A DNA stretch of 64,000 nucleotides from an uncultured Alphaproteobacteria bacterium (lineage in GTDB: Bacteria; Pseudomonadota; Alphaproteobacteria; HIMB59; GCA-002718135), in contig CABXSY010000002.1 of assembly GCA_902514875.1 (NCBI GenBank), forward strand, positions 12,083 through 76,082, written 5' to 3'. The notes beneath the pieces were generated by a model. The model saw only the letters and a program-made list of their open reading frames with translations. It was not told where the DNA came from and did not search any database. Positions 1 through 64,000 of the stretch are shown here, piece after piece; the stretch's first letter is position 1, and every line of letters begins with the position of its first letter. Position numbers and translations under genes: made by a program.

Positions 1-783
1 GCAGCAATTATTGTACCAATCAGGTGCCATTGTTCCAACTGTTTGTTTAGAATTATATAAAACACCAGGAGTTTGACCCCAATAATCAGTTGTATAATTT
101 ATTACACCACTCGCAAAAGCTTCTTCTTGGTATTTTAAAATGTCCATGAAAAGATCTTCATTCATTTCGAATTCACCATCTTCATTAAAGAATTTACCAC
201 CAGCTTGTTGGTACATACCAATAAATCTTAATTCAGATAGCATCATTGAAATACCATCTTTAGCTAAGATCTTTCCTGTTTCCATAAACTCATCCCAAGT
301 TTTAGGAACTGATTTACCATAACTTTCAAGAATACTTGGGTTATAGTAATAAACCATATAACAACCTTCACTCTCGATACCGTAAATTTCACCATTAGTA
401 TGAGTCCAAGCAGCTACCTTACCAGGATTCCATTGAGACATATCTCCATACATATCAGTTAGTGGCACAAAATTATCTGAAATGATATCATCAACCATAA
501 ACAATCCGAAACCACTGATCTCTATTCCTAGAAGATCTGTATGCTCAGAACCTGAAGCAATAGCTGTTAAACTATTTGTTGCCATGTCAGGAGTAACTTG
601 AAAGTCAAAAGTTATGTTATCATCTGGAAATGCAGCCTGCACTTCTTCTAAATAAGTATTAAAATAATCAACGTAGAGCTGGTTATGAGTCCACATTGAT
701 AAAGTTACATCTCTAGCATTAGAAGCCGATGAAAAACCAACTAAAACTGCGAGAGATAAAATTAAGGATTTAATTAATTTCAT
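1..783 (-). CDS. ABC transporter periplasmic substrate-binding protein, family 1 (sugar type); N-terminal 261 codons only, the gene runs off the window start
   Basis: Hand translation of the minus strand from ATG (783-781) gives MKLIKSLILSLAVLVGFSSASNARDVTLSMWTHNQLYVDYFNTYLEEVQAAF...TVGTMAPDWYNNCC. It stays open for all 261 codons to position 1. It has a Sec-type signal peptide followed by UgpB/MalE-like sugar-binding-protein sequence. The upstream SD is GGGAGGAAAAG (rc of 784-794). It is absent from the ORF track because the window edge truncates it. Confidence 0.8.
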   Translation of the reverse strand, partial: MKLIKSLILSLAVLVGFSSASNARDVTLSMWTHNQLYVDYFNTYLEEVQAAFPDDNITFDFQVTPDMATNSLTAIASGSEHTDLLGIEISGFGLFMVDDIISDNFVPLTDMYGDMSQWNPGKVAAWTHTNGEIYGIESEGCYMVYYYNPSILESYGKSVPKTWDEFMETGKILAKDGISMMLSELRFIGMYQQAGGKFFNEDGEFEMNEDLFMDILKYQEEAFASGVINYTTDYWGQTPGVLYNSKQTVGTMAPDWYNNCC

Positions 784-874
784 CTTTTCCTCCCTTTAAT
801 ATATCTTATAGAAATTATATTGATAAAAAAATCAAGATAAAAAAGCTTATTTAGCTATTAAATACAGTTGATTT

Positions 875-1702
875 TTAATTATTTGGTGAAAGAACTTTTT
901 CGTGAGGCATTACTATTTTCTTTTGAAATTCAGTAAGATTTGAAAGTAATTTTTTTGAAGGTCTATATGGGTGTCTGAAAAATCCCCAAGAAGGTCCATA
1001 TCTATAAACAACAATTCTTCTTTCTCCTTTATTTGTTCTTTTTGCAGAACCATGACAGAGTGAATCAACGAATAATAGTCCATCACCAGCTTTTAAAAAA
1101 ATTTCTTTTGAAGCAGTCATATTATCAGCAGATGTAACTTTCCCTTTTTTCATAGAATGTTTTTCAAATTCGGGATGACGTATATTTGATTTATGAGATG
1201 AAGGTATAATTACAGTACCACCATCACCAGGACCAATATCTTTTAGCGCTAATAGGATATTTACTTGACCACAATGAAACTTTCCTTCTTGAAATCTATA
1301 ATGATTTCTTTGAAGAGCTTCGTGATGGCCAGAATGAATGCCAATAGCTTCCCCCGGTCCTCTTATATTAGCAAAATTTTCATCAATAAATAAAGGGCCA
1401 TGATGTTGATCGAAAGTATCTTTGCCTCCAACAAAATGAAGCATATGATTAATCCAAGATGGATGATCAATTAATTTTTCAAATGGCTTACCTGCTTCAT
1501 AAATTTGCTGAAGATTAAGACCTTCTTTTCCACCATAGTTGTGACCATGAACATGTCCTGCCCATTCATCATTTTTTATATTTTTTAATTTATCTAAAAT
1601 ATTGTTAAGATTTTTTAATTCTCTTTTATTTAAAGCATTTTTAATTACTAAGTATCCATTTAGATCAAATAAATATTCATCAAGCTTAGAAACTTTTTTC
1701 AC
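875..1702 (-). CDS. PhyH-family (phytanoyl-CoA dioxygenase-like) Fe(II)/2-oxoglutarate oxygenase, non-canonical metal motif
   Basis: 275-aa ORF. It has the N-terminal LNGYLVIKNAL and the core VNILLALKDIGPGDGGTVIIPSSHK, with the distal His in LCHGS, all typical of the PhyH/ectoine-hydroxylase-like fold. Where HxD is expected the sequence reads IHSGHHE (see findings). Confidence 0.8.
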   Translation of the reverse strand: MKKVSKLDEYLFDLNGYLVIKNALNKRELKNLNNILDKLKNIKNDEWAGHVHGHNYGGKEGLNLQQIYEAGKPFEKLIDHPSWINHMLHFVGGKDTFDQHHGPLFIDENFANIRGPGEAIGIHSGHHEALQRNHYRFQEGKFHCGQVNILLALKDIGPGDGGTVIIPSSHKSNIRHPEFEKHSMKKGKVTSADNMTASKEIFLKAGDGLLFVDSLCHGSAKRTNKGERRIVVYRYGPSWGFFRHPYRPSKKLLSNLTEFQKKIVMPHEKVLSPNN

Positions 1703-1747
1703 AATTATATTTTGAAGTAAAAATTTATTCTTTTCAAGAATAAAAGT

Positions 1748-2812
1748 CTAATTTATGACTGCTTTAAAATCACCAGTTTTATATTTAGTAGCCATTTCAC
1801 CTAAAGAAAGTGAATTTATTGAAGATGCATTGCCGGCAGTGCCAAATTCTTGCAATCTATTTTTCACAACTTCCTTCATTGCATCTTTAGAAAGTAGTAA
1901 ATATTTACGAGGATCAAACTGAGAAGGATTCTCATGAAAATATTTTCTCACTGCAGCTGTAGCTGCTAATCGAAGATCCGTATCAACATTAACTTTTCTC
2001 ACACCATGTTTAATACCTTCTTGAATTTCTGAAACAGGTACACCGTATGTTTCTTTTATTTTTCCACCATATTCATTAATAGTTTTTATTAAATCTTGAG
2101 GAACAGAAGATGATCCATGCATAACTAAATGAGTGTTTGGAAGTCTTGAATGTATTTCTTTAATTCTATCAATTGCTAAAATATCACCTGTAGGTGGTCT
2201 AGAAAATTTATAAGCTCCATGACTTGTTCCAATTGCTATAGCTAATGCATCTACATTAGTCTCCTTAACAAATTCTGATGCCTCATCTGGATCCGTTAAC
2301 AGTTGATCATGATCAAGCTTGCCTTCTGCACCAACACCGTCTTCTTTTTCTCCGGTTCCAGTTTCTAAAGAGCCTAAACATCCAATTTCACCCTCTACAG
2401 AAACTCCTAATGCATGTGCCATATCAGTAGTTTCTTTAGTAACTCTAACATTATAATCAAAATCTGAAGGTGTTTTTTGATCATCCAATAAGGAACCATC
2501 CATCATGACAGAAGTAAAACCAAGATCGATACAATTTTTACAATCTGATGGAGAGCCACCATGATCTTGATGTAAAACAGTTGGAATGTCTGAAAACTCG
2601 TTCATTGCTGCTTCAACTAATTTTTTAACAAAAATTGGTCCGGCATATTTTCTCGCAGCACCAGATGCTTGCAGAATTACAGGACTATTTAACTCTTTAG
2701 CCCCTTCCATTATTGCTCTGATTGCTTCTAAGTTATTTACATTAAATGCAGGTACACCATAATTATTTTCAGCTGCATGATCTAATAGTTGTCGAAGTGA
2801 GATTAATGACAT
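1748..2812 (-). CDS. fba: Fructose-1,6-bisphosphate aldolase, class II (CbbA/Fba long type)
   Basis: [29 protein letters not shown]..., HQDHG, and the long insertion [32 protein letters not shown] are typical of class IIb FBA. I place the start at the ATG at 2812 (homologous N-terminus); the ORF track extends 7 codons further to 2833. Confidence 0.93.
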
Positions 2813-2857
2813 ATGAAATATCTTCTTAAACATTAAAAAAATTAATTCAACAATACA

Positions 2858-3991
2858 GTGAGAGAAATTTTTAAATATTCAAATTTAATTTTTTTATATG
2901 CTTTATCTCATAGTTATCTTGCAACTTGTTTTGCAATAGATCTTAAAATTCAAGGATACGAAGAACGCTATATTGGATTATCATTATCTTTGTGGGGAAT
3001 TGGTGTAATTTTTGGAGCAATATTACATAATTTAGTTAGAAAAAGATTAAATTTATTTTCTACAATTTTATATGGTTCAATAATTCAGTTAAGTTTTTCT
3101 ATAATTTTTTTAATTGATCAAAATACTTTTCTAGTAGCTATTATGCAATTTGTCATGGGAATAACAAGTGCAATTAATTCTTTAACTTTAGAAACATACA
3201 TAAGTTCAAAATTTAGAAAATCATCCGGATTTTATATTTCATTGTTTTGGTCATCAGCAGGTTTAGGCGCAATTACTGGTAGTCTTATTATTGCTATTAA
3301 TGGAATAAATAATTTTACATATTATATTGCCGTTATATTTTTCTTTTTACACTTTATTCCAATCTTTTTATTTAGATTTTCTATAAAACAAATTAGTGTT
3401 GAGAATGTCAGTATAAAATTATCCAAAGATGTTCTAAACAAAATTAAATATTTGCTTATGTGTGTTGTTTTATTTGGTGCATGTGATGCTGGTTTTAGCT
3501 CATTATTTCCATCATATTTATTAGAAGAATCATATAGTGATAAACAAGTTGGAAGAATAAATTTTTTAGCTGGATTAATTGCTTTAGTTTTTTATCCCTT
3601 TATGGGTAAGTTAGTAGATAATTATAATAAGACTGTTATTTTTAATACTTTTTGTTCTATTAATTTTATCAATTTATTTATTCTTTATTTTATCAGTGAT
3701 TTTTATGTCTATATAATTTGTGTAGCATTTTATTATTACACTATTGGAACAGTTTTCTTAATTACATTTAATATTGTAGGTAAAAAACTTGAAGGGGGAG
3801 TAATAGTCTTTGGAATAGCTGGTCACTATATCAGTGAAAATATTGGAAGTTTCCTTGGTCCAAATTTAATTGGTAATATCATTAATATAAATATTAATTA
3901 TTTCTTCTTAATATTTGTTTTTTTGTATTTCTTAATTGTTTTACTGTTCAATTTTAATCAAATTAAGAATGGTGGGCTCTCAGGGACTTGA
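2858..3991 (+). CDS. MFS-type transporter (about 12 hydrophobic helices), substrate unknown
   Basis: 377-aa ORF from GTG. I count about 12 hydrophobic segments by eye, with a central hydrophilic loop ([23 protein letters not shown]). The last 22 nt overlap the antisense tRNA at 3970-4046. Confidence 0.65.
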
Positions 3992-4046
3992 ACCCCGGAC
4001 CACCCCGTTATGAGCGGGGCGCTCTAACCAACTGAGCTAAGAGCCC
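3970..4046 (-). tRNA. tRNA with anticodon CAT (elongator Met, or Ile2 if lysidine-modified)
   Basis: rc = GGGCTCTTAGCTCAGTTGGTTAGAGCGCCCCGCTCATAACGGGGTGGTCCGGGGTTCAAGTCCCTGAGAGCCCACCA. The hand-folded cloverleaf has acceptor GGGCTCT/AGAGCCC, D arm GCTC/GAGC, anticodon stem CCCCG/CGGGG with loop CTCATAA, and T arm CGGGG/CCCTG with loop TTCAAGT. CCA is encoded. G1-C72 is paired and there is no G29-G31 run, so it is not an initiator. Confidence 0.92.
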
Positions 4047-4087
4047 TCAAAATCCCTTATAGATGATTATAAATATTTTAATAATAT

Positions 4088-4285
4088 TTATTTTTTAGAA
4101 TTTAGCATTTTTTTTACTGAATGATAAAATTCATCAGTAACAGTAAAATAAAAGCCATTTTCTTCATGTAAAGAATTATTACCACTTCCATTTATTGTAT
4201 GAAATTCTGTGAGATGTTTAAAAAAAATATTTATGTCTGGAATGGCATATTCTCTGCCATCATCACTTTTTATTATAAAAACCAC
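4088..4285 (-). CDS. Hypothetical small protein (65 codons if GTG 4285 is the start), last gene of the ABC operon
   Basis: A GTG lies 1 nt after the TAA of the upstream ATPase gene (mRNA ...GGT GAG TAA G GTG GTT TTT...). Translation is VVFIIKSDDGREYAIPDINIFFKHLTEFHTINGSGNNSLHEENGFYFTVTDEFYHSVKKMLNSKK. I recognise no family. The 97-aa form in the ORF track would overlap the ATPase gene by 95 nt. Confidence 0.35.
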   Translation of the reverse strand: MVFIIKSDDGREYAIPDINIFFKHLTEFHTINGSGNNSLHEENGFYFTVTDEFYHSVKKMLNSKK

Positions 4286-4286
4286 C

Positions 4287-5915
4287 TTACTCACCCACAA
4301 CCTCAAATGCTGACTGGACAAGTTGTTTAGTATATTCATTAATTGGATTATCAAGAACATCTTTTGTGATTCCTTCTTCAATCACTTTGCCATCTTTCAT
4401 CACTAAAGTGTAATGACATAAGGATCTAATTACTTTTAAATTATGACTAATAAATATGTAAGATAAATTGTGATTTCTTCTTAAGGATCTTAGTAAATCT
4501 ATTATTTGTGCTTGAATCGATAAATCTAGTGCTGATGTTGGTTCATCTAATAAAATAAATTCAGGATTTAAGATTATTGCTCTAGCTATAGCTATTCTTT
4601 GTCTTTGGCCTCCGGAAAATTCATGGGGAAATCTATGTAAGACACTTTCATCTAAATTAACTTCTTGAAGAGTTTTTATAATTAAGTTATCTTTTTCTTC
4701 ACTAGATAAATCTTTTCTATTAATTTCTAAACCTTCTCCTATAATTTGCTTAACAGTATGTCTTGGATTTAATGAGGAAAAAGGATCTTGAAATACTATT
4801 TGCATGTGTTCTCTAAGTTCTTTCATTTTTTGAGTATTATAATTTTGAATTTCTTGATCCTCAAAAATAATTTTACCGGAATTAATTTCCTGAAGTTTAA
4901 TTAATGACATTCCTAAAGTACTTTTTCCTGAACCACTCTCACCAACAATACCTATTGTTTCTCCATATCGAGCTTTTATATCAACGTTATTAACCGCAAT
5001 GAGCTCAGATTTTTTTTGATTAAAAAAATTTCCTTTTTTTAAAACAAATTTAACAGTACATTTTTGACCTTCTATTATATAATCTTTGTTTTCCTCATCA
5101 AATGGGTCGGGCTCACCACTTGGCTCAGAATTAATTAGATGTTTTGTATATTCATGTTTTGGATTAGAAAATACTTCTTCTGTATACCCTCTTTCTACTA
5201 TCTTACCATAACGCATTACACAAATGCGATCACTGGTTTTACGCACAACTGTTAAATCATGAGTAATAAGCATTATTGCCATGCCGTATTTTTTTTGAAG
5301 ATTTTTTAATAATTTTAAAATTTGAGATTGTATCGTTACATCTAAAGCTGTTGTTGGTTCATCTGCAATAAGTAAATCAGGTTTATTTGCAATCGCAATC
5401 GCAATCATGATTCTTTGTCTTTGACCTCCTGATAACTGGTGTGGATATTGATTTAATCTTTCTTCGGGTTGTGGAATCTGAACCTCATTTAATAACTCTA
5501 AAGCTCTTTTTTGAGCTTGAATTTTACTTATGTTACTATGTTCACGAAGAACTTCTATAATCTGACTTCCTATCTTATGTAAAGGATTTAAACTAGTTAA
5601 GGGTTCTTGAAAAATCATAGTTATGCTATCCCCTCTGATTTGTCTCATTTGTTCATCAGTAAATTTACCTGTCTCAACTCCTTTAAAAAAAATATTAGTT
5701 TTTGTACCAACTGTAGAATTTTTTGGTAACATCTTCATGATGGTTCTAGCAGTAACAGATTTACCAGAACCTGACTCACCAACTATTGCAAGTGTCTCAC
5801 CTTTCATAATATCAAATGAAATATCGTTTACGGCGTTAACCACACCTCCTTCAACACTGAATTTAATTTCAGCATTTTTTAGATCTAAAAGTTTTGTATT
5901 ATTTTGAGACTGCAT
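4287..5915 (-). CDS. ABC transporter ATP-binding protein, fused double NBD (DppD/DppF-type, YejF/GsiA-like)
   Basis: Two Walker A motifs (GESGSGKSVTAR, GESGSGKSTLGM), two signature motifs (LSGGQRQR, FSGGQRQR) and two Walker B motifs (LLIADEPTTALD, FILLDEPTSALD). Confidence 0.93.
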   Translation of the reverse strand: MQSQNNTKLLDLKNAEIKFSVEGGVVNAVNDISFDIMKGETLAIVGESGSGKSVTARTIMKMLPKNSTVGTKTNIFFKGVETGKFTDEQMRQIRGDSITMIFQEPLTSLNPLHKIGSQIIEVLREHSNISKIQAQKRALELLNEVQIPQPEERLNQYPHQLSGGQRQRIMIAIAIANKPDLLIADEPTTALDVTIQSQILKLLKNLQKKYGMAIMLITHDLTVVRKTSDRICVMRYGKIVERGYTEEVFSNPKHEYTKHLINSEPSGEPDPFDEENKDYIIEGQKCTVKFVLKKGNFFNQKKSELIAVNNVDIKARYGETIGIVGESGSGKSTLGMSLIKLQEINSGKIIFEDQEIQNYNTQKMKELREHMQIVFQDPFSSLNPRHTVKQIIGEGLEINRKDLSSEEKDNLIIKTLQEVNLDESVLHRFPHEFSGGQRQRIAIARAIILNPEFILLDEPTSALDLSIQAQIIDLLRSLRRNHNLSYIFISHNLKVIRSLCHYTLVMKDGKVIEEGITKDVLDNPINEYTKQLVQSAFEVVGE

Positions 5916-7023
5916 ATGGATCTACCGCATCTCTTATTCCATCGCCAAAAGCGTTAAACGCTAAAACTGTAAAAATAATCATACCTACTGGAGCCATCAT
6001 CCAAGGAGCATAGGCAAAACTTTGTATATCTAAAACCTGATTTAACATAACACCCCATGAAACCATGGGATGCTGAACACCTACACCTAAAAAACTTAAA
6101 AATGTTTCAACTAAAATAATTGAAGGGATGGTAAAGGAAGTCCATACGATTACATGAGATAATGTATTTGGAAAAATATGCTGAATCATTATTCTAGATC
6201 TTGAAGCACCTAGAGCTCTAGCAGCTCTTACAAACTCTAGATTTCTTACTAAAAAAGTTTTACCCCTAATCTCTCTTGCAATTGATGCCCAGTTTAATAA
6301 TACAATTATTGCAGCAAATAAAATAAACACAACTGTTTCATCTGCTCTTCTGGGTAAAAGTGCAACTAATGCAAAATATAATGGATAAGCTGGAAAAGAA
6401 AGAGCAAATTCTGTAACTCTTTGAGCAACTAAATCATAAGTTCCTCCAAAATAACCAGAACTTATGCCTACCATTAAACCAATAATTAATGATGCACCAA
6501 CTGCAATGAGAGCAAATAATAATGTTATTTGTGTTCCAACTAACATTCGTGATAACATATCTCTTCCCATATTATCAGTTCCTAAAAGATGTATATTTCC
6601 ATCATTGTTTCCAAATAATCTAAGATTAAAATTCATTCCAAAAATTGTATATTCATCACCTTGTATAAAAAATTTTATAGGAATCATTTCTTCAGACTCA
6701 GAAAAAGTAAACTCAAAAGTTTCCATGTCCATTTCTTCAATAGTTTTATAAACAAAAGGACGAAAATGAAAGTTACCATTGTTATCAAAAAAATGTATTA
6801 GTTGGGGAGGATGGTATAATTCATCTTGAACAACTTTTTTATAATTATGTGGTGATAAAAATTCTGCAAATACTGCTAAAAATAAAATAAATATAACTCC
6901 ATAAAAACCAAACATCCCATACCTATTTTTTTTAAGTCTTAAGTAAGATAGGTGCCAATGGGAGTTAACTTTTATATAATTATCAGTCTCTGCATTTAAT
7001 GTTTGAATGTTATTACTATCCAC
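5899..7023 (-). CDS. ABC transporter permease (DppC/OppC-like)
   Basis: 374-aa polytopic membrane ORF with the EAA loop region NLEFVRAARALGASRSRIMIQHIFPN. It overlaps both flanking genes. Confidence 0.9.
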   Translation of the reverse strand: MDSNNIQTLNAETDNYIKVNSHWHLSYLRLKKNRYGMFGFYGVIFILFLAVFAEFLSPHNYKKVVQDELYHPPQLIHFFDNNGNFHFRPFVYKTIEEMDMETFEFTFSESEEMIPIKFFIQGDEYTIFGMNFNLRLFGNNDGNIHLLGTDNMGRDMLSRMLVGTQITLLFALIAVGASLIIGLMVGISSGYFGGTYDLVAQRVTEFALSFPAYPLYFALVALLPRRADETVVFILFAAIIVLLNWASIAREIRGKTFLVRNLEFVRAARALGASRSRIMIQHIFPNTLSHVIVWTSFTIPSIILVETFLSFLGVGVQHPMVSWGVMLNQVLDIQSFAYAPWMMAPVGMIIFTVLAFNAFGDGIRDAVDPYAVSK

Positions 7024-8048
7024 TATGCTGCACCTCCCGCCATATCTCTAATTCTAGGATCTAAGAGTGCTAAAAAACAATCTGCAACAAAATTACCGAT
7101 TACCAATACGAGTGATAAAATCATGAAGATTGAGGAGGCAACATATATATCCATTGAAGATACAGAACTGAGCACTAATGGACCAACTGTTGGTATTGCT
7201 AAAACAATAGCAACTTCTATTTCACCTTCTATAAGATAGGATACACTTCTACCTTGGTTCATAATGATTGGATGTAATGCATTTGGAACACCATGCTTCC
7301 AAACTATTTTACTTTCCTTTAATCCTTTTGCTCTAGCTGTTTCAATAAATTGCATTTTTAAAACATCTAATAAATTTCCCCTCATCATCCTCATTTGATA
7401 TCCAGCCCCAACAAAACTTCCAACTGCAATAATAGGCCAAGTATGTAGGAAAAAATCCCAAGTTTTAGCTAAACTCCACCAACCTTCTTGCAGTACGTAT
7501 TCCTGAGAAAATAATGATCCGTAATAAGGAGAATGAAACTTAATTGCCCAAAAATATAAAATAAAAATTGCTATTATAAATTTAGGAATGGAGAAAGCTA
7601 AGAATGTTAAGACCGTGGCAATCTGATCTCCAATTTGATATTGATGAGTAGCGGCATAAACACCAGCAAGAATGCCAATCGTTACAGCATTAAAATAACA
7701 AATAAATGCCAGCAGTAATGTCCGCGGAATCCTATCTCCAACTACATCATTTACTGGTCTTTTTTGAACAAAAGAATCTCCTAAATCCCAATATAAAGTT
7801 ACATCTTTTACCCAAGTTAAATATTGTATGTATACAGGCTTATCTAAACCTAGTTTTTTTCTTAAATCTTGAGCTTGAATTTCTGCTTCATCTTCACTTA
7901 TTCCGCCAAGCATCATTGTCTGTCTTTTCCATTGATCTGCGTAATCTCCGGGCATTGCTTGAACAAGAATGAAGGCAACAAGAGTAATTGCTATTAACAA
8001 AGGAATAGTTGCTATTAGCCTTTTTAAAAAGAAAATTAGAAAACCCAT
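7023..8048 (-). CDS. ABC transporter permease (DppB/OppB-like)
   Basis: 341-aa membrane ORF with EAA loop QFIETARAKGLKESKIVWKHGVPNAL and C-terminal LLDPRIR, typical of DppB/OppB. Confidence 0.9.
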   Translation of the reverse strand: MGFLIFFLKRLIATIPLLIAITLVAFILVQAMPGDYADQWKRQTMMLGGISEDEAEIQAQDLRKKLGLDKPVYIQYLTWVKDVTLYWDLGDSFVQKRPVNDVVGDRIPRTLLLAFICYFNAVTIGILAGVYAATHQYQIGDQIATVLTFLAFSIPKFIIAIFILYFWAIKFHSPYYGSLFSQEYVLQEGWWSLAKTWDFFLHTWPIIAVGSFVGAGYQMRMMRGNLLDVLKMQFIETARAKGLKESKIVWKHGVPNALHPIIMNQGRSVSYLIEGEIEVAIVLAIPTVGPLVLSSVSSMDIYVASSIFMILSLVLVIGNFVADCFLALLDPRIRDMAGGAA

Positions 8049-8068
8049 ATTTGAAAATTAAGTTAATT

Positions 8069-8092
8069 CTATGGCCCATTTTTGGGCCATAG
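8069..8092 (-). promoter_or_regulatory. Intercistronic stem-loop between the binding-protein and permease genes
   Basis: CTATGGCCCA-TTTT-TGGGCCATAG is a perfect 10-bp inverted repeat (6 G:C pairs) with a 4-nt loop. It lies 14 nt after the binding-protein stop and 21 nt before the permease start. On the mRNA strand no immediate U-tract follows, so it looks like an attenuator or 3'-end stabiliser rather than a full terminator. Confidence 0.6.
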
Positions 8093-8105
8093 AAAATATA
8101 TATTA

Positions 8106-10130
8106 TTAATACTCTGCTAATACACCAGGTAAGAACTCATCAAGCTGATCAGCTTTTGGAGTGTAAAGTCTAGACCTCATAACTCCATCTTCTGCCCACT
8201 CATACATATACACAGGTGCACCAGGATGATTATTTTTTATCCTTTTATTGATTAAAAGTGCAGCTGGAGCTTGAATTAAGCCCACAGTATATACATTTTC
8301 AGTTCTAACTCTCTGGATATCTCTAGCAAGACTTGCAACTTCTGAAAGATCATTAGTTGATAATATGCCTTGAGCCTTATCAACCAGTGTTTCTTCAAAT
8401 GCTAGAAGATCGCCTTCATTATCTCTATGCCAAGCAGGATTTTGAGATGTTGTTGGCAATCTATCGCCAATATTCTTAGTCGCAACAACCCAGTGCTCTC
8501 TTGCAATATACATGCTCCAATTTCCACTATCAGTGAATGCATCAGTATTATCAGAAGGTTTTAAAACTGGTTTAATACCAATTGCTTCAAACATACTCAC
8601 AGAAGCATCAGCTAATTTATTATCCGTAGATCTTAAGCTATTATAAAGAACATCAATAACAAGGTCATCTCCTCCATTAGGGAGATTTCTTATACCATTG
8701 CCGTCTGAGTCTTCTAAACCAAGACCATCCAAAATTGAATTAGCTCCAGATACATTATATGCATAGTAAATTGAGTCATCAAAATTATGAAAAGGAGAAC
8801 CAGCTACAAAACCACCAGCATGTGGATGAAAAAAAGGTCCTCTAGCAACTGATTGACCCATAGTGTCTCTATCCATTGCATGTGACATTGCTTTTCTAAA
8901 TTCCACATTTCTAAATAATTTTCTAAGCTCTCTTTCATAATCGCTACTTACACCAAATTCTGAAGATAGATTCAGCATTAAGTCCCAAGCAATCAACCTA
9001 GTACCAAATACTGATTTAACTGGAGAATTCGGATCTTTGTTTTGTTTTAACGCTTCAACATAGTTTCCTGGATTTTCCATATTAGAAAAATCTCCAGTAC
9101 CAGCCAAGGCCTGAGTAGTTCTATCATCCCAAGATGTTAACTTGTAAATAGTTTCATTATAGTATGGAAGCTGATTACATTCTTCATCTACTTTCCAGTA
9201 ATACGGGTTACGCTTCATAACCATTAATTCATCTACTTTATGAACTACTGGAACAAAAGCTCCCATTGTAACAATAGGTAAAACACTTGCTGGCATTCCA
9301 TTTGCGTATGACTCGTAAGTTGCGTCACTATTATGCGCAGGATGCAATGGTTTCATTACATGAGATGGTCCAGGAGCACCTCCCATATATGCTAACTGTG
9401 CTAATACAGCATTACCTTTTGGTTCATCAAAATTAAATTTAAATGAATATGGTCCTAGTATTTCGAGAGTTGTTCCTGATCCTAATGCATCTTTAGGTAA
9501 TCTAGAATTTACATTAGCATCTTGAACATTATCGTTCCACCAAAAATCTATGTCTTCAGTGTCGAACATATCTCCATCAGACCATCTAGCTCCCTCTAAA
9601 AGATACATCGTTAGTGATTTTCTATCAGAACTAAATTCCCAATCTTTTGCCAAGTTTGGAAGTGGATTAGCTTCTTCTGCTTTAACTTGCCATAGAGGTC
9701 CAAGTCTAGTCAATGATTCCATTAGTTGAATATTAATTCCACCCCATCCTTGACTTTGTCCTGCTAACCAGTTGAATCCTTCTGGTCTTCCACCAATAAC
9801 ATGTCGGAATGTACCACCATACTCACCAATACCATCAACCATTTGATCTTTTTTTGCCATCCAGGGCTCTTTAGGCATTCTTTCGTTTACAGGTGGTAAC
9901 TTTCCAGCATCAACATAAGATTTAGTTAGAGGAGATTCATTATAACTATCACAACTTTGATAAGTCCATAAATCATCTCTTCCCACAAGTTCAATATCCA
10001 TACCGGACATACTCTTGTCTTTAGGCAAAGTTTCTAAACCACTTGCAGTTGAAGTCATAGCAAAAATACTAACTCCAACAAGTAAGCTTGCTGCCTTGCT
10101 TTTAAATTTGAATTTATTTTCAATACCCAT
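8106..10130 (-). CDS. ABC transporter periplasmic substrate-binding protein, family 5 (peptide/opine/oligosaccharide type), unusually long (674 aa)
   Basis: Signal peptide KAASLLVGVSIFAMTSTASG. The body resembles family 5 (…LAKDWEFSSDRKSLTMYLLEGARWSDGDMFDTEDIDFWWND…, …MKRNPYYWKVD…). The strong SD is GGGAGGAAAG (rc of 10131-10140). Confidence 0.85.
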   Translation of the reverse strand: MGIENKFKFKSKAASLLVGVSIFAMTSTASGLETLPKDKSMSGMDIELVGRDDLWTYQSCDSYNESPLTKSYVDAGKLPPVNERMPKEPWMAKKDQMVDGIGEYGGTFRHVIGGRPEGFNWLAGQSQGWGGINIQLMESLTRLGPLWQVKAEEANPLPNLAKDWEFSSDRKSLTMYLLEGARWSDGDMFDTEDIDFWWNDNVQDANVNSRLPKDALGSGTTLEILGPYSFKFNFDEPKGNAVLAQLAYMGGAPGPSHVMKPLHPAHNSDATYESYANGMPASVLPIVTMGAFVPVVHKVDELMVMKRNPYYWKVDEECNQLPYYNETIYKLTSWDDRTTQALAGTGDFSNMENPGNYVEALKQNKDPNSPVKSVFGTRLIAWDLMLNLSSEFGVSSDYERELRKLFRNVEFRKAMSHAMDRDTMGQSVARGPFFHPHAGGFVAGSPFHNFDDSIYYAYNVSGANSILDGLGLEDSDGNGIRNLPNGGDDLVIDVLYNSLRSTDNKLADASVSMFEAIGIKPVLKPSDNTDAFTDSGNWSMYIAREHWVVATKNIGDRLPTTSQNPAWHRDNEGDLLAFEETLVDKAQGILSTNDLSEVASLARDIQRVRTENVYTVGLIQAPAALLINKRIKNNHPGAPVYMYEWAEDGVMRSRLYTPKADQLDEFLPGVLAEY

Positions 10131-10218
10131 CTTTCCTCCCTTAGAAAAAATATTTAGTTAAATAAAATATTTTTTTTCTACAAAATCAATATCAAAAGTA
10201 AATTATTTTTTAATAATT

Positions 10219-11748
10219 TTATGAATTTGTAGAAATATTGATAAATTGATTATGAGTAAGAGATTCCTTGATAATTTGATTAAATTTTTGAGAAAAATCA
10301 TTGTAATATTGTCTGGAACTAGACCTTAAATCATACTTTTGCATTTGTTGTCTTGCTGATTCCTTATTTAGTAGCCCAAGACCGTCTACAACTGGGTAAT
10401 AAAGCTGTGATTGTACATGAGGTAGACCAGATAAGTAATCGTCAAAGTGGTCCAAACTTGGAAGTTCATCTTGCCAAAGTGATATAAGTTTTTTTGTTTC
10501 TTCACTAATACATTCATCAGCAACATATTCCCAAAATTGTGAATCTCTTCTCTTAGAAACATAATGCATATTTAAGAAAGTTTTAAAATCATCAAACTGT
10601 CGACCAATACGATTATTAAAATCTGATATTTTATTATCATCATTGAAATCCATTTCTTTTTTTAAATATTCAGAAGCAAATAAGATTAATTGAACCAAAG
10701 TACTATGAATGGAAGTGGCCTCCAATGGTTCAAGAAAACCTGATGATAAACCGATTGCCAAACAATTTTTTACCCAATACTTTTCAAGTCGACCACTATT
10801 AAATTTTATATCTCTTCGTGGTTCAATTTTATGTCCAAGAACTTTTTCTATTTCTTCTTGTGCTTGATCAGGTGAAATAAATTGATCACTATATACATAA
10901 CCCGCACCTATTCTTTCTTGAGTTGGTATTTGCCACATCCATCCAGATTTTTGTGCCCAAGCTAAAGTATAATTAATATAATTTTCTTCATTAATATCTA
11001 GAAAGAATGGCATTGCTCTATTAACAGGTAAATTGTCTTGATAAGATTTCCATTTTGTTTTGTACTGATCTCCAATAATTAATTTCCTAAATCCACTACA
11101 ATCAACAACGAGATCAACATCTAATTCTAAACCACTTTCAAAATATAAAGATTCTATTGTTCCATCATCTCTTACATTACAAGATGTATAAACATCGTCA
11201 ATTATTTCTATATTCTGAGATCTTTTTTTTAAATAACTAGCAACTAGTGAATTATCAAAATGATACGCATAATAAAATGGACTAATAAGTTCTAAATTAT
11301 TATCTTTGTAAACATAGGGAACTTTTTTATTTTGCATAAGTAACGTATGTAGGTGAATTTCTGAAACAGGTCTCCCAGCGGCAACGGCATAAGCTTTTAA
11401 GTATTCAAAACTTTCTGGCTTACTTTTTGGTGCTATTAATTGAGGGTCATCAATTGGTCCATAATAAGTATACCCCAATTCTTTCCAGTCTTTATGAACG
11501 ATGCCAAACTTTAAAGTAGCTTTAGTTTCTTTTAAAAAATCTGTCTCATCTAAATTATATTTTTTTAAAAACTCATAAAAAATACTTGTTGTTCCTTCTC
11601 CAACACCAATTGTTGGAATTTTTGATGATTCAATTACTTTTACATTTGCATTCAATTTATTAGAGTAAAAAAAATCACTCATAATATAAGCAGCTAACCA
11701 GCCAGCAGTTCCACCGCCTAAAATAACAACATTTTTAATTTCTTTCAT
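10219..11748 (-). CDS. Flavin-dependent halogenase family protein (tryptophan-halogenase-like)
   Basis: 509 aa. It has the FAD fingerprint VVILGGGTAGWLAA, GVGEGT, a Lys in ATLKFGI (aligning by eye with the catalytic Lys of PrnA/RebH), the halogenase signature WxWxIP as GWMWQIP, and GLSSGFLEPLEATSI containing the conserved Glu. The start lies 3 nt after the GH4 stop. Confidence 0.85.
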   Translation of the reverse strand: MKEIKNVVILGGGTAGWLAAYIMSDFFYSNKLNANVKVIESSKIPTIGVGEGTTSIFYEFLKKYNLDETDFLKETKATLKFGIVHKDWKELGYTYYGPIDDPQLIAPKSKPESFEYLKAYAVAAGRPVSEIHLHTLLMQNKKVPYVYKDNNLELISPFYYAYHFDNSLVASYLKKRSQNIEIIDDVYTSCNVRDDGTIESLYFESGLELDVDLVVDCSGFRKLIIGDQYKTKWKSYQDNLPVNRAMPFFLDINEENYINYTLAWAQKSGWMWQIPTQERIGAGYVYSDQFISPDQAQEEIEKVLGHKIEPRRDIKFNSGRLEKYWVKNCLAIGLSSGFLEPLEATSIHSTLVQLILFASEYLKKEMDFNDDNKISDFNNRIGRQFDDFKTFLNMHYVSKRRDSQFWEYVADECISEETKKLISLWQDELPSLDHFDDYLSGLPHVQSQLYYPVVDGLGLLNKESARQQMQKYDLRSSSRQYYNDFSQKFNQIIKESLTHNQFINISTNS

Positions 11749-11751
11749 AAA

Positions 11752-13236
11752 TTATTTATCAAATTCAAAAGCTTGTGCTTCTACAAGCAGAGATGATTCT
11801 TTGTCATTTTTTAATTCTTCAGGTGATCTTATTTTCATTCGAGCAGCGCCTTTAAAATTTTTCTTTTTAACAGTTGATTTTTTTATTCTTTCTAATGCTT
11901 GATCCATTTCATTTTGATATTGTGGTAACCACTTAGATTGAGCTACTAACATTTCATCTACCATTGCCCAAACTTCATCAGGTGAACAAACAGCACTTAC
12001 TAGTGGATCTTGTAGAACAGCTAATTTTAAAAGATTAATATCTCCATCAATTGCGGCTTTGACAGCCATTCTTTGCACATCAATTGAAGTTCGGCATAAA
12101 GAGGCACAAGCCATTGGTAATTCTATACCCTTAATCATTTTAATACCTTCCTTATCAACCATTCCAGTACTTTCAATTACACAATCATCTGGTAAATTTT
12201 TTATAGTACCATTGTTTACAACATTAAAATGACCTCTATAAGGTCTGTTAGTTTCTATAGCTTCAATTATATAACTTCCATGCTCAGTTGATCTTTTGTG
12301 AGTTGATAAATCAATTCCAGATTCATTTAAAAATTTTGAAAAATCTTCAACAAACCAATTTCTTTTTTCTGAAGTAACTCTTAAATATCCACCTGTTTCA
12401 CCATGTATCCAATTTGATAGATCAATCCAATTTGGTATTTCTTCTACCCTCTTTCTATACCATGGAAGATATTCACTTAAATGACCATTACTTTCAGTCG
12501 AGAATAAGCCAAATCTCTTTAGAATATCAATTCTAACTTTTTCTTGTTTTGATATTTCAGGATGATTTTCTAAAGCTTCGACAAGTACATCTTTTGAGAC
12601 GTTTTTGCCTTTAAATTTTAAATCGATGTACCACGTCATATGATTAATTCCACTGCACATATATTCAAGATCAGTACCGTTATCAGAACCTAAAGCCTTA
12701 GAAATTAATTTGGCACCACCTTGAACGCCGTGGCACAAACCAACCGTATTTACTTTTGCTTCAGATATAGCTGCCCATGTGTTCATTGCCATAGGATTAG
12801 AATAATTTAAAAATAACGCATCTTTATGAGAATACGATTTTATATCTTCACAAAAATTTAAAGTTTGAGGAATATTTCTTTGTCCATATAAAATTCCTCC
12901 AGCACAAATCGTATCTCCTACACATTGATCAACTCCGTATTGAAGGGGGATATTAATATCATGTTCAAATGCTTCTAACCCACCTATTCTAGTACAATTA
13001 ATAATATATTTTGCCCCATCTAAAGATTTTTTTCTATCAGTTGATTGTTCTATGTTTGCTGGGAGCTTATTTTGATCAATATCTTTTTGAATTAAACGAG
13101 AAATTAATTCTAAATTTTTTTCTGAAATATCGTGAAATGAAAAAGTGATATCTTGAAATTCAGGAACTTTTAGCAAGTCTCTTACTAAGGTTTGTGTAAA
13201 CCCTATACTCCCTGCACCAATAAAACTAATTTTCAT
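11752..13236 (-). CDS. Glycoside hydrolase family 4 (NAD+/Mn2+-dependent glycosidase), paralogue 1
   Basis: 494 aa. It has the N-terminal Rossmann MKISFIGAGSIGF, YSNPMAMNT, the metal/catalytic motifs VGLCHGVQG and GINHMTW, and a basic C-terminal extension not present in paralogue 2. Confidence 0.88.
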   Translation of the reverse strand: MKISFIGAGSIGFTQTLVRDLLKVPEFQDITFSFHDISEKNLELISRLIQKDIDQNKLPANIEQSTDRKKSLDGAKYIINCTRIGGLEAFEHDINIPLQYGVDQCVGDTICAGGILYGQRNIPQTLNFCEDIKSYSHKDALFLNYSNPMAMNTWAAISEAKVNTVGLCHGVQGGAKLISKALGSDNGTDLEYMCSGINHMTWYIDLKFKGKNVSKDVLVEALENHPEISKQEKVRIDILKRFGLFSTESNGHLSEYLPWYRKRVEEIPNWIDLSNWIHGETGGYLRVTSEKRNWFVEDFSKFLNESGIDLSTHKRSTEHGSYIIEAIETNRPYRGHFNVVNNGTIKNLPDDCVIESTGMVDKEGIKMIKGIELPMACASLCRTSIDVQRMAVKAAIDGDINLLKLAVLQDPLVSAVCSPDEVWAMVDEMLVAQSKWLPQYQNEMDQALERIKKSTVKKKNFKGAARMKIRSPEELKNDKESSLLVEAQAFEFDK

Positions 13237-13238
13237 AT

Positions 13239-13287
13239 TTTTATTTTTATACTGAGTAAATTAATTGACAATATTTTATTTTTATAC
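13239..13287. repeat. 14-nt direct repeat TTTTATTTTTATAC (13239-13252 and 13274-13287) in the 73-bp divergent control region
   Basis: The two copies are identical when read directly from the sequence, with a start-to-start distance of 35 bp. A TTGACA hexamer (13265-13270) lies between them. The sequence is T-rich, so chance occurrence in this genome cannot be excluded. Confidence 0.45.
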
Positions 13288-13309
13288 ATCATTAAAAAAA
13301 CTATAAAAG

Positions 13310-14050
13310 ATGACAGATTTACAGAATTTTATAAAAAATGGATTTGTTCTAAAGAAAAGTCTTTTTTCTAAAGAGGAAATTGATAAGTTAATTCAATACA
13401 TCACTATTCGACAAGACAAACAGCAAATTGCTAGAGAAACTACAACTTCAACTGGTAAATTAACAATGACCATGTGGAATCATCCTTCAGAAGATTTATT
13501 TGGAAAATTCTCTACTAATGAAAGAATAGTTAAACCAATGGAAATATTCTTAAATGATGAGGTTTATCATTATCATTCTAAAATTATTTGGAAAAATCCT
13601 GGTGATGGTGGATTTGATTGGCATCAAGATTATGGTTATTGGTATCACAATGCCTGTCTTTATCCAGATATGGCATCATGTTTTATAATGTTAGATAAAG
13701 CAAATAAAGAAAATGGCTGTCTCAAAGTATTAAAAGGTTCTCATCGTGTTGGAAGAATTAGCCATGCACGATCAGATACACCCGAACAGACAGCAGATAA
13801 TGAAAGAATAAGAGAACTAGAAAAAAGACATAAGTCTGTTTATATTGAAGCAGAACCAGGAGATGCACTATTTTTTCATGCAAATCTATTGCACTCTTCC
13901 GATGCGAATAAATCACAAAATTCTAGAAGAACATTAATAGTGTGCTTTAATACTAAATCCAATAATCCTTATAAAGAAATTGGACATGCCTCTTACAACC
14001 AGTTAAAAGTGGCAAAACATAATTCAATAATGGAGTATAAAATTGACTAA
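13310..14050 (+). CDS. PhyH-family Fe(II)/2-oxoglutarate dioxygenase (canonical HxD...H)
   Basis: 246 aa with NGFVLKKSLFSKEEI, HxD in FDWHQDYGYW, CFIMLDKANKENGCLKVLKGSHR, and the distal His in FFHANLLHSSDAN. Confidence 0.88.
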   Translation: MTDLQNFIKNGFVLKKSLFSKEEIDKLIQYITIRQDKQQIARETTTSTGKLTMTMWNHPSEDLFGKFSTNERIVKPMEIFLNDEVYHYHSKIIWKNPGDGGFDWHQDYGYWYHNACLYPDMASCFIMLDKANKENGCLKVLKGSHRVGRISHARSDTPEQTADNERIRELEKRHKSVYIEAEPGDALFFHANLLHSSDANKSQNSRRTLIVCFNTKSNNPYKEIGHASYNQLKVAKHNSIMEYKID

Positions 14051-15404
14051 ACTTACAATCATTGGTGCTGGTAGCGCAGTATTTACAAAAAATATTTTTA
14101 CCGATTTAATGTTTATAGATGATTTTAAAAAAATGGACATTGCACTTGTAGATATTGATGAAAAAAGATTAAAAATTTCACATGAATTATTAGATGTAAT
14201 AGCAAAAAAATTAAATGCTTCTCCAAATATAAAATCTTATACTAATAGAAAAGAGGCGTTGGCAGATTCTGATTTTGTACAATCAACTATCCAAGTGGGA
14301 GGATACAAACCATCAACAGTAATAGATTTTGATATTCCAAATCAATTTGGGTTAAAACAGACAATTGCCGATACCCTAGGCATTGGAGGAATTATGAGAG
14401 GCCTAAGAACAATTCCCGTTTTAGTTGATATTGGTAAAGATATAATGGATCTTTGTCCAAATTCATTATGGTTGCAATATGTAAACCCAATGTGTTCAAA
14501 TATGATAGCAATAAATAATGCTTGTCCTGGAATTAATTCTATAGGACTATGTCATTCAGTGCAAGGAACTGCCGAAATGCTTGCTAGAGATTTAAATGAA
14601 AAAATTGAAGATATTGATTATCTATGTGCTGGGATTAATCATATGGCTTTTTATAAAAAGTTTACAAAAAAAAATGGCAATGGTGGAGAGGATCTTTATC
14701 CAAGATTGAAAAAATTAGCTGATGATATTGTTAGAGATAAAATAACATCTACTAGGAGTATAGGTAAGGATAGTGAGTCAGATAAAGTTCTACATGAAAA
14801 AGTAAGATATGAAATTTTAAGACGATTTGGTTATTTTGTTACAGAGTCCAGTGAACATTTTGCTGAGTATGTTCCATGGTTTATTAAACAAAACAGACAA
14901 GATTTAATTGATCAATATAAAATTCCAATTGAAGAGTATATTGATAGGTGTGAAAATAACATCAAGTTATGGGATGATTTAGAAAAAGATATGACACCTA
15001 TTCATAATGAACCTCTAAAAAGAGGAAAGGAATATGCATCATTCATTATGGATGCTGTAACAAATAATAATGAAGTAACGATTAACGGCAATGTAATGAA
15101 TGATGGATATATAGATAATTTACCATCAAATTGTTGTGTTGAAGTTCCCTGTTTAATAAATTCAAATGGTAATCAACCTCAAAAGACCGGTCGCTTACCT
15201 GAACATTTAGCAGCTTTAATGAGAACAAATATAAATGTTCAAATATTGACTGCAGAAGCGGCATTAACAAATAAAAAAGAACATATTTATCATGCTGCAA
15301 TGCTGGATCCACTTACTGGAGCAAATTTATCTATTGATGAAATATATTCTATGGTTGATAAATTAATTGATGCTCACGGTAATTACTTACCCAAATATCA
15401 TTAA
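14043..15404 (+). CDS. Glycoside hydrolase family 4 (NAD+/Mn2+-dependent glycosidase), paralogue 2
   Basis: 453 aa from TTG. It has KLTIIGAGSAVFT, YVNPMCSNM, IGLCHSVQG and GINHMAF. It overlaps the upstream PhyH gene by 8 nt. Confidence 0.88.
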   Translation: MTKLTIIGAGSAVFTKNIFTDLMFIDDFKKMDIALVDIDEKRLKISHELLDVIAKKLNASPNIKSYTNRKEALADSDFVQSTIQVGGYKPSTVIDFDIPNQFGLKQTIADTLGIGGIMRGLRTIPVLVDIGKDIMDLCPNSLWLQYVNPMCSNMIAINNACPGINSIGLCHSVQGTAEMLARDLNEKIEDIDYLCAGINHMAFYKKFTKKNGNGGEDLYPRLKKLADDIVRDKITSTRSIGKDSESDKVLHEKVRYEILRRFGYFVTESSEHFAEYVPWFIKQNRQDLIDQYKIPIEEYIDRCENNIKLWDDLEKDMTPIHNEPLKRGKEYASFIMDAVTNNNEVTINGNVMNDGYIDNLPSNCCVEVPCLINSNGNQPQKTGRLPEHLAALMRTNINVQILTAEAALTNKKEHIYHAAMLDPLTGANLSIDEIYSMVDKLIDAHGNYLPKYH

Positions 15405-16231
15405 TGTCTAAACTTACAGTTAAAGATTTATTTGACAAAAAAGGAAAAGTTAAATTAACAGAACTATATGTGACAAATGCTTTAGAAGCATATGCAGCTG
15501 AACAGGCTGGGATAGATATTCAAATTGTTTCATTCAAAAAAGATACTCTGAGAACTGGCGTACCAACAAACAAATGGTTTCGAGACGCTCATATTAAAGA
15601 TATTCGTGATGCAGCAGCAAACACTTTTATGATTTATGGCCTTGGTCAACTATCTTCACCAGAAAAAGCAATTGATGCTGCACTTATTGCAAGGGAAAAT
15701 GGTGCTGATGCAGTTTATTGCGGTAATAGTCCAAAATATATAGAAGCTCTACGAAATGAAGGTTTGCCAGCAGTCAGTCATATTGGTTTAATTCCATATA
15801 AAAGTACATGGACAGGCGGGTTCAAAGCAGTTGGGAAAGATGCACAATCTGCTTATAGGGTTTATCAAGATGCTTTAGCATATGACCAGGCGGGGGCTAT
15901 TGGTCTAGAGGTAGAATGTGTTCCTGATAGAGTTGCAGAAATAATTACAAATAAAGTTAATTCATTAACGTTATCCATGGGGAGTGGCCCTAAATGTGAT
16001 GTTGAGTTTTTATTTATACAAGATGTTATCGGAACAAATACTGATAGAGTACCTCGTCATGCTAAAGTTTTTAAGGATACAAATAAATCTTATGAAAAGC
16101 TTGTTGATGATACTGTGGAAGGACTTAAAAATTTTATTAAAGACGTAAATACTAAGAAATTTCCAAGTCCATCAAATATTGTCGAAATAAAAGATGAAGA
16201 GTTCGAAAAATTTTTAAATAAAGTTGGTTAG
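15404..16231 (+). CDS. PanB-like protein (ketopantoate hydroxymethyltransferase fold, ICL/PEP-mutase superfamily), probably not a true PanB
   Basis: 275 aa. The C-terminal half aligns by eye with E. coli PanB: SHIGLIPYK~GHLGLTPQS, LEVECVP~LVLECVP, LSMGSGP~IGIGAGN, PRHAKVF~PKFAKNF. The N-terminal metal-ligand positions differ (see findings). The start overlaps the GH4 stop (TAATG). Confidence 0.65.
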   Translation: MSKLTVKDLFDKKGKVKLTELYVTNALEAYAAEQAGIDIQIVSFKKDTLRTGVPTNKWFRDAHIKDIRDAAANTFMIYGLGQLSSPEKAIDAALIARENGADAVYCGNSPKYIEALRNEGLPAVSHIGLIPYKSTWTGGFKAVGKDAQSAYRVYQDALAYDQAGAIGLEVECVPDRVAEIITNKVNSLTLSMGSGPKCDVEFLFIQDVIGTNTDRVPRHAKVFKDTNKSYEKLVDDTVEGLKNFIKDVNTKKFPSPSNIVEIKDEEFEKFLNKVG

Positions 16232-17055
16232 ATATTTATAATTAATAAATCTTCTCCAATTATAGGATATTTACCAAAATCTCTTTTTACAATTTTCTTT
16301 AATCTTGAAGCATTAAATCTTGTTGGAACAAAGTGTGTTAATACAAGTTCTTTACAATTTGATAATTTAGCAACTTTACCAACAAGATTACTTGGAGTGT
16401 GATACTCTTTAACATTATGTAATGTTTTTTTAGTTCTAAGTTTAGACGTTTTATTCATTTCATATTCTATAAAAACCTCATGAAGTAAAACATCTGAGTT
16501 TTGAGCATTTTGCATTAAACTCTCACACGGGCGTGTATCTCCACTAATTGTTAATTTTTTATTATTATTATAAAATGAAAAACCATATGCATATGGCACT
16601 GGCTTATGATCAACTTCAAAATATTTAATTTTCATATCATTTATTTTTATTGATCCATTTTTTTTAAATTCATAAACTTTATATTTAAGAGCATTTATTG
16701 ATTTTCTTTTTTCATAAAAAATTCTTAATTCACGTTCAATTTTCCACGCTGAAAATATTTTATCAACAAATTTCTTTGTTCCTTTTGGTCCATATATTTT
16801 CCATATTGTATCTCTTTCAGAGTGCCAAGAAGAAATGATGAGTTGATACAAATCTATAACATGATCGGTGTGTAAATGAGTAAGTAGTAAAGCGTCAATA
16901 TCAGCTGAAGAGTTTTTACTTTGATTTAATCTTTGCGTTACTCCAGAACCACAATCAATTAAAATTTTAGTTTTTTTTGTAGATACAAGATTTGATGAGC
17001 CACACCTTTTGTAATCAACTGAGGGGCATCCTGTTCCTAGAAGCGTTAGCTTCAT
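16228..17055 (-). CDS. MBL-fold metallo-hydrolase (RNase Z/BN-like)
   Basis: 275 aa with [19 protein letters not shown] and the HxHxDH motif as LTHLHTDHVIDL. Its start overlaps the rpoD stop by 1 nt. Confidence 0.8.
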   Translation of the reverse strand: MKLTLLGTGCPSVDYKRCGSSNLVSTKKTKILIDCGSGVTQRLNQSKNSSADIDALLLTHLHTDHVIDLYQLIISSWHSERDTIWKIYGPKGTKKFVDKIFSAWKIERELRIFYEKRKSINALKYKVYEFKKNGSIKINDMKIKYFEVDHKPVPYAYGFSFYNNNKKLTISGDTRPCESLMQNAQNSDVLLHEVFIEYEMNKTSKLRTKKTLHNVKEYHTPSNLVGKVAKLSNCKELVLTHFVPTRFNASRLKKIVKRDFGKYPIIGEDLLIINI

Positions 17056-19214
17056 TATTCATCTAAAAATGTTTTTAATTTCCTTGCTCTAGTTGGATGT
17101 TTTAATTTTCTTAATGCCTTAGCTTCAATTTGTCTTATTCTTTCTCTAGTAACACTAAATTGCTGACCAACTTCTTCAAGGGTATGATCACTATTCATAC
17201 CAATACCAAATCTCATTCTTAAAACTCTTTCTTCTCTTGGGGTTAAAGAAGATAATATTCTTGTTGTCGTATCTCGTAATGAACTTTTTACGGCGGCATC
17301 TATAGGTATTAGAGCATTTTTATCTTCAATAAAATCTCCCAAAGAGCTATCTTCTTCATCACCGACTGGGGTTTCTAAACTTATTGGTTCTTTAGCAATT
17401 TTTAAAACTTTTTTTACTTTATCTAATGGCATATGTAATCTTTCAGCTAATTCATTAGGTGTTGGTTCTCTTCCAATCTCTGACATTATTTGTCTTGTAG
17501 TTCTAACTATTTTATTAATAGTTTCTATCATATGAACTGGTATTCTAATTGTTCTTGCTTGATCGGCAATAGATCTTGTAATTGCTTGTCTAATCCACCA
17601 TGTGGCATATGTTGAGAATTTGTAACCTCTTCGATATTCAAATTTATCTACGGCTTTCATCAAGCCTATATTACCTTCTTGGATTAAATCTAAAAACTGA
17701 AGTCCTCTATTTGTATATTTTTTTGCTATCGAAATAACTAATCTTAAATTGGATTCTATCATTTCTTTTTTTGCTCTGTTTGCGGATCTTTCACCTTGTT
17801 GAACAGTGCCAACTATTCTTCTAAATTCAGATAAAGGTAGCTCAGAGGCAGATTGAATTTCTCGGATTTCTTCAATATTTTTATTAATTTCAATATGATT
17901 TCTGTTAATAAACTTCTCCCAATTTTTATCTTTTGTAGACAAAAGACTTTGTATCCAATTTTTTTCAAAGTTAAAATTTAAATATTGAGATACAAAATCC
18001 TCTCTTTTTACTCCAGCACTGGTTGCCATACGTAGCATTTTACCTTCGCGCAAAAGGAGTTTTTTATTTAATTCATATAATGCCTCCATAAGAGCTTCAA
18101 TTGTTGTAGAATTAAAATGCACAGCTTTCATAGCAGCAACCATTTCTTTTTGAATTTTTAAATACTTTTTTTCTAAGGTATTGTAGTTTTTTTCATTTTT
18201 TTTATCAGCATTTATTAACTCTTGGCTATGTTTTTGAAGCTTTTTAAATAACTTAGTTATATCATTAAAATCGTTTAGAACTTTAGGCTTAAGATTTTCT
18301 TCCATTGCTGCTAGAGAGACGTTTAAACTATCATCTTCGTCTTCCTGTTGCTGATCGCCGTCGCTATTAGCTTCATTATTATCTTCATCTTGATTTTTTT
18401 TCTTATCGTTATCTTTATTGTTATCCGCTCCATTCTCAATCAGCTTAAATGTATCATCAAGTTTTGAATCAGAAATATCTGACATGTCATATGTGGCTTC
18501 TAAATCCACTATGTCTCTTAACAACATTGTCCCATCTTTTATTGCATCTTTCCAATTTATTATTGATCTAATTGTCATTGGGCTTTCACAAATAGCTCCA
18601 ATCATCTTTTCTCTTCCAGCTTCTATTCTTTTGGCAATTGCAATCTCACCTTCACGGCTAAGAAGCTCTACTGCCCCCATATCTCTTAAATATAATCTTA
18701 CAGGATCATCAGTTTTTCCTGATTGTTTTTTTTCTTGATCTTCAGATCCTTCCTCAGATTTATTTGCTTGTTCCTTAGCTAATAAAATTAATTCTTGAGC
18801 TTCTTCTTCTGTGTATATTTTAATATTATTAGATTTAATAAAATTTTCAAATTTTTCTATATTTTCTTCAAGTCTTAGTTTTTTTGGAATTGCTTTCTCG
18901 ATTATTTTTTTTGTGTATATCCCGTCAACTTTGTGTTTATTTATTAATTTTGCAAAAATTTCTTTAATCTTATCTTCAAAACCCGAAATTGCTTTAGGTA
19001 TTTTTATATGTTTTTGTTCTTTTAAAGTGTTAAATTCAGATTTTTTAGAAACTTTTTTTTCAACTGTTTTTTTTGTTTTCTTAACAATTTTATGTTTAGA
19101 ATTTTTATTGGGTTTTGGTTTAGTACTTTTCTTTTTTAGATTCTTCTTAGGAGATAGTTTTTTTTTAGATAATTTTGTCTTTTTCTTAACTACTTTTTTT
19201 GTCTTTTTTGCCAT
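17055..19214 (-). CDS. rpoD: RNA polymerase sigma factor RpoD (sigma-70) with a lysine-rich N-terminal extension
   Basis: Region 2 is [27 protein letters not shown] and region 4.2 is [27 protein letters not shown]. It has the acidic non-conserved region. 29 of the first 60 residues are Lys. Confidence 0.95.
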
Positions 19215-19218
19215 AACT

Positions 19219-20970
19219 CTATTCTAAAATATCTTCATTATTATGAAGATTAAAACTGATATTTTTTAATTCATCCCATGTCATTGATGATGGATTACTA
19301 TCTATATCAATTAGGCTTTTATTTATTTTTTTCAAATTTGAAAGTCTTGTATTTAGATTATTTATAGATTCATTAATCTCACTTAGGGCATCTTCTTCAT
19401 CATAATCCTTGCTAGCATAAGGAAAAAGTTGAAAAATACTGCTATCCCTTGATTTTTGATAAATTTCAGAGAAGATTTTGGAAAAATTGTCTGTATTAAT
19501 ATCATCTATACCAACCTCAACAAGATCTGTTTTGTGAATAAAATTTAAAAATTCAGTCTGATATTCATTTAATAAGTCTGATTTTGATAAGAATGAATAT
19601 ATTTGATTTCTTAATTTTATGTGATTTAAGTAAGCAGTTATAAAAGAATATATTTGTTTATCTTTCAAAGAGTTTTTTTTAGGAATGATATTTATGGTAT
19701 TTATTTTATTAGAAAATGATTTTAATTTTTTAAAAAATAAAGCCTTAAATTCATTTTTGTAAAAATATCTTATTTTGGTATCTTTTATATTATTTACTAA
19801 TTCATCAATATAATTATCGAAAATAACCTTATTATCTGATTTTGTAAGATCGATTGATTTTGAAGATTCCTGAAATATAAAATCTACTATTGAAAGTGGT
19901 TTTTTTAAAAATGTTGCAAATTTGTTTAAAGAAAATTTATTGATATAAGTATCTGGGTCATATTCATTTGGAAGGATAATAAATTGTAATAATTTTGATG
20001 GAGTTAAATAAGGTAAAGACATTACAGCACTTTTAAAAGAAGCTTTTAAACCTGAAGCATCTCCATCGAACATCAACGTTGGTTTGTTTACATATTTCCA
20101 TGATAGTTGAAGATGACTATCAGTTAAAGAGGTTCCAAGTGGTGCAACAGCTGTTTTAATATTTTTATCATACAGGCTGATTACATCCATGTATCCTTCA
20201 CAAATTAACATATTTTTTTTTAACCTTATATTTTGTTTAACATTATACAGGTTATATAAAATATTCCTTTTTTTAAAAAAATTGCTCTCAGGTGAATTAA
20301 TATATTTTGGATTTGAGTTATCTAAAACTCTTCCACCAAAACCAACGATCTTTCCAGTTTCATTTATAATTGGAAACATAAGTCTATTGTAAAAAAAATC
20401 ACGTATCCTATTATTTTTATCTAGTTTTACTACATTACTTTCAAGAAGTTCTTTATCTTCAAAATCTTGTTCTTTTAGAAATTGATAAAGAGTTTGTTTT
20501 GAACTAGAAGAAAATCCTAACTTAAAAAATTTAATACTCTCGTCTGATAAATTTCTTTTATTTAAATATTTTTGACAATCTTTATTTACCTCTAGATTAT
20601 CTTGAAACCATTTTGTTGAAGTTTCTAAAATTTTATAAATTCTATCATTTTTTTTATTAATATTTGAATCAAAATTATCAACTATTCTAATACCAACTCT
20701 TTGAGCTAATTCTTTTACTGCTTCAGGGAATGAAAAATTATAAAGCTCTGTATATATTGTAAATATATCTCCTTTAGCTCCACATCCAAAACAGTAATAA
20801 GAACCTAAATCATCATTTATCTTGCAAGATGGAGTTTTTTCATCATGAAATGGACAACAACACCAACTATCTTTTCCTTTTTTTATGACTTTTGTTTTTT
20901 TTTCTATTTCTTGTGAAAGAAGAATTTTTGATTTTATTAATTCAAGATCATTTTTAGAAAATGACATCAA
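19219..20970 (-). CDS. dnaG: DNA primase DnaG
   Basis: Zinc finger [32 protein letters not shown] and a TOPRIM region ([19 protein letters not shown]). Confidence 0.93.
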
Positions 20971-21422
20971 TTACCCAGTAAAGATTTAGCTATTTTTCCT
21001 ACCAAACCCATATCAATTTTACCAGTATAGTTTTCCTTAATTATTTTCATAAGGGTACCCATTTCTTTTATTGATGTATAATTATTCTCTTGAATTATAT
21101 TCTTTATTATCAATGTTGTTTCTTCTTCATCCATTTGTTTTGGTAGAAACATTTCTATTACTTTGATTTCATTAAATTCTTTTTCAATAAGATCATTCCG
21201 ATTCGCTTTTTCAAAAGCTTCTATTGAATCTTTTCTTTGTTTTACTAAACTCTGAAGTAAACTTAAAATATCAGAATCGGTCAAAGCTTCTTGCTTACCT
21301 CTAAGAGAAATCTCCTTATCTTTAATTGCGCTCTTTATTAATCTTAAAGTATTGATGGAATTACTATCTTTTTCTTTGATAGAATTGTTATAATCACTTT
21401 CAATTTTATCCTTTAAGCTCAT
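20967..21422 (-). CDS. GatB/YqeY domain-containing protein
   Basis: 151 aa with a typical YqeY sequence (LRLIKSAIKDKEI..., KQRKDSIEAFEKANRNDLIEKE). It occupies the conserved position upstream of dnaG-rpoD in alphaproteobacteria. Confidence 0.85.
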   Translation of the reverse strand: MSLKDKIESDYNNSIKEKDSNSINTLRLIKSAIKDKEISLRGKQEALTDSDILSLLQSLVKQRKDSIEAFEKANRNDLIEKEFNEIKVIEMFLPKQMDEEETTLIIKNIIQENNYTSIKEMGTLMKIIKENYTGKIDMGLVGKIAKSLLGN

Positions 21423-21539
21423 AATTTTTCACTTTCTTATAAATTTAGTTTGATAATATAATTCTTCTTTTTAATTTCAACTAATCCTTGACTACATTGT
21501 TATAAATGCCTACTAACTATCATTTTGCTTCATCTAAAT

Positions 21540-22712
21540 ATAATGGAAGTTTTAAAAAAAGAACCACATATACACAATAAAACTGCAGCTCTTGTATTAG
21601 AAAATGGTGAAATTTTATGGGGTTATGGGTTAGGAGAGAAAAAGGCTGCCGTAGGTGAGCTTTGTTTTAATACCTCTCAAACAGGCTATCAAGAAGCATT
21701 ATCTGATCCCTCATATACAAAACAAATCATTACTTTTACTTTTCCACATGTTGGAATTGTTGGTACAAATCAAGAAGATCAAGAATCAAAAAAAATCTAC
21801 GCTGATGGTTGTGTAATAAATCAGCCATTATCAGCGTATTCAAATTGGAGAGCAGAAAATGACTTAAATTCATATTTTTTAAAAAACAAAATTCCATGTA
21901 TTTTTGGAATTGATACTAGATACTTAACTAAGAAATTATCTGTTGAGGGGGCTAAGAAGTCTGCAATTATTCACTTTGGAGAAGGTGAAAATAAAATTGA
22001 AAAACTTAAAACTCAAATAAATGAGTGGAAAGGTCTTCAAAATTTAGATTTGGCGGGAATAGTATCGACAGAGCAAAACTATAATTGGAAAAAAGGAATA
22101 TGGAAAAGTAATAAATTAATTAAAAACCAACTTAAATATAATGTCACTTGCTTAGACTTTGGTATCAAAAATAACATTTTAAGAAATCTAAATGAATATA
22201 ATCTTAACCCAACTGTATTAAACTTATCTTCTAGCTACGAAGAAATAATAGAAACTAATCCTTCAGGAATTTTTTTATCAAACGGCCCTGGTGATCCTTA
22301 TGCCACAGGTAGTAAAATAGTTGATGTGATTAAAAAATTAATTGATGATAATATTCCGATATTTGGAATATGTTTAGGGCATCAAATTTTAGGATTGGCA
22401 TTGAATGCAAAGACTAAAAAAATGTTTCAGGGTCACAGAGGTTCAAACCATCCTGTCAAAAATCTTACAACAGGCATTGTTGAAATTACTTCACAAAATC
22501 ATGGGTTTGAAGTTGATGGAAATAGTTTTGGCAAAGATATAATTGAAACGCATGTTTCACTATTTGACGGGACTAATGAAGGTTTGAGGCATAAGCATTC
22601 ACCGGTATTTAGTGTTCAGTATCATCCAGAGGCGTCCCCTGGTCCACATGATAGTCATTATTTGTTTGAAGAATTTTATAAACTTATTGAGAAAAATGCC
22701 AAAAAGAACTGA
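21540..22712 (+). CDS. carA: Carbamoyl-phosphate synthase small (glutaminase) subunit
   Basis: [17 protein letters not shown]...[21 protein letters not shown], catalytic GICLGHQ, and [14 protein letters not shown] place the start at ATG 21540; the ORF track starts 5 codons upstream at a TTG. Confidence 0.93.
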
Positions 22713-25700
22713 CATAAGTAAAATATTAATAGTAGGTGCAGGTCCTATAGTTATTGGTCAAGCTTGTGAATTTGATTACTCTGGTGCTCAGGCATGCAAG
22801 TCTCTCAAAGATGAAGGTTACAAAATTGTATTAATTAATTCAAATCCTGCAACAATAATGACTGATCCAGAATTAGCTGATCAAACTTATATTGAACCTA
22901 TAACTAAAGAATTTGTAGAAAAAATAATCGAAATCGAAAAACCAGATGCTCTTCTCCCAACTATGGGGGGGCAAACTGCTTTAAACGTTTCAATGGAACT
23001 TTTTAATAATCGTATACTTGAAAAACATGGAGTAAAAATGATTGGAGCTAATCCAACAGCAATAGAATTAGCTGAGGATAGGCAAAAATTTAAAGATGCC
23101 ATGAAAGAAATTGGTCTAAGCTGTCCTAAAAGTTACGTGGTTAATACTATTGAAGAGTCAAAAAGAGTAAAAAATGAATTAAATTTGCCTCTTGTCATAA
23201 GGCCAAGTTTTACACTTGGAGGTACTGGGGGTGGTGTTGCTTATGATGATGAGGGTTTTATTGATTTATGTAATAGGGGTTTAAATGCTAGCCCAACAAA
23301 TCAGATACTTATTGAAAAATCTGTTTCAGGTTGGAAAGAATTTGAGATGGAAGTCGTTAGAGATAATAAAGATAATTGCATTATTGTTTGCTCAATTGAA
23401 AATGTTGATCCAATGGGTGTTCATACTGGAGATAGCATTACAGTAGCTCCATCCTTAACATTAACTGATAAAGAATATCAAATTTTAAGGAATGCTAGCA
23501 TTAAGGTTCTCAGAAAAATAGGTGTCGATACTGGTGGCTCAAATGTTCAATTTGCAATAAATCCTGAAGATGGAGAAATTAATGTCATTGAAATGAATCC
23601 AAGAGTTAGTAGATCTTCTGCGTTGGCATCAAAAGCTACGGGTTTTCCAATAGCAAAAATTGCTGCAAAATTAGCCGTAGGTTATACTTTAGATGAACTT
23701 GAAAATGATATTACTACGACAACACCAGCGAGTTTTGAGCCAACTATTGATTATGTAGTAACTAAAATTCCAAGATTTACTTTTGAAAAATTTGTTGGAG
23801 CTAATTCTGACTTAACGACATCCATGAAATCAGTTGGTGAGGCAATGAGTGTAGGTAGATCTTTTAATGAATCAATCCAAAAGGGGTTTAATTCTCTTGA
23901 GTACGGTCTAACTGGTTTTGATAAACCAAAACTTAGCTCAAATGATAAAAATACAATTTTGAATGAACTTAAAATACAATCTTCGCAACGGTTGTTAGTT
24001 GTAGGTGAAGCTCTAAGGATTGGATTAACAGTTGATGAAATAAATCAAACTACAAAATATGATAAATGGTTTTTATATCAAATTAAAACAATAATTGATT
24101 TTGAAAAAATCTTAAAAGAAAAAGGCCTCAACAAAGATATAATACTATATGCTAAGAAAATGGGCTTCTCAGATAGTAAAATCTCATCAATATTAAATAT
24201 TAAAGAAAACGAATTAAGAAAATTTAGAAATAATAACGACATTAATCCTGTTTTCAGACTAGTGGATACATGTGCAGGTGAATTTAGTTCTAAAACTCCA
24301 TATCTTTATTCTACTTACGATTGGGATTTTGAAAATACTAAGTTCTGTGAAGCAAATCCTACATCAAAAGACAAAGTAATAATTCTTGGAGGTGGACCTA
24401 ATAGAATAGGTCAAGGCATTGAATTTGACTATTGCTGTGTACATGCTGTCTATGCATTGAAAGAAAAGGGCATTGAAACAATAATGATAAATTGTAACCC
24501 AGAAACTGTTTCAACTGACTATGATACTGCTGATAGACTTTATTTTGAACCACTTTCAGCTGAAAGTGTTATTGAAATTTACAATAAAGAAAAAAGTAAT
24601 GGAAATATTCTTGGTGTGCTAGTTCAATTTGGAGGCCAGACTCCTTTAAAAATTGCAAAAGGCTTAGAAGAAGCCGGAATAAAAGTTATAGGAACTTCAA
24701 CTGAAGCAATAGATTTAGCTGAAGATAGAGATAGATTCAGTGAAATATTAATGAAACTAAAAATTGCTCAACCAAAAAATGCTTTTGCAAATACAGTAGC
24801 TCAAACTTTAGAAAAAGCTGAAGAAATTGGATATCCTGTTTTAGTTAGACCCTCATATGTACTTGGAGGAAGAGCTATGCAAATCGCATATGATAAAGAA
24901 AATTTAGAATCATTTTCTAATGAAGCTCTTGAAGTCTCTTCCAATAATGTAATTTTAATTGATGAGTATCTTGAGAATGCGAAAGAAATAGATGTAGATA
25001 TAATTAGAGATAAAAATGGAGAAATATATGTAGCCGGGATTATGGAACACATAGAAGAGGCAGGAATTCACTCTGGAGATAGTGCCTGCTCATTACCCCC
25101 CTATTCAGTTAGCAAAGAAACTCAGAATAAAATTATTGAATGGGTATCAAAAATTGCCAATGAAATTAATGTTGTTGGATTAATGAATACTCAATTAGCA
25201 ATTAAAGATAAAAAAATATATGTTTTAGAAGTAAACCCAAGAGCCAGCAGGACTGTACCATTTGTAGCCAAATCAAAAGGTATTCCGATTGCAAAAATTG
25301 CAGCAAAAGTAATGGTCGGCGAAAATCTTAATACAATTTTGAATGATTATAAAATTAATGAATTAAAAAACTTTAATGTTAAAGAATCTGTTTTTCCCTT
25401 CAATAAATTTGATGGAGTGGATCTAATATTAGGTCCTGAAATGAAATCTACAGGAGAAGTTATGGGAATAGATGAAACTTTTTTATCTTCCTATATAAAA
25501 AGCCAGATAGCCTGTGGGAATATTCTTCCATCTAAAGGTACAGTATTTATCTCAATAGATAATGATAATAAAAAGTTCATTATTGAGATAGCGCAAAAGT
25601 TAAAAGAATTAGATTTTAATCTACTTGCAACTAAGGGAACCGCTAAATACTTAAATTCTAATAAAATCAAAACAAAAATAGTAAATAAAGTAAAAGAAGG

Positions 25701-25926
25701 TAATCCTCATGTAGTTGACTCATTAATTAATAATGAAATTCAGCTAGTAATTAATACAACAAAAACTCAATCATCAATTAGAGATAGCTATGGTATTAGA
25801 AGGACATCATTAATGTATAATATTCCATATTATACTACTATAGCTGGAGCAAAAGTTGCTGTAGATGCTATTGAACATATGAAAACTCAGGAATTCACAA
25901 TAAAAAGTCTTCAAACTATAAATTAA
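22696..25926 (+). CDS. carB: Carbamoyl-phosphate synthase large subunit
   Basis: [35 protein letters not shown]..., a duplicated ATP-grasp half, and a C-terminal MGS-like domain. The true start is ATG at 22696 (17-nt overlap with carA). The ORF-track N-terminal extension from 22612 lies inside carA. Confidence 0.95.
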
Positions 25927-25966
25927 TTTTATTGACTATAAAAAACAAATAAATCATCATGAGCTT

Positions 25967-26440
25967 ATGAATAAAATTCCTATGACCGCTGAGGGTTATA
26001 CAAAATTACAAGATGAATTAAAAAAATTAACCTCTGAAGATAGACCAAAAATTATTGAAGCAATTGCCGAGGCTAGAAGCCACGGTGATTTGTCTGAAAA
26101 TGCAGAATATCAATATGCTAAAGAACAACAAAGTTTAATTGAAGGAAGAATTATAGATTTAGAGAGTGCTATTAGTAAAGCAGAGGTAATAGATGTTAAA
26201 TCTGTTGAAGGTGACAATATTAAATTTGGTTCAACAGTTGAAATAGAAGATGATGAAAGTGGAGAAAAACAACAATATCAAATTGTTGGGGAATATGAAT
26301 CAGATATTGAAAATAAAAAACTTTCAATTACTAGCCCTTTAGCGAGAGGCTTAATTGGTAAAACAGTTGAAGATAATGTTGAAATCAATAGTCCAAAAGG
26401 TTTAAAAAGCTATACAATATTATCAATAAAATACATTTGA
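25967..26440 (+). CDS. greA: Transcription elongation factor GreA
   Basis: 157 aa with MTAEGYTKLQDELKKL, ARSHGDLSENAEY and SPLARGLIGK. Confidence 0.93.
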   Translation: MNKIPMTAEGYTKLQDELKKLTSEDRPKIIEAIAEARSHGDLSENAEYQYAKEQQSLIEGRIIDLESAISKAEVIDVKSVEGDNIKFGSTVEIEDDESGEKQQYQIVGEYESDIENKKLSITSPLARGLIGKTVEDNVEINSPKGLKSYTILSIKYI

Positions 26441-27390
26441 ATATAGACAATCCTAAAATTTGGTCATTAACTGATGGCTCACAAGGAATGATAAGTCAGA
26501 CTAAAGGTCTGGCAAATGAATTGAGTGTAAATATAAAAGAAATTAAAACTGAAATAATTTTTCCTTGGAATAAATTACAGCCTGGGATACTTCCTATTTT
26601 TAATTGGATATTTAAAAATAAATTACCAATAGATGAGATACCTGATTTAGTTATCAGTTGTGGAAGAAAAAGTGTTTACCTATCAATCTATCTTAAAAAA
26701 AAATATCCAAATATTATTAATATTCATATTCAAAACCCAAAAATTTCTTCAAAAAACTTTTCTTATGTTATTGCTCCAAATCATGATGGTTTATATGGTA
26801 AAAATATAATTAATTCTTCGGGTGCAATACATCATTTTAAACAATTTAATAATTTAAAAAATCATTATGAAATTATTACAAAAAATTTGATCACATGTAT
26901 TATTGGAGGTGAAAATAATCACTATAATTTCTCAAAAGAAAATACTTTAGATCTTTGTAAAAGAATAAAAAAATTAAAGTCTCATAATAATGAAATTTTA
27001 GTTCTTACCTCGAGAAGAACTAATAAAGAAATTAAGCATATTTTGAAAAAAGAATTGAGCACTATGTCTACATTATGGCTTGGAGAAGGAAAGAATCCAT
27101 ACGAATTTGCTATCTATAATTCCAATCATTTTATTATTACTTCTGACTCAACCTCTATGATTTCTGAAGCAAGTATATCTGGTAAGCCAATTTATGTTTA
27201 TCAATTACCAATGAAGAGAAAAAGCAAAAGATTTATAAGTTTCCATGAAGAATTTAAAAAAATGAGTATAACAAGAGATTTTAATACTTTAGATAAATTA
27301 GAAAATTGGACATATACGAAACTAGAGGAAAGTAAAAGAATTGCTGGAATTATAAAAAAAAGAATTATAGAAAGGAAAAATGAATCTTGA
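26437..27390 (+). CDS. ELM1-like protein (mitochondrial-fission ELM1 / DUF1022 family, GT-B-like)
   Basis: 317 aa from TTG (TTGA overlap with the greA stop). KIWSLTDGSQGMISQTKGLANEL and ...ITSDSTSMISEA match my recollection of the bacterial ELM1 family. No ATG is available upstream of the conserved N-terminus. Confidence 0.7.
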   Translation: MNIDNPKIWSLTDGSQGMISQTKGLANELSVNIKEIKTEIIFPWNKLQPGILPIFNWIFKNKLPIDEIPDLVISCGRKSVYLSIYLKKKYPNIINIHIQNPKISSKNFSYVIAPNHDGLYGKNIINSSGAIHHFKQFNNLKNHYEIITKNLITCIIGGENNHYNFSKENTLDLCKRIKKLKSHNNEILVLTSRRTNKEIKHILKKELSTMSTLWLGEGKNPYEFAIYNSNHFIITSDSTSMISEASISGKPIYVYQLPMKRKSKRFISFHEEFKKMSITRDFNTLDKLENWTYTKLEESKRIAGIIKKRIIERKNES

Positions 27391-28000
27391 GAACTTAACT
27401 CATGCAGATTTTCCATTTAATCACTGGGTATTTAGTAATTGTTTAGAAGAAGGCGCATTAGATGAAATTTCCTATAGTAATATTCCGTCAGGAGACAGAA
27501 AGTACGATGGGACAAGAGCTGCCGATCATACAGGACAGGGAGTTGATGGCAAATTAAGACTTTTTATAACAAAAAATAATTGTCAAAATTTTCCATATCT
27601 AACAAAATTAATTCAGTCTTTACAAAGCAAAGAAATGGTAAATAAAATATCTAAAATAATTGATAAAGATTTATCAAATTCATACGTCAGATTAGAAGTA
27701 ATTGGAGATAAAAAAGGATTTTGGTTAAAACCACATAAAGATATTTCAGAAAAGTTAATGACTATGATGGTTTGGGCGAACCCATATAATGAAGCGTCAA
27801 ATTTGGGTACCGACCTATATGATAAAAATTTTAATTTAGTTAAAACAATTAAATATGTTCATAATAGTGGTTATTTTTTTTCTTCAGGGGATGATACTTG
27901 GCATGGACTTGAATTAAAAGAAATTCAAAAAGAAAGAAGATGTATTCAATTAAATTATGTTACTTTTAATACAGACTGGCCAGTTGAAAAAAATGCTTAA
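27380..28000 (+). CDS. Putative 2OG-Fe(II) oxygenase-fold protein
   Basis: 206 aa. HxD appears in LKPHKDISEK and a distal His in DDTWHGLE. It overlaps the ELM1-like gene by 11 nt. The family assignment is tentative. Confidence 0.55.
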   Translation: MNLENLTHADFPFNHWVFSNCLEEGALDEISYSNIPSGDRKYDGTRAADHTGQGVDGKLRLFITKNNCQNFPYLTKLIQSLQSKEMVNKISKIIDKDLSNSYVRLEVIGDKKGFWLKPHKDISEKLMTMMVWANPYNEASNLGTDLYDKNFNLVKTIKYVHNSGYFFSSGDDTWHGLELKEIQKERRCIQLNYVTFNTDWPVEKNA

Positions 28001-28017
28001 ATTATTAATTTAAATAT

Positions 28018-28959
28018 ATGACTGAAAAAATAGAAAATGATGTCTTAATTATTGGCTCTGGACCAGCAGGCTATACTGCTGCAATCTATGCAGCAAGAGC
28101 AAATTTAAAACCACATTTAGTTTCAGGTTTAGAACCAGGAGGTCAGCTAACCATCACTACGGATGTAGAAAACTATCCAGGATTTGAAAATGTAATTCAG
28201 GGTCCTTGGCTTATGGAACAAATGAAAGAACAAGCAGTAAAAGTAGGAACTATCTTTCATAATGATATTGTAACTTCAATTGATTTTGAAAAAAAACCAT
28301 TTACTTCCAAAACTGAGTCAGGCAAAGAATTTGTGTCCAAATCGATAATTATTGCAACAGGCGCTCAGGCTAGATGGCTGAATTTGGAAAGTGAAAAAAA
28401 ATTTAAAGGATTTGGTATTTCTGCTTGTGCAACTTGTGATGGGTTTTTCTTCAAAGATCAGCAAGTAGCAGTGATTGGTGGAGGTAATAGTGCAGTAGAG
28501 GAAGCAATTTTTTTGACTAAATTTGCTTCAAAGGTTTTGTTAATCCATAGAAGAGATAGTTTAAGAGCTGAAAAAATTTTACAAGAAAGACTATTTAACA
28601 ATAAAAAAATTGAAGTAATTTGGAATAGTAAGGTTTCTGAGTTTATTGGGGAAGAAAATCCAAATACATTAAAAAAAATTATTTTAAAGAACACATTAGA
28701 TGGTACCAAAAAAACTATAGATGTAAACGGTGCTTTTATAGCTATAGGACATGATCCTGCTACTTCACTTTTTATAGATAAGTTAAAAATGGACGAGGAA
28801 AATTATATAATTACTAAACCTGATAGTACTGCAACAAGTATTAAGGGAGTCTTTGCAGCAGGTGATGTAAAAGATAAAATTTATAGGCAGGCTGTAACTG
28901 CTGCTGGTATGGGCTGTATGGCTGCTTTAGAGGCTGAAAAGTATATAGCAGAAAATTAA
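28018..28959 (+). CDS. trxB: Thioredoxin-disulfide reductase
   Basis: VLIIGSGPAGYTAAIYAARA, redox-active CATC in SACATCDGFF, and GGGNSAVEEA. Confidence 0.95.
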   Translation: MTEKIENDVLIIGSGPAGYTAAIYAARANLKPHLVSGLEPGGQLTITTDVENYPGFENVIQGPWLMEQMKEQAVKVGTIFHNDIVTSIDFEKKPFTSKTESGKEFVSKSIIIATGAQARWLNLESEKKFKGFGISACATCDGFFFKDQQVAVIGGGNSAVEEAIFLTKFASKVLLIHRRDSLRAEKILQERLFNNKKIEVIWNSKVSEFIGEENPNTLKKIILKNTLDGTKKTIDVNGAFIAIGHDPATSLFIDKLKMDEENYIITKPDSTATSIKGVFAAGDVKDKIYRQAVTAAGMGCMAALEAEKYIAEN

Positions 28960-29085
28960 TTATCCCTGTCTGGCTTTCATTCTTGGATTTTTTTTATTAA
29001 TCACATAAATTCTACCTTTTCTACGAACGACTTTACAATCCTTATCTCTAGTTTTGGCAGTTTTTAATGAGCATTTAACTTTCAT
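28960..29085 (-). CDS. rpmJ: 50S ribosomal protein L36
   Basis: Not in the ORF track (41 aa). Hand translation of the rc gives [41 protein letters not shown], a close match to the alphaproteobacterial L36 type (…RRKGR.Y.INKKNPR.KARQG). Its stop abuts the trxB stop. Confidence 0.9.
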
Positions 29086-29141
29086 AAAAGCGCTTTAAAT
29101 TCTGGGATTTGTTTTGTCAAACATATATTGTCTGAATTAAT

Positions 29142-30728
29142 ATGAGAAACTTATCTTACCCAGGAAGATCCAATGTTTTAGCTCAAAATGGTATGGTGGC
29201 AACATCAAATCCATTAAGTTCCATGGTTGCTATTAATGTACTTCAAAAAGGTGGAAATGCTGTTGATGCTGCTATCGCGGCTTCAGCTGTTCAAGCTGTA
29301 GTATGTCCAAGCGCAACAGGAATCGGTGGGGATTGTTTTGCAATTATTTCAATGAATGGGGATAAACCAATTGCTGTAAATGGGTCTGGAATTGCTCCTA
29401 AAAGAGCAAATTTACAGTTTTATAAAGATAATAATATAAAAAATATTAGTTTAACAAGTCCGCATTCAGTCACTATTCCTGGAGCAGTTCATGCATGGTG
29501 TTCTATGCATGAAAAATTTGGAAGAATTGATTTTAATGAAGTGTTAAATGGTGCAGAAAATTTAGCTAGAAAAGGATTTCCTGTTCATGAAGTTGAAGCC
29601 ATTGCATGGAAAGAGAATGAAAAAAAACTTAAAAAAAATTCTAATTCTAAAAGTTTGTTTTTAAATAAAAATCTAGGTTATGGTTATGGTGAAGTTTTTA
29701 AAAATATTCCTTTAGCAAATACTTTAAGAATCATCTCAAAAAATAAAATTAAAGGATTTTATCAAAGTGAAATAACTAAGGACATGGTTAAGACACTAAA
29801 TAAACTTGGAGGACTGCATACAGAAGAAGATTTCTATAATCAAAAAACCTTATTTTCAAAAACAATAACAAATTCATATAGAAATTTAAAAATACATCAG
29901 TGCCCCTTAAATAGTCCTGGATTAGTTGTTTTGATGATGATGGCAATGACTGAGAAATTAAATATCAAAAAATACCATCCTTTAAGTTTTGAAAGATATC
30001 ATCTTCAAGCTGAAATTTCAAAAATATGTTTTGAGGTTAAGGAAACAATATTTGGTGATCCTAATTTTAATAATATAAATATAAAAGATTATTTAAGTAA
30101 TGAATATATAAGCTCTTTATGTTCTAGAATAAATAAAAATAAAATTTATTCTTCAAAAAAAGGCAATGTAACTTCTCACCCTGAAACAATATATTTAAGT
30201 GTTGTAGATAGAGATTTGAATTCAGTATCATTTATTAATTCAATATGTCATGGTTTTGGAAGTGGGATTACAAGTAATAAAACAGGAATTCTTTTTCAAA
30301 ATAGAGGTGTAAATTTCAGATTAGAAGATGGTCACCCCAACTCAATTGATAGCCATAAAAGACCACTTCATACAATAATCCCTGGGCTAATAACTAATAA
30401 GAAAGATGAGACACTGTATTCTTATGGAGTTATGGGAGGCCAATATCAACCAATTGGTCAGTCTCATTTGATTCAAAATATAATCGACTATAACATGACA
30501 GTACAAGAAGGCTTGGATTTACCTAGAGCATTTGCTCTAAATGGCCTCTTAAATGTTGAGAATTCATTAGATAATAAAATTGTAAATAAATTAAAGAATA
30601 TTGGTCATAAAATTAAAATAAATAAAAATGCTATCGGCGGTGGTCAATGTATAAAAATAGATAGAAAAAATGGAGTACTTATTGGCGGGTCAGATCCACG
30701 GAAGGATGGTATGGCAATAGGTTACTAA
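29142..30728 (+). CDS. ggt: Gamma-glutamyltransferase family protein
   Basis: 528 aa with GMVATSNPLSS, GGNAVDAAIA, the autoprocessing/nucleophile region ETIYLSVVDRD, and GVMGGQYQPIGQ. No obvious signal peptide. Confidence 0.88.
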   Translation: MRNLSYPGRSNVLAQNGMVATSNPLSSMVAINVLQKGGNAVDAAIAASAVQAVVCPSATGIGGDCFAIISMNGDKPIAVNGSGIAPKRANLQFYKDNNIKNISLTSPHSVTIPGAVHAWCSMHEKFGRIDFNEVLNGAENLARKGFPVHEVEAIAWKENEKKLKKNSNSKSLFLNKNLGYGYGEVFKNIPLANTLRIISKNKIKGFYQSEITKDMVKTLNKLGGLHTEEDFYNQKTLFSKTITNSYRNLKIHQCPLNSPGLVVLMMMAMTEKLNIKKYHPLSFERYHLQAEISKICFEVKETIFGDPNFNNINIKDYLSNEYISSLCSRINKNKIYSSKKGNVTSHPETIYLSVVDRDLNSVSFINSICHGFGSGITSNKTGILFQNRGVNFRLEDGHPNSIDSHKRPLHTIIPGLITNKKDETLYSYGVMGGQYQPIGQSHLIQNIIDYNMTVQEGLDLPRAFALNGLLNVENSLDNKIVNKLKNIGHKIKINKNAIGGGQCIKIDRKNGVLIGGSDPRKDGMAIGY

Positions 30729-30730
30729 AC

Positions 30731-31768
30731 CTACACTTTGCCAAAAGTGTCATTATACTGATTATTTACTCTTACAAATGTAGTACACTTACTAAGCTGC
30801 TTTAATGATGAAGCTCCAACGTATGTACAGCTACTTCGTACACCTCCAAGAATATCCCTAATTGTGCTATCTAGCGAGTTCTTCATTTGTAATTTAACTT
30901 TTTTACCTTCAGATGATCTATAGTTTGCAAGACCACCATAATGTTTCTCATTTGCTTCTTCAGAACTTGATCCATAAAACTCGATAAATTTAGTTCCCTT
31001 TTCCTCAATTATATCACCACCACCTTCCTTATGACCTGCTAACATTCCACCAAGCATAACAAAGTCTGCACCGGCACCAAATCCTTTTGCAACATCACCA
31101 GGGCAAGTACATCCTCCATCAGCGATAATATGCGCTCCTAATCCATGTGCTGCGTCAGCACACTCCATTACAGCGCTAAGTTGTGGATATCCTACTCCTG
31201 TTTGTATTCTAGTGGTACATACACTTCCAGGTCCGATACCAACTTTAACAATATCTGCCCCACTTAATACTAATTCCTGAGTCATATCTGCAGTAACAAC
31301 ATTACCAGCAATGATAGTTTTTTTTGGATATTTTTTTCTTACTTCTGAGACAAAATTACTAAAATTTTCTGAATAACCATTTGCAACATCAATACAGATA
31401 AATTTAAATTTTGGATATTTTTTTAGAATTGAATTTAACCTATTGTAACTGTCTTTACTTGTGCCGCAACTAAGAGCAATTGAGTCAAAGAAAATATTTT
31501 TTTTATAAATAGTTCCTATTTGATTAATGTCATGCTGTTTTGTTAAAGCAGTCATTAGTTTGTGAGAACTTAGTTTTTTTGCAACTTCTATTTCACCAAC
31601 ACCATCCATATTAGAGGCTATTATTGGAATTCCTTTCCATGATAATCTTGAGTGTTTAAAAGTATATTTTCGATTCAAATCAACATCTTTCCTACTTTTT
31701 AAAGTACTTCTCTTTGGTCTAAAAAGGACATCTGAGTAGTCAAGTTTAATTTCTTCTTCAATTCTCAT
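30731..31768 (-). CDS. guaC: GMP reductase
   Basis: [21 protein letters not shown]..., [14 protein letters not shown], and a length of 345 aa. Confidence 0.9.
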
Positions 31769-31830
31769 AAATACATTCGCATATTTGTATTAAATAATTT
31801 AGAAATTAAAACAAATATAAATTGATATCT

Positions 31831-32712
31831 ATGAAGTTAAATACGTTAATAAATGCAAATAAAAGAAAGTTTGATATTAAATTTAAAAAACTTTTAAAAA
31901 GCAGGCTAGACAAATCAAGTTTGTCAAATGCAATCTTTTATGGCTCTATGAATGGAGGAAAAAGAATAAGGCCATTTTTAGTAATGGAGTCTGCAAAAAT
32001 AGCAAAAATTTCATCAAATGATGCCTTTATCATAGCCTCATGTATTGAATGTATACATTCGTACTCCTTAATTCACGATGATTTACCATCAATGGATGAT
32101 GATGATTTCAGAAGAGGTAAATTAAGTACTCATAAAAAATTTAATGAAGCTACTGCAATATTAGCAGGAGATGCTTTACATGATTTAGCATTTGAATTAA
32201 TCTCAGGAAATTTTAAAAATAAAAATGTTATTTCTAGATTAAATTTAATAAATTATCTTTCTTTGTGTATTGGGCATAAAGGATTAGCTCTGGGTCAAGC
32301 TTTAGATTTAGAATATGAAAATAAAAAGTTATCTAAAAATAAAATTTTAGATATGTATTCTAGAAAAACTGGCAAGTTATTTGAATTCTCTTTTTCTGCA
32401 CCTTTTATATTAAAAGATAAAAGTAAAATAGATATTCAGTTTGCAAAAGATTATGGAATGTTATTTGGTTTAATATTTCAAATTATAGATGACTTAATCG
32501 ATGAAATTGGAACTTTTAAGAAAATTGGAAAAACACCAGGTAAAGATGTTGAGCAAGGCAAAAGTACCTTACTAAAATTAATTGGTGAAAAGCAAGTTAC
32601 TGATTTATGTAATAATAAAATTAATACTTTTATAAAAAAATATAAAAATAAAATAAGTCAAAATCCTATACTAATAAAAATGTTAGAATTTGGGATGGAT
32701 CGGTTAAATTAA
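31831..32712 (+). CDS. ispA: Polyprenyl (farnesyl/geranylgeranyl) diphosphate synthase
   Basis: The first Asp-rich motif is LIHDDLPSMDDDDFRRG and the second is FQIIDDLID. I place the start at ATG 31831; the ORF track begins 3 codons earlier at a TTG. Confidence 0.9.
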   Translation: MKLNTLINANKRKFDIKFKKLLKSRLDKSSLSNAIFYGSMNGGKRIRPFLVMESAKIAKISSNDAFIIASCIECIHSYSLIHDDLPSMDDDDFRRGKLSTHKKFNEATAILAGDALHDLAFELISGNFKNKNVISRLNLINYLSLCIGHKGLALGQALDLEYENKKLSKNKILDMYSRKTGKLFEFSFSAPFILKDKSKIDIQFAKDYGMLFGLIFQIIDDLIDEIGTFKKIGKTPGKDVEQGKSTLLKLIGEKQVTDLCNNKINTFIKKYKNKISQNPILIKMLEFGMDRLN

Positions 32713-33119
32713 AAATGTACTATTTTTTTTGCTAAATATAATCCAGATGTAGCTGATACAGCTGTTAACGAGCCACCCCAGAACATATCTACGAAAGTGA
32801 CAGTTGGTGACCATCCTTTGAGCACTGCCATATTTGTTAAGTTATATGTGCCATATGCAACCAAACCAAATATGAAGCCAGTGTACAATGTTTTCATTAA
32901 GTTACCAGAATCAACACAAGGTTGAATTACAACCAAAGACATACCAAAGACATATAATATATAAAAAAGAGCGGCTGCCCACATTACAGGCTTATCAGCT
33001 AATAAATTACCTATTAGAGGTCTATAAAAAGACTTTGTAGCAAAGCTTAACCAAATTACATCTATTATTAGGAAGATCAATGAGGCAATTAAAGTTGCTA
33101 CTAGTAAACATTTGAACAT
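32709..33119 (-). CDS. DUF2177 family membrane protein
   Basis: 136 aa with 4 hydrophobic helices. IDVIWLSFATKSFYRPLIG is characteristic of DUF2177 as I recall it. Confidence 0.7.
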   Translation of the reverse strand: MFKCLLVATLIASLIFLIIDVIWLSFATKSFYRPLIGNLLADKPVMWAAALFYILYVFGMSLVVIQPCVDSGNLMKTLYTGFIFGLVAYGTYNLTNMAVLKGWSPTVTFVDMFWGGSLTAVSATSGLYLAKKIVHF

Positions 33120-33173
33120 ATATTATAGATATATCATATTATTATATTTCAAGAATATTTATTAAAATTTCAA

Positions 33174-33248
33174 TGGTGGGTGTGACAGGGATTGAACCTG
33201 TGGCCCCTGCCGTGTCGAGGCAGTGCTCTACCGCTGAGCTACACACCC
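33174..33248 (-). tRNA. tRNA-Val (anticodon GAC)
   Basis: rc = GGGTGTGTAGCTCAGCGGTAGAGCACTGCCTCGACACGGCAGGGGCCACAGGTTCAATCCCTGTCACACCCACCA. The cloverleaf has acceptor GGGTGTG/CACACCC, D arm GCTC/GAGC, anticodon stem CTGCC/GGCAG with loop TCGACAC, and T arm ACAGG/CCTGT with loop TTCAATC. CCA is encoded. Position 33 reads C rather than the usual U. Confidence 0.9.
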
Positions 33249-33469
33249 AAGTAATTTTTTTATTTAATTATAGTATTTTGAAATATAATGACTTTTAAAG
33301 CTAAAGCAATAATTGAAAGCTTGTATAAGATTTTTAAATTTTACTTAATTTAACCTTTTTTAATCATTAATTAACTAAATAAATTATAAACATATTGATC
33401 AATTTTTTATTAAATAATATTTAGAGTTTAGAATTATTCATACAATTGATTATTGAAATTAGGAGATAA

Positions 33470-33970
33470 ATGAAGGTAAAAAAATATAATTTTACAGAAA
33501 AAGAAGTCTCTAAAGCTCTAAATATTTATAATTATTTTATTGAAAATTCATTATCTAATTTTGAAGAAAAAAAATTATCTAAATCAAAATTTAATTTATT
33601 ATTAAAAAAAATAAAAAAAAATAAGTTACCATTTATTTTTGCAATTAAAGAAAATGAAGTTATTGGATTAGCATTTGTAAATAAATTTAGAGAAAAAAGT
33701 GGATATAGATTTTCATATGAACATTCAATCTATGTAGATCCAGATTACATTAATAATGGTTATGGTAATATGATATTAAAAGAACTTGTTAAAATATGTA
33801 AAAAAATTACAAAGATTAAAAATTTAATAGCAGTGATTGGTGGAAAAAATAATTTTGCTTCTATAAAAATACATAAAAATAACGGATTTCAATATATTGG
33901 AACTATAAAAAAAGCTGGTTTTAAAAAAAATAAGTGGGTTGATTCAATTTATATGCAAAAAAGATTATGA
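33470..33970 (+). CDS. GNAT family N-acetyltransferase (phosphinothricin-acetyltransferase-like)
   Basis: 166 aa with VIGLAFVNKFREKSGYRFSYEHSIYVDPDYINNGYGNMILKEL and IKIHKNNGFQYIGT. SD is AGGAG at 33460-33464. Confidence 0.8.
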   Translation: MKVKKYNFTEKEVSKALNIYNYFIENSLSNFEEKKLSKSKFNLLLKKIKKNKLPFIFAIKENEVIGLAFVNKFREKSGYRFSYEHSIYVDPDYINNGYGNMILKELVKICKKITKIKNLIAVIGGKNNFASIKIHKNNGFQYIGTIKKAGFKKNKWVDSIYMQKRL

Positions 33971-34431
33971 AAAAAGTAAGCACTCAGAATTTTAAAAAAA
34001 CACTTAGTAAGTTTTCGACAGGAATTACTGTTGTATGTGTTAAAAATAATAATTCAATATATGGGAAAACTGTTAATTCATTTAACTCTCTGTCTCTAAA
34101 CCCTCCTATGGTTTTATTTTCTTTAGGTAATTACTCTTCTTCAATAAAACAGTTTTCAAAAACTAAATTTTTATCAATAAATATTTTATCTAGTAAGCAA
34201 AAAAAATTATCTGATAATTTTGCCTCAACCACACCTAATTTAGAAAATATAAAATTTCTTGAAGGGAAAAATAAAACAGCAATTATATCAAATTGCATAG
34301 CAAATCTTGAATGTAAACTAATAGATAAAATCAAAAAAGGCGATCACATAATGTTTATATGTAAGATATTAGAACTACAATCTAATGATAAATTGAAACC
34401 ACTTGTATATTTTAATTCAAAATATTTTTAA
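33967..34431 (+). CDS. Flavin reductase-like domain protein
   Basis: 154 aa with FKKTLSKFSTGITVVC...NSFNSLSLNPPMVLFSL, typical of the NAD(P)H-flavin reductase (HpaC-like) fold. ATGA overlap with the GNAT gene. Confidence 0.8.
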   Translation: MKKVSTQNFKKTLSKFSTGITVVCVKNNNSIYGKTVNSFNSLSLNPPMVLFSLGNYSSSIKQFSKTKFLSINILSSKQKKLSDNFASTTPNLENIKFLEGKNKTAIISNCIANLECKLIDKIKKGDHIMFICKILELQSNDKLKPLVYFNSKYF

Positions 34432-35724
34432 GTGTTTAGAATTTTAAGATATCTAATTTTAATTTCTTTAATATCGTCAGGATATCATATATTTATTTCT
34501 GAATACTTTAATTTATCTGAGAGAAATTTTTTAGTGAGAGAGATTATAAAAAAAGAAATAGTAGAAGATAAAAAAGAAATTATTCAAGAAAAAAAAGAGA
34601 AAGTGACTTTACCTAATATAAAAAAAAATATTGATAAAGTGCAATATGTTGAGAAAAAAATTGAAATTTTACAAGGTGATACTTTTGTTTCTATTTTAAA
34701 AAACTTAAATTTTGAACAAGAAAATATTTACGAAATTATAAGCGAGATAGAAAACTTTTTTGATTTAAATAAAATCAAAACTGGAGAAATTATAAGTGTG
34801 TTTGAAAATAGTTTTGGAGAAATAAAAAAAATTGAATTTTTTAAGAGCAGTGAGACAATTATTTCAGTTAATTTAGATAAAGACATAAATTTAAATATAA
34901 GAGAATTAAATAAAGATTCATTTGTTGAATCAAAAGAATACACAATTACAGAATCATTATTTTCAGACGGTATTAAAAATGGTGTATCAGCAGATATTTT
35001 AGTAAAAATAATAAGCCTCTTTAGTTTTGATCTCGATTTTCAAAGAGATATTAGGGTCAATACTGTTGTTTCAATATCCTATGAATTTGATGAAATAATA
35101 GAAACAGGTAAGCTACAATATAACGATATTAAATATGCTTCTATAATAATTGATGGTAAAAAACTAGAATATTTTAAGTTTATTACAGATGATGGTTATG
35201 TTGATTATTTTAACAGAGCAGGCAAAAATGTTAAAAAATCAATATTAAAAACACCTTTAGATGGCGCAAGGATTTCATCAAATTTTGGTATGCGTAAACA
35301 TCCGATATCAGGTTTCAATAAAATGCACAAAGGTGTTGATTTTGCTGCGCCTACAGGAACACCAATTTATGCTGGTGGAAATGGAATTGTTGAATATGTT
35401 GGAAGCAATGGAGGTTATGGAAAATATATTCGTATAAGGCATAATAATGGATATAAAACAGCGTATGCTCATTTATCAAATTACAAAAAAGGTATTTCTA
35501 AAGGTGTAAGAATTAACCAAGGTGAAGTTATAGGATATGTAGGTAGCACAGGAAACTCTACAGGACCTCATCTTCATTATGAAATTATTTATCAAAATAA
35601 ACATATTAATCCTTTAAAACTAAAACTTCCCTCTGGCAAAATACTTGAGGGTAAAGAATTAGAAAAATTTAAAGAAGAATATAAAATAATATATGCAGAT
35701 CACTTAAGCATGTTATACGAATAA
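34432..35724 (+). CDS. M23 family metallopeptidase (peptidoglycan DD-endopeptidase-like), membrane anchored
   Basis: GTG start and an N-terminal TM helix. The C-terminal motifs are HKGVDFAAPTGTPIYA and GSTGNSTGPHLHYEI. Confidence 0.88.
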   Translation: MFRILRYLILISLISSGYHIFISEYFNLSERNFLVREIIKKEIVEDKKEIIQEKKEKVTLPNIKKNIDKVQYVEKKIEILQGDTFVSILKNLNFEQENIYEIISEIENFFDLNKIKTGEIISVFENSFGEIKKIEFFKSSETIISVNLDKDINLNIRELNKDSFVESKEYTITESLFSDGIKNGVSADILVKIISLFSFDLDFQRDIRVNTVVSISYEFDEIIETGKLQYNDIKYASIIIDGKKLEYFKFITDDGYVDYFNRAGKNVKKSILKTPLDGARISSNFGMRKHPISGFNKMHKGVDFAAPTGTPIYAGGNGIVEYVGSNGGYGKYIRIRHNNGYKTAYAHLSNYKKGISKGVRINQGEVIGYVGSTGNSTGPHLHYEIIYQNKHINPLKLKLPSGKILEGKELEKFKEEYKIIYADHLSMLYE

Positions 35725-36141
35725 CTACTTTGTTGATCTTGTTCTTTTTTCTTTTGATGGTTCAGCTATAAAAGGAATAGTTTCTATAGAATCATCAACT
35801 TCTTCTTTATCATTATCATTTACTTGAATAGTTTCATTATCAGTATCTGAAGTTTGTTCATTTGAACTATTTTGTTTTTGCTCATCAAAATTTGTGTTTT
35901 CTTCAACATTAATACCTAGCTCAACCATTATTCTATAATAATGATCAGTAAATTGATAATAGTATTCAGATTGAATTCTATCACCTGATCTAGATGCTTC
36001 TTTAGCTAGTTTTAAATACTTGTTATATTGCTGGGATACATTTCCTCTATTTCTATTATTGAAATTTTTATATCCACCAGGTTTCTTAAAACTAGTTCTT
36101 CTATTACTCTTATAAGCGGTTCTACCGTTTTTTTTATACAT
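35725..36141 (-). CDS. DUF4167 domain-containing protein
   Basis: 138 aa with a basic N-terminus, QQYNKYLKLAKEASRSGDRIQSEYYYQFTDHYYRIM (the DUF4167 core as found in alphaproteobacteria), and an acidic tail. Confidence 0.75.
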   Translation of the reverse strand: MYKKNGRTAYKSNRRTSFKKPGGYKNFNNRNRGNVSQQYNKYLKLAKEASRSGDRIQSEYYYQFTDHYYRIMVELGINVEENTNFDEQKQNSSNEQTSDTDNETIQVNDNDKEEVDDSIETIPFIAEPSKEKRTRSTK

Positions 36142-36218
36142 ATTTTTTGGAAATTAAGAATTTTAATAAATTATTAATCTTGTTTCTTATCTATACAGTT
36201 GATTTTATTTATTTCAAC

Positions 36219-37049
36219 TCATATCTTTGAAAAACTAAGGATTCGCTCGATTCCTTGAAGATCTTTAACAATTTTATTTAAATATAATCCCGAATTTTGA
36301 AATATTTGTTCGCAATCTTGTCTCTGATTAATGCCAATTTCACAAACAAAATAAGCACTTTTATTCATTAAATATTTTATATTATTTGAATATTCTCTGT
36401 AAAATTTCAATCCATCATCTCCTCCAACTAGAGCTAATTTAGGTTCAAAATTTTTAACTTCTGGATCTGTATTTTTAAATTGATCGTTTGTTAAGTATGG
36501 TGGATTAGATACAATCAAATCAAACTTAGAATTAATATTTTTAAAATCAATTATCTTAAGTTGAATTTGATTGGAGCAATTATGAATTTTTAAATTTGTT
36601 TCAGCAACTTCTATTGCTTCTTTTGAAATATCTATAGCTGTAATAGATGCATTTTTAAATTCCTTAGCAAGTGATATTGCAATACAGCCTGATCCAGTAC
36701 CAATATCTAATATCTTTAATTTAAGATTTTTATTTTTATAAATATTTAATACTTCCTCAATTATTAATTCTGTTTCTGGGCGTGGATCTAAAACGAAATT
36801 ATTTACATAAAAATCATTTTTCCAAAAAGATTTATTGTTAATAATTTTAGCTATTGGTTGTCTATTAATTCTTTTTTGAAGATAAGATTTAAATTTAACA
36901 ATATCAATATTATCTATATTTAAATTACTTAAAATAATTTCATTATTTTTTTTTGAAGCATGCTTTAGTAAAATTCTCAGATCTAATTCTGGATTATCTA
37001 TATTTGTTTGGTTTAATTTTTTTAAACTCTCTTCAATTAAATTATTCAT
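36219..37049 (-). CDS. prmC: Release factor glutamine N5-methyltransferase
   Basis: [16 protein letters not shown] and the catalytic NPPY in VSNPPYL. It overlaps prfA by 8 nt. Confidence 0.92.
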
Positions 37050-38118
37050 TTTTCATATTTGCTAACTTTGTACTCTCTTCTTCAGCAATTAAGGGATTTA
37101 TCAACTCATCTATGTTTCCCTCAAGTATTTCTGATAAATTATACAATGTAAGATTTATTCTATGATCAGAAACTCTTCCTTGGGGGAAATTATAGGTTCT
37201 TATTCTTTCAGATCTATCTCCAGAACCTACTTGAGTTTTTCTTTGCTCAGATCTTTCTTTATTTTTTTCTTGTATTTGATTGTCAAGTAATCTTGATCTT
37301 AAAATCTTTAAAGCCTTTGCCTTATTTTTATGTTGAGATTTTTCATCTTGTTGAGAGACAACTATCCCTGTTGGAATGTGTGTTATTCTTACAGCACTGT
37401 CAGTGGTATTGACAGATTGCCCTCCTGGTCCACTTGATCGAAAAACATCAATTCTTAGATCTTTATCAAGAACTTCAATATCAACCTCTTCAGCTTCAGG
37501 TAGAACGGCAACAGTAGCAGCTGATGTGTGTACCCTTCCACTACTTTCAGTAGTTGGAACCCTTTGCACTCTGTGAACACCAGATTCGAATTTTAATTTT
37601 GAAAAGACATTTAATCCTGAAATATTACAAATAGCCTCCTTTACACCTTTCAAACCTGTTTCTGATATTGATAAAATATCAAATTTCCATAAATTTATAT
37701 CAGCATATCTTTGGTACATATTTAATAAATCAGAAGCAAAAAGAGATGCTTCATCACCTCCAGTACCAGCTCTAATTTCTAAAATTGAATTTTTAGAGTC
37801 GTTTTCATCTTTTGGTATTAGTAATTTTAATAATTCCTTTTCAAGATCTTTGATTTGGTTTTTTTTTTCAATAAGTTCTGATTCAGCTATTTTACTAATT
37901 TCTAAATCGCTATCTTTTACTAGCTCATTAAGATTTAATATATCTTTTTGTAAATCATTGTATTCTTGAATTTTTTCCACAATTGGTCGAAGCTCTGAAT
38001 ATTCTCTGTTTAATTTAATTAATTCATTTGAGTCAATATTATTCATATTGTTTAATGAATTTTCAATTAATTTAAATTTTTCTAAAATTATTGAAAATTG
38101 TTTATCTAGATTTATCAT
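37042..38118 (-). CDS. prfA: Peptide chain release factor 1
   Basis: GGQ motif in [11 protein letters not shown] and the RF1-type tripeptide region [18 protein letters not shown]. Confidence 0.95.
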
Positions 38119-39346
38119 TCAAATGATTAAATATTTGATTAAGCTTTAATTCTTTTTGTTCGCCAGTCATTAAATTTTTAATAGTAAAAAAATCGCCATT
38201 AAACTCATTTTCTCCAATAATAATTATATGTGATGCTGAAGATATATTAGCTTTTGTAAATGATTTTTTTAAATTGTATTTATAATTCCAGTAATATGAA
38301 ATTCTATTTTTAAATAAATATTTTTGCAGCTTAAGAAAATAATCTGTAAATTTTTCATTTGTTAATGCAATATGAATAGTTGAGTTTATTTTTTTTTCAG
38401 ACTCCATTAATAATGCAATTCTTTCGATACCTGCTGCCCATCCAACACCGGGTATATCAGGCCCCCCTAATACTTTTATTAATCCATCATATCTTCCACC
38501 ACCTAGTAAAGTGTCTTGACTTCCTAAATTATCTGATTTGTATTCAAATACTGTATTACAATAGTAATCAAGACCTCTAACGAGATTAGCGTTTTCTTCA
38601 AAATTAATTTCTAGTATATTTAATGATTTTTTAAGATCTTCGTAGTGCTTTTTAGCTTCATCAGTTAAGTATTCATATATTTTAGGTGAAGATAGTGAAA
38701 CTTCTACATCTTCCTCATTTTTTGAATCTAATATTCTTAATGGGTTAGTATCAATCTTTTTAATACTTTCTTCTGATAGTTTTTTTTTATAGGTATTAAA
38801 ATATTTTGTAAGACTTTTTTTAAAATCAATTAAGGTTTTTTTATCTCCTAAAGAGTTAATATGAAGTTTTATTTTAGATTTTGGTAATAGTTCGTTTAAA
38901 ATATTATTTGAAAGTGAAATTAACTCAACATCAGCAAGAAAATCTCTGGTTCCGAGTATTTCAAAATTAATTTGATTAAATTGTCTATATCTACCCTTTT
39001 GCGGCCTTTCCCTTCTAAACATTGGTCCAATTCCAAAAATTTTTAATGGAAGATCGTTTAAAAGATTATTGGTAATAGCCGCTCTAATCATAGGCGTTGT
39101 GTACTCTGGGCGTAATGTTAAAAATTCATTACTTCGGTCTTCAAATGAATACATCTCTTTTAATACAACATCAGAATGTTCACCAAGAGGTTTTGCAAAG
39201 AGATCGCTAAATTCAAAAATTGGTGTCTGAATTTCTTTATATTCTTTTAAATTAGCATTTTTAGAAACAATATTAGAAATATGGTTAAATTTATCTATTT
39301 CTTCTCCAAATATATCATGTGTGCCTCTAACTGATCTTAATTTCAT
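38102..39346 (-). CDS. hisS: Histidine--tRNA ligase
   Basis: [11 protein letters not shown], class II motifs ([24 protein letters not shown]), and a C-terminal anticodon-binding domain. Confidence 0.93.
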
Positions 39347-39347
39347 A

Positions 39348-40445
39348 TTAATTACTGAGTTCTATTTCTTTAGTTTTTTTTCTAATAAGATCCTCAAGAT
39401 AATTTTCTAAATCAACATTTTTTACAACATTATTTTTTTTACCATCAAGATAAATCATATGTGTATCATTTCCTCCACCAGTTATTCCAATATTTGTCAT
39501 AGTTGCCTCACCTGGACCATTAACTACACATCCAATTATTGAGACTGTTATTGGTGTAGATATATCATCTAATTTTTTTTCTAAATTTTTCACTGTTTTT
39601 ATTACTTCGAATTGTTGTCTTGCACATGATGGACATGAAATAATTTTCACACCCCTGTTCCTTAATCCTAAACTTTTTAAAATTTCGAAACCTACTCTTA
39701 CCTCTTCCTCAGGTTCGTCAGAAAGTGATATTCTAATTGTATCTCCTATTCCTCTCAAAAGTAAATTTCCCACTCCAATAGAAGATTTAATTGAACCGGT
39801 TCTTCTTCCTCCTGCCTCTGTAATACCTATATGCAATGGATAATCACATAATTCAGCTAATTGTTCATATGCTTTAATAGACATAAATATATCTGAAGAT
39901 TTCACACTGATTTTGAAGTTGGTAAAATCATTATCTTCAAGAATCTTGATATTTAATTTAGCACTTTCCACTAAAGCTTCTGGATTTGGCTCAGAAAATT
40001 TTTCTAAAATTTGTTTTTCTAAACTTCCTGCATTAACACCTACTCTTATTGAACAATTATTATCTTTTGCAGCTTTTATAACCTCCTTTATTCTTTCAAT
40101 ACTCCCAATATTACCAGGATTTATTCTAATACAAGAAGCGCCATTATTTGCTGCTTCGATACCCCTTTTATAATGAAAATGTATATCTGCAATAACAGGA
40201 ACAGGGCTATGTTTGACAATTTCTTTTAAAGAATGTGAAGATTCTTTATCTGGAACTGAAACACGAACTAAATCAACTCCTAGTTTTGCCGATCTTTCTA
40301 TTTGAGCAATAGTATCTTTTGCATTAGTTGTTAGAGTGTTTGTCATTGTTTGGACTGCGATTTGATTATTGCCGCCAATACTTACATCTCCAACTTTAAT
40401 TACGCGCGACTTTCTTCTATTAATTTGTTGATACGGTCTAAGCAT
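39348..40445 (-). CDS. ispG: 4-hydroxy-3-methylbut-2-en-1-yl diphosphate synthase (flavodoxin)
   Basis: [24 protein letters not shown], and cluster cysteines in ISCPSCARQ and GCVVNGPGE. Confidence 0.94.
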
Positions 40446-40449
40446 CTAT

Positions 40450-41238
40450 TTAATTTGTAAAATCTTTATATAAAATAAATGAGTCTAATATATCACCATA
40501 TTTACCTATTTTACCTCTTACATTCCCATCTATAAGTACTAAAATATTGCCAGCATTTCCAGCTGTAATGTTGTAGTTCAGATTTAGTTCATAAGAAAAC
40601 TCTTCATCTTTGTCCATTAACTTGCTTAAGACAATATTATTATTTTCATCTCTTAACTGTAACCATGTTGAATTTAAAATTTTTAGAGTAGCAACAGTAC
40701 TTATATTCTCATCAATTTCTATAGACGCTATAACACTAGAATTGTTTATCAAATCACTTATGTTTGAATTATTTTCTTGAAATAAATCATTATCAAAAGT
40801 ATTGGCTTTTTCAATTATAGGCTCCAAGCTTTCGGGAATATCAGGTACCAATGCATAATCGATCTGATTATTATCTTCATAAATAAATAAAAAATAAAAT
40901 GAAGAAAATACAATTAATATAAGAGAGGCAGCAAAAAACCTTTCTATTTTAAAAAAATTATTTTCAACTATTGGAGTAATATTTTTTTTTTCTTTCTTAA
41001 TATTAAATGATAAATCATTTTTAAATTTATTAATAATTGTATCAGTATCTAGTTCGAGAAAATTTGAATATGATCTTAGATGACCAACATTAAATATAAT
41101 ATCTGAGTTATTTTTAATATTATTATTTTCAAGATCAATAATAATAGTTTTAGATATATTAAGCTCAGCTGCAATATCATTTATAGAAAGATTTTTAATA
41201 TTTCTTTCAGATGATAAAATTTGCCCAACAGTTTCCAT
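40450..41238 (-). CDS. RodZ-like helix-turn-helix membrane protein
   Basis: N-terminal XRE-type HTH (LSINDIAAELNISKTIIIDLEN), one TM helix (FFAASLILIVFSSFYFLFIY), and a C-terminal beta-rich domain (DUF4115-like). It occupies the conserved position next to ispG. Confidence 0.7.
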   Translation of the reverse strand: METVGQILSSERNIKNLSINDIAAELNISKTIIIDLENNNIKNNSDIIFNVGHLRSYSNFLELDTDTIINKFKNDLSFNIKKEKKNITPIVENNFFKIERFFAASLILIVFSSFYFLFIYEDNNQIDYALVPDIPESLEPIIEKANTFDNDLFQENNSNISDLINNSSVIASIEIDENISTVATLKILNSTWLQLRDENNNIVLSKLMDKDEEFSYELNLNYNITAGNAGNILVLIDGNVRGKIGKYGDILDSFILYKDFTN

Positions 41239-42450
41239 TTATTTTCCCAGATTATATGCTTCATGTAAAGATTTTACAGCAATTTTTGTAAAATTTTTAT
41301 CAATCAAGACGCTTATCTTTATTTCAGATGTTGAAATTGCTAATATATTAATTGAATTTTCTGCTAAAGTTGTAAACATTTTCTTAGCAACGCCTGATTG
41401 AGACATCATCCCCATACCAATTACTGAAATTTTAGAAATATTGGTATCTGTTGCAATAGATGTAAAATCAATTAAATTTTGGTTATCTTCTAATAGTTTT
41501 TTAGTATTATGAATTTCGCTATTCGGCACAGTAAATGTAATATTTGCAGTGACACCATCTTGAGATGTATTTTGTACAATCATATCAACATTAATATTAT
41601 TATTAGCTAACAATCCAAAGATTGTTGCAGATATACCGGGTTTATCGGCAATTCCAGATAAGGTTAGTTTTGATTCATTATTACTATAGCTTACACCACT
41701 TACTATTTCCTTTTCAATTAATTTATTTTCATCTACAATAAAAGTACCAGTTTTTTTTGTTATTGAAGAAAGCACTTGCAAAGTAAGATTGTTTTTCATT
41801 GCTAGTTCTACAGAACGAGTATGAAGTACCTTTGCTCCAGTTGAAGACATTTCCAACATCTCTTCAAAAGCTAATTTATTTATTTTTTTAGAGTTAGGTT
41901 CCAAATTAGGATCAGTTGTATAAACTCCATCAACGTCAGTATAAATATCACACCTATCTGCATCAACAGCAGCAGCAACAGCAACAGCAGTTGTGTCAGA
42001 ACCACCTCTACCTAATGATGTAATGTTTCCATCCATATCGACACCCTGAAATCCAGCAACCACTATTACATCATAATTTTTTAGGAATTGATGGATTCTA
42101 TTTTTATCAATATTTAAAATTTTAGCTTTTTGATGGTTGCTATCTGTAATAATTGGTATTTGCCACCCGAGTAAGGGAATGGATTTAATATTTCTTTTTT
42201 TTAATATAGCTGAGAGAAGTCCAACGGAGACAGCTTCACCAGATGTTAAGATTAAATCGTTTTCAATGATTTCATTTGACTCAATTTCGTCTATATATTC
42301 TTGCATTTTATTTGTTACGCCAGACATTGCAGATAAAACAACAATTAATTTTTTATTGCTTAGTTGGTTTTCAACAATGTTAGCAACATTATTGATTTTA
42401 TCGATACTGCCAACTGAAGTACCTCCAAATTTCATTACTATAAGTTTCAT
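41239..42450 (-). CDS. lysC: Aspartate kinase
   Basis: MKLIVMKFGGTSVG, VVVLSAMSGVTN-like region, GRGGSDTTAVA, and two C-terminal ACT domains. Confidence 0.94.
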   Translation of the reverse strand: MKLIVMKFGGTSVGSIDKINNVANIVENQLSNKKLIVVLSAMSGVTNKMQEYIDEIESNEIIENDLILTSGEAVSVGLLSAILKKRNIKSIPLLGWQIPIITDSNHQKAKILNIDKNRIHQFLKNYDVIVVAGFQGVDMDGNITSLGRGGSDTTAVAVAAAVDADRCDIYTDVDGVYTTDPNLEPNSKKINKLAFEEMLEMSSTGAKVLHTRSVELAMKNNLTLQVLSSITKKTGTFIVDENKLIEKEIVSGVSYSNNESKLTLSGIADKPGISATIFGLLANNNINVDMIVQNTSQDGVTANITFTVPNSEIHNTKKLLEDNQNLIDFTSIATDTNISKISVIGMGMMSQSGVAKKMFTTLAENSINILAISTSEIKISVLIDKNFTKIAVKSLHEAYNLGK

Positions 42451-42513
42451 TGACTTAAATCTTTTTTAAATTATTTCAGCTATTATAATTATTGTTTCTA
42501 ACAAACAAGATAT

Positions 42514-43221
42514 ATGATGAATATAAAATCAAAAAATGAAGAATTTGCCCTCTTTAATCAACTTTCAGATGAATGGTGGAATGAAAATGGTAAATTTAAG
42601 ATTCTTCATCAAATTAAAAGTCATAGAATGTCTTATATATTAGATCAAATAAATAATAGAAATATTAGAAATTTAAAAATACTTGATGTAGGCTGTGGTG
42701 GAGGAATAATTTGTGAACCACTAGCAAGACTGGGTGCGAAGGTAACAGGAATAGATTTTGCTCCAAATAATATCATAGCTGCTAGGTTACATTCTAAAAA
42801 AAATAAACTTAAAATTAACTATATTAATAAAGATATTGAGAAATCAAAATTAGATGAAAAATTTGATATAATACTAATGTTTGAAGTTTTGGAACATTTA
42901 GACAATTGGAAAAAAACAATAAAAAATATAAAAAAAAATTTAAACAAAAATGGTTTAATAATTATTTCTACTATTAATAGAAACTTACTCTCTAAAATAT
43001 TTGCAATTAATATAGCAGAAAATATCCTCCATTGGATACCAAAAGGAACTCACGATTATAATAAATTAATTAAACCTGAAGAACTAAAAAAAATTTTATT
43101 AAAAGAAGAATTTAATTTAAATAATATTAAAGGTCTTGTTTTTGATCCACTAAACAGAGAATGGAAATTATCAAAAAATTATATGATAAATTATTTTTGT
43201 ACTGCTAGTTTAACTAATTAA
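42514..43221 (+). CDS. ubiG: Ubiquinone biosynthesis O-methyltransferase
   Basis: FNQLSDEWWNENGKF, and SAM motif I in ILDVGCGGGIICEPLARLGAKVTGIDF. It is divergent from lysC, as in other alphaproteobacteria. Confidence 0.9.
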   Translation: MMNIKSKNEEFALFNQLSDEWWNENGKFKILHQIKSHRMSYILDQINNRNIRNLKILDVGCGGGIICEPLARLGAKVTGIDFAPNNIIAARLHSKKNKLKINYINKDIEKSKLDEKFDIILMFEVLEHLDNWKKTIKNIKKNLNKNGLIIISTINRNLLSKIFAINIAENILHWIPKGTHDYNKLIKPEELKKILLKEEFNLNNIKGLVFDPLNREWKLSKNYMINYFCTASLTN

Positions 43222-43627
43222 TTTTTTTTGTTGAAAAAGGCAATGGTAGTACATCGATATCTTCATCAATTAATTCTTTAGTTTGCTCAATAGAAGCTTC
43301 GCCATATATTGCACGTTCCTTAGCTTCACCATATTTAATTTTCTTTGCTTCCTCGGTAAATTTATCACCAACATAATCAAATTCTTTTTCTATAATCTTT
43401 TTTAGTTTCTTAACATTTGAAGCAATTGGTTTATTCCTTTTAGAAATTTTTGAATTTGATTTTTTTGATACATTTGGAGCCATTAAACCTTTTTTTATTT
43501 GAGTACTATTACAGTAAGGACAAGTGAGTAAACCTTTTCTAATTTGCTTATTGTAGTCCTTCGTATTTTCGAAGCATCCTTCAAAAGAGGAGGCGCAATC
43601 AGAGCAATTAAGATTAAATACAATCAT
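43214..43627 (-). CDS. DUF1178 family protein (zinc-ribbon-like N-terminus)
   Basis: MIVFNLNCSDCASSFEGCFENTKDYNKQIRKGLLTCPYCNS has a CxxC...CxxC arrangement and the N-terminal sequence characteristic of DUF1178. Confidence 0.75.
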   Translation of the reverse strand: MIVFNLNCSDCASSFEGCFENTKDYNKQIRKGLLTCPYCNSTQIKKGLMAPNVSKKSNSKISKRNKPIASNVKKLKKIIEKEFDYVGDKFTEEAKKIKYGEAKERAIYGEASIEQTKELIDEDIDVLPLPFSTKKIN

Positions 43628-43632
43628 ATTTC

Positions 43633-44115
43633 TTATATTGTTTCATCTGTTTTTTTTTCAATATCAAAATCAACATCATCAGATTCTATTTGCATAATTA
43701 GTGAATTTTTTGGAAAATTTAAATTACATACTGTTCCCTTTGACAATGTTATACCCATAAAAGGCTTTAAGCTAACATTGATATATTTTTGAGTATTTTG
43801 ATCTAAAATATCAATTTTAATAAGCTCTTTGAAAATAATAAGTAGTAAATTTTTTTTTAGTTCAAATTTCAGTAATGATTTGGGAGTTTGGTGAAGGGAT
43901 AATTTAAAAATAAGATTTTTTTCAAGAACATTTATATTTTCTTCTAAATCAATATTAGAATTTTGTATTAATAGATTTTTTAGAGAAATTTGATCTTGCC
44001 TGTTTAAAATTTTTTCTTTTAATATTTCTAAAAAAGTAGTCCCATAGATTTTTTTATTAATATTTTCAGTTTCTTCTTTAATAATCGCAACTATCTCTTT
44101 AAGAATAATATCCAT
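43633..44115 (-). CDS. Hypothetical protein (160 aa), no recognisable family
   Basis: Intact ORF with a 5-nt gap to the downstream DUF1178 gene and very low G+C. I recognise no motifs. Confidence 0.5.
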   Translation of the reverse strand: MDIILKEIVAIIKEETENINKKIYGTTFLEILKEKILNRQDQISLKNLLIQNSNIDLEENINVLEKNLIFKLSLHQTPKSLLKFELKKNLLLIIFKELIKIDILDQNTQKYINVSLKPFMGITLSKGTVCNLNFPKNSLIMQIESDDVDFDIEKKTDETI

Positions 44116-44141
44116 AATAGCTTTTTATACTTTATAAAAAA

Positions 44142-44918
44142 ATGATAAACAAAAAATACCTTAAACTATTAAGAACTAAGGATAGAAAATATGGAGAAAA
44201 CTTTATATATAATGAAATTAGTAAAAATATAATTGATTCCCTAGATATTTTGAAAGTTCCTTTTAATAATATTTTAGAACTTGGAATTAATGACAAATTA
44301 ATTATTAATTATCTTAAAGAAAGATTTCCTTCTTGTTCTATAACGAGTGCTGATATCGATTTGTCATTTTTTACTAAAAAGACAGATCGACAATTAATAA
44401 AAATTGATTTGGATAATATACAAATTAAAGATAAAAAATTTGATTTAATTTATAGTAATTTTTTTTGTCAATTAACATCCAATTTTGAGAAACTGATAGA
44501 AAAGATCTTTCAAAGCCTTAATTCCAATGGATTTTTTATAGCAACGATTCCAAGCGCTGAAAATATATATCAGCTTATAAATTCAATGTATGAAACTGAT
44601 AATATTTTGTATGGAGGTATGTATCAAAGAGTTAATCCAATTTTAGATACAAATGATATTTTTAAACTACTTAAAGTGTATAACTTTGATGCACCTTTAA
44701 TAAATAATAATAACTTTACTATTGAATATTCAGTTTTTAAAAAACTACTTGATGATGTAAGATTTTTGAACTTGCCCTATGCAGGTAAAGATAAAAAAAA
44801 TAATTTTGAGAATAAGAAATACTTTATTTATTTGGAGAAACAATTCAAAAAAAAATATTATAAAGATAATTTTAATCTTGATATAAATTTTAATACAATT
44901 TGTGCTTGGAAAAAATAA
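44142..44918 (+). CDS. Class I SAM-dependent methyltransferase-like protein (BioC/NDUFAF5-like) with a degenerate motif I
   Basis: 258 aa. The post-I acidic residue is in ITSADIDL and motif II in FDLIYSNFFCQL. Motif I reads ILELGINDK instead of the usual DxGxGxG. Its position is equivalent to the conserved alphaproteobacterial methyltransferase of this neighbourhood (from my recollection). Confidence 0.6.
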   Translation: MINKKYLKLLRTKDRKYGENFIYNEISKNIIDSLDILKVPFNNILELGINDKLIINYLKERFPSCSITSADIDLSFFTKKTDRQLIKIDLDNIQIKDKKFDLIYSNFFCQLTSNFEKLIEKIFQSLNSNGFFIATIPSAENIYQLINSMYETDNILYGGMYQRVNPILDTNDIFKLLKVYNFDAPLINNNNFTIEYSVFKKLLDDVRFLNLPYAGKDKKNNFENKKYFIYLEKQFKKKYYKDNFNLDINFNTICAWKK

Positions 44919-44920
44919 AA

Positions 44921-46132
44921 TTAAGATCTGTAATCAGCATTAATCTTTAAATATTCATACGTAAGATCATTTCCATAAACTGTGTGAAAATACTTACCTA
45001 AGTTTAATTTTACATTGATTTCTATAGTTTTATTTTTCATATAATTATTAAGTTTACTAGTATTTATTTTTTTACTAATAGAACCATTTTCGCATACAAC
45101 ATTGCTTCCAAACAAAACTTTAATTTTATTTTGATTTATATTTTCTTCAGTTTTACCAATTGCCATTATTACTCTACCCCAATTTGCATCTTCTCCGGCT
45201 ACAGCTGTTTTAACCAAAGGAGAATTAGCAATACTAAATGCAATTTTTTTTGCTTGATTTTTTGATCTTGCATTCAAAACATTAACTCTTATTAGCTTAG
45301 AAACACCCTCACCATCTTTAATTACTTGAAGAGATAAATCATGCATTAATTCAAATATTTTATTATTTAGTATTTTAAAATTCTTTTTATTTAAATTTAT
45401 ATTTTTATTCCCAACAGAAAACATCATTAAAGTATCACTTGTTGATGTATCACTGTCTACAGTTATTGAATTAAATGTGTTGTCTAAATTATTTTTAAGG
45501 AGTCTGTTTATTAACTTTTTTGAAATTTCACATTCTATAAAAATATACACCAACATAGTTCCCATATTTGGCTGTATCATTCCTGATCCTTTTGCTATTC
45601 CATAAATCTTAAATGATTGATTGTCTAAGTTAATATTTTTAATTGATACTTTTGGGAAAGTATCTGTTGTCATAATTGCCTTAGCGCTTTCTAGTAAACC
45701 ATTTTTATTTTTGGAATTTATTTTTTCAAATTTATCTATAATTAAATTAGGGTTAAATTTTTCACCGATTACACCAGTAGATGATACTAATACTTCATTG
45801 GATCTACATTTAATTTTTTTTGTTAATGCTTTTACATACTTATCTATAATTTTCAGACCATCTTTACCAGTATGCGCATTCGCATTACCAGCATTCACAA
45901 CTAAAGCTTTAGCTTTACCTTTGTTATTTTTTTTATCCCAAATTATTGGAGCTGAAGGTGTTGATGTTTTTGAATAGACACAACATACATTAACAATTTG
46001 ATCAAAAATTATTAATAAAAGATCTTTATCTTTTTTTTTAAATCCAGCATTAAAAGTATAGATATTGAGGCCATTAGGATTAAAATCTTTGATTTTTTTT
46101 GGCTTAAATATTGAAATCATTTTATTGACCAT
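44921..46132 (-). CDS. argJ: Bifunctional glutamate N-acetyltransferase / amino-acid acetyltransferase
   Basis: 403 aa with KALVVNAGNANAHTG, the autoprocessing site region PNMGTMLVYI, and GEDANWGR. Confidence 0.93.
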   Translation of the reverse strand: MVNKMISIFKPKKIKDFNPNGLNIYTFNAGFKKKDKDLLLIIFDQIVNVCCVYSKTSTPSAPIIWDKKNNKGKAKALVVNAGNANAHTGKDGLKIIDKYVKALTKKIKCRSNEVLVSSTGVIGEKFNPNLIIDKFEKINSKNKNGLLESAKAIMTTDTFPKVSIKNINLDNQSFKIYGIAKGSGMIQPNMGTMLVYIFIECEISKKLINRLLKNNLDNTFNSITVDSDTSTSDTLMMFSVGNKNINLNKKNFKILNNKIFELMHDLSLQVIKDGEGVSKLIRVNVLNARSKNQAKKIAFSIANSPLVKTAVAGEDANWGRVIMAIGKTEENINQNKIKVLFGSNVVCENGSISKKINTSKLNNYMKNKTIEINVKLNLGKYFHTVYGNDLTYEYLKINADYRS

Positions 46133-46196
46133 ATTTTAGCGTAAATTCCTTTGTAGAAGAAATATTTTTCATATATTAACTGCCATCTATCATAAC

Positions 46197-48716
46197 ATGA
46201 TTAATATCGTTAACAAATTATTTGGTTCTATAAAATCTAATTCGCTTAAAAAATATGCAAGTTTTGTAGAAAAAGTAAACAAACTAGAAGAAGTAATTTC
46301 TCAACTTTCAGATCAAGAATTAAAAAATAAAACTAATTATTTTAGAAGTGAATTTAAAGAAACAGGATCAATAAACAAATTATTACCAGAAATATTTGCT
46401 GTAGTAAGAGAAGCATCCAAAAGAACATTAAACATGAGACACTATGATGTTCAGATAATTGGTGGAATGGTTTTATATGAAAACAAGATTACTGAAATGA
46501 AAACTGGAGAAGGAAAAACCTTAGTTGCTACTCTAGCTGCTTACGCAAATGCTTTAGAAAACTTATCTGTACATATCATTACGGTTAATGATTATCTTGC
46601 AAAAAGAGATGCTGAATGGATGGGGAATATATATAATTTTCTTGGTCTTAGTGTAGGGTGTATAACTGCTGAAACAGCACATGAAGATAGATCTAAACAG
46701 TATGATGCGGATATTGTTTACGCAACAAATAATGAAATAGGATTTGATTATTTAAGAGATAATCTTAAAAACGATTACAATAACTTATGTTTTAAAAAAA
46801 ATGCATTTGCCATAGTTGATGAAGTGGATAGCATTTTAATAGATGAGGCCAGAACACCTCTTGTAATATCTGCGGAATCAAATTCCAATACTGATTTATT
46901 TCCTAAATTTGATAAAATTGTAAAAATTCTTAGAGAAAATGATTTTGAAATCAATGAAGAAAGTAAAAGTATTTTACTTACTACTGAGGGAATGGAATTT
47001 TGTGAAAAGTTACTAAAAGATAACGGTATCATCAAAGAGGGTACACTTCAGGATTTAGGAAATATGGTTTTAAACCATAATATTATACAAGCTCTTAGAG
47101 CCCATCATTTATTTATAAAAGATAAAGATTACATAATAAAAGATAGAAATGTTGTTATTATTGATGAGTTGACTGGTAGAGCTATGGAAGGTAGAAGATA
47201 TGGTGATGGATTGCATCAAGCTATAGAAGCAAAAGAAAATTTAGTAATCCAAAAAGAAAATCAAACTATTGCTTCTGTTACATATCAAAATTTTTTTAGA
47301 ACATATCATCGTCTAAGTGGAATGACAGGAACTGCAAAAACAGAAGCTAAAGAATTTGAAAGTATATATAATTTAGATGTTGTGGATATTCCTCCCAATA
47401 TAAAGGTGAATCGTATTGATAAAAATGATCAAATTTATATGACAAAAAGAGAAAAATATAATGCTGTATTAGATCTTGTTAAGTCACGAAATAATATCAA
47501 TCAACCAATCCTTATAGGAACCACATCAGTAGAAAATTCAATAAAAATTTCTGATTTATTAAAAAAAGAAAATCTTAAACATAATGTTTTAAATGCTAAA
47601 AATCATATGAGTGAAGCTAAGATAATTGAAGAAGCAGGAATGCCTGGGAATATTACCATTTCAACAAATATGGCTGGAAGAGGGACTGATATTAAATTAG
47701 GAAATAGCGATGATAATTTAAAAAAAGAAGCAATTGATGCTGGTGGATTATTAGTAATTGGCACAGAAAGACATGAGAGTAGAAGAATAGATAATCAACT
47801 AAGGGGTAGATCAGGAAGGCAAGGAGATATTGGAGAAAGTATTTTTTTCCTATCATTGGAAGATGATCTTATGAGAATATTTGGATCAAAAACTCTTGAA
47901 AATGTATTATCAAAATTGGGTTTAAAAGATGGTGAGGTGATTACACATTCAATGATTACCAAATCTTTAGAACGTGCTCAACAAAAAGTTGAAAGTCATA
48001 ATTTCGATATGAGAAAACAGATTTTAAGATTTGATGATATTTTGAATGATCAAAGAAAAATAATTTATCAAAATAGAAAAGAAATTCTTAATACGAATGA
48101 TCAATCTAAAATTATAGAAGATATGATTTTGGATTATATAAATTATTTAATTGTAGTCACAATTCCTCCAAAAAAATACTCTCATGAATGGGATGGAAAT
48201 TTGTTAAAAGAAAAAACTAAAGAAATATTTGATATAGATATTCCAGTCTTAAAATGGATTGATGAAGAAGGTGTTGATGATGAAGAAATTAAAAAAAGGT
48301 TATTAGATGAAGTTAACCAAAAATACAAAGAAAAACAACATCAATATTCTTATGAGCTACTCAAGTTTGCAGAAAAAAGAGTAATGCTTTTTCAAATAGA
48401 TAAAGATTGGAGAGATCATCTAGCCGCAATGGACTCACTGCGTGGAAGTGTTAATTTAAGAGCTTTGGGGGGTAAAGATCCATTCTATGAATATAAAAAA
48501 GAATCTTTTGATTATTTTGATGAAATGCTTTCAAACCAAAATGAGAGAGTATTAAAAACACTATTTAATATAAAGTTAGTAAATGAAAATAATCATAATG
48601 AGACTAATATTAAACAAACAAAAGAGCCAAGAAGAATTATAACTAAAAAAATAGGTAGAAATGAACCTTGTCCATGTGGTTCAGGTAAAAAATATAAACA
48701 ATGTCATGGTAATTAA
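46197..48716 (+). CDS. secA: Preprotein translocase ATPase SecA
   Basis: [38 protein letters not shown], and the C-terminal zinc motif [14 protein letters not shown]. Confidence 0.96.
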
Positions 48717-49651
48717 ATATCTGAGGTAATATTTAGATATTTGTCTTTTCTTATTTTAACTAAATCTTCGATTGAGATTTGCTTTAATTCATTCATAAAA
48801 AATTTAATCTTTTCTTTTAATATCTCAGCTTGTTTAATAGGATGTCTATGAGCACCACCATACGGTTCTGGAATAATATCATCAATAATATTAAAATTTT
48901 TACAATCATTAGATGTTAGCTTCAGAGTATTTGCTGCTTCCTTAGAAAATTCAGTATTTCGCCATAATATAGAAGCACACCCTTCTGGAGAGATAACTGA
49001 ATATATTGAATGTTCAAGCATTAATACTCTATCAGAGGTTGCTATTCCTATTGCTCCGCCAGAGCCGCCTTCTCCAATTATTACTGATATTGTAGGTATT
49101 TTTACTTTTAAAAAATTAAGTATTGATGAAGCTATAGATTCTGATTGCCCTCTTTCTTCTGCATCCTTTCCTGGAAATGCGCCTGCCGTATCTACAAATG
49201 ATATTAATGGTAATTTAAATTTTTCTGCTAATTTCAATAATCTTTGAACTTTTCTATATCCCTCTGGTTTAGCCATCCCAAAGTTGTGTTTAATTCTTGT
49301 TTCCATTGTATTCCCTTTTTCAGTGCCGACAAAAAAAACTGAATTACCATCAATTTTTGCTAACCCACCCACTATTGCATTATCATCAGCATATTTCTTA
49401 TCTCCATGTAAAAGAACTATGTCATCAAAAATTTGCTTAGTGTAGTCTAGTGTATGTGGTCTTTCTCCATGACGAGAAACTTGAACTTTTTGCCAAGGAT
49501 CTAAATTTGAATAAATTTTTTTAAATAACTCATCTTTTTCTCTATCTAGTTTTTTAATTCTATCATCATTTAATTCTTTGTTGTTATTTAACTGATTTAA
49601 AATTGTTTCAATTTTTTCTATTTCTGTTTCAAATTCAAAATATTTAATCAT
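48713..49651 (-). CDS. accA: Acetyl-CoA carboxylase carboxyltransferase alpha subunit
   Basis: 312 aa with [25 protein letters not shown] and IGEGGSGGA. Confidence 0.94.
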
Positions 49652-49657
49652 ATTAAA

Positions 49658-51427
49658 TTAAATGATGAACTTATAATTTTTAAATATCTCTAATATTAAA
49701 TTTCTAAAGAGTGCTCCGTCATTATAACTTTGGTACCCTTTAAGTATAAGTTTAAGATGCTCTGGATGTATATCATCCCAATTTTTATTATTTAAAGAAA
49801 TTATTGAATAAATAAGAAATTTATCATCATTATTATTAGCAATACTATTTTTAATTTCATTATATAGTAATATTGATGGCATTAATCTTTCATCAAAAAT
49901 TTTATCTAAATTAATATTAGTATTAGCTTTTATATCTAAATTCATTAAGTCTTTTAAAACAAAAAATAATTCTCCATTTTCATTATTTTGATCATCAATA
50001 TAATTTTCTAAAGTAAGATTTAGAGAATTTATAAATGAATCTAAGGTGTTAGTAGAATATAAATCTAATAGTACTCTTGTATAAATACTTTTTGCATCTA
50101 CTTCCTTTGCATTTTCATATAATTCTATCCATGCAAGTGCTTTTTCAAAATTATTGTTAAATATATAGGCAGAAGCTATTTTTGGACCAAAAATTATATT
50201 TTCTACATTAGCTTCAATGGAGGCCAACATATTATTTGAGAGTTTATAGGCTATTTCTTCTATATTGTTTTGTTTTGCAAAATCCCAAAATTGAACTAAA
50301 GCATTTAATCTATCATTTGGAAAAATTTGAATATTAACTAATTGAAATAAAAAAGCCATACTCAACTCTTTATTATTCGTAAAAGAATCTATTGTATTTT
50401 TTGGATTATTTAATTGGTCAGAATTAAAATCTGCAGACATATACAATGCTGCTAAACTATCTACAGTAATTAAATTTTCTAAAAAACTTTCATTTGCTGC
50501 TTTAATTCTTAAGTCAATAGGTGAAGCTTGATTTAATATTATTGGAATTGATAGGTTTTTTTTATCAAGCTCATAAAATTCATGTGAAAATGGTAGTTCA
50601 GCAATCCTTGTCATAGCACTATATAAAAAAATCAATTCTTTATTGATCGCTGAATCTTTAATTTCATAATCAGCTATTAATTGATCTTCTGAGTTAGTTA
50701 TAAGTGAAAATAACTGCTGATAGTAATTGTCTGAATTGTTTTCTGACTCTACTAGAATAGAGTTTAACAATTTAGCTTCTGATTCATTATCATTTAATAT
50801 TGAACAAAATATGTCAAGTTTTTCCAAAAAGAAGTAGTCTAAAACAATATTTGAATTTAGCTCTTCTCTAAAACTACATACTTCATTAAGCTGAAAAGTT
50901 GACAAAAGATAATTTAATTTAACACTAGTATAAAAATTAAAGTTTTTGTCATTATTTAATTCATATTTTTCAATTAATTCAAAGGACTTATTAATTTGAC
51001 CAATAGATTTAAAATAATTTACAATTAAAAAGAGTATTTCTCTATCTTGCTCAATTTCTAAATCTAATTGTAGATTTTCTAATACTTCAATTATTTCTTT
51101 TTGAAGAGATTTAGAGCTAATATTTTGAAGATTATCAAAATAATTATTTAAATCCTTTATCTGTTTTTTAAAAATAAAATTGTTATTTATAATTTCAATT
51201 TGTTCTACTTCTACTTCGCTAGTAGTAACTTCTCCATCTACTTCATCTGCAGTTGTATTTTCAACTACTTCATTAACGTTATTATCATTGTTTAGATTAT
51301 CTAAAACCATTTGATCTAAGCTCTTACTTTCATGTAAATTAATTACCTCTACTTCACTATTTTCTAATTCACTTGCAGAAATTAAATTAGAAAAGAAAAA
51401 CAACATAATAATAAAAATAAGTTTCAT
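49658..51427 (-). CDS. Hypothetical secreted protein (589 aa), acidic N-terminal region then helical-repeat-like body
   Basis: Signal peptide MKLIFIIMLFFFSNLISASE. An acidic stretch follows (VVENTTADEVDGEVTTSEVEVEQ), and the remainder is Leu/Asn/Glu-rich with TPR-like periodicity. I recognise no catalytic motifs. Confidence 0.6.
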   Translation of the reverse strand: MKLIFIIMLFFFSNLISASELENSEVEVINLHESKSLDQMVLDNLNNDNNVNEVVENTTADEVDGEVTTSEVEVEQIEIINNNFIFKKQIKDLNNYFDNLQNISSKSLQKEIIEVLENLQLDLEIEQDREILFLIVNYFKSIGQINKSFELIEKYELNNDKNFNFYTSVKLNYLLSTFQLNEVCSFREELNSNIVLDYFFLEKLDIFCSILNDNESEAKLLNSILVESENNSDNYYQQLFSLITNSEDQLIADYEIKDSAINKELIFLYSAMTRIAELPFSHEFYELDKKNLSIPIILNQASPIDLRIKAANESFLENLITVDSLAALYMSADFNSDQLNNPKNTIDSFTNNKELSMAFLFQLVNIQIFPNDRLNALVQFWDFAKQNNIEEIAYKLSNNMLASIEANVENIIFGPKIASAYIFNNNFEKALAWIELYENAKEVDAKSIYTRVLLDLYSTNTLDSFINSLNLTLENYIDDQNNENGELFFVLKDLMNLDIKANTNINLDKIFDERLMPSILLYNEIKNSIANNNDDKFLIYSIISLNNKNWDDIHPEHLKLILKGYQSYNDGALFRNLILEIFKNYKFII

Positions 51428-51552
51428 TTGAGATTTAGAGTATATTTTTCTGTGATAACTATTGATGGTGAAGGAATTTCAATCATATAAAGTGAAGCAA
51501 ATATGAATATTATTAGTACTGCAAAAAGATATATAATGTATTTGTTTTTCAT
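51424..51552 (-). CDS. Possible 42-aa single-pass membrane peptide, ATGA-coupled to the 589-aa gene
   Basis: Not in the ORF track. The rc reads MKNKYIIYLFAVLIIFIFASLYMIEIPSPSIVITEKYTLNLK*. Its TGA overlaps the ATG of the downstream gene (AAATGAAA). It has one clear hydrophobic helix and no obvious SD. Confidence 0.35.
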   Translation of the reverse strand: MKNKYIIYLFAVLIIFIFASLYMIEIPSPSIVITEKYTLNLK

Positions 51553-51650
51553 ATATAATATTAAAAAATGATTAATATATGTTTTTACCATTTTTTTAAG
51601 TTTTTTCTAATTCCAACAAAAATTTGTCAATAATAAGAAATAATTAAAAT

Positions 51651-52199
51651 ATGTTTAATCTCATTGAAATTAAAAAGAAAAATGTTTGTATAATGGGTCT
51701 GATGGGATCTGGAAAGTCTATAATTGGAAAAGATTTGAGCAAATATACTAAATTAAAATTTTATGATACTGATAAGGAAATTGAATTAGTAACTAAAAAA
51801 AGCATAAATGAAATCTTTGAAAAGGATGGAGAGTCATATTTTAGGAAAATTGAAGAAAAAATTTGTCTGGAATTATTAACAAAGAATAATTGCATAATAT
51901 CATTAGGAGGTGGAAGTATAATTAATAAAAATATCAGAAAAGCAATTAATCAAAATTCTTATTCTATTTATTTAGAAGTTAAGTTAGATAATTTAGAAAA
52001 TAGATTAAAATCATCAAAAAAAAGACCCTTACTAAATAAAAATTCTAACAAAAAAGAAACCTTGGAAAAAATCTATAATCAGAGACGAAAGTTTTATGAA
52101 AAAGCTGATTTTATTGTAAATAATGATAATGATAAATCCCAAGTATTAGAAAAAATTAAATTTAAACTCAATTCGTATGCAAAAGAAAATAAAAATTAA
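51651..52199 (+). CDS. aroK: Shikimate kinase
   Basis: P-loop in IMGLMGSGKSIIGK, DTDKEIE and LGGGSI. Confidence 0.9.
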   Translation: MFNLIEIKKKNVCIMGLMGSGKSIIGKDLSKYTKLKFYDTDKEIELVTKKSINEIFEKDGESYFRKIEEKICLELLTKNNCIISLGGGSIINKNIRKAINQNSYSIYLEVKLDNLENRLKSSKKRPLLNKNSNKKETLEKIYNQRRKFYEKADFIVNNDNDKSQVLEKIKFKLNSYAKENKN

Positions 52200-53247
52200 T
52201 AATAAAAAATTAAAAACTTCAATATTAATAAAAAAAAATTTTATTTCCAAATTTGTTAAAAATATTGCAAAAAAAAATGAAAAAGTGTTTTGTATTGTAG
52301 ATTCAAAAATCAGAATTAATTTAAATATTAATAATCAAAAAAATATTATAGTTATTAGCTTAAGGTGTGGAGAAAAAATAAAAACTTTTGATGGATACAA
52401 AAATTTAGCTGAAAAAATAATTTTAAAAGATGTTAATAGAAAATCTGCAGTTATTGCAATCGGGGGAGGTACATTAGGTGATTTAGTAGGATTTGTTGCT
52501 AGCACTACATTAAGAGGTTTAGATTTTTATTTAATACCTACAACGCTTTTGTCTCAAGTAGATAGCTCGATTGGAGGTAAGAATGGTATTAATACAATAT
52601 TTGGAAAAAATTTACTAGGAACCTTTTATCAACCAAAGGAGGTTTTAATTGATATTTCTATTTTAAAGAGTTTGCCAAAAAAAGAAATTAGATCAGGATA
52701 TGCAGAAATAATAAAGCATGCTCTAATAAAAGATTATAAATTTTTTTGTTGGTTAGAAGAAAATTCAAATAAATTACTAAATTTAAATAAATCTATTTTA
52801 GAACAAGCAATTTATCAATCGATAATTATAAAACTTTATTATGTCATAAAGGATGAGAGAGAATTTTTATCAAATAATAATTCTAGAGCAATGTTAAACT
52901 TTGGTCATACAATAGGACATGCTATAGAAAAATACTATGATTATCAAAAGTTTAATCATGGAGAAGCAATTTCTATAGGAATGATAACCGAGGCAAAAAT
53001 ATCAAATCATCTTGGTTTATTATCATCTAAAGAATTAGAAAAAATAATAATTCATTTTAAAAAATGTAGACTAAAAATTTATGATGAGGTATTGAATGAT
53101 AGAAGATTAATTAAAATACTAACTAAAGATAAAAAAAATTTTCATAACAATATAAATTTTTCACTTATAGATAAAATAGGAAGTTCAATTTTTTATAAAA
53201 AATTAGAAAAGAAGCAAGTTTATAAAATATTAAAAAACATAAAATGA
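52177..53247 (+). CDS. aroB: 3-dehydroquinate synthase
   Basis: AIGGGTLGDLVGFVAST, IPTTLLSQVDSSIGGKNGIN and FGHTIGHAIE. Confidence 0.93.
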   Translation: MQKKIKINNKKLKTSILIKKNFISKFVKNIAKKNEKVFCIVDSKIRINLNINNQKNIIVISLRCGEKIKTFDGYKNLAEKIILKDVNRKSAVIAIGGGTLGDLVGFVASTTLRGLDFYLIPTTLLSQVDSSIGGKNGINTIFGKNLLGTFYQPKEVLIDISILKSLPKKEIRSGYAEIIKHALIKDYKFFCWLEENSNKLLNLNKSILEQAIYQSIIIKLYYVIKDEREFLSNNNSRAMLNFGHTIGHAIEKYYDYQKFNHGEAISIGMITEAKISNHLGLLSSKELEKIIIHFKKCRLKIYDEVLNDRRLIKILTKDKKNFHNNINFSLIDKIGSSIFYKKLEKKQVYKILKNIK

Positions 53248-54491
53248 CAAGTATATTTCTTCTTATATTGTTGATAATCCTTGTAATTCTTTCAGGGTTT
53301 TTATCTGGATCAGAAACAGCAATAACTGCAACTTCTAAAGCAAGAATTCTTTATAAGAAAAAAAAAGGCAGTAAAAGAGCCGGTTACGTACTTGAGTTAC
53401 TAGGAAAAAAAGATAATGTTATATCAACATTACTTTTATCAAATAATTTAGTTAATATTTTAGCATCATCTTTAGCTACAGCTTTTTTTTATGATCTTTT
53501 TGGAGTAGAAGGTATTTTTTATGCAACTCTAATAATGACAGTTGTAATCGTAATATTTGCTGAAGTTCTTCCTAAAACTTATGCTATTAATAGACCAAAT
53601 AGAACTGCATTATTAATTTCTCCTATTATTTATTATTTAAACAAAATTTTATTTGTTTTTGTATTTGTAATTAATCTAATTGTTAGATTAATTTTTAGAA
53701 ATAATGATAATGATATAACAAATAAGGATCTTCAGTCAGAGGAAGAATTAAAAGGAGTTATAGATCTCTATAAAACATCAAATCCAGATTATGAACAAGA
53801 AAAAGATATGCTACAAAGTATATTGCAATTAAATGATATCACTGTTGAAGAAATTTTTACTCATAGAAAAAATATTTACTCAATAGATTCATCATTAAAT
53901 ACTAATGAGATTATCAACAAAATAAATAATTCTAGATATACACGTATACCATTTTGGAAGGATAATCCTGAAAATATAATTGGTTTATTAAATGTTAGGA
54001 CATTAAATATAGACCTAAAAAATCAAAATGAATCAAAAGAAATAATTTTTGATAAAATTTCTAGTCCATGGTTTATTCCTGAGACTACAAACTTATTAGA
54101 GCAATTAGTTGAATTTAAAAAAAGAAAAGAACATTTAGCATTTGTTGTTGATGAATTTGGTGAATTACTAGGTTTAATTACATTAGAGGATATTATTGAG
54201 GAAATAGTTGGAGAAATTGTCGATGAAATTGATGTTCCTGAAAATGATTTTAAACTGAATAACTATGGAAAAGTAATAATTAATGGAGAGAAAAATATTA
54301 GAGATTTGTATAAAAGTTTTGATTTAGATCCCCCTGAAATAGAGTCATCAACAATAGCTGGATATATTTTAGATATTTCAAAAAAAATACCTTCATATGG
54401 AGAGTCTTTTAAAGATAATTTCTTTAACTATAAAATTTTATCTCATTCAAAGAAACAAATATCAAAGGTTGAGATATCAAAAATCAATTAA
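53244..54491 (+). CDS. HlyC/CorC (CNNM) family transporter: DUF21 membrane domain + CBS pair + CorC_HlyC domain
   Basis: N-terminal LSGFLSGSETAITA, 4 TM helices, a CBS region, and C-terminal ...STIAGYILD... ATGA overlap with aroB. Confidence 0.88.
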   Translation: MTSIFLLILLIILVILSGFLSGSETAITATSKARILYKKKKGSKRAGYVLELLGKKDNVISTLLLSNNLVNILASSLATAFFYDLFGVEGIFYATLIMTVVIVIFAEVLPKTYAINRPNRTALLISPIIYYLNKILFVFVFVINLIVRLIFRNNDNDITNKDLQSEEELKGVIDLYKTSNPDYEQEKDMLQSILQLNDITVEEIFTHRKNIYSIDSSLNTNEIINKINNSRYTRIPFWKDNPENIIGLLNVRTLNIDLKNQNESKEIIFDKISSPWFIPETTNLLEQLVEFKKRKEHLAFVVDEFGELLGLITLEDIIEEIVGEIVDEIDVPENDFKLNNYGKVIINGEKNIRDLYKSFDLDPPEIESSTIAGYILDISKKIPSYGESFKDNFFNYKILSHSKKQISKVEISKIN

Positions 54492-54738
54492 TTTTTATTT
54501 CTAAAGAATGTAAACCAGTTTTAAATTCCTCTTCAAGTAAACTATTAATAATTCTATGAATATTTAATCTATTTAATGAGGAATTATCTTTTTTCGTCAA
54601 AATGATCTTCATATGAGTTTCACCACTACCGGTAAAATTATTATGCCCTTTATGTAAATTTGAATTATCAATAATTTCTAATAAAAAATTATCAAATTTA
54701 TTTGACAATATTTTATCAATTCTTTGCTTACGATTCAT
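54484..54738 (-). CDS. bolA: BolA family protein
   Basis: 84 aa with ...IIDNSNLHKGHNNF...GETHMKIIL...HRIINSLLEEEFKTGLHSLEI, typical of BolA. Confidence 0.88.
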   Translation of the reverse strand: MNRKQRIDKILSNKFDNFLLEIIDNSNLHKGHNNFTGSGETHMKIILTKKDNSSLNRLNIHRIINSLLEEEFKTGLHSLEIKIN

Positions 54739-54761
54739 TATTTTTAAACTATATAATAGGT

Positions 54762-55349
54762 GTGGGTAAACATAAAATAGATATTAATAAAAATAGTCTT
54801 TCTTGGGAAAAAACATTTTTTAGAAAATGTGATAAGAAAGATTGTAATAGTGAAGGCAAGTTTAAAGCGCCAAAATCTAGAGTTTTGTTAAATCAATATT
54901 ATTATTTTTGCATGGAGCATATTAAGGAATACAATAAGTCATGGGATTTTTATAAAGGATTGTCAGTTAATGAAATTGAGAATTCAATGAGAGAAGATAT
55001 TATTTGGAACAGGCCATCCTGGCCATTAAAGGGAAATTATCACAAAGTAATGGATCAAATTAACAATTTTTTTAACGAAGAAATTAACGATTTAAATCCA
55101 AATGAACGAGGGAATAATTACTTTAGAAATAAGCTGGTTGATGAAAATCTTACAAAAGAAGAAAATGAAGCTCTATCATTATTCAATCTAGATCTACCAA
55201 TGACATTAGATAAAATTAAAAAAACTTACAAAAAACTAGTGAAAATATTTCACCCTGATGTAAATGGTAACGATAAAAAAGCAGAAGAAAAGTTTAAGGA
55301 AATAAATAACTCATACAAAATACTTTTAAAAAAATTTAAAAATGACTGA
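54762..55349 (+). CDS. J-domain protein (C-terminal DnaJ domain, N-terminal Cys/His cluster)
   Basis: HPD motif in KKLVKIFHPDVNGNDKKAEEKFKEINNSYKIL. The N-terminal cluster is C-x4-C...C-x2-H (CDKKDC...CMEH). I place the start at GTG 54762; the TTG at 54702 in the ORF track would overlap the divergent bolA start by 37 nt. Confidence 0.8.
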   Translation: MGKHKIDINKNSLSWEKTFFRKCDKKDCNSEGKFKAPKSRVLLNQYYYFCMEHIKEYNKSWDFYKGLSVNEIENSMREDIIWNRPSWPLKGNYHKVMDQINNFFNEEINDLNPNERGNNYFRNKLVDENLTKEENEALSLFNLDLPMTLDKIKKTYKKLVKIFHPDVNGNDKKAEEKFKEINNSYKILLKKFKND

Positions 55350-56325
55350 TAAACAAAATATAGAAATATCTCCTAGTATCAAAATTGACCCCAAAGAAAC
55401 ATTTGGGGTTTCCTGTGATTTTGAGGTTTATAAGTTTAAAGAAAAAACTGAACACGTACCAGAAATAGATCAAACATATATTTTTGATCCAATGACAACC
55501 CTTTCAATACTTGCTGGTTTTTCTTCTAATAGAAGAGTTTTGATACAAGGATACCATGGAACTGGTAAATCTACTCATATCGAACAAGTAGCAGCCAGAC
55601 TTAATTGGCCATGTATTAGAATTAATTTAGATAGTCACATCAGTAGGATAGATTTGATTGGCAAAGACGCTATCGTACTAAAAGATAATAAACAGGTGAC
55701 AGAGTTTCAGGATGGCATACTTCCTTGGTCATACAAAAATCCTGTAGCTTTAGTGTTTGATGAGTATGATGCAGGCAGACCTGATGTAATGTTTGTAATT
55801 CAACGTATTTTGGAGTCAGAAGGTAAATTAACTCTACTGGATCAATCAAGGGTAATCAAACCTCACAAATTTTTTAGGTTGTTTGCTACAGCAAACACTG
55901 TTGGTCTTGGTGATACATCTGGTTTGTATCATGGTACTCAACAAATAAACCAAGGTCAAATGGATAGATGGAATATTGTATCAACCTTAAATTACCTTAG
56001 TAACGAGCAAGAAATAAATATTATCTTAAGTAAAGTAAAAAAACTTAATAATAAGGATGGCAAAGACCTTGTTAAATGCATGGTATCTACTGCTGATCTT
56101 TCTAGATCAGGATTCATTAATGGTGATATCTCAACTGTTATGAGTCCAAGAACTGTATTGACTTGGGCAGAAAATTATCTTCTATTCAATGATATAGAAT
56201 ATTCTTTTAAACTATCTTTTTTAAATAGATGTGATGAAATGGAGAGGTCTATCTTACAGGAATATTTTCAAAGGTCATTTGGAATTGATATTACTGATTC
56301 TAAGGTAGCTAATGTCAAAGAATAG
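55342..56325 (+). CDS. cobS: CobS-like AAA+ ATPase (aerobic cobaltochelatase small subunit family)
   Basis: 327 aa with Walker A in [15 protein letters not shown], Walker B in [13 protein letters not shown], and QMDRWNIV. Confidence 0.9.
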
Positions 56326-58093
56326 TGAAATTATTGAAGATTTTAAAAAGTCATTAAGTGCTACAATAAAATCAATAGGTAAAAAAGAAGATATAGAGAT
56401 TAATTTTGTTAAAGAAAATCCTTCTATTATTGGTAAGACTATAAATCTAACTGAACCAAAAATTGAAAATTTCAAAAATAATCTAGAATATTTAAGAGCT
56501 GAAGCTGACTCTTTTGCATTAGAGTTCAGATTACATTCAAAAGACATACACCAAAACTTTTTAAATCAAGATGAATTATCAAACGAAATAATTAATGTTT
56601 TGGAACAAGCACGAGTAGAAGCTATAGGTAGTAGTGAATTCAAGGGAATACAAAAAAATCTAAAGAATAAGTATATTAGAGATCTTAAAATTGGAAATAC
56701 TAAAAAAGATCAAAATTTATTAATTAAAGCATTTAAAAACGTAGCATTTGAAGAAATTGTTGGCGTAGATTTAGGTGAAATTAATAGTAGTTTTAAAAAT
56801 ATTGTAAAAGAAAAATTAAAAAAAGATTATTCAAACTTTTTTATAGATCTAAGGAAATGTCTACATGATCAGGAAAAATATACGTCTACAATAGTTGAAA
56901 AACTAGATGAACTTGGATTACTTAATAACAGTGTAAACAATACTCAGAACGAAGATATTAATCAAAACGATGAAGATCAATATAATGAAAATGAAAATAA
57001 TGATGAACAAAAAAATGATGAACAAACCGAGTCAAATATTGAAATGCAAACAAGTGAAACAGCTGTTGAGCAGTCAGTTTCATTAGAAGAAAATGATGAC
57101 ATGGGAGAAGAAAGCGGGGATACTGAATTAGATTATTTACAAGATAGAAAAATTTTAGAGAATTTAGAGAATTATAAAGTTTATGATTATAATTTTGATG
57201 AAATTATTAATGCTGAAGAACTTTGTGATATCAAAGAATTAGAGAAGCTTAGAAGGAATCTTGATCAACAAGTATTTTCTTTTCAGCCACTAATTGTTAA
57301 AATTGCCAATAGACTGCAGAGAAAACTTTTAGCTCAGCAAAATCGTCATTGGGATTTTAATATGGAAGAAGGTTTTCTTGATACGTCAAGATTAGCTAAA
57401 ATTATTGCTAATCCAAATAATAAATTAAGCTACAAAATAGAAAAAGAAGTTGAATTTAAAGATACTATTGTGAGTCTTCTAATTGATAATTCTGGTTCAA
57501 TGAGAGGTAGACCAATTACGGTTGCTGCCCTTTGTTCAGATATTTTAGCAAAAACATTGGAAAGATGCTTAATTAAATCTGAAATATTAGGGTTTACAAC
57601 CAAAGCTTGGAAAGGAGGTAATTCTAGAGAAAAATGGATCAAAAATGGAAAGCCTTCTAATCCAGGCAGGTTAAATGATCTAAGACATATTATATATAAA
57701 TCTGCAGACTCACCATGGAGGAGATCAAAGAAAAATTTGGGTTTATTATTAAAAGAGGGAATTTTGAAGGAAAATGTGGATGGAGAAGCACTATCATGGG
57801 CTTATAATAGATTATCTTTTCGAAAGGAAAAAAGAAAAATTCTTATTGTTATAAGTGATGGCGCTCCAGTTGATGACTCAACACTTTCTGTAAATCCAGG
57901 TAATTATTTAGAAAAAAATTTGAGAGATATAATTGGTGAAATTGAAAAAAAAGATGAAATTGAATTAATTGCTATAGGAATTGGACATGATGTTTCAAGA
58001 TACTATAGTAAAGCTGTAACAATAATGGATGTAGATCAGTTAGGTGAGGTATTACTAAATCAATTATCTACTACCTTTCATTTAGATAATTAA
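56312..58093 (+). CDS. cobT: CobT-like protein (acidic linker + C-terminal vWA domain)
   Basis: 593 aa with a long acidic insert ([26 protein letters not shown]...) and the vWA MIDAS motif [11 protein letters not shown]. It overlaps cobS by 14 nt. Confidence 0.88.
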
Positions 58094-59304
58094 GAATTTA
58101 ACCATTTCTTTTTTGCATTATCAAAATCATTATTTTCAATTGAGCTTCTAATTTCTTTCATAAGATTATTCATAAAATATATATTATGATTAGTAAGCAA
58201 TTGTAATCCTAGTAATTCTTGTGCAGAAAAAAGATGATATAAATATGCCAGTGTAAAGTTCTTACAAGTATAACAATTACATTTATTATCTATTGGGTTT
58301 AAGTTATTTTTATATTTAACATTTTTTAAATTTATTTTTCCCTGTTGACCTTTTACTAAAGCTGATCCGTGTCTGGCAATTCTAGTTGGGCTTACGCAAT
58401 CAAATGTATCGATTCCATCTGCAACAAAATCCCATATATCTCTTGGATCACCTATACCTAGTAAATGTACTGGACGAGTATTATCTAATTTAGAAGAAGT
58501 AAAATGAACTATATCTTTCATTTCATCTTTATTTGATCCTAAGCTTCCACCAATAGCAATTCCAAAAGTGTTGATTTTTTTTGTATTAAATTCAATGCTT
58601 TCTTCTCTTAAATCTCTGTAAATCCCTCCTTGAATAATACCATACATTTCTTGTCTACCAGCTGATCCATTTTTAGGATTATAATTAAGTTTAGAGTTAA
58701 ATGCATTAATGGATCTTAAAGACCATCTATGACTTCTTAACATAGAATCAGATGTGTATATTTTATCTACATTATAGGGAGTACATTCATCAAAAACTAA
58801 GATGAAATCTGCTCCAAGATTTCTTTGAACCTCTATTGATTTTTCAGGAGATAAAATATGAGTAGAACCATCTATATAGGACTTGAATAACGCGCCCTCT
58901 TCATTCAAATTTATTAAAGTTTTTTTATTTTTTGAATTGGTTTTTCGCCCTTTTATTTCATCAGCAACTGACCCGTGTCCAAGAGAAAAAATTTGAAATC
59001 CGCCACTATCTGTTAACATAGGCCCATCCCAACCCGTAAATTTATGAAGACCTCCATGTTGAGCTATTAGTTCACTACCTGGCTGAAGCATTAAATGGTA
59101 AGTATTGGATAGTATAATTTGTGTATTGTTTTTTTTTGCTTCAAGTGTAGTAAAAGATTTTAGTGCAGCTTTTGTTGCACAAAAAATAAATGCTGGAGTT
59201 TCAATATCACCATGCGGTGTAGAAATTTTTCCTGTTCTTGCTTTATTATTTTTATTTGTTTTTTTAACTTTCCAAGAAAAGTTAGTCATTAGTTTCTGGG
59301 ACAA
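58090..59304 (-). CDS. tgt: tRNA-guanine transglycosylase (queuine/preQ1 insertion)
   Basis: [22 protein letters not shown], and the zinc site CNCYTCKNF...H. An alternative start at Met6 (59289) would reduce the overlap with the upstream gene from 23 to 8 nt. Confidence 0.93.
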
Positions 59305-60022
59305 AAAACTTAGCTATATAAATAAAAGGAGTGTCAAGTAGGGCTATAAATATTCTAAGAAGATAAGTGCCTAAAATATAAATCATTATGACATTATACA
59401 GACTTACTGGTTCAGGATTTAATAAGATCCAAGCAAATACACTAAAGACAGTGTTATCAACCAAAGAGGAGGTAATAGTAGATAAATTATTTCTTAACCA
59501 GAGAGACTTGCCTGATAAAGCTTGTTTCAAGTAGTTAAAGAACCAAACATCAAAATATTGGCTTATTAAATATGCTATCATACTAGCTATGAAAAATCTT
59601 GTCATTGGAGTAAATACATTTGATAAACTCTCTTGTACCCAATCAGCATCAGATGGTTGAAAACCAATAGTAATTACCATTAATAAAGTCATAAATAAGA
59701 ATGCGCTGAAACCAATTAAAATATTCATTCTAGCTTTTTCCTTGCCATAATATTCAGATAAAATATCAGTACATAAAAAGGTGGAGGCAAAAAGTATAGT
59801 TCCTAAAGCTACCGGTTCGGGTGAATAAAAAAAATCTACTGTTTTTAAAACTTGAATATTGCCTGCAATTACAGCTAGAGCAGAATAGATAAAAATTCCT
59901 ATATATCCAAATATTCTTAAAAAAATAAGAATAGAAAAAAAACAAAAAAGGAGCATTATGAACCACATTAGTTCAGTACTAAGTGAATTAAGTATTGTTG
60001 TTAATTCAAAGAAAAAACCCAT
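59282..60022 (-). CDS. yhhQ: Queuosine-precursor transporter (YhhQ/DUF165 family)
   Basis: 246-aa polytopic membrane protein with ...SSLVDNTVFSVFAW..., characteristic of the YhhQ family. It lies immediately upstream of tgt and overlaps it. Confidence 0.8.
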   Translation of the reverse strand: MGFFFELTTILNSLSTELMWFIMLLFCFFSILIFLRIFGYIGIFIYSALAVIAGNIQVLKTVDFFYSPEPVALGTILFASTFLCTDILSEYYGKEKARMNILIGFSAFLFMTLLMVITIGFQPSDADWVQESLSNVFTPMTRFFIASMIAYLISQYFDVWFFNYLKQALSGKSLWLRNNLSTITSSLVDNTVFSVFAWILLNPEPVSLYNVIMIYILGTYLLRIFIALLDTPFIYIAKFFVPETND

Positions 60023-60031
60023 TACAAAAAT

Positions 60032-60313
60032 TTAATTAGATTTTGATAGAATAGTTTTTTTTAATTTTTTAGCCTTTAAGGGCAGTTTAGAGCTTGGTGT
60101 ATTGATGAGGAATTCATCTAATCCACCTTTTTTTTCTACTGTACGTATAGTACTAACTGCAACTTTAAGTTGAAATTTTTGTCCCAATACTTCACTAACA
60201 AAAGTAATGTTCTGAAGGTTTGGTTTAAAACGTCTTTTAGTTCTATTTTTGGCATGACTTACGTTGTTACCAGTTTGGAAGGATTTTCCAGTTAATTCAC
60301 ATCTCATTGACAT
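60032..60313 (-). CDS. rpmB: 50S ribosomal protein L28
   Basis: MSMRCELTGKSFQTGNNVSHAKNRTKRRFKPNLQ matches the L28 N-terminal consensus. Confidence 0.93.
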   Translation of the reverse strand: MSMRCELTGKSFQTGNNVSHAKNRTKRRFKPNLQNITFVSEVLGQKFQLKVAVSTIRTVEKKGGLDEFLINTPSSKLPLKAKKLKKTILSKSN

Positions 60314-60356
60314 AATGAGTTTGCATGTAAATATAAATATTACTTTGTCAAGTATT

Positions 60357-61193
60357 CTAGATACTAAATTTATCTATAATATAAGTTGGCGTTATTTGAT
60401 GATTTTTAATTAAATTATTTATTTGATTTAAATCTTTATGAATACCAGATTTTACTAAAACACTATCTATTTCAAAGTTATTAGCACCTTGAATGTCATG
60501 AAACAATGAGTCTCCAATAGCTACTGTTCTTTTTTTTTCTAAATTAATTTGATTAATGGTTGCATTGTATATGCTTACATCAGGCTTACCTTTTATAATA
60601 ACATTTCCACCCATTTTTTTGTATATTTCACCAATAGCACCCATACAGAAAATATTATTGTAAGTATTACTTTCAACTGTTTCAAAGTCAGGGTTTGCAC
60701 AATACATTGTTATTTCTTTATTGTAAGCTGCTTCTAGTAATGGAATATAATCTATTGGTTGTAAATTTACAAAAGGAGTACAAGCTAAAATTAAATCTGC
60801 TTCTTTTACTTTTTCTACAAAATTAAAGTTTAAACCATCTCTAAAATTTAGACCATCCTCTTTTTCTTCATTATAAATATGAAAACAATTTTTTTTATTT
60901 TTATTATCTAAAAATTCTTTTTTAAGTAATTGCCAAATCATTTCTCCACTTGTTACTATATTTATAAAAGAATTTTTTTTAAAACCAAGTTTTGGCAATC
61001 TATCTATGGATGATTTTGATCTTTTTGACGAATTTGAAATTATAAACAAATTTTTATTATTACTATTCAGTAGATTAATAGAATTAACAGCATGCTCATA
61101 TCCAAATGCTCCATCATGCATTACACCCCATTGATCAATTATAAAACTATCATAATCATTAATAATTTCTTCAATTGATTTTATTTTTTTCAT
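60357..61193 (-). CDS. HAD-superfamily class IIA hydrolase (TIGR01459-like)
   Basis: FIIDQWGVMHDG (nucleophile motif DxxG), ISNSSKR, and AIGDSLFHDIQGA. Confidence 0.8.
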   Translation of the reverse strand: MKKIKSIEEIINDYDSFIIDQWGVMHDGAFGYEHAVNSINLLNSNNKNLFIISNSSKRSKSSIDRLPKLGFKKNSFINIVTSGEMIWQLLKKEFLDNKNKKNCFHIYNEEKEDGLNFRDGLNFNFVEKVKEADLILACTPFVNLQPIDYIPLLEAAYNKEITMYCANPDFETVESNTYNNIFCMGAIGEIYKKMGGNVIIKGKPDVSIYNATINQINLEKKRTVAIGDSLFHDIQGANNFEIDSVLVKSGIHKDLNQINNLIKNHQITPTYIIDKFSI

Positions 61194-61195
61194 TA

Positions 61196-62251
61196 CTATA
61201 CTGATTTACCAATAACTTGAGTTAGATTTTTATATCCATCAGTTTTAATTAGATCAATCAAATCACTTTTCACACTATTGATTAAATTTGGACCTGAATA
61301 AACCAAAGCAGTATATAGCTGAATTAAGGAAGCACCGGATTTAATTTTTTCATAACAGTCCCTTCCGCTTGATATACCACCCACACCTATTAATGGTATT
61401 TGACCATTTGTTAATTCATACATTTTTTTCAAAATAATATTTGAGTTATCATATAATGGTCTGCCACTTAGACCCCCTTTTTTTCCTTTATTCATTGAAA
61501 TTAAATTGGTCTCTCTTTTGATAGTACTATTTGTAAGTATTAAACCATCAATGTTATTAGCCAAAGAAATTAATGCTATATCTCTAAGTTGATCTTCATT
61601 TAAATCAGGTGAAATTTTAATTAATATAGGCTTGGTATTAATATTTTGTATTTCATCTCTTTTGTCTATAATTTTTTTAATTAATTTTTCTATATTTCCT
61701 CTCAATTGTAAATCCCTCAAACCTTCAGTATTTGGTGATGATATGTTTATAGTTATATAGCTTGCTAAATCGCCTAACTCTTCTAAGCCAATTAGATAAT
61801 CATCAATAGCTTCACTTGAATTTTTATTTTTTCCAATATTAACTCCTACAATTTTATTATTTAAGTATGATTTTTTGTGTTTAATTAAATTTTTTTTTAC
61901 TTTTTTAATACCCTTATTATTAAAACCTAAACTATTAATGATAGCTTTATCTTCACTTAATCTAAATACTCTAGGTTTAGAATTGCCACTTTGAGGTTGT
62001 GGAGTAATTGTACCAACTTCAAGAAACCCAAAACCAAATGAAAACATGGAATGCATAACTTCAGCATTTTTATCAAAACCGGCAGCAAGGCCTATAGGAT
62101 TTGTAAAATCTAAACCCATTAGATGTTGTGCAAGAATAGGATCCTCAATATTTTTTTGCCTTACTTTAAAATATTTTAGAAAATTAATTGTTATAGTATG
62201 AGATAACTCGGGTGGTAATAATCTTAATATTTTTAATGAACTATTGTACAA
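61196..62251 (-). CDS. pyrD: Dihydroorotate dehydrogenase (quinone), class 2
   Basis: 351 aa with GLAAGFDKNAE, FLEVGTITPQPQSGN, NISSPNT and GVGGISSG. Confidence 0.93.
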   Translation of the reverse strand: MYNSSLKILRLLPPELSHTITINFLKYFKVRQKNIEDPILAQHLMGLDFTNPIGLAAGFDKNAEVMHSMFSFGFGFLEVGTITPQPQSGNSKPRVFRLSEDKAIINSLGFNNKGIKKVKKNLIKHKKSYLNNKIVGVNIGKNKNSSEAIDDYLIGLEELGDLASYITINISSPNTEGLRDLQLRGNIEKLIKKIIDKRDEIQNINTKPILIKISPDLNEDQLRDIALISLANNIDGLILTNSTIKRETNLISMNKGKKGGLSGRPLYDNSNIILKKMYELTNGQIPLIGVGGISSGRDCYEKIKSGASLIQLYTALVYSGPNLINSVKSDLIDLIKTDGYKNLTQVIGKSV

Positions 62252-62255
62252 TAAA

Positions 62256-63839
62256 TTAATTATCTATTAATTTTTTTAGATAATCAATAGTTTCTCTTAA
62301 ACCAAATAATTTAAAAAATGATCCTAGTCTCGGGCCCTGATCCTGACCAAGCATAACTTGATATACTAGTTTAAAAAAATCTTTTAAGTTTTCAAATTCA
62401 TGTTTTTTACCTACTTCGTATAATAATGTTTGAATATCTTCAGATGAACTGTTTTCAGTAACCTCATTTTCTATAACATTAATAATATCAATAAATACTT
62501 CCCTATTACTACTATCAATCTCTAAAAATTTCTTTTTAGGCAAAATAAAATCTTCATAGTAATTTAGTGCAAAGTCTATTAGGCGATCAAATTCAGGATT
62601 TTTATCAGCGTTAATTTGATCATCATATTTATTAATAAAAGACCATATTACTTTTTTATCTTTAGAATTAGAAACGTTAACTAGGTTAGTTAAGGTATTA
62701 AAATTTATTTCCGATTTGAATTCTTTCGGTTTGCCTGAATGAATATGCCAAATTGGATTATCATACTGTTTATTTTTATCTAATTTAGAGTACGAGTTAT
62801 AATGAGAAAGGTAGTCATCTACAGTTTTAGGAATTACATCAAAGTGAAGTTTCTTTGCTGATTTTGGTTTTTGGAACATATAGAGTGCAAGACTTTCAGG
62901 AGAAGCATAACGCAGCCACTCATCTACACTAATACCATTTCCAACTGATTTAGAAATTTTTTCACCTTTTTCATCTAAAAACATTTCATAAATTAGATTA
63001 GTGGGTGGTTTTTTATTTAATGCTCTGCAAATCTTGGAACCTAAATCAACACTTTCTGTAAGATCTTTACCACACATTTCGTAGTCAACATCAAACGACA
63101 TCCATCTCATTGCCCAATCAACTTTCCACTGTAACTTACATTTTCCATTAATTACTTCTGTTTCAACTAACTTGTCTAAAGATGGGTCTTTGTAAATAAT
63201 TGTTTTTGTATCCATTTTATATTCTTCAATTTTTACTTGAAGAACCTCACCTGAATTTTCACTTATTGGGAGAAATGGGCTATAAGTTTCTTTTCTCTCT
63301 GCCCTTAAGGTAGGTAAAATAATATCCAATATTTTTGGGTAGTTTTCAAATATACTTAATATTGTTTCATTAAAATCTCCATTTTGATATTTTTCTGTTG
63401 AGCTAACAAAATCATAATCGAAATTAAATTCATCTAAAAAACTTCTAAGTTTTGCATTATTATGATGTCCAAAACTTTCAAATTTACCAAATGGATCTGG
63501 TATCGAAGTAAGTGGCTTACCTATGAATTTTTCTAACATTTCTTTATTTGGAACATTTTCAGGAACTTTTCTTAATCCATCCATATCATCAGAAAATGTG
63601 ATCAGTTTTGTTGGACAATCAATTATAGAGCTAAATGCATTTTTTACCATTGATGTTCTTACAACTTCACCAAAAGTTCCAATATGAGGTAAACCTGAGG
63701 GGCCATAACCAGTTTCAAGTAATACATAACCTTTAGGTGGAATTTTAAAATTTTGTAAACCACCATTCTTTTTAATAATTTGTAATGCTTCTTTAAAAGG
63801 CCAAGCTTTTAAGGATTGTACTAATTCTTGATCAATCAT
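62256..63839 (-). CDS. lysK: Lysine--tRNA ligase, class I
   Basis: 527 aa. The HIGH-type motif is in PSGLPHIGTFGEV and the KMSKS-type motif in EKISKSVGNG. The N-terminus AWPFKEA is typical of class I LysRS. Confidence 0.9.
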   Translation of the reverse strand: MIDQELVQSLKAWPFKEALQIIKKNGGLQNFKIPPKGYVLLETGYGPSGLPHIGTFGEVVRTSMVKNAFSSIIDCPTKLITFSDDMDGLRKVPENVPNKEMLEKFIGKPLTSIPDPFGKFESFGHHNNAKLRSFLDEFNFDYDFVSSTEKYQNGDFNETILSIFENYPKILDIILPTLRAERKETYSPFLPISENSGEVLQVKIEEYKMDTKTIIYKDPSLDKLVETEVINGKCKLQWKVDWAMRWMSFDVDYEMCGKDLTESVDLGSKICRALNKKPPTNLIYEMFLDEKGEKISKSVGNGISVDEWLRYASPESLALYMFQKPKSAKKLHFDVIPKTVDDYLSHYNSYSKLDKNKQYDNPIWHIHSGKPKEFKSEINFNTLTNLVNVSNSKDKKVIWSFINKYDDQINADKNPEFDRLIDFALNYYEDFILPKKKFLEIDSSNREVFIDIINVIENEVTENSSSEDIQTLLYEVGKKHEFENLKDFFKLVYQVMLGQDQGPRLGSFFKLFGLRETIDYLKKLIDN

Positions 63840-64000
63840 TTAATTTTGCTCTAATTCTAATTTTTTTACCCAATAACAACTTTAATGAATTTGTGAAATT
63901 AAAAATTTCAGTTCCTAATTTATTAAATAATTCATTTTCTAAATCTACAACATTATCAATAATATTATCAATTAAATCATTTCCTGCTTCAGTTAGAATT
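63832..64000 (-). CDS. Hypothetical protein, C-terminal 55 codons only (gene continues beyond the window end)
   Basis: Hand translation of the rc gives ILTEAGNDLIDNIIDNVVDLENELFNKLGTEIFNFTNSLKLLLGKKIRIRAKLND*. Its TGA (63834-63832) overlaps the lysK start region by 8 nt. The reading frame is open to the window edge. I recognise no family. Confidence 0.5.
   Translation of the reverse strand, partial: ILTEAGNDLIDNIIDNVVDLENELFNKLGTEIFNFTNSLKLLLGKKIRIRAKLND

Follow-up and report, generated by a model that had tools for sequence, protein, structure and literature searches.

The window, the whole stretch of 64,000 nt that was analysed, contains a SAR11 locus in which two gene arms diverge from a short spacer (Table 1). 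GH4a, a halogenase-like flavoprotein gene (Hal), the gene for a family-5 solute-binding protein (SBP), two permease genes and a fused ATPase gene form the leftward arm, and PhyH, GH4b and a PanB-like gene form the rightward arm. In the leftward arm, gaps of 3 nt (GH4a/Hal) and 88 nt (Hal/SBP gene) are followed in the ABC block by overlaps of 1 nt between the two permease genes and 17 nt between the second permease gene and the ATPase gene; in the rightward arm, PhyH and GH4b overlap by 8 nt and GH4b and the PanB-like gene by 1 nt. The SBP gene has a strong Shine-Dalgarno sequence, AAGGGAGGAAAG, ahead of its start. The stem-loop downstream of the SBP gene may function as an intra-operon attenuator or mRNA stabilizer, which would raise SBP output over that of the permeases. 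The ORFs, overlaps, gaps, stem-loop and coordinates given in a preliminary description of this DNA were all reproduced, and its family assignments were all borne out by Pfam and NCBIfam.

Table 1. Features of the SAR11 locus and its surroundings (positions in the window).
Feature	Coordinates	Strand	Basis
PhyH2, second PhyH-family gene, outside 4088-16231	875-1702	-	PhyH, 60 bits (Pfam)
tRNA-Met, anticodon CAT; conserved landmark, left edge of variable segment	3970-4046	-	ARAGORN and Rfam
Small ORF, 65 codons, GTG start, unverified	4088-4285	-	ORF list
ATPase, fused double ATP-binding protein of an Opp/Dpp-type ABC importer, AgpD-like	4287-5915	-	two ABC_tran and oligo_HPY (Pfam)
OppC-type permease	5899-7023	-	OppC_N and BPD_transp_1 (Pfam)
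OppB-type permease	7023-8048	-	BPD_transp_1_N and BPD_transp_1 (Pfam)
Perfect 12-bp stem-loop between SBP and permease genes, 3' of SBP stop	8067-8094	-	sequence and terminator-like scan
SBP, periplasmic family-5 solute-binding protein, AgpA/MelB (alpha-galactoside) lineage, 674 aa	8106-10130	-	SBP_bac_5 (Pfam)
Hal, flavin-dependent-halogenase homolog, cytoplasmic	10219-11748	-	Trp_halogenase, 355 bits (Pfam)
GH4a, GH4 glycosidase, counterpart of the gene in the rhizobial melA position (alpha-galactosidase)	11752-13236	-	Glyco_hydro_4 and 4C (Pfam)
Divergent spacer, 73 bp	13237-13309	.	sequence
PhyH, Fe(II)/2-oxoglutarate dioxygenase, hydroxylase type (H105-x-D107...H195)	13310-14050	+	PhyH, 112 bits (Pfam)
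GH4b, GH4 glycosidase, counterpart of the second GH4 in rhizobial mel/agp loci	14043-15404	+	PRK15076, 593 bits vs. cutoff of 486 (NCBIfam)
PanB-like TIM-barrel protein, distinct subfamily	15404-16231	+	Pantoate_transf, 134 bits, full-length match (Pfam)

The core of the spacer, TAAATTAATTGACAATATT (13257-13275), combines TTGACA/TTGTCA with the palindrome ATTGnCAAT, and promoter-like hexamers are present on both strands. This core is invariant in two SAR11 lineages, although the flanking proteins share just 50-65% identity between them, and the motif presumably controls expression. Regulator, sugar kinase and isomerase genes are absent from the locus, as had been described previously, and Pfam detected no DNA-binding domain among the ORFs of the locus and its flanking regions. 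The preliminary description had also proposed examining whether the segment behaves as a variable island. The locus indeed occupies a variable slot, with rpoD-MBL on one side and tRNA-Met on the other, and the slot occurs in three configurations among SAR11 lineages, all three of which have tRNA-Met at the island edge. GH4b is the constant element of the slot, being 75-76% identical to the sole GH4 of configuration C, in which the family-5 ABC genes, GH4a, Hal, PhyH and the PanB-like gene are all absent. PhyH is restricted to configurations A and B. The 65-codon ORF beside tRNA-Met belongs to a 97-codon TTG ORF that reaches position 4381 and overlaps the ATPase gene. It matched no family in Pfam and NCBIfam searches, is missing from configuration B, and is open in L003, L006 and L029 with 65% amino acid and 81% nucleotide identity, compared with 84-89% amino acid identity for its neighbors. 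Given this lower conservation, it is best regarded as an unverified ORF.

Of the ten genes, six have counterparts in rhizobial mel/agp loci, namely melA-agpABCD and the second GH4 gene, and the internal order of the ABC block is identical. On S. meliloti pSymB and in Ensifer, the order is AraC, GH4-SBP5-permease-permease-fused ATPase-GH4. In that order, the SAR11 proteins show identities of 59-61% (GH4a, against the gene upstream of agpA in Ensifer and S. meliloti), 43-44% (SBP), 45% (OppB-type permease), 44-45% (OppC-type permease), 53-55% (ATPase, against those of Sinorhizobium and Ensifer), and 47-48% (GH4b, against the GH4 downstream of the ABC genes in loci L004 and L005). The ATPase is also YejF-like (646 bits, NCBIfam). 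By sequence inspection, the N-terminus of the SBP looks like a signal peptide. The best PDB relative of the SBP is Agrobacterium MelB (6EPY, "periplasmic alpha-galactoside-binding protein"; E 7e-167, 560 bits, residues 44-661), with 42% identity over 630 aa, and the runner-up reached only 1e-44. In rhizobia, the use of raffinose and melibiose depends on melA and the downstream genes, with AgpT as the AraC-type activator (PMC4254191); raffinose-family oligosaccharides are taken up by MelB and its ABC transporter (PMC10100860). Both S. meliloti melA-agpABCD (regulator agpT) and the Agrobacterium fabrum mel operon import alpha-galactosides with a family-5 SBP of ~680 aa, and share with the SAR11 locus two Opp-type permeases, a fused double ATPase, an upstream GH4 and a second GH4. 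The SAR11 locus differs in that it has no AraC regulator, its ATPase gene is not followed by the second GH4, which belongs to the divergent arm, Hal separates GH4a from the SBP gene, and PhyH and the PanB-like gene are added. Moreover, the SAR11 host is a streamlined marine oligotroph, whereas the rhizobial hosts are plant-associated. Since six of the ten genes occur in a characterized locus and MelB is the best solved SBP relative, the previous statement that no characterized pathway has this enzyme combination is not supported for those six.

Homology, synteny, intact motifs and co-conservation in related genomes, the last as anticipated in the preliminary description, support this core, and we consider it rather likely that the locus is the SAR11 version of the alphaproteobacterial mel/agp alpha-galactoside scavenging system, equipped with three extra enzymes. 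The imported substrate is probably an alpha-galactoside, possibly a decorated one. Roles outside sugar catabolism, namely the biosynthesis or export of a halogenated glycoside or the import of opines or peptides, are very improbable. Peptides, nickel or opines are common ligands of family-5 SBPs, NCBIfam models of this kind match weakly, and the halogenase homolog retains its catalytic residues; however, the transporter is a binding-protein-dependent importer, an alpha-galactoside binder is the nearest solved SBP by >120 orders of magnitude in E-value, AraC regulators like that of the catabolic agpT system occur in homologous loci, and glycosyltransferase, NRPS/PKS and exporter domains were not found in any ORF of the locus by Pfam and NCBIfam.

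In the mel/agp-type scheme, the secreted SBP would capture the alpha-galactoside in the periplasm, the OppBC-type permeases and the fused double ATPase would import it, and GH4a (the MelA counterpart) and GH4b (the second rhizobial GH4) would cleave it in the cytoplasm by NAD+/Mn2+ redox-elimination. Both glycosidases pass the cutoff of the alpha-galactosidase subfamily PRK15076 (552 bits for GH4a), to which E. coli MelA-type enzymes belong, and both fall far below the AglA model (NCBIfam). They also share with the MelA-type enzymes the NAD and Mn motifs GAGS, GLCH and GINHM (at 7, 166 and 196 in GH4a). MelA in E. coli is partnered by the MelB permease, whereas the SAR11 locus combines two GH4 paralogs with an ABC importer. 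The paralogs are only 33% identical to each other, and GH4a is 63-65% identical between SAR11 lineages. The best solved relative of GH4b in the PDB sequence search is the alpha-galacturonidase LplD, the PDB matches of the two GH4s include no MelA structure, and GH4 specificity is not readable with certainty from sequence. With only 42% identity to MelB and 43% between the two SAR11 versions, the SAR11 SBPs could have ligands other than melibiose, raffinose or galactinol. No galactose-catabolic genes were found in the annotated parts of the window.

The first of the extra enzymes, Hal, has tryptophan/indole halogenases as PDB relatives, including BrvH (6FRL) and Xcc4156 (6Y1W). Its catalytic motifs are all intact (GGGTAGW at 11, K80, GWMWQIP at 269, and E343) and invariant in 22 homologs. 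BrvH is reported not to accept tryptophan as a substrate. Among loci encoding Hal with at least 40% identity, GH4 genes adjoin in 26 of 28, the two exceptions being contigs of 2.3 and 4.8 kb, whereas none of the 55 loci with relatives of ≤36% identity has GH4 or family-5 ABC neighbors. Those distant "tryptophan halogenase" homologs, found in the TonB-dependent-receptor sugar-uptake loci of Gamma- and Betaproteobacteria, Caulobacterales and Sphingomonadales, have the same Pfam family and catalytic motifs, include the solved BrvH and Xcc4156, and likewise lie within carbohydrate-import loci; they are accompanied by Cupin_8 and DUF6445, which we take to share the 2OG-oxygenase (cupin) fold, in parallel with the SAR11 pairing of Hal and PhyH. 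They differ in the use of a TonB-dependent receptor instead of an ABC transporter and are often tandem paralogs with SapC. The Hal-bearing mel/agp-type loci (Devosia, Kaistia, Bauldia, Aestuariivirga, Tabrizicola, Histidinibacterium, Rhodobacter and other Alphaproteobacteria), uncharacterized and brought to light by the present analysis, encode the same Hal subfamily (42-50% identity) and, as in SAR11, place Hal beside GH4b, GH4a and a family-5 ABC importer. Unlike the SAR11 locus, they usually have the order SBP-permease-permease-ATPase-GH4b-Hal-GH4a, contain an AraC regulator in 10 of ~22 cases and have neither PhyH (13310-14050) nor a PanB-like gene. They encode true MelB orthologs as SBPs; in Devosia, Kaistia and most Rhodobacterales loci, the SBP beside Hal is 62-73% identical to MelB, a range that leaves out Marivivens L016 and Paracoccaceae L017/L025. 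Hal is newly recognized as a fixed partner of GH4/ABC loci across an alphaproteobacterial clade, with PhyH and the PanB-like gene as SAR11-only additions.

As this arrangement recurs in dozens of genomes, it is far beyond chance. Hal, PhyH and the PanB-like gene might nevertheless be unrelated passengers, co-transcribed through genome compactness with a pathway of ABC and GH4 genes only. Packed and overlapping genes are the rule in this streamlined genome of ~30% GC, conservation between SAR11 lineages is uneven (89-95% for the PanB-like protein vs. 64% for Hal and the similar value of GH4a), and the PanB-like subfamily occurs elsewhere without GH4. Such an explanation is improbable, as the Hal-GH4 linkage spans three alphaproteobacterial orders, in GC-rich, non-streamlined genomes, and PhyH and the PanB-like gene are missing from configuration C, the very one that also lacks the family-5 ABC genes, GH4a and Hal.

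The closest PDB relatives of PhyH are small-molecule hydroxylases (7DT0/7DZZ, GriE and EctD). The predicted structure of the PanB-like protein (AF2 pLDDT 91) is closest in fold to PanB (1M3U, 1OY0 and 1O66; TM ~0.7), yet identity is 20-25%, and the protein falls under the NCBIfam PanB cutoffs (117 vs. 272). H126 and E171, equivalent to PanB H136 and E181, are kept, whereas PanB D84, K112 and E114 are replaced by G79, Y105 and G107 and the GDS motif (D45/S46) is lost, substitutions found throughout the subfamily. Judged from these alignments, the PanB-like protein is devoid of the metal and substrate residues of PanB, and it would be unable to bind PanB's metal. Its genes sit in sugar/oxygenase contexts, not in the pantothenate contexts of PanB: outside SAR11, oxygenase genes adjoin them within sugar-ABC loci, and only in SAR11 do they lie beside GH4 genes. 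Our best guess is that the target of Hal, PhyH and the PanB-like protein is either a decoration on the imported galactoside or its aglycone, with PhyH and the PanB-like protein perhaps forming a pair of an oxygenase and a product-handling enzyme. The characterized rhizobial loci have no such extra O2-dependent enzymes, and the presence of these enzymes here speaks against a plain alpha-galactoside as the physiological substrate. A stronger proposal, which takes up the view of the preliminary description, holds that a decorated or unknown glycoside requires oxidative tailoring by all three enzymes before or after GH4 cleavage and that the mel/agp likeness is a scaffold only; it deserves attention but seems to us doubtful. 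It would accommodate the nearly equal distance of the SAR11 SBPs from MelB and from each other, the operonic association of Hal with GH4 and ABC genes in each configuration carrying Hal, the occurrence of PhyH and the PanB-like gene around GH4b only alongside the family-5 ABC genes, GH4a and Hal, the oxygenase gene that always adjoins PanB-like relatives in sugar-ABC loci, and the recurrence of three PhyH-family subtypes in Hal loci, namely SAR11 PhyH, PhyH2-like proteins (L017, L025 and L007), and a third type in L086, the gene of which overlaps the Hal start. However, many Hal loci have a true MelB ortholog without PhyH or the PanB-like gene, and Hal is thus independent of both; the characterized rhizobial loci function without any of the three; the PanB-like subfamily is tied to GH4 in SAR11 only; and the proposal names no candidate decorated substrate.

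PhyH2 is possibly associated with the SAR11 uptake system. It has an invariant H123-S-G125 at the expected HxD position. Two Paracoccaceae (L017 and L025) have homologs with 58% identity within their Hal/GH4b loci, and a 66% paralog adjoins Hal in L007.

Regarding the layout of the locus, an ORF map of the window reproduced every gene and junction listed in the preliminary description, and Pfam and NCBIfam models bore out all of its family assignments. The leftward and rightward arrays diverge from a 73-bp spacer. In the leftward array, GH4a, the first of two family-4 glycosidases (GH4), is followed by a 3-nt gap and then by Hal, a homologue of flavin-dependent halogenases; an 88-nt gap separates Hal from the gene for a family-5 binding protein (SBP), which is preceded by the strong Shine-Dalgarno sequence AAGGGAGGAAAG. 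Further downstream, the permease genes overlap each other by 1 nt and the ATPase gene is overlapped by 17 nt. The small ORF 3′ of the ATPase gene is the weakest element of the locus; it is open in close relatives, and its coding status is uncertain because its protein identity of 65% is below the conservation of its neighbours and no family matches it. An Rfam scan of positions 1-22000 of the window returned tRNA alone, without a riboswitch or other cis-RNA. The 3′ end of an MFS-transporter ORF overlaps the tRNA-Met gene by 22 nt on the opposite strand.

Features of the locus and its flank (positions in the window)
Feature	Position	Strand or array	Source or remark
GH4a	11752-13236	leftward array	ORF map
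Hal	10219-11748	leftward array	ORF map
SBP gene	8106-10130	-	ORF map
Permeases	7023-8048 and 5899-7023	leftward array	ORF map
Fused ATPase	4287-5915	leftward array	ORF map
Small ORF 3′ of ATPase gene	4088-4381	-	ORF map; 65 codons from GTG, 97 from TTG
PhyH (dioxygenase)	13310-14050	rightward array	ORF map
GH4b	14043-15404	rightward array	ORF map
PanB-like gene	15404-16231	rightward array	ORF map
tRNA-Met(CAT)	3970-4046	-	
Stem-loop	8067-8094		perfect 12-bp; 3′ of SBP gene
Spacer core TAAATTAATTGACAATATT	13257-13275		
MFS-transporter ORF	2858-3991	+	
PhyH2 (second PhyH-family gene)	875-1702	-	

The core of the locus is an ordinary system of an already known type, the mel/agp-type alpha-galactoside locus of rhizobia. 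Within the PDB, SBP comes closest to 6EPY (MelB of Agrobacterium, a periplasmic alpha-galactoside-binding protein), with E 7e-167 for residues 44-661 and 1e-44 for the second-best match, and the identity to MelB and AgpA is 42-44%; by this homology, SBP is an AgpA/MelB-type family-5 periplasmic binding protein with a predicted alpha-galactoside ligand. Full-length SBP homologues were found in 248 rhizobial replicons when plasmids were searched by tblastn. The annotated Ensifer locus reads AraC, then GH4, SBP, permease, permease, fused ATPase and GH4, and the ABC block has an identical internal order in the window, the Ensifer locus and pSymB of S. meliloti. Compared with the Ensifer and S. meliloti genes (related loci L004 and L005), identities are 59-61% for GH4a, 47-48% for GH4b, 43-44% for SBP, 44-45% for the permeases and 53-55% for the ATPase. 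As in mel/agp loci, Opp-type permeases and a fused double ATPase appear to be co-transcribed with the SBP gene, and a MelA-type GH4 gene and a second GH4 gene adjoin. In contrast to those loci, the window has no divergent gene for an AraC-type activator (AgpT), which is present in the loci of Ensifer, Devosia and other relatives. In S. meliloti, the melA-agp genes are needed for raffinose and melibiose assimilation under the control of the AraC-like activator AgpT (PMC4254191), and raffinose-family oligosaccharides are taken up by MelB and its ABC transporter (PMC10100860). The preliminary description had recognized no characterised pathway with this enzyme combination; given the match of SBP to MelB, the mel/agp synteny and the GH4 subfamily scores, that view has to be given up for six of the ten genes, which belong to a characterised pathway type (melA-agp).

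The GH4 enzymes point in the same direction. GH4a and GH4b score 552 and 593 bits against the NCBIfam alpha-galactosidase model PRK15076, both above its cut-off of 486, and both fall far below the AglA alpha-glucosidase model. Both have Pfam GH4 domains with an NAD-binding GxGS motif and the Cys and His of the Mn2+ site; the motifs GAGS (at 7 in GH4a and 8 in GH4b), GLCH (166 and 168) and GINHM (196 and 197) presumably bind NAD and Mn, as in GH4 structures. The specificity of both enzymes is a prediction from subfamily models and not from a structure. Overall, the locus probably encodes a system that imports and hydrolyses alpha-galactosides, together with accessory enzymes that depend on O2. 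The preliminary description had proposed instead that a decorated glycoside is imported and oxidatively processed, and the extra enzymes do hint at a decorated substrate; this version is rather doubtful. The strength given to both readings reflects four doubts: the SBPs of SAR11 share just 42% identity with MelB, and their ligand contacts are putative; the GH4 specificity comes from family models; no galactose-catabolic genes were seen in the annotated parts of the window, where every match among the ten annotated ORFs at 26.4-39.3 kb is a housekeeping gene; and the extra enzymes have to be accounted for.

The usual view of SAR11 bacteria is that they feed on small molecules other than sugars, and they have few glycosidases. 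The conserved, abundant uptake island for alpha-galactosides points to galactosides as a carbon source for part of SAR11, and candidate compounds include galactosylglycerols, e.g., floridoside, or algal raffinose-type sugars. In SAR11 genomes, the locus occupies a slot between a conserved greA-carBA-yqeY-dnaG-rpoD-MBL block and tRNA-Met/FBA, for which three configurations were seen. Configuration A is the arrangement of the window and is also found in L003, L006 and L029; L003, a long-read assembly of a close relative, was used for synteny only because it is frameshift-ridden. In configuration B (L001, L007, L090 and L091), Hal lies 3′ of the ATPase gene. Configuration C (L172 and L174) keeps GH4b only, at 75-76% identity; tRNA-Met and a family-1 sugar ABC system come next, a LacI regulator gene is nearby, and this configuration lacks PhyH, PanB-like, GH4a, Hal and the family-5 ABC genes. 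Thus, GH4b and the tRNA are constant across the SAR11 configurations while the remaining genes vary together, which supports the earlier suggestion that the region behaves as a variable island. The co-variation, seen in three lineages only, weakly argues for a functional link among the genes concerned. As the slot swaps sugar transporters between lineages, niche differentiation is suggested. Relatives of the A-type SBP at 51-53% identity occur in Marivivens and Paracoccaceae. Between configurations A and B, the identity of the SBPs is just 43%, though the orthologues of GH4a, GH4b, PhyH and PanB-like in the same slot are 63-92% identical; this divergence suggests that the transporter may have been replaced or that ligand specificity may differ. 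Configuration C also holds GFO/IDH/MocA and aldo-keto reductase genes in place of the family-5 system. The swap site for SAR11 sugar-uptake genes, between the rpoD-MBL block and tRNA-Met(CAT), was noted at 3970-4046 and 16228-19214 of the window and likewise in L172, L174, L001 and L090.

Hal carries the GxGxxG FAD motif, WxWxIP motif, Lys and Glu of the Trp_halogenase family (PF04820). The motifs GGGTAGW at 11 and GWMWQIP at 269 as well as K80 and E343 are invariant in 22 homologues, and K80, E343 and the motifs are taken to be catalytic by analogy with PrnA and RebH. By these motifs, Hal is a homologue of flavin-dependent halogenases, and any halogenating activity would be putative. Its relatives of known structure are flavin-dependent halogenases; they include BrvH and Xcc4156, neither of which halogenates tryptophan. 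A survey of one genome per species gave 80 loci, and these, together with five earlier ones, were searched with all window proteins. Where Hal is at least 40% identical, a GH4 gene adjoins it in 26 of 28 loci, the two exceptions being contigs of 2.3 and 4.8 kb, and family-5 ABC genes are also present in most; at 36% identity or less, none of 55 loci has GH4 or family-5 ABC neighbours. Hal is a fixed partner of GH4/ABC loci within one clade, whose members include SAR11 single-cell genomes, Devosia, Kaistia, Bauldia, Aestuariivirga, Tabrizicola, Histidinibacterium, Marivivens, Rhodobacter, Cypionkella and other Paracoccaceae. The commonest gene order is SBP-permease-permease-ATPase-GH4b-Hal-GH4a. 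An AraC regulator was found in 10 of about 22 non-SAR11 Hal loci, and most of the non-SAR11 genomes have a genuine MelB orthologue as the SBP (62-73% identity). When recurrent ORFs of 100 aa or more from the related loci were clustered, no flavin-reductase family emerged as a partner for Hal. An exact-sequence look-up of the window's Hal protein returned no match. Literature searches did not find a halogenase homologue linked to an alpha-galactosidase operon, nor anything relevant on SAR11 with GH4/halogenase, halogenase with TonB or Pelagibacter with alpha-galactosidase. For years, sugar-uptake loci of proteobacteria have been annotated with "tryptophan halogenase" homologues to which, to our knowledge, no role has been assigned. 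The Hal clade is now tied to a simple, well-understood ABC/GH4 system, and cultured strains of Devosia, Tabrizicola, Rhodobacter and Marivivens carry it, so that the question of its role is genetically testable. In one uncultured lineage (L086 and L087), the start of Hal overlaps a PhyH gene of a third type, with GH2 and GH32 genes nearby; in soil contigs (L088 and L089), Hal is closely preceded by genes for glycerol kinase and glycerol-3-phosphate dehydrogenase. These neighbours may hint at raffinose-type or galactosylglycerol substrates.

The distant Hal relatives (36% or less; L032-L085) reside in other sugar-uptake loci, 29 of 54 with TonB-dependent receptors, and their recurrent neighbours are Cupin_8, DUF6445, SapC, LacI, GH3 and GH13. 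Cupin_8 and DUF6445 proteins are assumed here to share the 2OG-oxygenase fold. Judging from these neighbours, the pairing of a halogenase-like protein with an oxygenase-fold protein is a recurrent, unexplained theme in proteobacterial glycan import. In the loci with TonB-dependent receptors, these distant relatives occur as tandem paralogues; the module is widespread, and we know of no function assigned to it.

PhyH has the features of a PhyH-type Fe(II)/2OG dioxygenase, namely, the normal hydroxylase triad H105-Q-D107 and H195 and candidate 2OG-binding arginines R206/R207, the latter assigned from position alone. H105, D107 and H195 are invariant (alignment A7), and H105/D107 match identical residues of 7DT0. 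The nearest solved relatives of PhyH are small-molecule hydroxylases; within the loci surveyed, PhyH was found in SAR11 only. PhyH2 is encoded outside the locus itself; two Paracoccaceae (L017 and L025) have homologues of it (58% identical) within their Hal/GH4b loci, and a paralogue (66%) adjoins Hal in L007. The PhyH2 family has an invariant H123-S-G125 at the position expected for the HxD iron motif, although hhalign against PhyH left the motif stretch unresolved; HxG in place of HxD is the pattern of Fe/2OG halogenases. The best PDB relative of PhyH2 is 4XC9/4XCB, an "oxidase/hydroxylase" that we take to be the sugar-modifying HygX.

The closest fold to the predicted structure of the PanB-like protein is PanB (AF2 pLDDT 91, TM about 0.7). 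It scores below both NCBIfam PanB models (106 against a cut-off of 207.6 for TIGR00222; 117 against 272 for PRK00311) and passes the broader Pfam model (134 vs 28.7). The Mg2+/substrate residues of PanB, D45/S46 (GDS motif), D84, K112 and E114, are replaced by VSFKKD, G79, Y105 and G107, respectively; the PanB positions follow the E. coli numbering of the 1M3U structure. The loss is common to 22 subfamily members, whereas the residues are retained by three canonical PanBs that were aligned with them. An exact-sequence look-up of P0121, a PanB-like protein 100% identical to that of the window, returned no match. The idea that this gene is the genuine panB of the genome, or a core gene of the flank, was rejected in view of the lost catalytic residues and of its absence at the same position in configuration C. 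Among 80 metagenome loci, members of this subfamily never adjoin GH4, Hal or SBP5 genes; their neighbours are a membrane di-iron FA_desaturase-family oxygenase (25), a Rieske ferredoxin (24) and a ferredoxin reductase (22), and LacI regulators and sugar-type ABC genes recur nearby. A PhyH gene lies directly upstream of a PanB-like relative in two loci, one of which (L141) also has an upstream ThuA gene. All that stays constant around the subfamily is a partner oxygenase in a sugar-related setting, and the PhyH and PanB-like genes bracketing GH4b fit this pattern, which does not reveal the reaction. Its members form a coherent enzyme family, so far uncharacterised, and their genes adjoin an oxygenase gene in every case. 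The recurrent cassette of the metal-less PanB-like subfamily with oxygenase, Rieske ferredoxin and reductase (L092-L171) comes mostly from soil metagenomes and appears to be an uncharacterised catabolic module.

That the accessory enzymes form an integral, undescribed chemical step in glycoside catabolism is improbable, and the proposal comes in two versions. In one, Hal, possibly with the HxG-type PhyH2, may act on the imported galactoside or aglycone by halide-dependent oxidative chemistry; if true, this would explain the "tryptophan halogenase" genes of proteobacterial sugar-uptake loci. In the other, an oxygenase paired with a one-carbon or retro-aldol module, PhyH and the metal-less PanB-like protein may jointly strip a marine galactoside of a methyl or hydroxymethyl decoration.

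With regard to regulation, the preliminary description saw no regulator gene, and Pfam and NCBIfam agree, as none of the ORFs in the locus and the flanking regions gave a DNA-binding or HTH domain. A promoter scan carries no weight on its own because it returned 58 sites, fewer than the 71.8 in shuffled controls. The spacer core TAAATTAATTGACAATATT is invariant across configurations A and B, in two SAR11 lineages, and the proteins flanking the spacer have diverged to 50-65% identity between these configurations. It holds the palindrome ATTGnCAAT and back-to-back TTGACA/TTGTCA hexamers; candidate roles are a shared -35 region and an operator whose regulator is encoded elsewhere.

Follow-up and report, generated by a model that had tools for sequence, protein, structure and literature searches.

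Nearly all that is understood about flavin-dependent halogenases concerns their role as tailoring enzymes in pathways to antibiotics and alkaloids. The tryptophan 5- and 6-halogenases of group B (PyrH, AbeH, Tar14, Th-Hal, and SttH) belong to actinomycete secondary-metabolite gene clusters and not to sugar-uptake operons. To our knowledge, hundreds of proteobacterial proteins annotated as “tryptophan halogenase” have no known substrate. The group C enzymes (BrvH, Xcc4156, and Pseudoalteromonas L11) are proteobacterial orphans bearing this annotation, and their genes occur in nutrient-uptake loci rather than in biosynthetic clusters, beside TonB-dependent receptors and often as 2–6 tandem paralogs. 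Published reports describe the bromination of free indole in vitro by enzymes of the BrvH/Xcc4156 group, and state that tryptophan is not accepted by BrvH and that the native substrates are not known. The third system that is relevant here is the rhizobial agp/mel operon, which comprises an AraC regulator, agaL1, agpA/melB, two permeases, an ATPase, and agaL2. In its canonical form this operon contains no halogenase and operates without one.

The stretch of DNA that we analyzed (hereafter the window) covers 64,000 nucleotides from an uncultured Alphaproteobacteria bacterium, a marine organism of the SAR11 type. Judged by sequence, the whole locus considered here (Table 1) is the known agp/mel α-galactoside operon plus one extra gene encoding a halogenase-family protein, and the import of α-galactosides is predicted. 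The substrate-binding protein (SBP) matched the “periplasmic alpha-galactoside-binding protein” of PDB 6epy over its full length (E 7e-167, 560 bits), on which ground a generic or peptide importer was rejected, and it was 41–43% identical to rhizobial agpA. GH4a clustered with rhizobial agaL1 and the b type with agaL2, the split between the a and b types being recovered in 200/200 bootstraps. The gene sizes of agp/mel are also shared (GH4 of ~490 aa, SBP of ~680 aa, and GH4 of ~455 aa). The SAR11 version differs from the rhizobial one in that no AraC regulator lies nearby and GH4b is carried on a divergent transcript together with the PhyH oxygenase and the PanB-like gene. The earlier note on this DNA had linked the halogenase to a glycosidase and an ABC importer. 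The coupling to GH4 and to the importer is indeed tight, but the latter is of the AgpA/MelB α-galactoside type and not a generic one.

Table 1. Features of the α-galactoside locus of the window and the candidate flavin reductase (positions count from the first letter of the window).
Feature	Position	Strand	Evidence and remarks
Fused double ABC ATPase, 542 aa	4287..5915	-	Two ABC_tran + oligo_HPY; 53–58% identical in non-SAR11 clade loci
ABC permease, OppC/DppC type	5899..7023	-	OppC_N + BPD_transp_1; conserved in clade loci
ABC permease, OppB/DppB type	7023..8048	-	BPD_transp_1 + BPD_transp_1_N; conserved in clade loci
Perfect 12-bp palindromic hairpin	8067..8094		SBP-permease intergenic gap
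AgpA/MelB-type periplasmic binding protein, SBP_bac_5, 674 aa	8106..10130	-	PDB 6epy
Halogenase-family protein, 509 aa	10219..11748	-	PF04820, motifs, AF2/Foldseek
GH4a, MelA/AgaL1 type, 494 aa	11752..13236	-	PF02056 + PF11975; NCBIfam PRK15076 alpha-galactosidase, 552 bits (cut-off 486)
PhyH-family Fe(II)/2-oxoglutarate oxygenase	13310..14050	+	H105-x-D107...H195 triad; overlaps GH4b start by 8 nt
GH4b, AgaL2 type, 453 aa, divergently transcribed	14043..15404	+	NCBIfam PRK15076, 593 bits (cut-off 486)
PanB-like (ketopantoate hydroxymethyltransferase fold)	15404..16231	+	PF02548, 134 bits; directly after GH4b
Flavin_Reduct protein, candidate in-trans FADH2 supplier	33967..34431	+	PF01613; unlinked to halogenase locus

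The halogenase gene is embedded in this operon. The stop codon of GH4a occupies positions 11752–11754 and the halogenase ATG lies at 11748, so that the gap is exactly 3 nt, as had been noticed earlier. Between the halogenase and the SBP gene lie 88 nt that include a strong Shine-Dalgarno sequence, and the SBP gene is followed by the two permeases and the fused ATPase. The hairpin between the SBP and permease genes probably acts within the operon as an attenuator or as an mRNA stabilizer favoring SBP expression. A promoter scan of this AT-rich DNA gave fewer matches (56) than shuffled sequence did (64). On the divergent transcript, the PhyH protein was considered as a possible Fe/2OG halogenase and rejected, because its HxD triad is that of the hydroxylase type. 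The PanB-like protein stayed below the cut-off for true PanB (117 against 272 bits with the NCBIfam PanB models). Among the clade loci searched, both the PhyH protein of the window and the PanB-like gene had matches in SAR11 loci only.

The ORF of the extra gene lies where it had been placed by the earlier note, which left its minus strand unsaid, and starts with ATG. Its product matched Pfam PF04820 (Trp_halogenase) over residues 6–433 with 355 bits (E 8e-106, gathering score 21), and flavin-dependent halogenases made up 30/30 of its PDB sequence matches, with a best score of only 230 bits. A LodB maturase model gave a weak N-terminal match confined to the FAD-binding region (33 bits, cut-off 400). 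All five motifs previously read from the sequence were found: the FAD-binding motif GxGxxGW as GGGTAGW at residues 11–17 (G11, G13, G16, and W17), GVGEGT at residues 48–53 (G48VGE51), Lys80 within ATLKFGI, WxWxIP as WMWQIP at residues 270–275 (W270, W272, I274, and P275), and FLEPLEATSI at residues 338–347 (E340PLE343). The WxWxIP motif distinguishes halogenases from flavin monooxygenases, and WMWQIP aligned with GWxWxIP of PyrH, AbeH, and BrvH. In the HMMER and MAFFT alignments, Lys80 fell on the catalytic Lys of KLGI (K75 of PyrH, as counted from the alignment) and Glu343 on the Glu of EPLES in PyrH, AbeH, Tar14, Th-Hal, BrvH, and Xcc4156. The corresponding catalytic residues of PrnA are, by the numbering in the literature, K79 and E346. 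The Lys/Glu pair and WxWxIP, a misassignment of which the earlier note had named as fatal to its reading, are correctly aligned.

These residues are under strong constraint within the clade. Lys80, Glu343, and the W270, W272, I274, and P275 of WxWxIP did not vary among 25 clade members with identities reaching down to ~46%, and neither did G11, G13, and T14–W17 of the FAD-binding motif; position 12 was either G or A. The AF2 model of the window protein (pLDDT 90.4, pTM 0.89) has the two-module halogenase fold, made of an FAD-binding box and a C-terminal helical substrate module, and Foldseek gave TM scores of 0.82–0.88 to Thal, PrnA, PyrH, RebH, and Xcc4156 over ~520–550 aligned columns. Taken with the PF04820 score, the five motifs, and the residue-level alignments, the earlier identification stands: the window protein is a flavin-dependent halogenase homolog with a complete catalytic apparatus, for which halogenating activity is predicted. 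The dN/dS of the gene was ~0.03–0.05 within SAR11, and the gene is under purifying selection.

In terms of sequence relationships, the window protein falls into a distinct clade of alphaproteobacterial proteins (SAR11, Hyphomicrobiales, and Rhodobacterales) without any known characterized or solved member. Two rogue sequences aside, the 38 core clade sequences grouped together in 200/200 NJ bootstraps, in a tree built without the group A enzymes PrnA and RebH, which were compared by bit scores and Foldseek only. Carriers of the gene come mostly from taxa that live in water or in association with algae (Devosia rhodophyticola, Sulfitobacter, and Marivivens among them). The closest described enzymes are those of group B, which provided the best PDB matches (205–230 bits) and the smallest tree distances (1.40–1.54), and share the full-length fold (TM 0.86–0.88) and identical catalytic motifs, but are only ~28% identical to the window protein. 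The C-terminal lid segment of group B is kept, with a partial Trp4 match (...YLSGLPHVQS...), whereas HPFE of Trp2 is replaced by GPIDD in the window clade and both QxxQ of Trp3 and YYH of Trp4 are lost. The 7-halogenases were among the weaker PDB matches (PrnA 190 bits, RebH 171 bits).

The group C enzymes have the same catalytic motifs and were found at larger tree distances from the window protein (1.64–1.81). The lid segment of Trp4 type, retained in the window clade, is missing from them. The earlier note had mentioned “tryptophan halogenases” encoded next to TonB-dependent receptors. Such proteins are real, these receptors accounting for 7/9 of the sampled large neighbors, but they form another lineage, the one of BrvH and Xcc4156. 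A receptor-linked Caulobacter protein scored 531 and 521 bits to the BrvH/Xcc4156 structures 6frl and 6y1w, against 199 and 187 bits for the window protein. Given these scores, an identity of at most 36%, and a separate NJ split, membership of the window protein in this lineage was rejected. Neither the window locus nor the gene maps within the clade showed an ORF of the size of a TonB-dependent receptor or a halogenase paralog, in which respect the window clade again differs from BrvH/Xcc4156.

The putative substrate pocket was compared with the motifs of the tryptophan halogenases, which are defined in other enzymes, so that the residues of the window protein are assigned by alignment to them. 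The H and F of the Trp2 motif HxF, which are 95% and 98% conserved, respectively, provide the stacking contacts to the indole ring (PMC8269204). This pair is replaced by G97/I99 in the window protein, the aligned segment GPIDD being invariant in the clade. The carboxylate-binding QxxQ of Trp3 is absent, and its position reads LISP in the window protein and p-x-gP in the clade consensus. The segment corresponding to Trp4, (Y/H)YHG(L/F)(P/E)PYS, is present and reads DYLSGLPHVQS, with only G-L-P in common. The clade has instead a signature of its own (Y95xGPIDDP102, L240PVNRAxPF248, and L442PH444), and the pocket appears to be lined with the clade-invariant polar residues D100, D101, N243, R244, H444, and Q448, which take the place of the aromatic clamp around indole. 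Because of this replacement, free tryptophan is probably not the substrate, as the earlier note had suspected, and the annotation as tryptophan halogenase (“tryptophan 7-halogenase” in the source annotations of clade proteins) is almost certainly wrong. The lid region is predicted to be closed and is highly conserved, as would be expected of a small-molecule site.

The association with the α-galactoside module extends to the whole clade. Parts of the GH4 and AgpA/MelB-type ABC module adjoin the halogenase gene in 28/28 clade loci and in 0/55 loci of other clades, which answers positively the proposal made earlier to look for co-occurrence with GH4 in other genomes. In the high-GC loci spurious antisense ORFs were called; these were set aside and tblastn evidence was used instead. 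A b-type GH4 was matched in every clade locus that matched any full-length GH4. The genes overlap by 4 nt in the order GH4, halogenase, GH4 in Sulfitobacter, and the gaps range from -1 to +10 nt in other clade loci. Gene order has been repeatedly shuffled among the clade loci of the three orders, the halogenase gene following the ATPase gene in some SAR11 loci.

Five rhizobial agp/mel loci have the same architecture as the halogenase-linked module without the halogenase gene. For the SBP, GH4a, and the ATPase, the distances to the canonical proteins equaled the within-group distances, i.e., these proteins are no more diverged than taxonomy predicts. The existence of a diverged subfamily of partners that would imply a special substrate was therefore rejected, and nothing in the partners indicates one. 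Since the canonical operons lack the halogenase and the partners are undiverged, the enzyme is unlikely to be obligatory for splitting ordinary α-galactosides, and we regard its gene as a conserved accessory of the agp/mel operon. The linkage from which the earlier note argued for a carbohydrate-derived or aglycone substrate is much stronger than could be seen from the window alone, but such a substrate can only be inferred. In our literature search, no paper connected a halogenase with an α-galactosidase operon or with the metabolism of SAR11.

Our preferred reading, in which we place about even confidence, is that the window protein is a reductase-less, two-component enzyme of the flavin-dependent halogenase family, from a distinct clade and fixed as an accessory of the agp/mel operon, that halogenates a non-tryptophan substrate tied to α-galactosides. 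No dedicated flavin reductase was found in the 28 clade loci, either by homology to the PF01613 protein of the window or among recurrent clusters of small ORFs. Free FADH2 would be provided by an unlinked general flavin reductase and bound by the halogenase; the flavin reductase that had been pointed out elsewhere in the window is confirmed as a PF01613 Flavin_Reduct protein (Table 1). FADH2 and O2 would form a flavin hydroperoxide able to oxidize a halide, seawater bromide or chloride, to hypohalous acid, while the WxWxIP wall would bar the organic substrate from the flavin. The hypohalous acid would travel to Lys80 and Glu343, and these residues would transfer X+ to the substrate at an electron-rich carbon, the C-terminal lid holding the substrate in place. 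This substrate would most plausibly be polar and enter with, or be freed from, imported α-galactosides, for example as a glycoside or an aglycone, and the halogenase step would be accessory. It counts against this proposal that the known α-galactosides (melibiose, raffinose, galactinol, and floridoside) have no electron-rich sp2 carbon to halogenate, that none of the clade loci showed a flavin reductase, and that the partners are undiverged from those of operons that manage without the enzyme.

The undiverged partners, and canonical operons that manage without a halogenase, would also be expected if the gene were co-regulated with the operon without being linked to its pathway. The operon would then serve as a cue for the presence of a host or alga, and the enzyme would brominate or chlorinate a small aromatic compound made by the cell itself or by the host (an indole or phenol signal, for instance) rather than importer cargo. 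The predominance of aquatic or alga-associated taxa among the carriers agrees with this, as does the bromination of free indole in vitro reported for the BrvH/Xcc4156 relatives. We nevertheless consider such an explanation unlikely, though deserving attention: the gene is wedged between structural genes, with stop codons overlapping start codons, which goes beyond mere proximity, and an association of 28/28 in three orders despite shuffling exceeds what shared regulation needs. Moreover, the aromatic residues for stacking against indole are gone, and a signaling luxury would be unlikely in a streamlined SAR11 genome. Alternatively, the halogenase scaffold could use hypohalous-acid or flavin-hydroperoxide chemistry for a different net reaction on a sugar-derived or aglycone intermediate, which would be oxidized, decarboxylated, or cryptically halogenated with subsequent elimination, leaving no stable organohalogen. 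Flavin-dependent halogenases elsewhere perform cryptic and decarboxylative halogenation (e.g., Bmp5), and this precedent, the clade-specific polar pocket signature, and a catabolic context with O2-dependent tailoring enzymes (PhyH oxygenases are found repeatedly in SAR11 loci and also in two loci of Rhodobacterales) would all suit a changed chemistry. However, the conserved Lys80, Glu343, and WxWxIP are equally expected under ordinary halogenation, and we find a different net reaction rather unlikely.

The location between two GH4 genes with translational coupling, together with the weak LodB match to the FAD-binding region, would be compatible with a modifier that halogenates or alters a residue of a partner protein (e.g., GH4) or of a peptide, MibH being a peptide-acting halogenase and LodB a flavoprotein maturase. 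Such a role is very improbable in our opinion, as the neighbor is not tied to one GH4 type and some SAR11 loci have the halogenase after the ATPase, rhizobial GH4 enzymes of these types work without a halogenase, and the closed and highly conserved lid would rather suit a small molecule. Finally, the source annotations and the best PDB matches, which are Trp 5-/6-halogenases, would suggest a true tryptophan halogenase, failing which the gene could be hitch-hiking or decaying without a function in the operon. We give hardly any credence to either: neither the indole-stacking nor the carboxylate-binding residues are present and the 7-halogenases PrnA and RebH belong to the lower-scoring matches, while decay and hitch-hiking are excluded by the low dN/dS, the invariant catalytic residues, and the 28/28 linkage.

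If the preferred reading of a halogenase acting on α-galactoside-derived compounds is followed to its furthest extent, the clade could represent the first flavin-dependent halogenase of primary carbon catabolism as opposed to secondary metabolism, with an imported glycoside or its aglycone undergoing a step that depends on halide, be it stable or cryptic. Feeding on algal α-galactosides would then lead SAR11 and other abundant aquatic Alphaproteobacteria to produce organohalogens or to use them transiently. With the BrvH/Xcc type independently recruited beside TonB-dependent sugar receptors, this would point to a general, unrecognized role of halogenases in bacterial glycan and glycoside use. 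We regard this broad scenario as speculative and quite improbable. In any case, one lineage of orphan halogenases is now set apart and tied to a well-understood and tractable sugar operon. Given its abundance, the enzyme would matter for the organic chemistry of bromine and chlorine in the sea if it halogenates in vivo; if it does not, a new type of reaction on the halogenase scaffold would be at hand. The halogenase forms 90%-identity clusters of 448 and 443 metagenomic members, the former including Tara Oceans sequences, and besides SAR11 the clade has culturable carriers in Devosia, Sulfitobacter, and Rhodobacter.

The open reading frame claimed in the earlier note for the halogenase exists and encodes a 509-aa protein with the N-terminus MKEIKNVVILGGGTAGW, in which all five listed motifs (GGGTAGW, GVGEGT, ATLKFGI, WMWQIP, and FLEPLEATSI) were found. 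The claimed 3-nt spacing from the GH4 gene (GH4a) also held: its TAA at 11752-11754 is followed by TTT and then by the ATG at 11748. On the 3' side, the halogenase is followed by an AT-rich gap of 88 nt, which closes with AAGGGAGGAAAG, and then by genes for, in order, an SBP_bac_5 protein (SBP, 674 aa), two permeases, and a fused double ATPase.

Features of the window discussed in the text
Feature	Position	Strand	Remark
Second PhyH	875-1702
Class II aldolase	1748-2833
MFS transporter	2858-3991
Hairpin	8067-8094		perfect 12-bp palindrome, TTCTATGGCCCA-TTTT-TGGGCCATAGAA
Halogenase	10219-11748	minus
GH4a	11752-13236	minus	directly upstream of halogenase
PhyH hydroxylase	within 13310-16231	+	overlaps GH4b start by 8 nt
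PanB-like protein	within 13310-16231	+	117 bits vs true-PanB cut-off of 272
Flavin reductase	33967-34431		PF01613

The Pfam Trp_halogenase profile matched the window protein with 355 bits (E 8e-106), and 30/30 matches of a PDB sequence search were flavin-dependent halogenases, AbeH being the top one (230 bits). In residue-level alignments, Lys80 corresponded to the catalytic Lys (PyrH K75), Glu343 to the EPLES Glu, and W270xW272xIP to the halogenase-defining GWxWxIP. The AlphaFold2 model, computed from a 25-sequence clade alignment, was confident (pLDDT 90.4, pTM 0.89) and superposed on Thal, PrnA, PyrH, RebH, BorH, Xcc4156, and others with TM values of 0.82-0.88 at a mere 24-29% identity. The window protein is thus a two-component halogenase by fold and catalytic apparatus, and its length leaves no additional reductase domain. 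The family label itself was already known, the automatic annotation being tryptophan halogenase family protein. The distant gene noted as a flavin reductase was indeed one, flanked by GNAT acetyltransferase and M23 peptidase genes; no flavin reductase accompanied the halogenase in any of 28 clade loci. Many two-component halogenases rely on a general cellular reductase, and the clade enzyme would depend on one as well.

The nearest homologues were SAR11/Pelagibacteraceae proteins (64-94% identity), followed at about 46-53% by a broad set from Devosia, Pelagibacterium, and Rhizobiaceae. When one genome per species was scanned, 80 halogenase loci emerged, among which identity to the window protein broke sharply between 25 loci at 40% or more and 55 at 36% or less. 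All of the former with a class-level name were Alphaproteobacteria (SAR11 single-cell genomes, Hyphomicrobiales, many Rhodobacterales); the latter came from Gammaproteobacteria, Caulobacterales, Sphingomonadales, Burkholderiales, and one Streptomyces. When 140 sequences were placed in a neighbour-joining tree, the 38 core high-identity ones clustered in 200/200 bootstraps, with a frameshifted copy (L028) and the closest outgroup (L027, Salinarimonas) as the sole outsiders ever to join them. Kimura distances to the window protein were at most 1.09 within the clade, against 1.40 for Tar14, 1.45 for AbeH, 1.47 for Th-Hal, 1.54 for PyrH, 1.64 for BrvH, 1.75 for the L11 enzyme, and 1.81 for Xcc4156. 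PrnA and RebH, absent from this tree, scored 190 and 171 bits in the PDB search, below the Trp 5-/6-halogenases (group B). The outgroup L027 (Salinarimonas sp. NSM, 9986-11545) is 32% identical to the window protein, and neither GH4 nor Agp ABC genes lay within 10 kb of it; its surroundings might reveal the role of the lineage before it joined the α-galactoside operon.

Catalytic residues were invariant throughout the clade, and the tryptophan-contact segments were replaced by a likewise invariant signature of its own: HPF(E/G) of characterised enzymes became G97-P-I99-D-D, KLGIRF became KxGIrH, LPNDSAVAL became LPVNRAMPF, and ESTGIFF became EATSIHG. Within the Trp2 HxF motif, H (95% conserved) and F (98%) provide the stacking against the indole ring (PMC8269204). 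In our alignment the clade lacks both, and also the carboxylate-binding Trp3 QxxQ of group B, and G-L-P alone is left of the group B Trp4 motif. Because of these losses, the source annotation "tryptophan 7-halogenase" is very probably wrong as to substrate. A lid segment (...LxGLPHvExQLYYPV...), lacking in BrvH-type enzymes, is retained in the clade and speaks for a defined, closed site for a small molecule, which by homology would be lined by the polar residues D100, D101, N243, R244, H444, and Q448.

We assembled 28 clade loci (25 from the scan, two by exact-protein look-up, and one plasmid), and in 28/28 of them parts of the agp/mel-type α-galactoside module directly adjoined the halogenase (tblastn), versus 0/55 out-of-clade loci with module genes. 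Two contigs, though very short, each carried the C-terminus of a module protein immediately upstream, a GH4b in L012 and the ATPase in L023. Gene order differed between lineages, but the halogenase gene (FDH) always lay inside the unit. In Aestuariivirga, a Hyphomicrobiales MAG, and Sulfitobacter, GH4b-FDH-GH4a stands at the 3' end of the ABC genes, the gaps ranging from -4 to +10 nt. In Devosia, GH4a-FDH converges on GH4b and the ABC genes; five Rhodobacterales have only GH4b-FDH; the window shares GH4a-FDH-SBP with two SAR11 genomes; and in two other SAR11 genomes FDH follows the ATPase gene, overlapping it by 1 nt. On the 136-kb plasmid NZ_CP081110.1 of Sulfitobacter mediterraneus, transposase genes of the IS6 and IS3 types flank the complete eight-gene module at 2177-16568 (AraC regulator, SBP, two permeases, ATPase, GH4, halogenase, GH4), an arrangement suggesting that the module moves as a unit. 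Two long-read MAGs ("MFD" bins L024 and L028) carried the whole set with frameshifts, the halogenase and all partners being split over several reading frames, through either assembly indel errors or genuine module decay. The exact window protein was also found on a 124-kb NCBI contig, and it belongs to a 90%-identity cluster of 448 members, Tara Oceans sequences among them.

Over its full length, the window SBP matched the solved structure 6epy, a periplasmic α-galactoside-binding protein of Agrobacterium (560 bits, E 7e-167); its identity to rhizobial AgpA was 41-43%, and both GH4a and GH4b exceeded the NCBI alpha-galactosidase subfamily cut-off. Five annotated rhizobial loci (Rhizobium etli, R. 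leguminosarum, Sinorhizobium meliloti, Ensifer, and Phyllobacterium) share one order, AraC regulator, agaL1 (GH4, ~490 aa), agpA, two permeases, ATPase, and agaL2 (GH4, ~457 aa), with a halogenase gene in 0/5. The window locus has the parts of this operon plus one extra gene: GH4a, halogenase, SBP, two permeases, and ATPase lie on the minus strand, and GH4b on a divergent transcript with the PhyH oxygenase and PanB-like genes. Distances from canonical rhizobial to halogenase-linked partners were no greater than those within the latter (SBP, 0.57 and 0.58; GH4a, 0.32 and 0.28; ATPase, 0.42 and 0.40), so that the importer and GH4a look like ordinary AgpA and AgaL1 orthologues. The hairpin, in the 57-nt gap between the SBP and first permease genes, resembles those attenuators or mRNA stabilisers within operons that raise SBP expression over that of membrane components.

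Since the partners look ordinary, α-galactoside use by rhizobia needs no such extra enzyme, and common α-galactosides offer nothing for an electrophilic halogenating species to attack, the halogenase is an accessory and not a core catabolic step. The likeliest reading, to which we give about an even chance, is a working enzyme that would halogenate with FADH2, O2, and halide a non-tryptophan substrate entering with α-galactosides, or released from them, via the co-expressed importer and GH4 enzymes. It is rather unlikely that the sugar operon serves as a host cue and the enzyme, co-regulated with it, halogenates some unrelated small aromatic molecule, and slightly more so that the scaffold performs another net reaction, such as oxidation or cryptic halogenation. 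Modification of a protein or peptide seems very improbable. Least probable of all is that the enzyme truly halogenates tryptophan or that the gene is a passenger without function, which is contradicted by the invariant catalytic residues, the lost tryptophan contacts, the 28/28 linkage, and the strong purifying selection on the SAR11 gene (dN/dS 0.03-0.05).

The agp/mel operon itself is already known. The separate uncharacterised halogenase clade, its strict embedding in α-galactoside operons of three alphaproteobacterial orders including SAR11, and its loss of the tryptophan clamp appear to be undescribed in the literature searched. The "tryptophan halogenases" mentioned in the earlier note as linked to TonB-dependent receptors do exist and correspond to the BrvH/Xcc4156 group, since a protein from an out-of-clade Caulobacter locus scored 531 bits to BrvH and 521 to Xcc4156, and 7/9 large ORFs sampled beside out-of-clade halogenases were such receptors (an eighth was a GH3); the window protein is not a member. 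With this second lineage adjoining TonB-dependent sugar receptors, two independent recruitments into nutrient-uptake loci suggest that the family has a physiological role beyond secondary metabolism. Out-of-clade loci, e.g., L047 (Paraglaciecola aquimarina), L031, L041, and L042, held two to six halogenase paralogues within 20 kb, several with TonB-dependent receptors, a tandem expansion not seen in the always single-copy GH4-linked clade.

Window GC is 25-32%, with 31-32% in the sugar island (1-16000) versus 25-28% at 32000-64000, a mild difference that could reflect an acquired island or merely coding constraints. The SAR11-specific genes around the module (13310-16231 and 875-3991) suggest a larger sugar- or aglycone-processing island beside rpoD and dnaG. 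Homologues of the second PhyH (58% identity) occurred in two Paracoccaceae/Rhodobacteraceae MAGs (L014 and L022), in L022 between ATPase and GH4b; an Fe/2OG oxygenase thus joined the module in more than one lineage (SAR11 and two Rhodobacterales loci), which gives a hint, and only that, that some substrates bear a non-sugar moiety needing oxidative processing.
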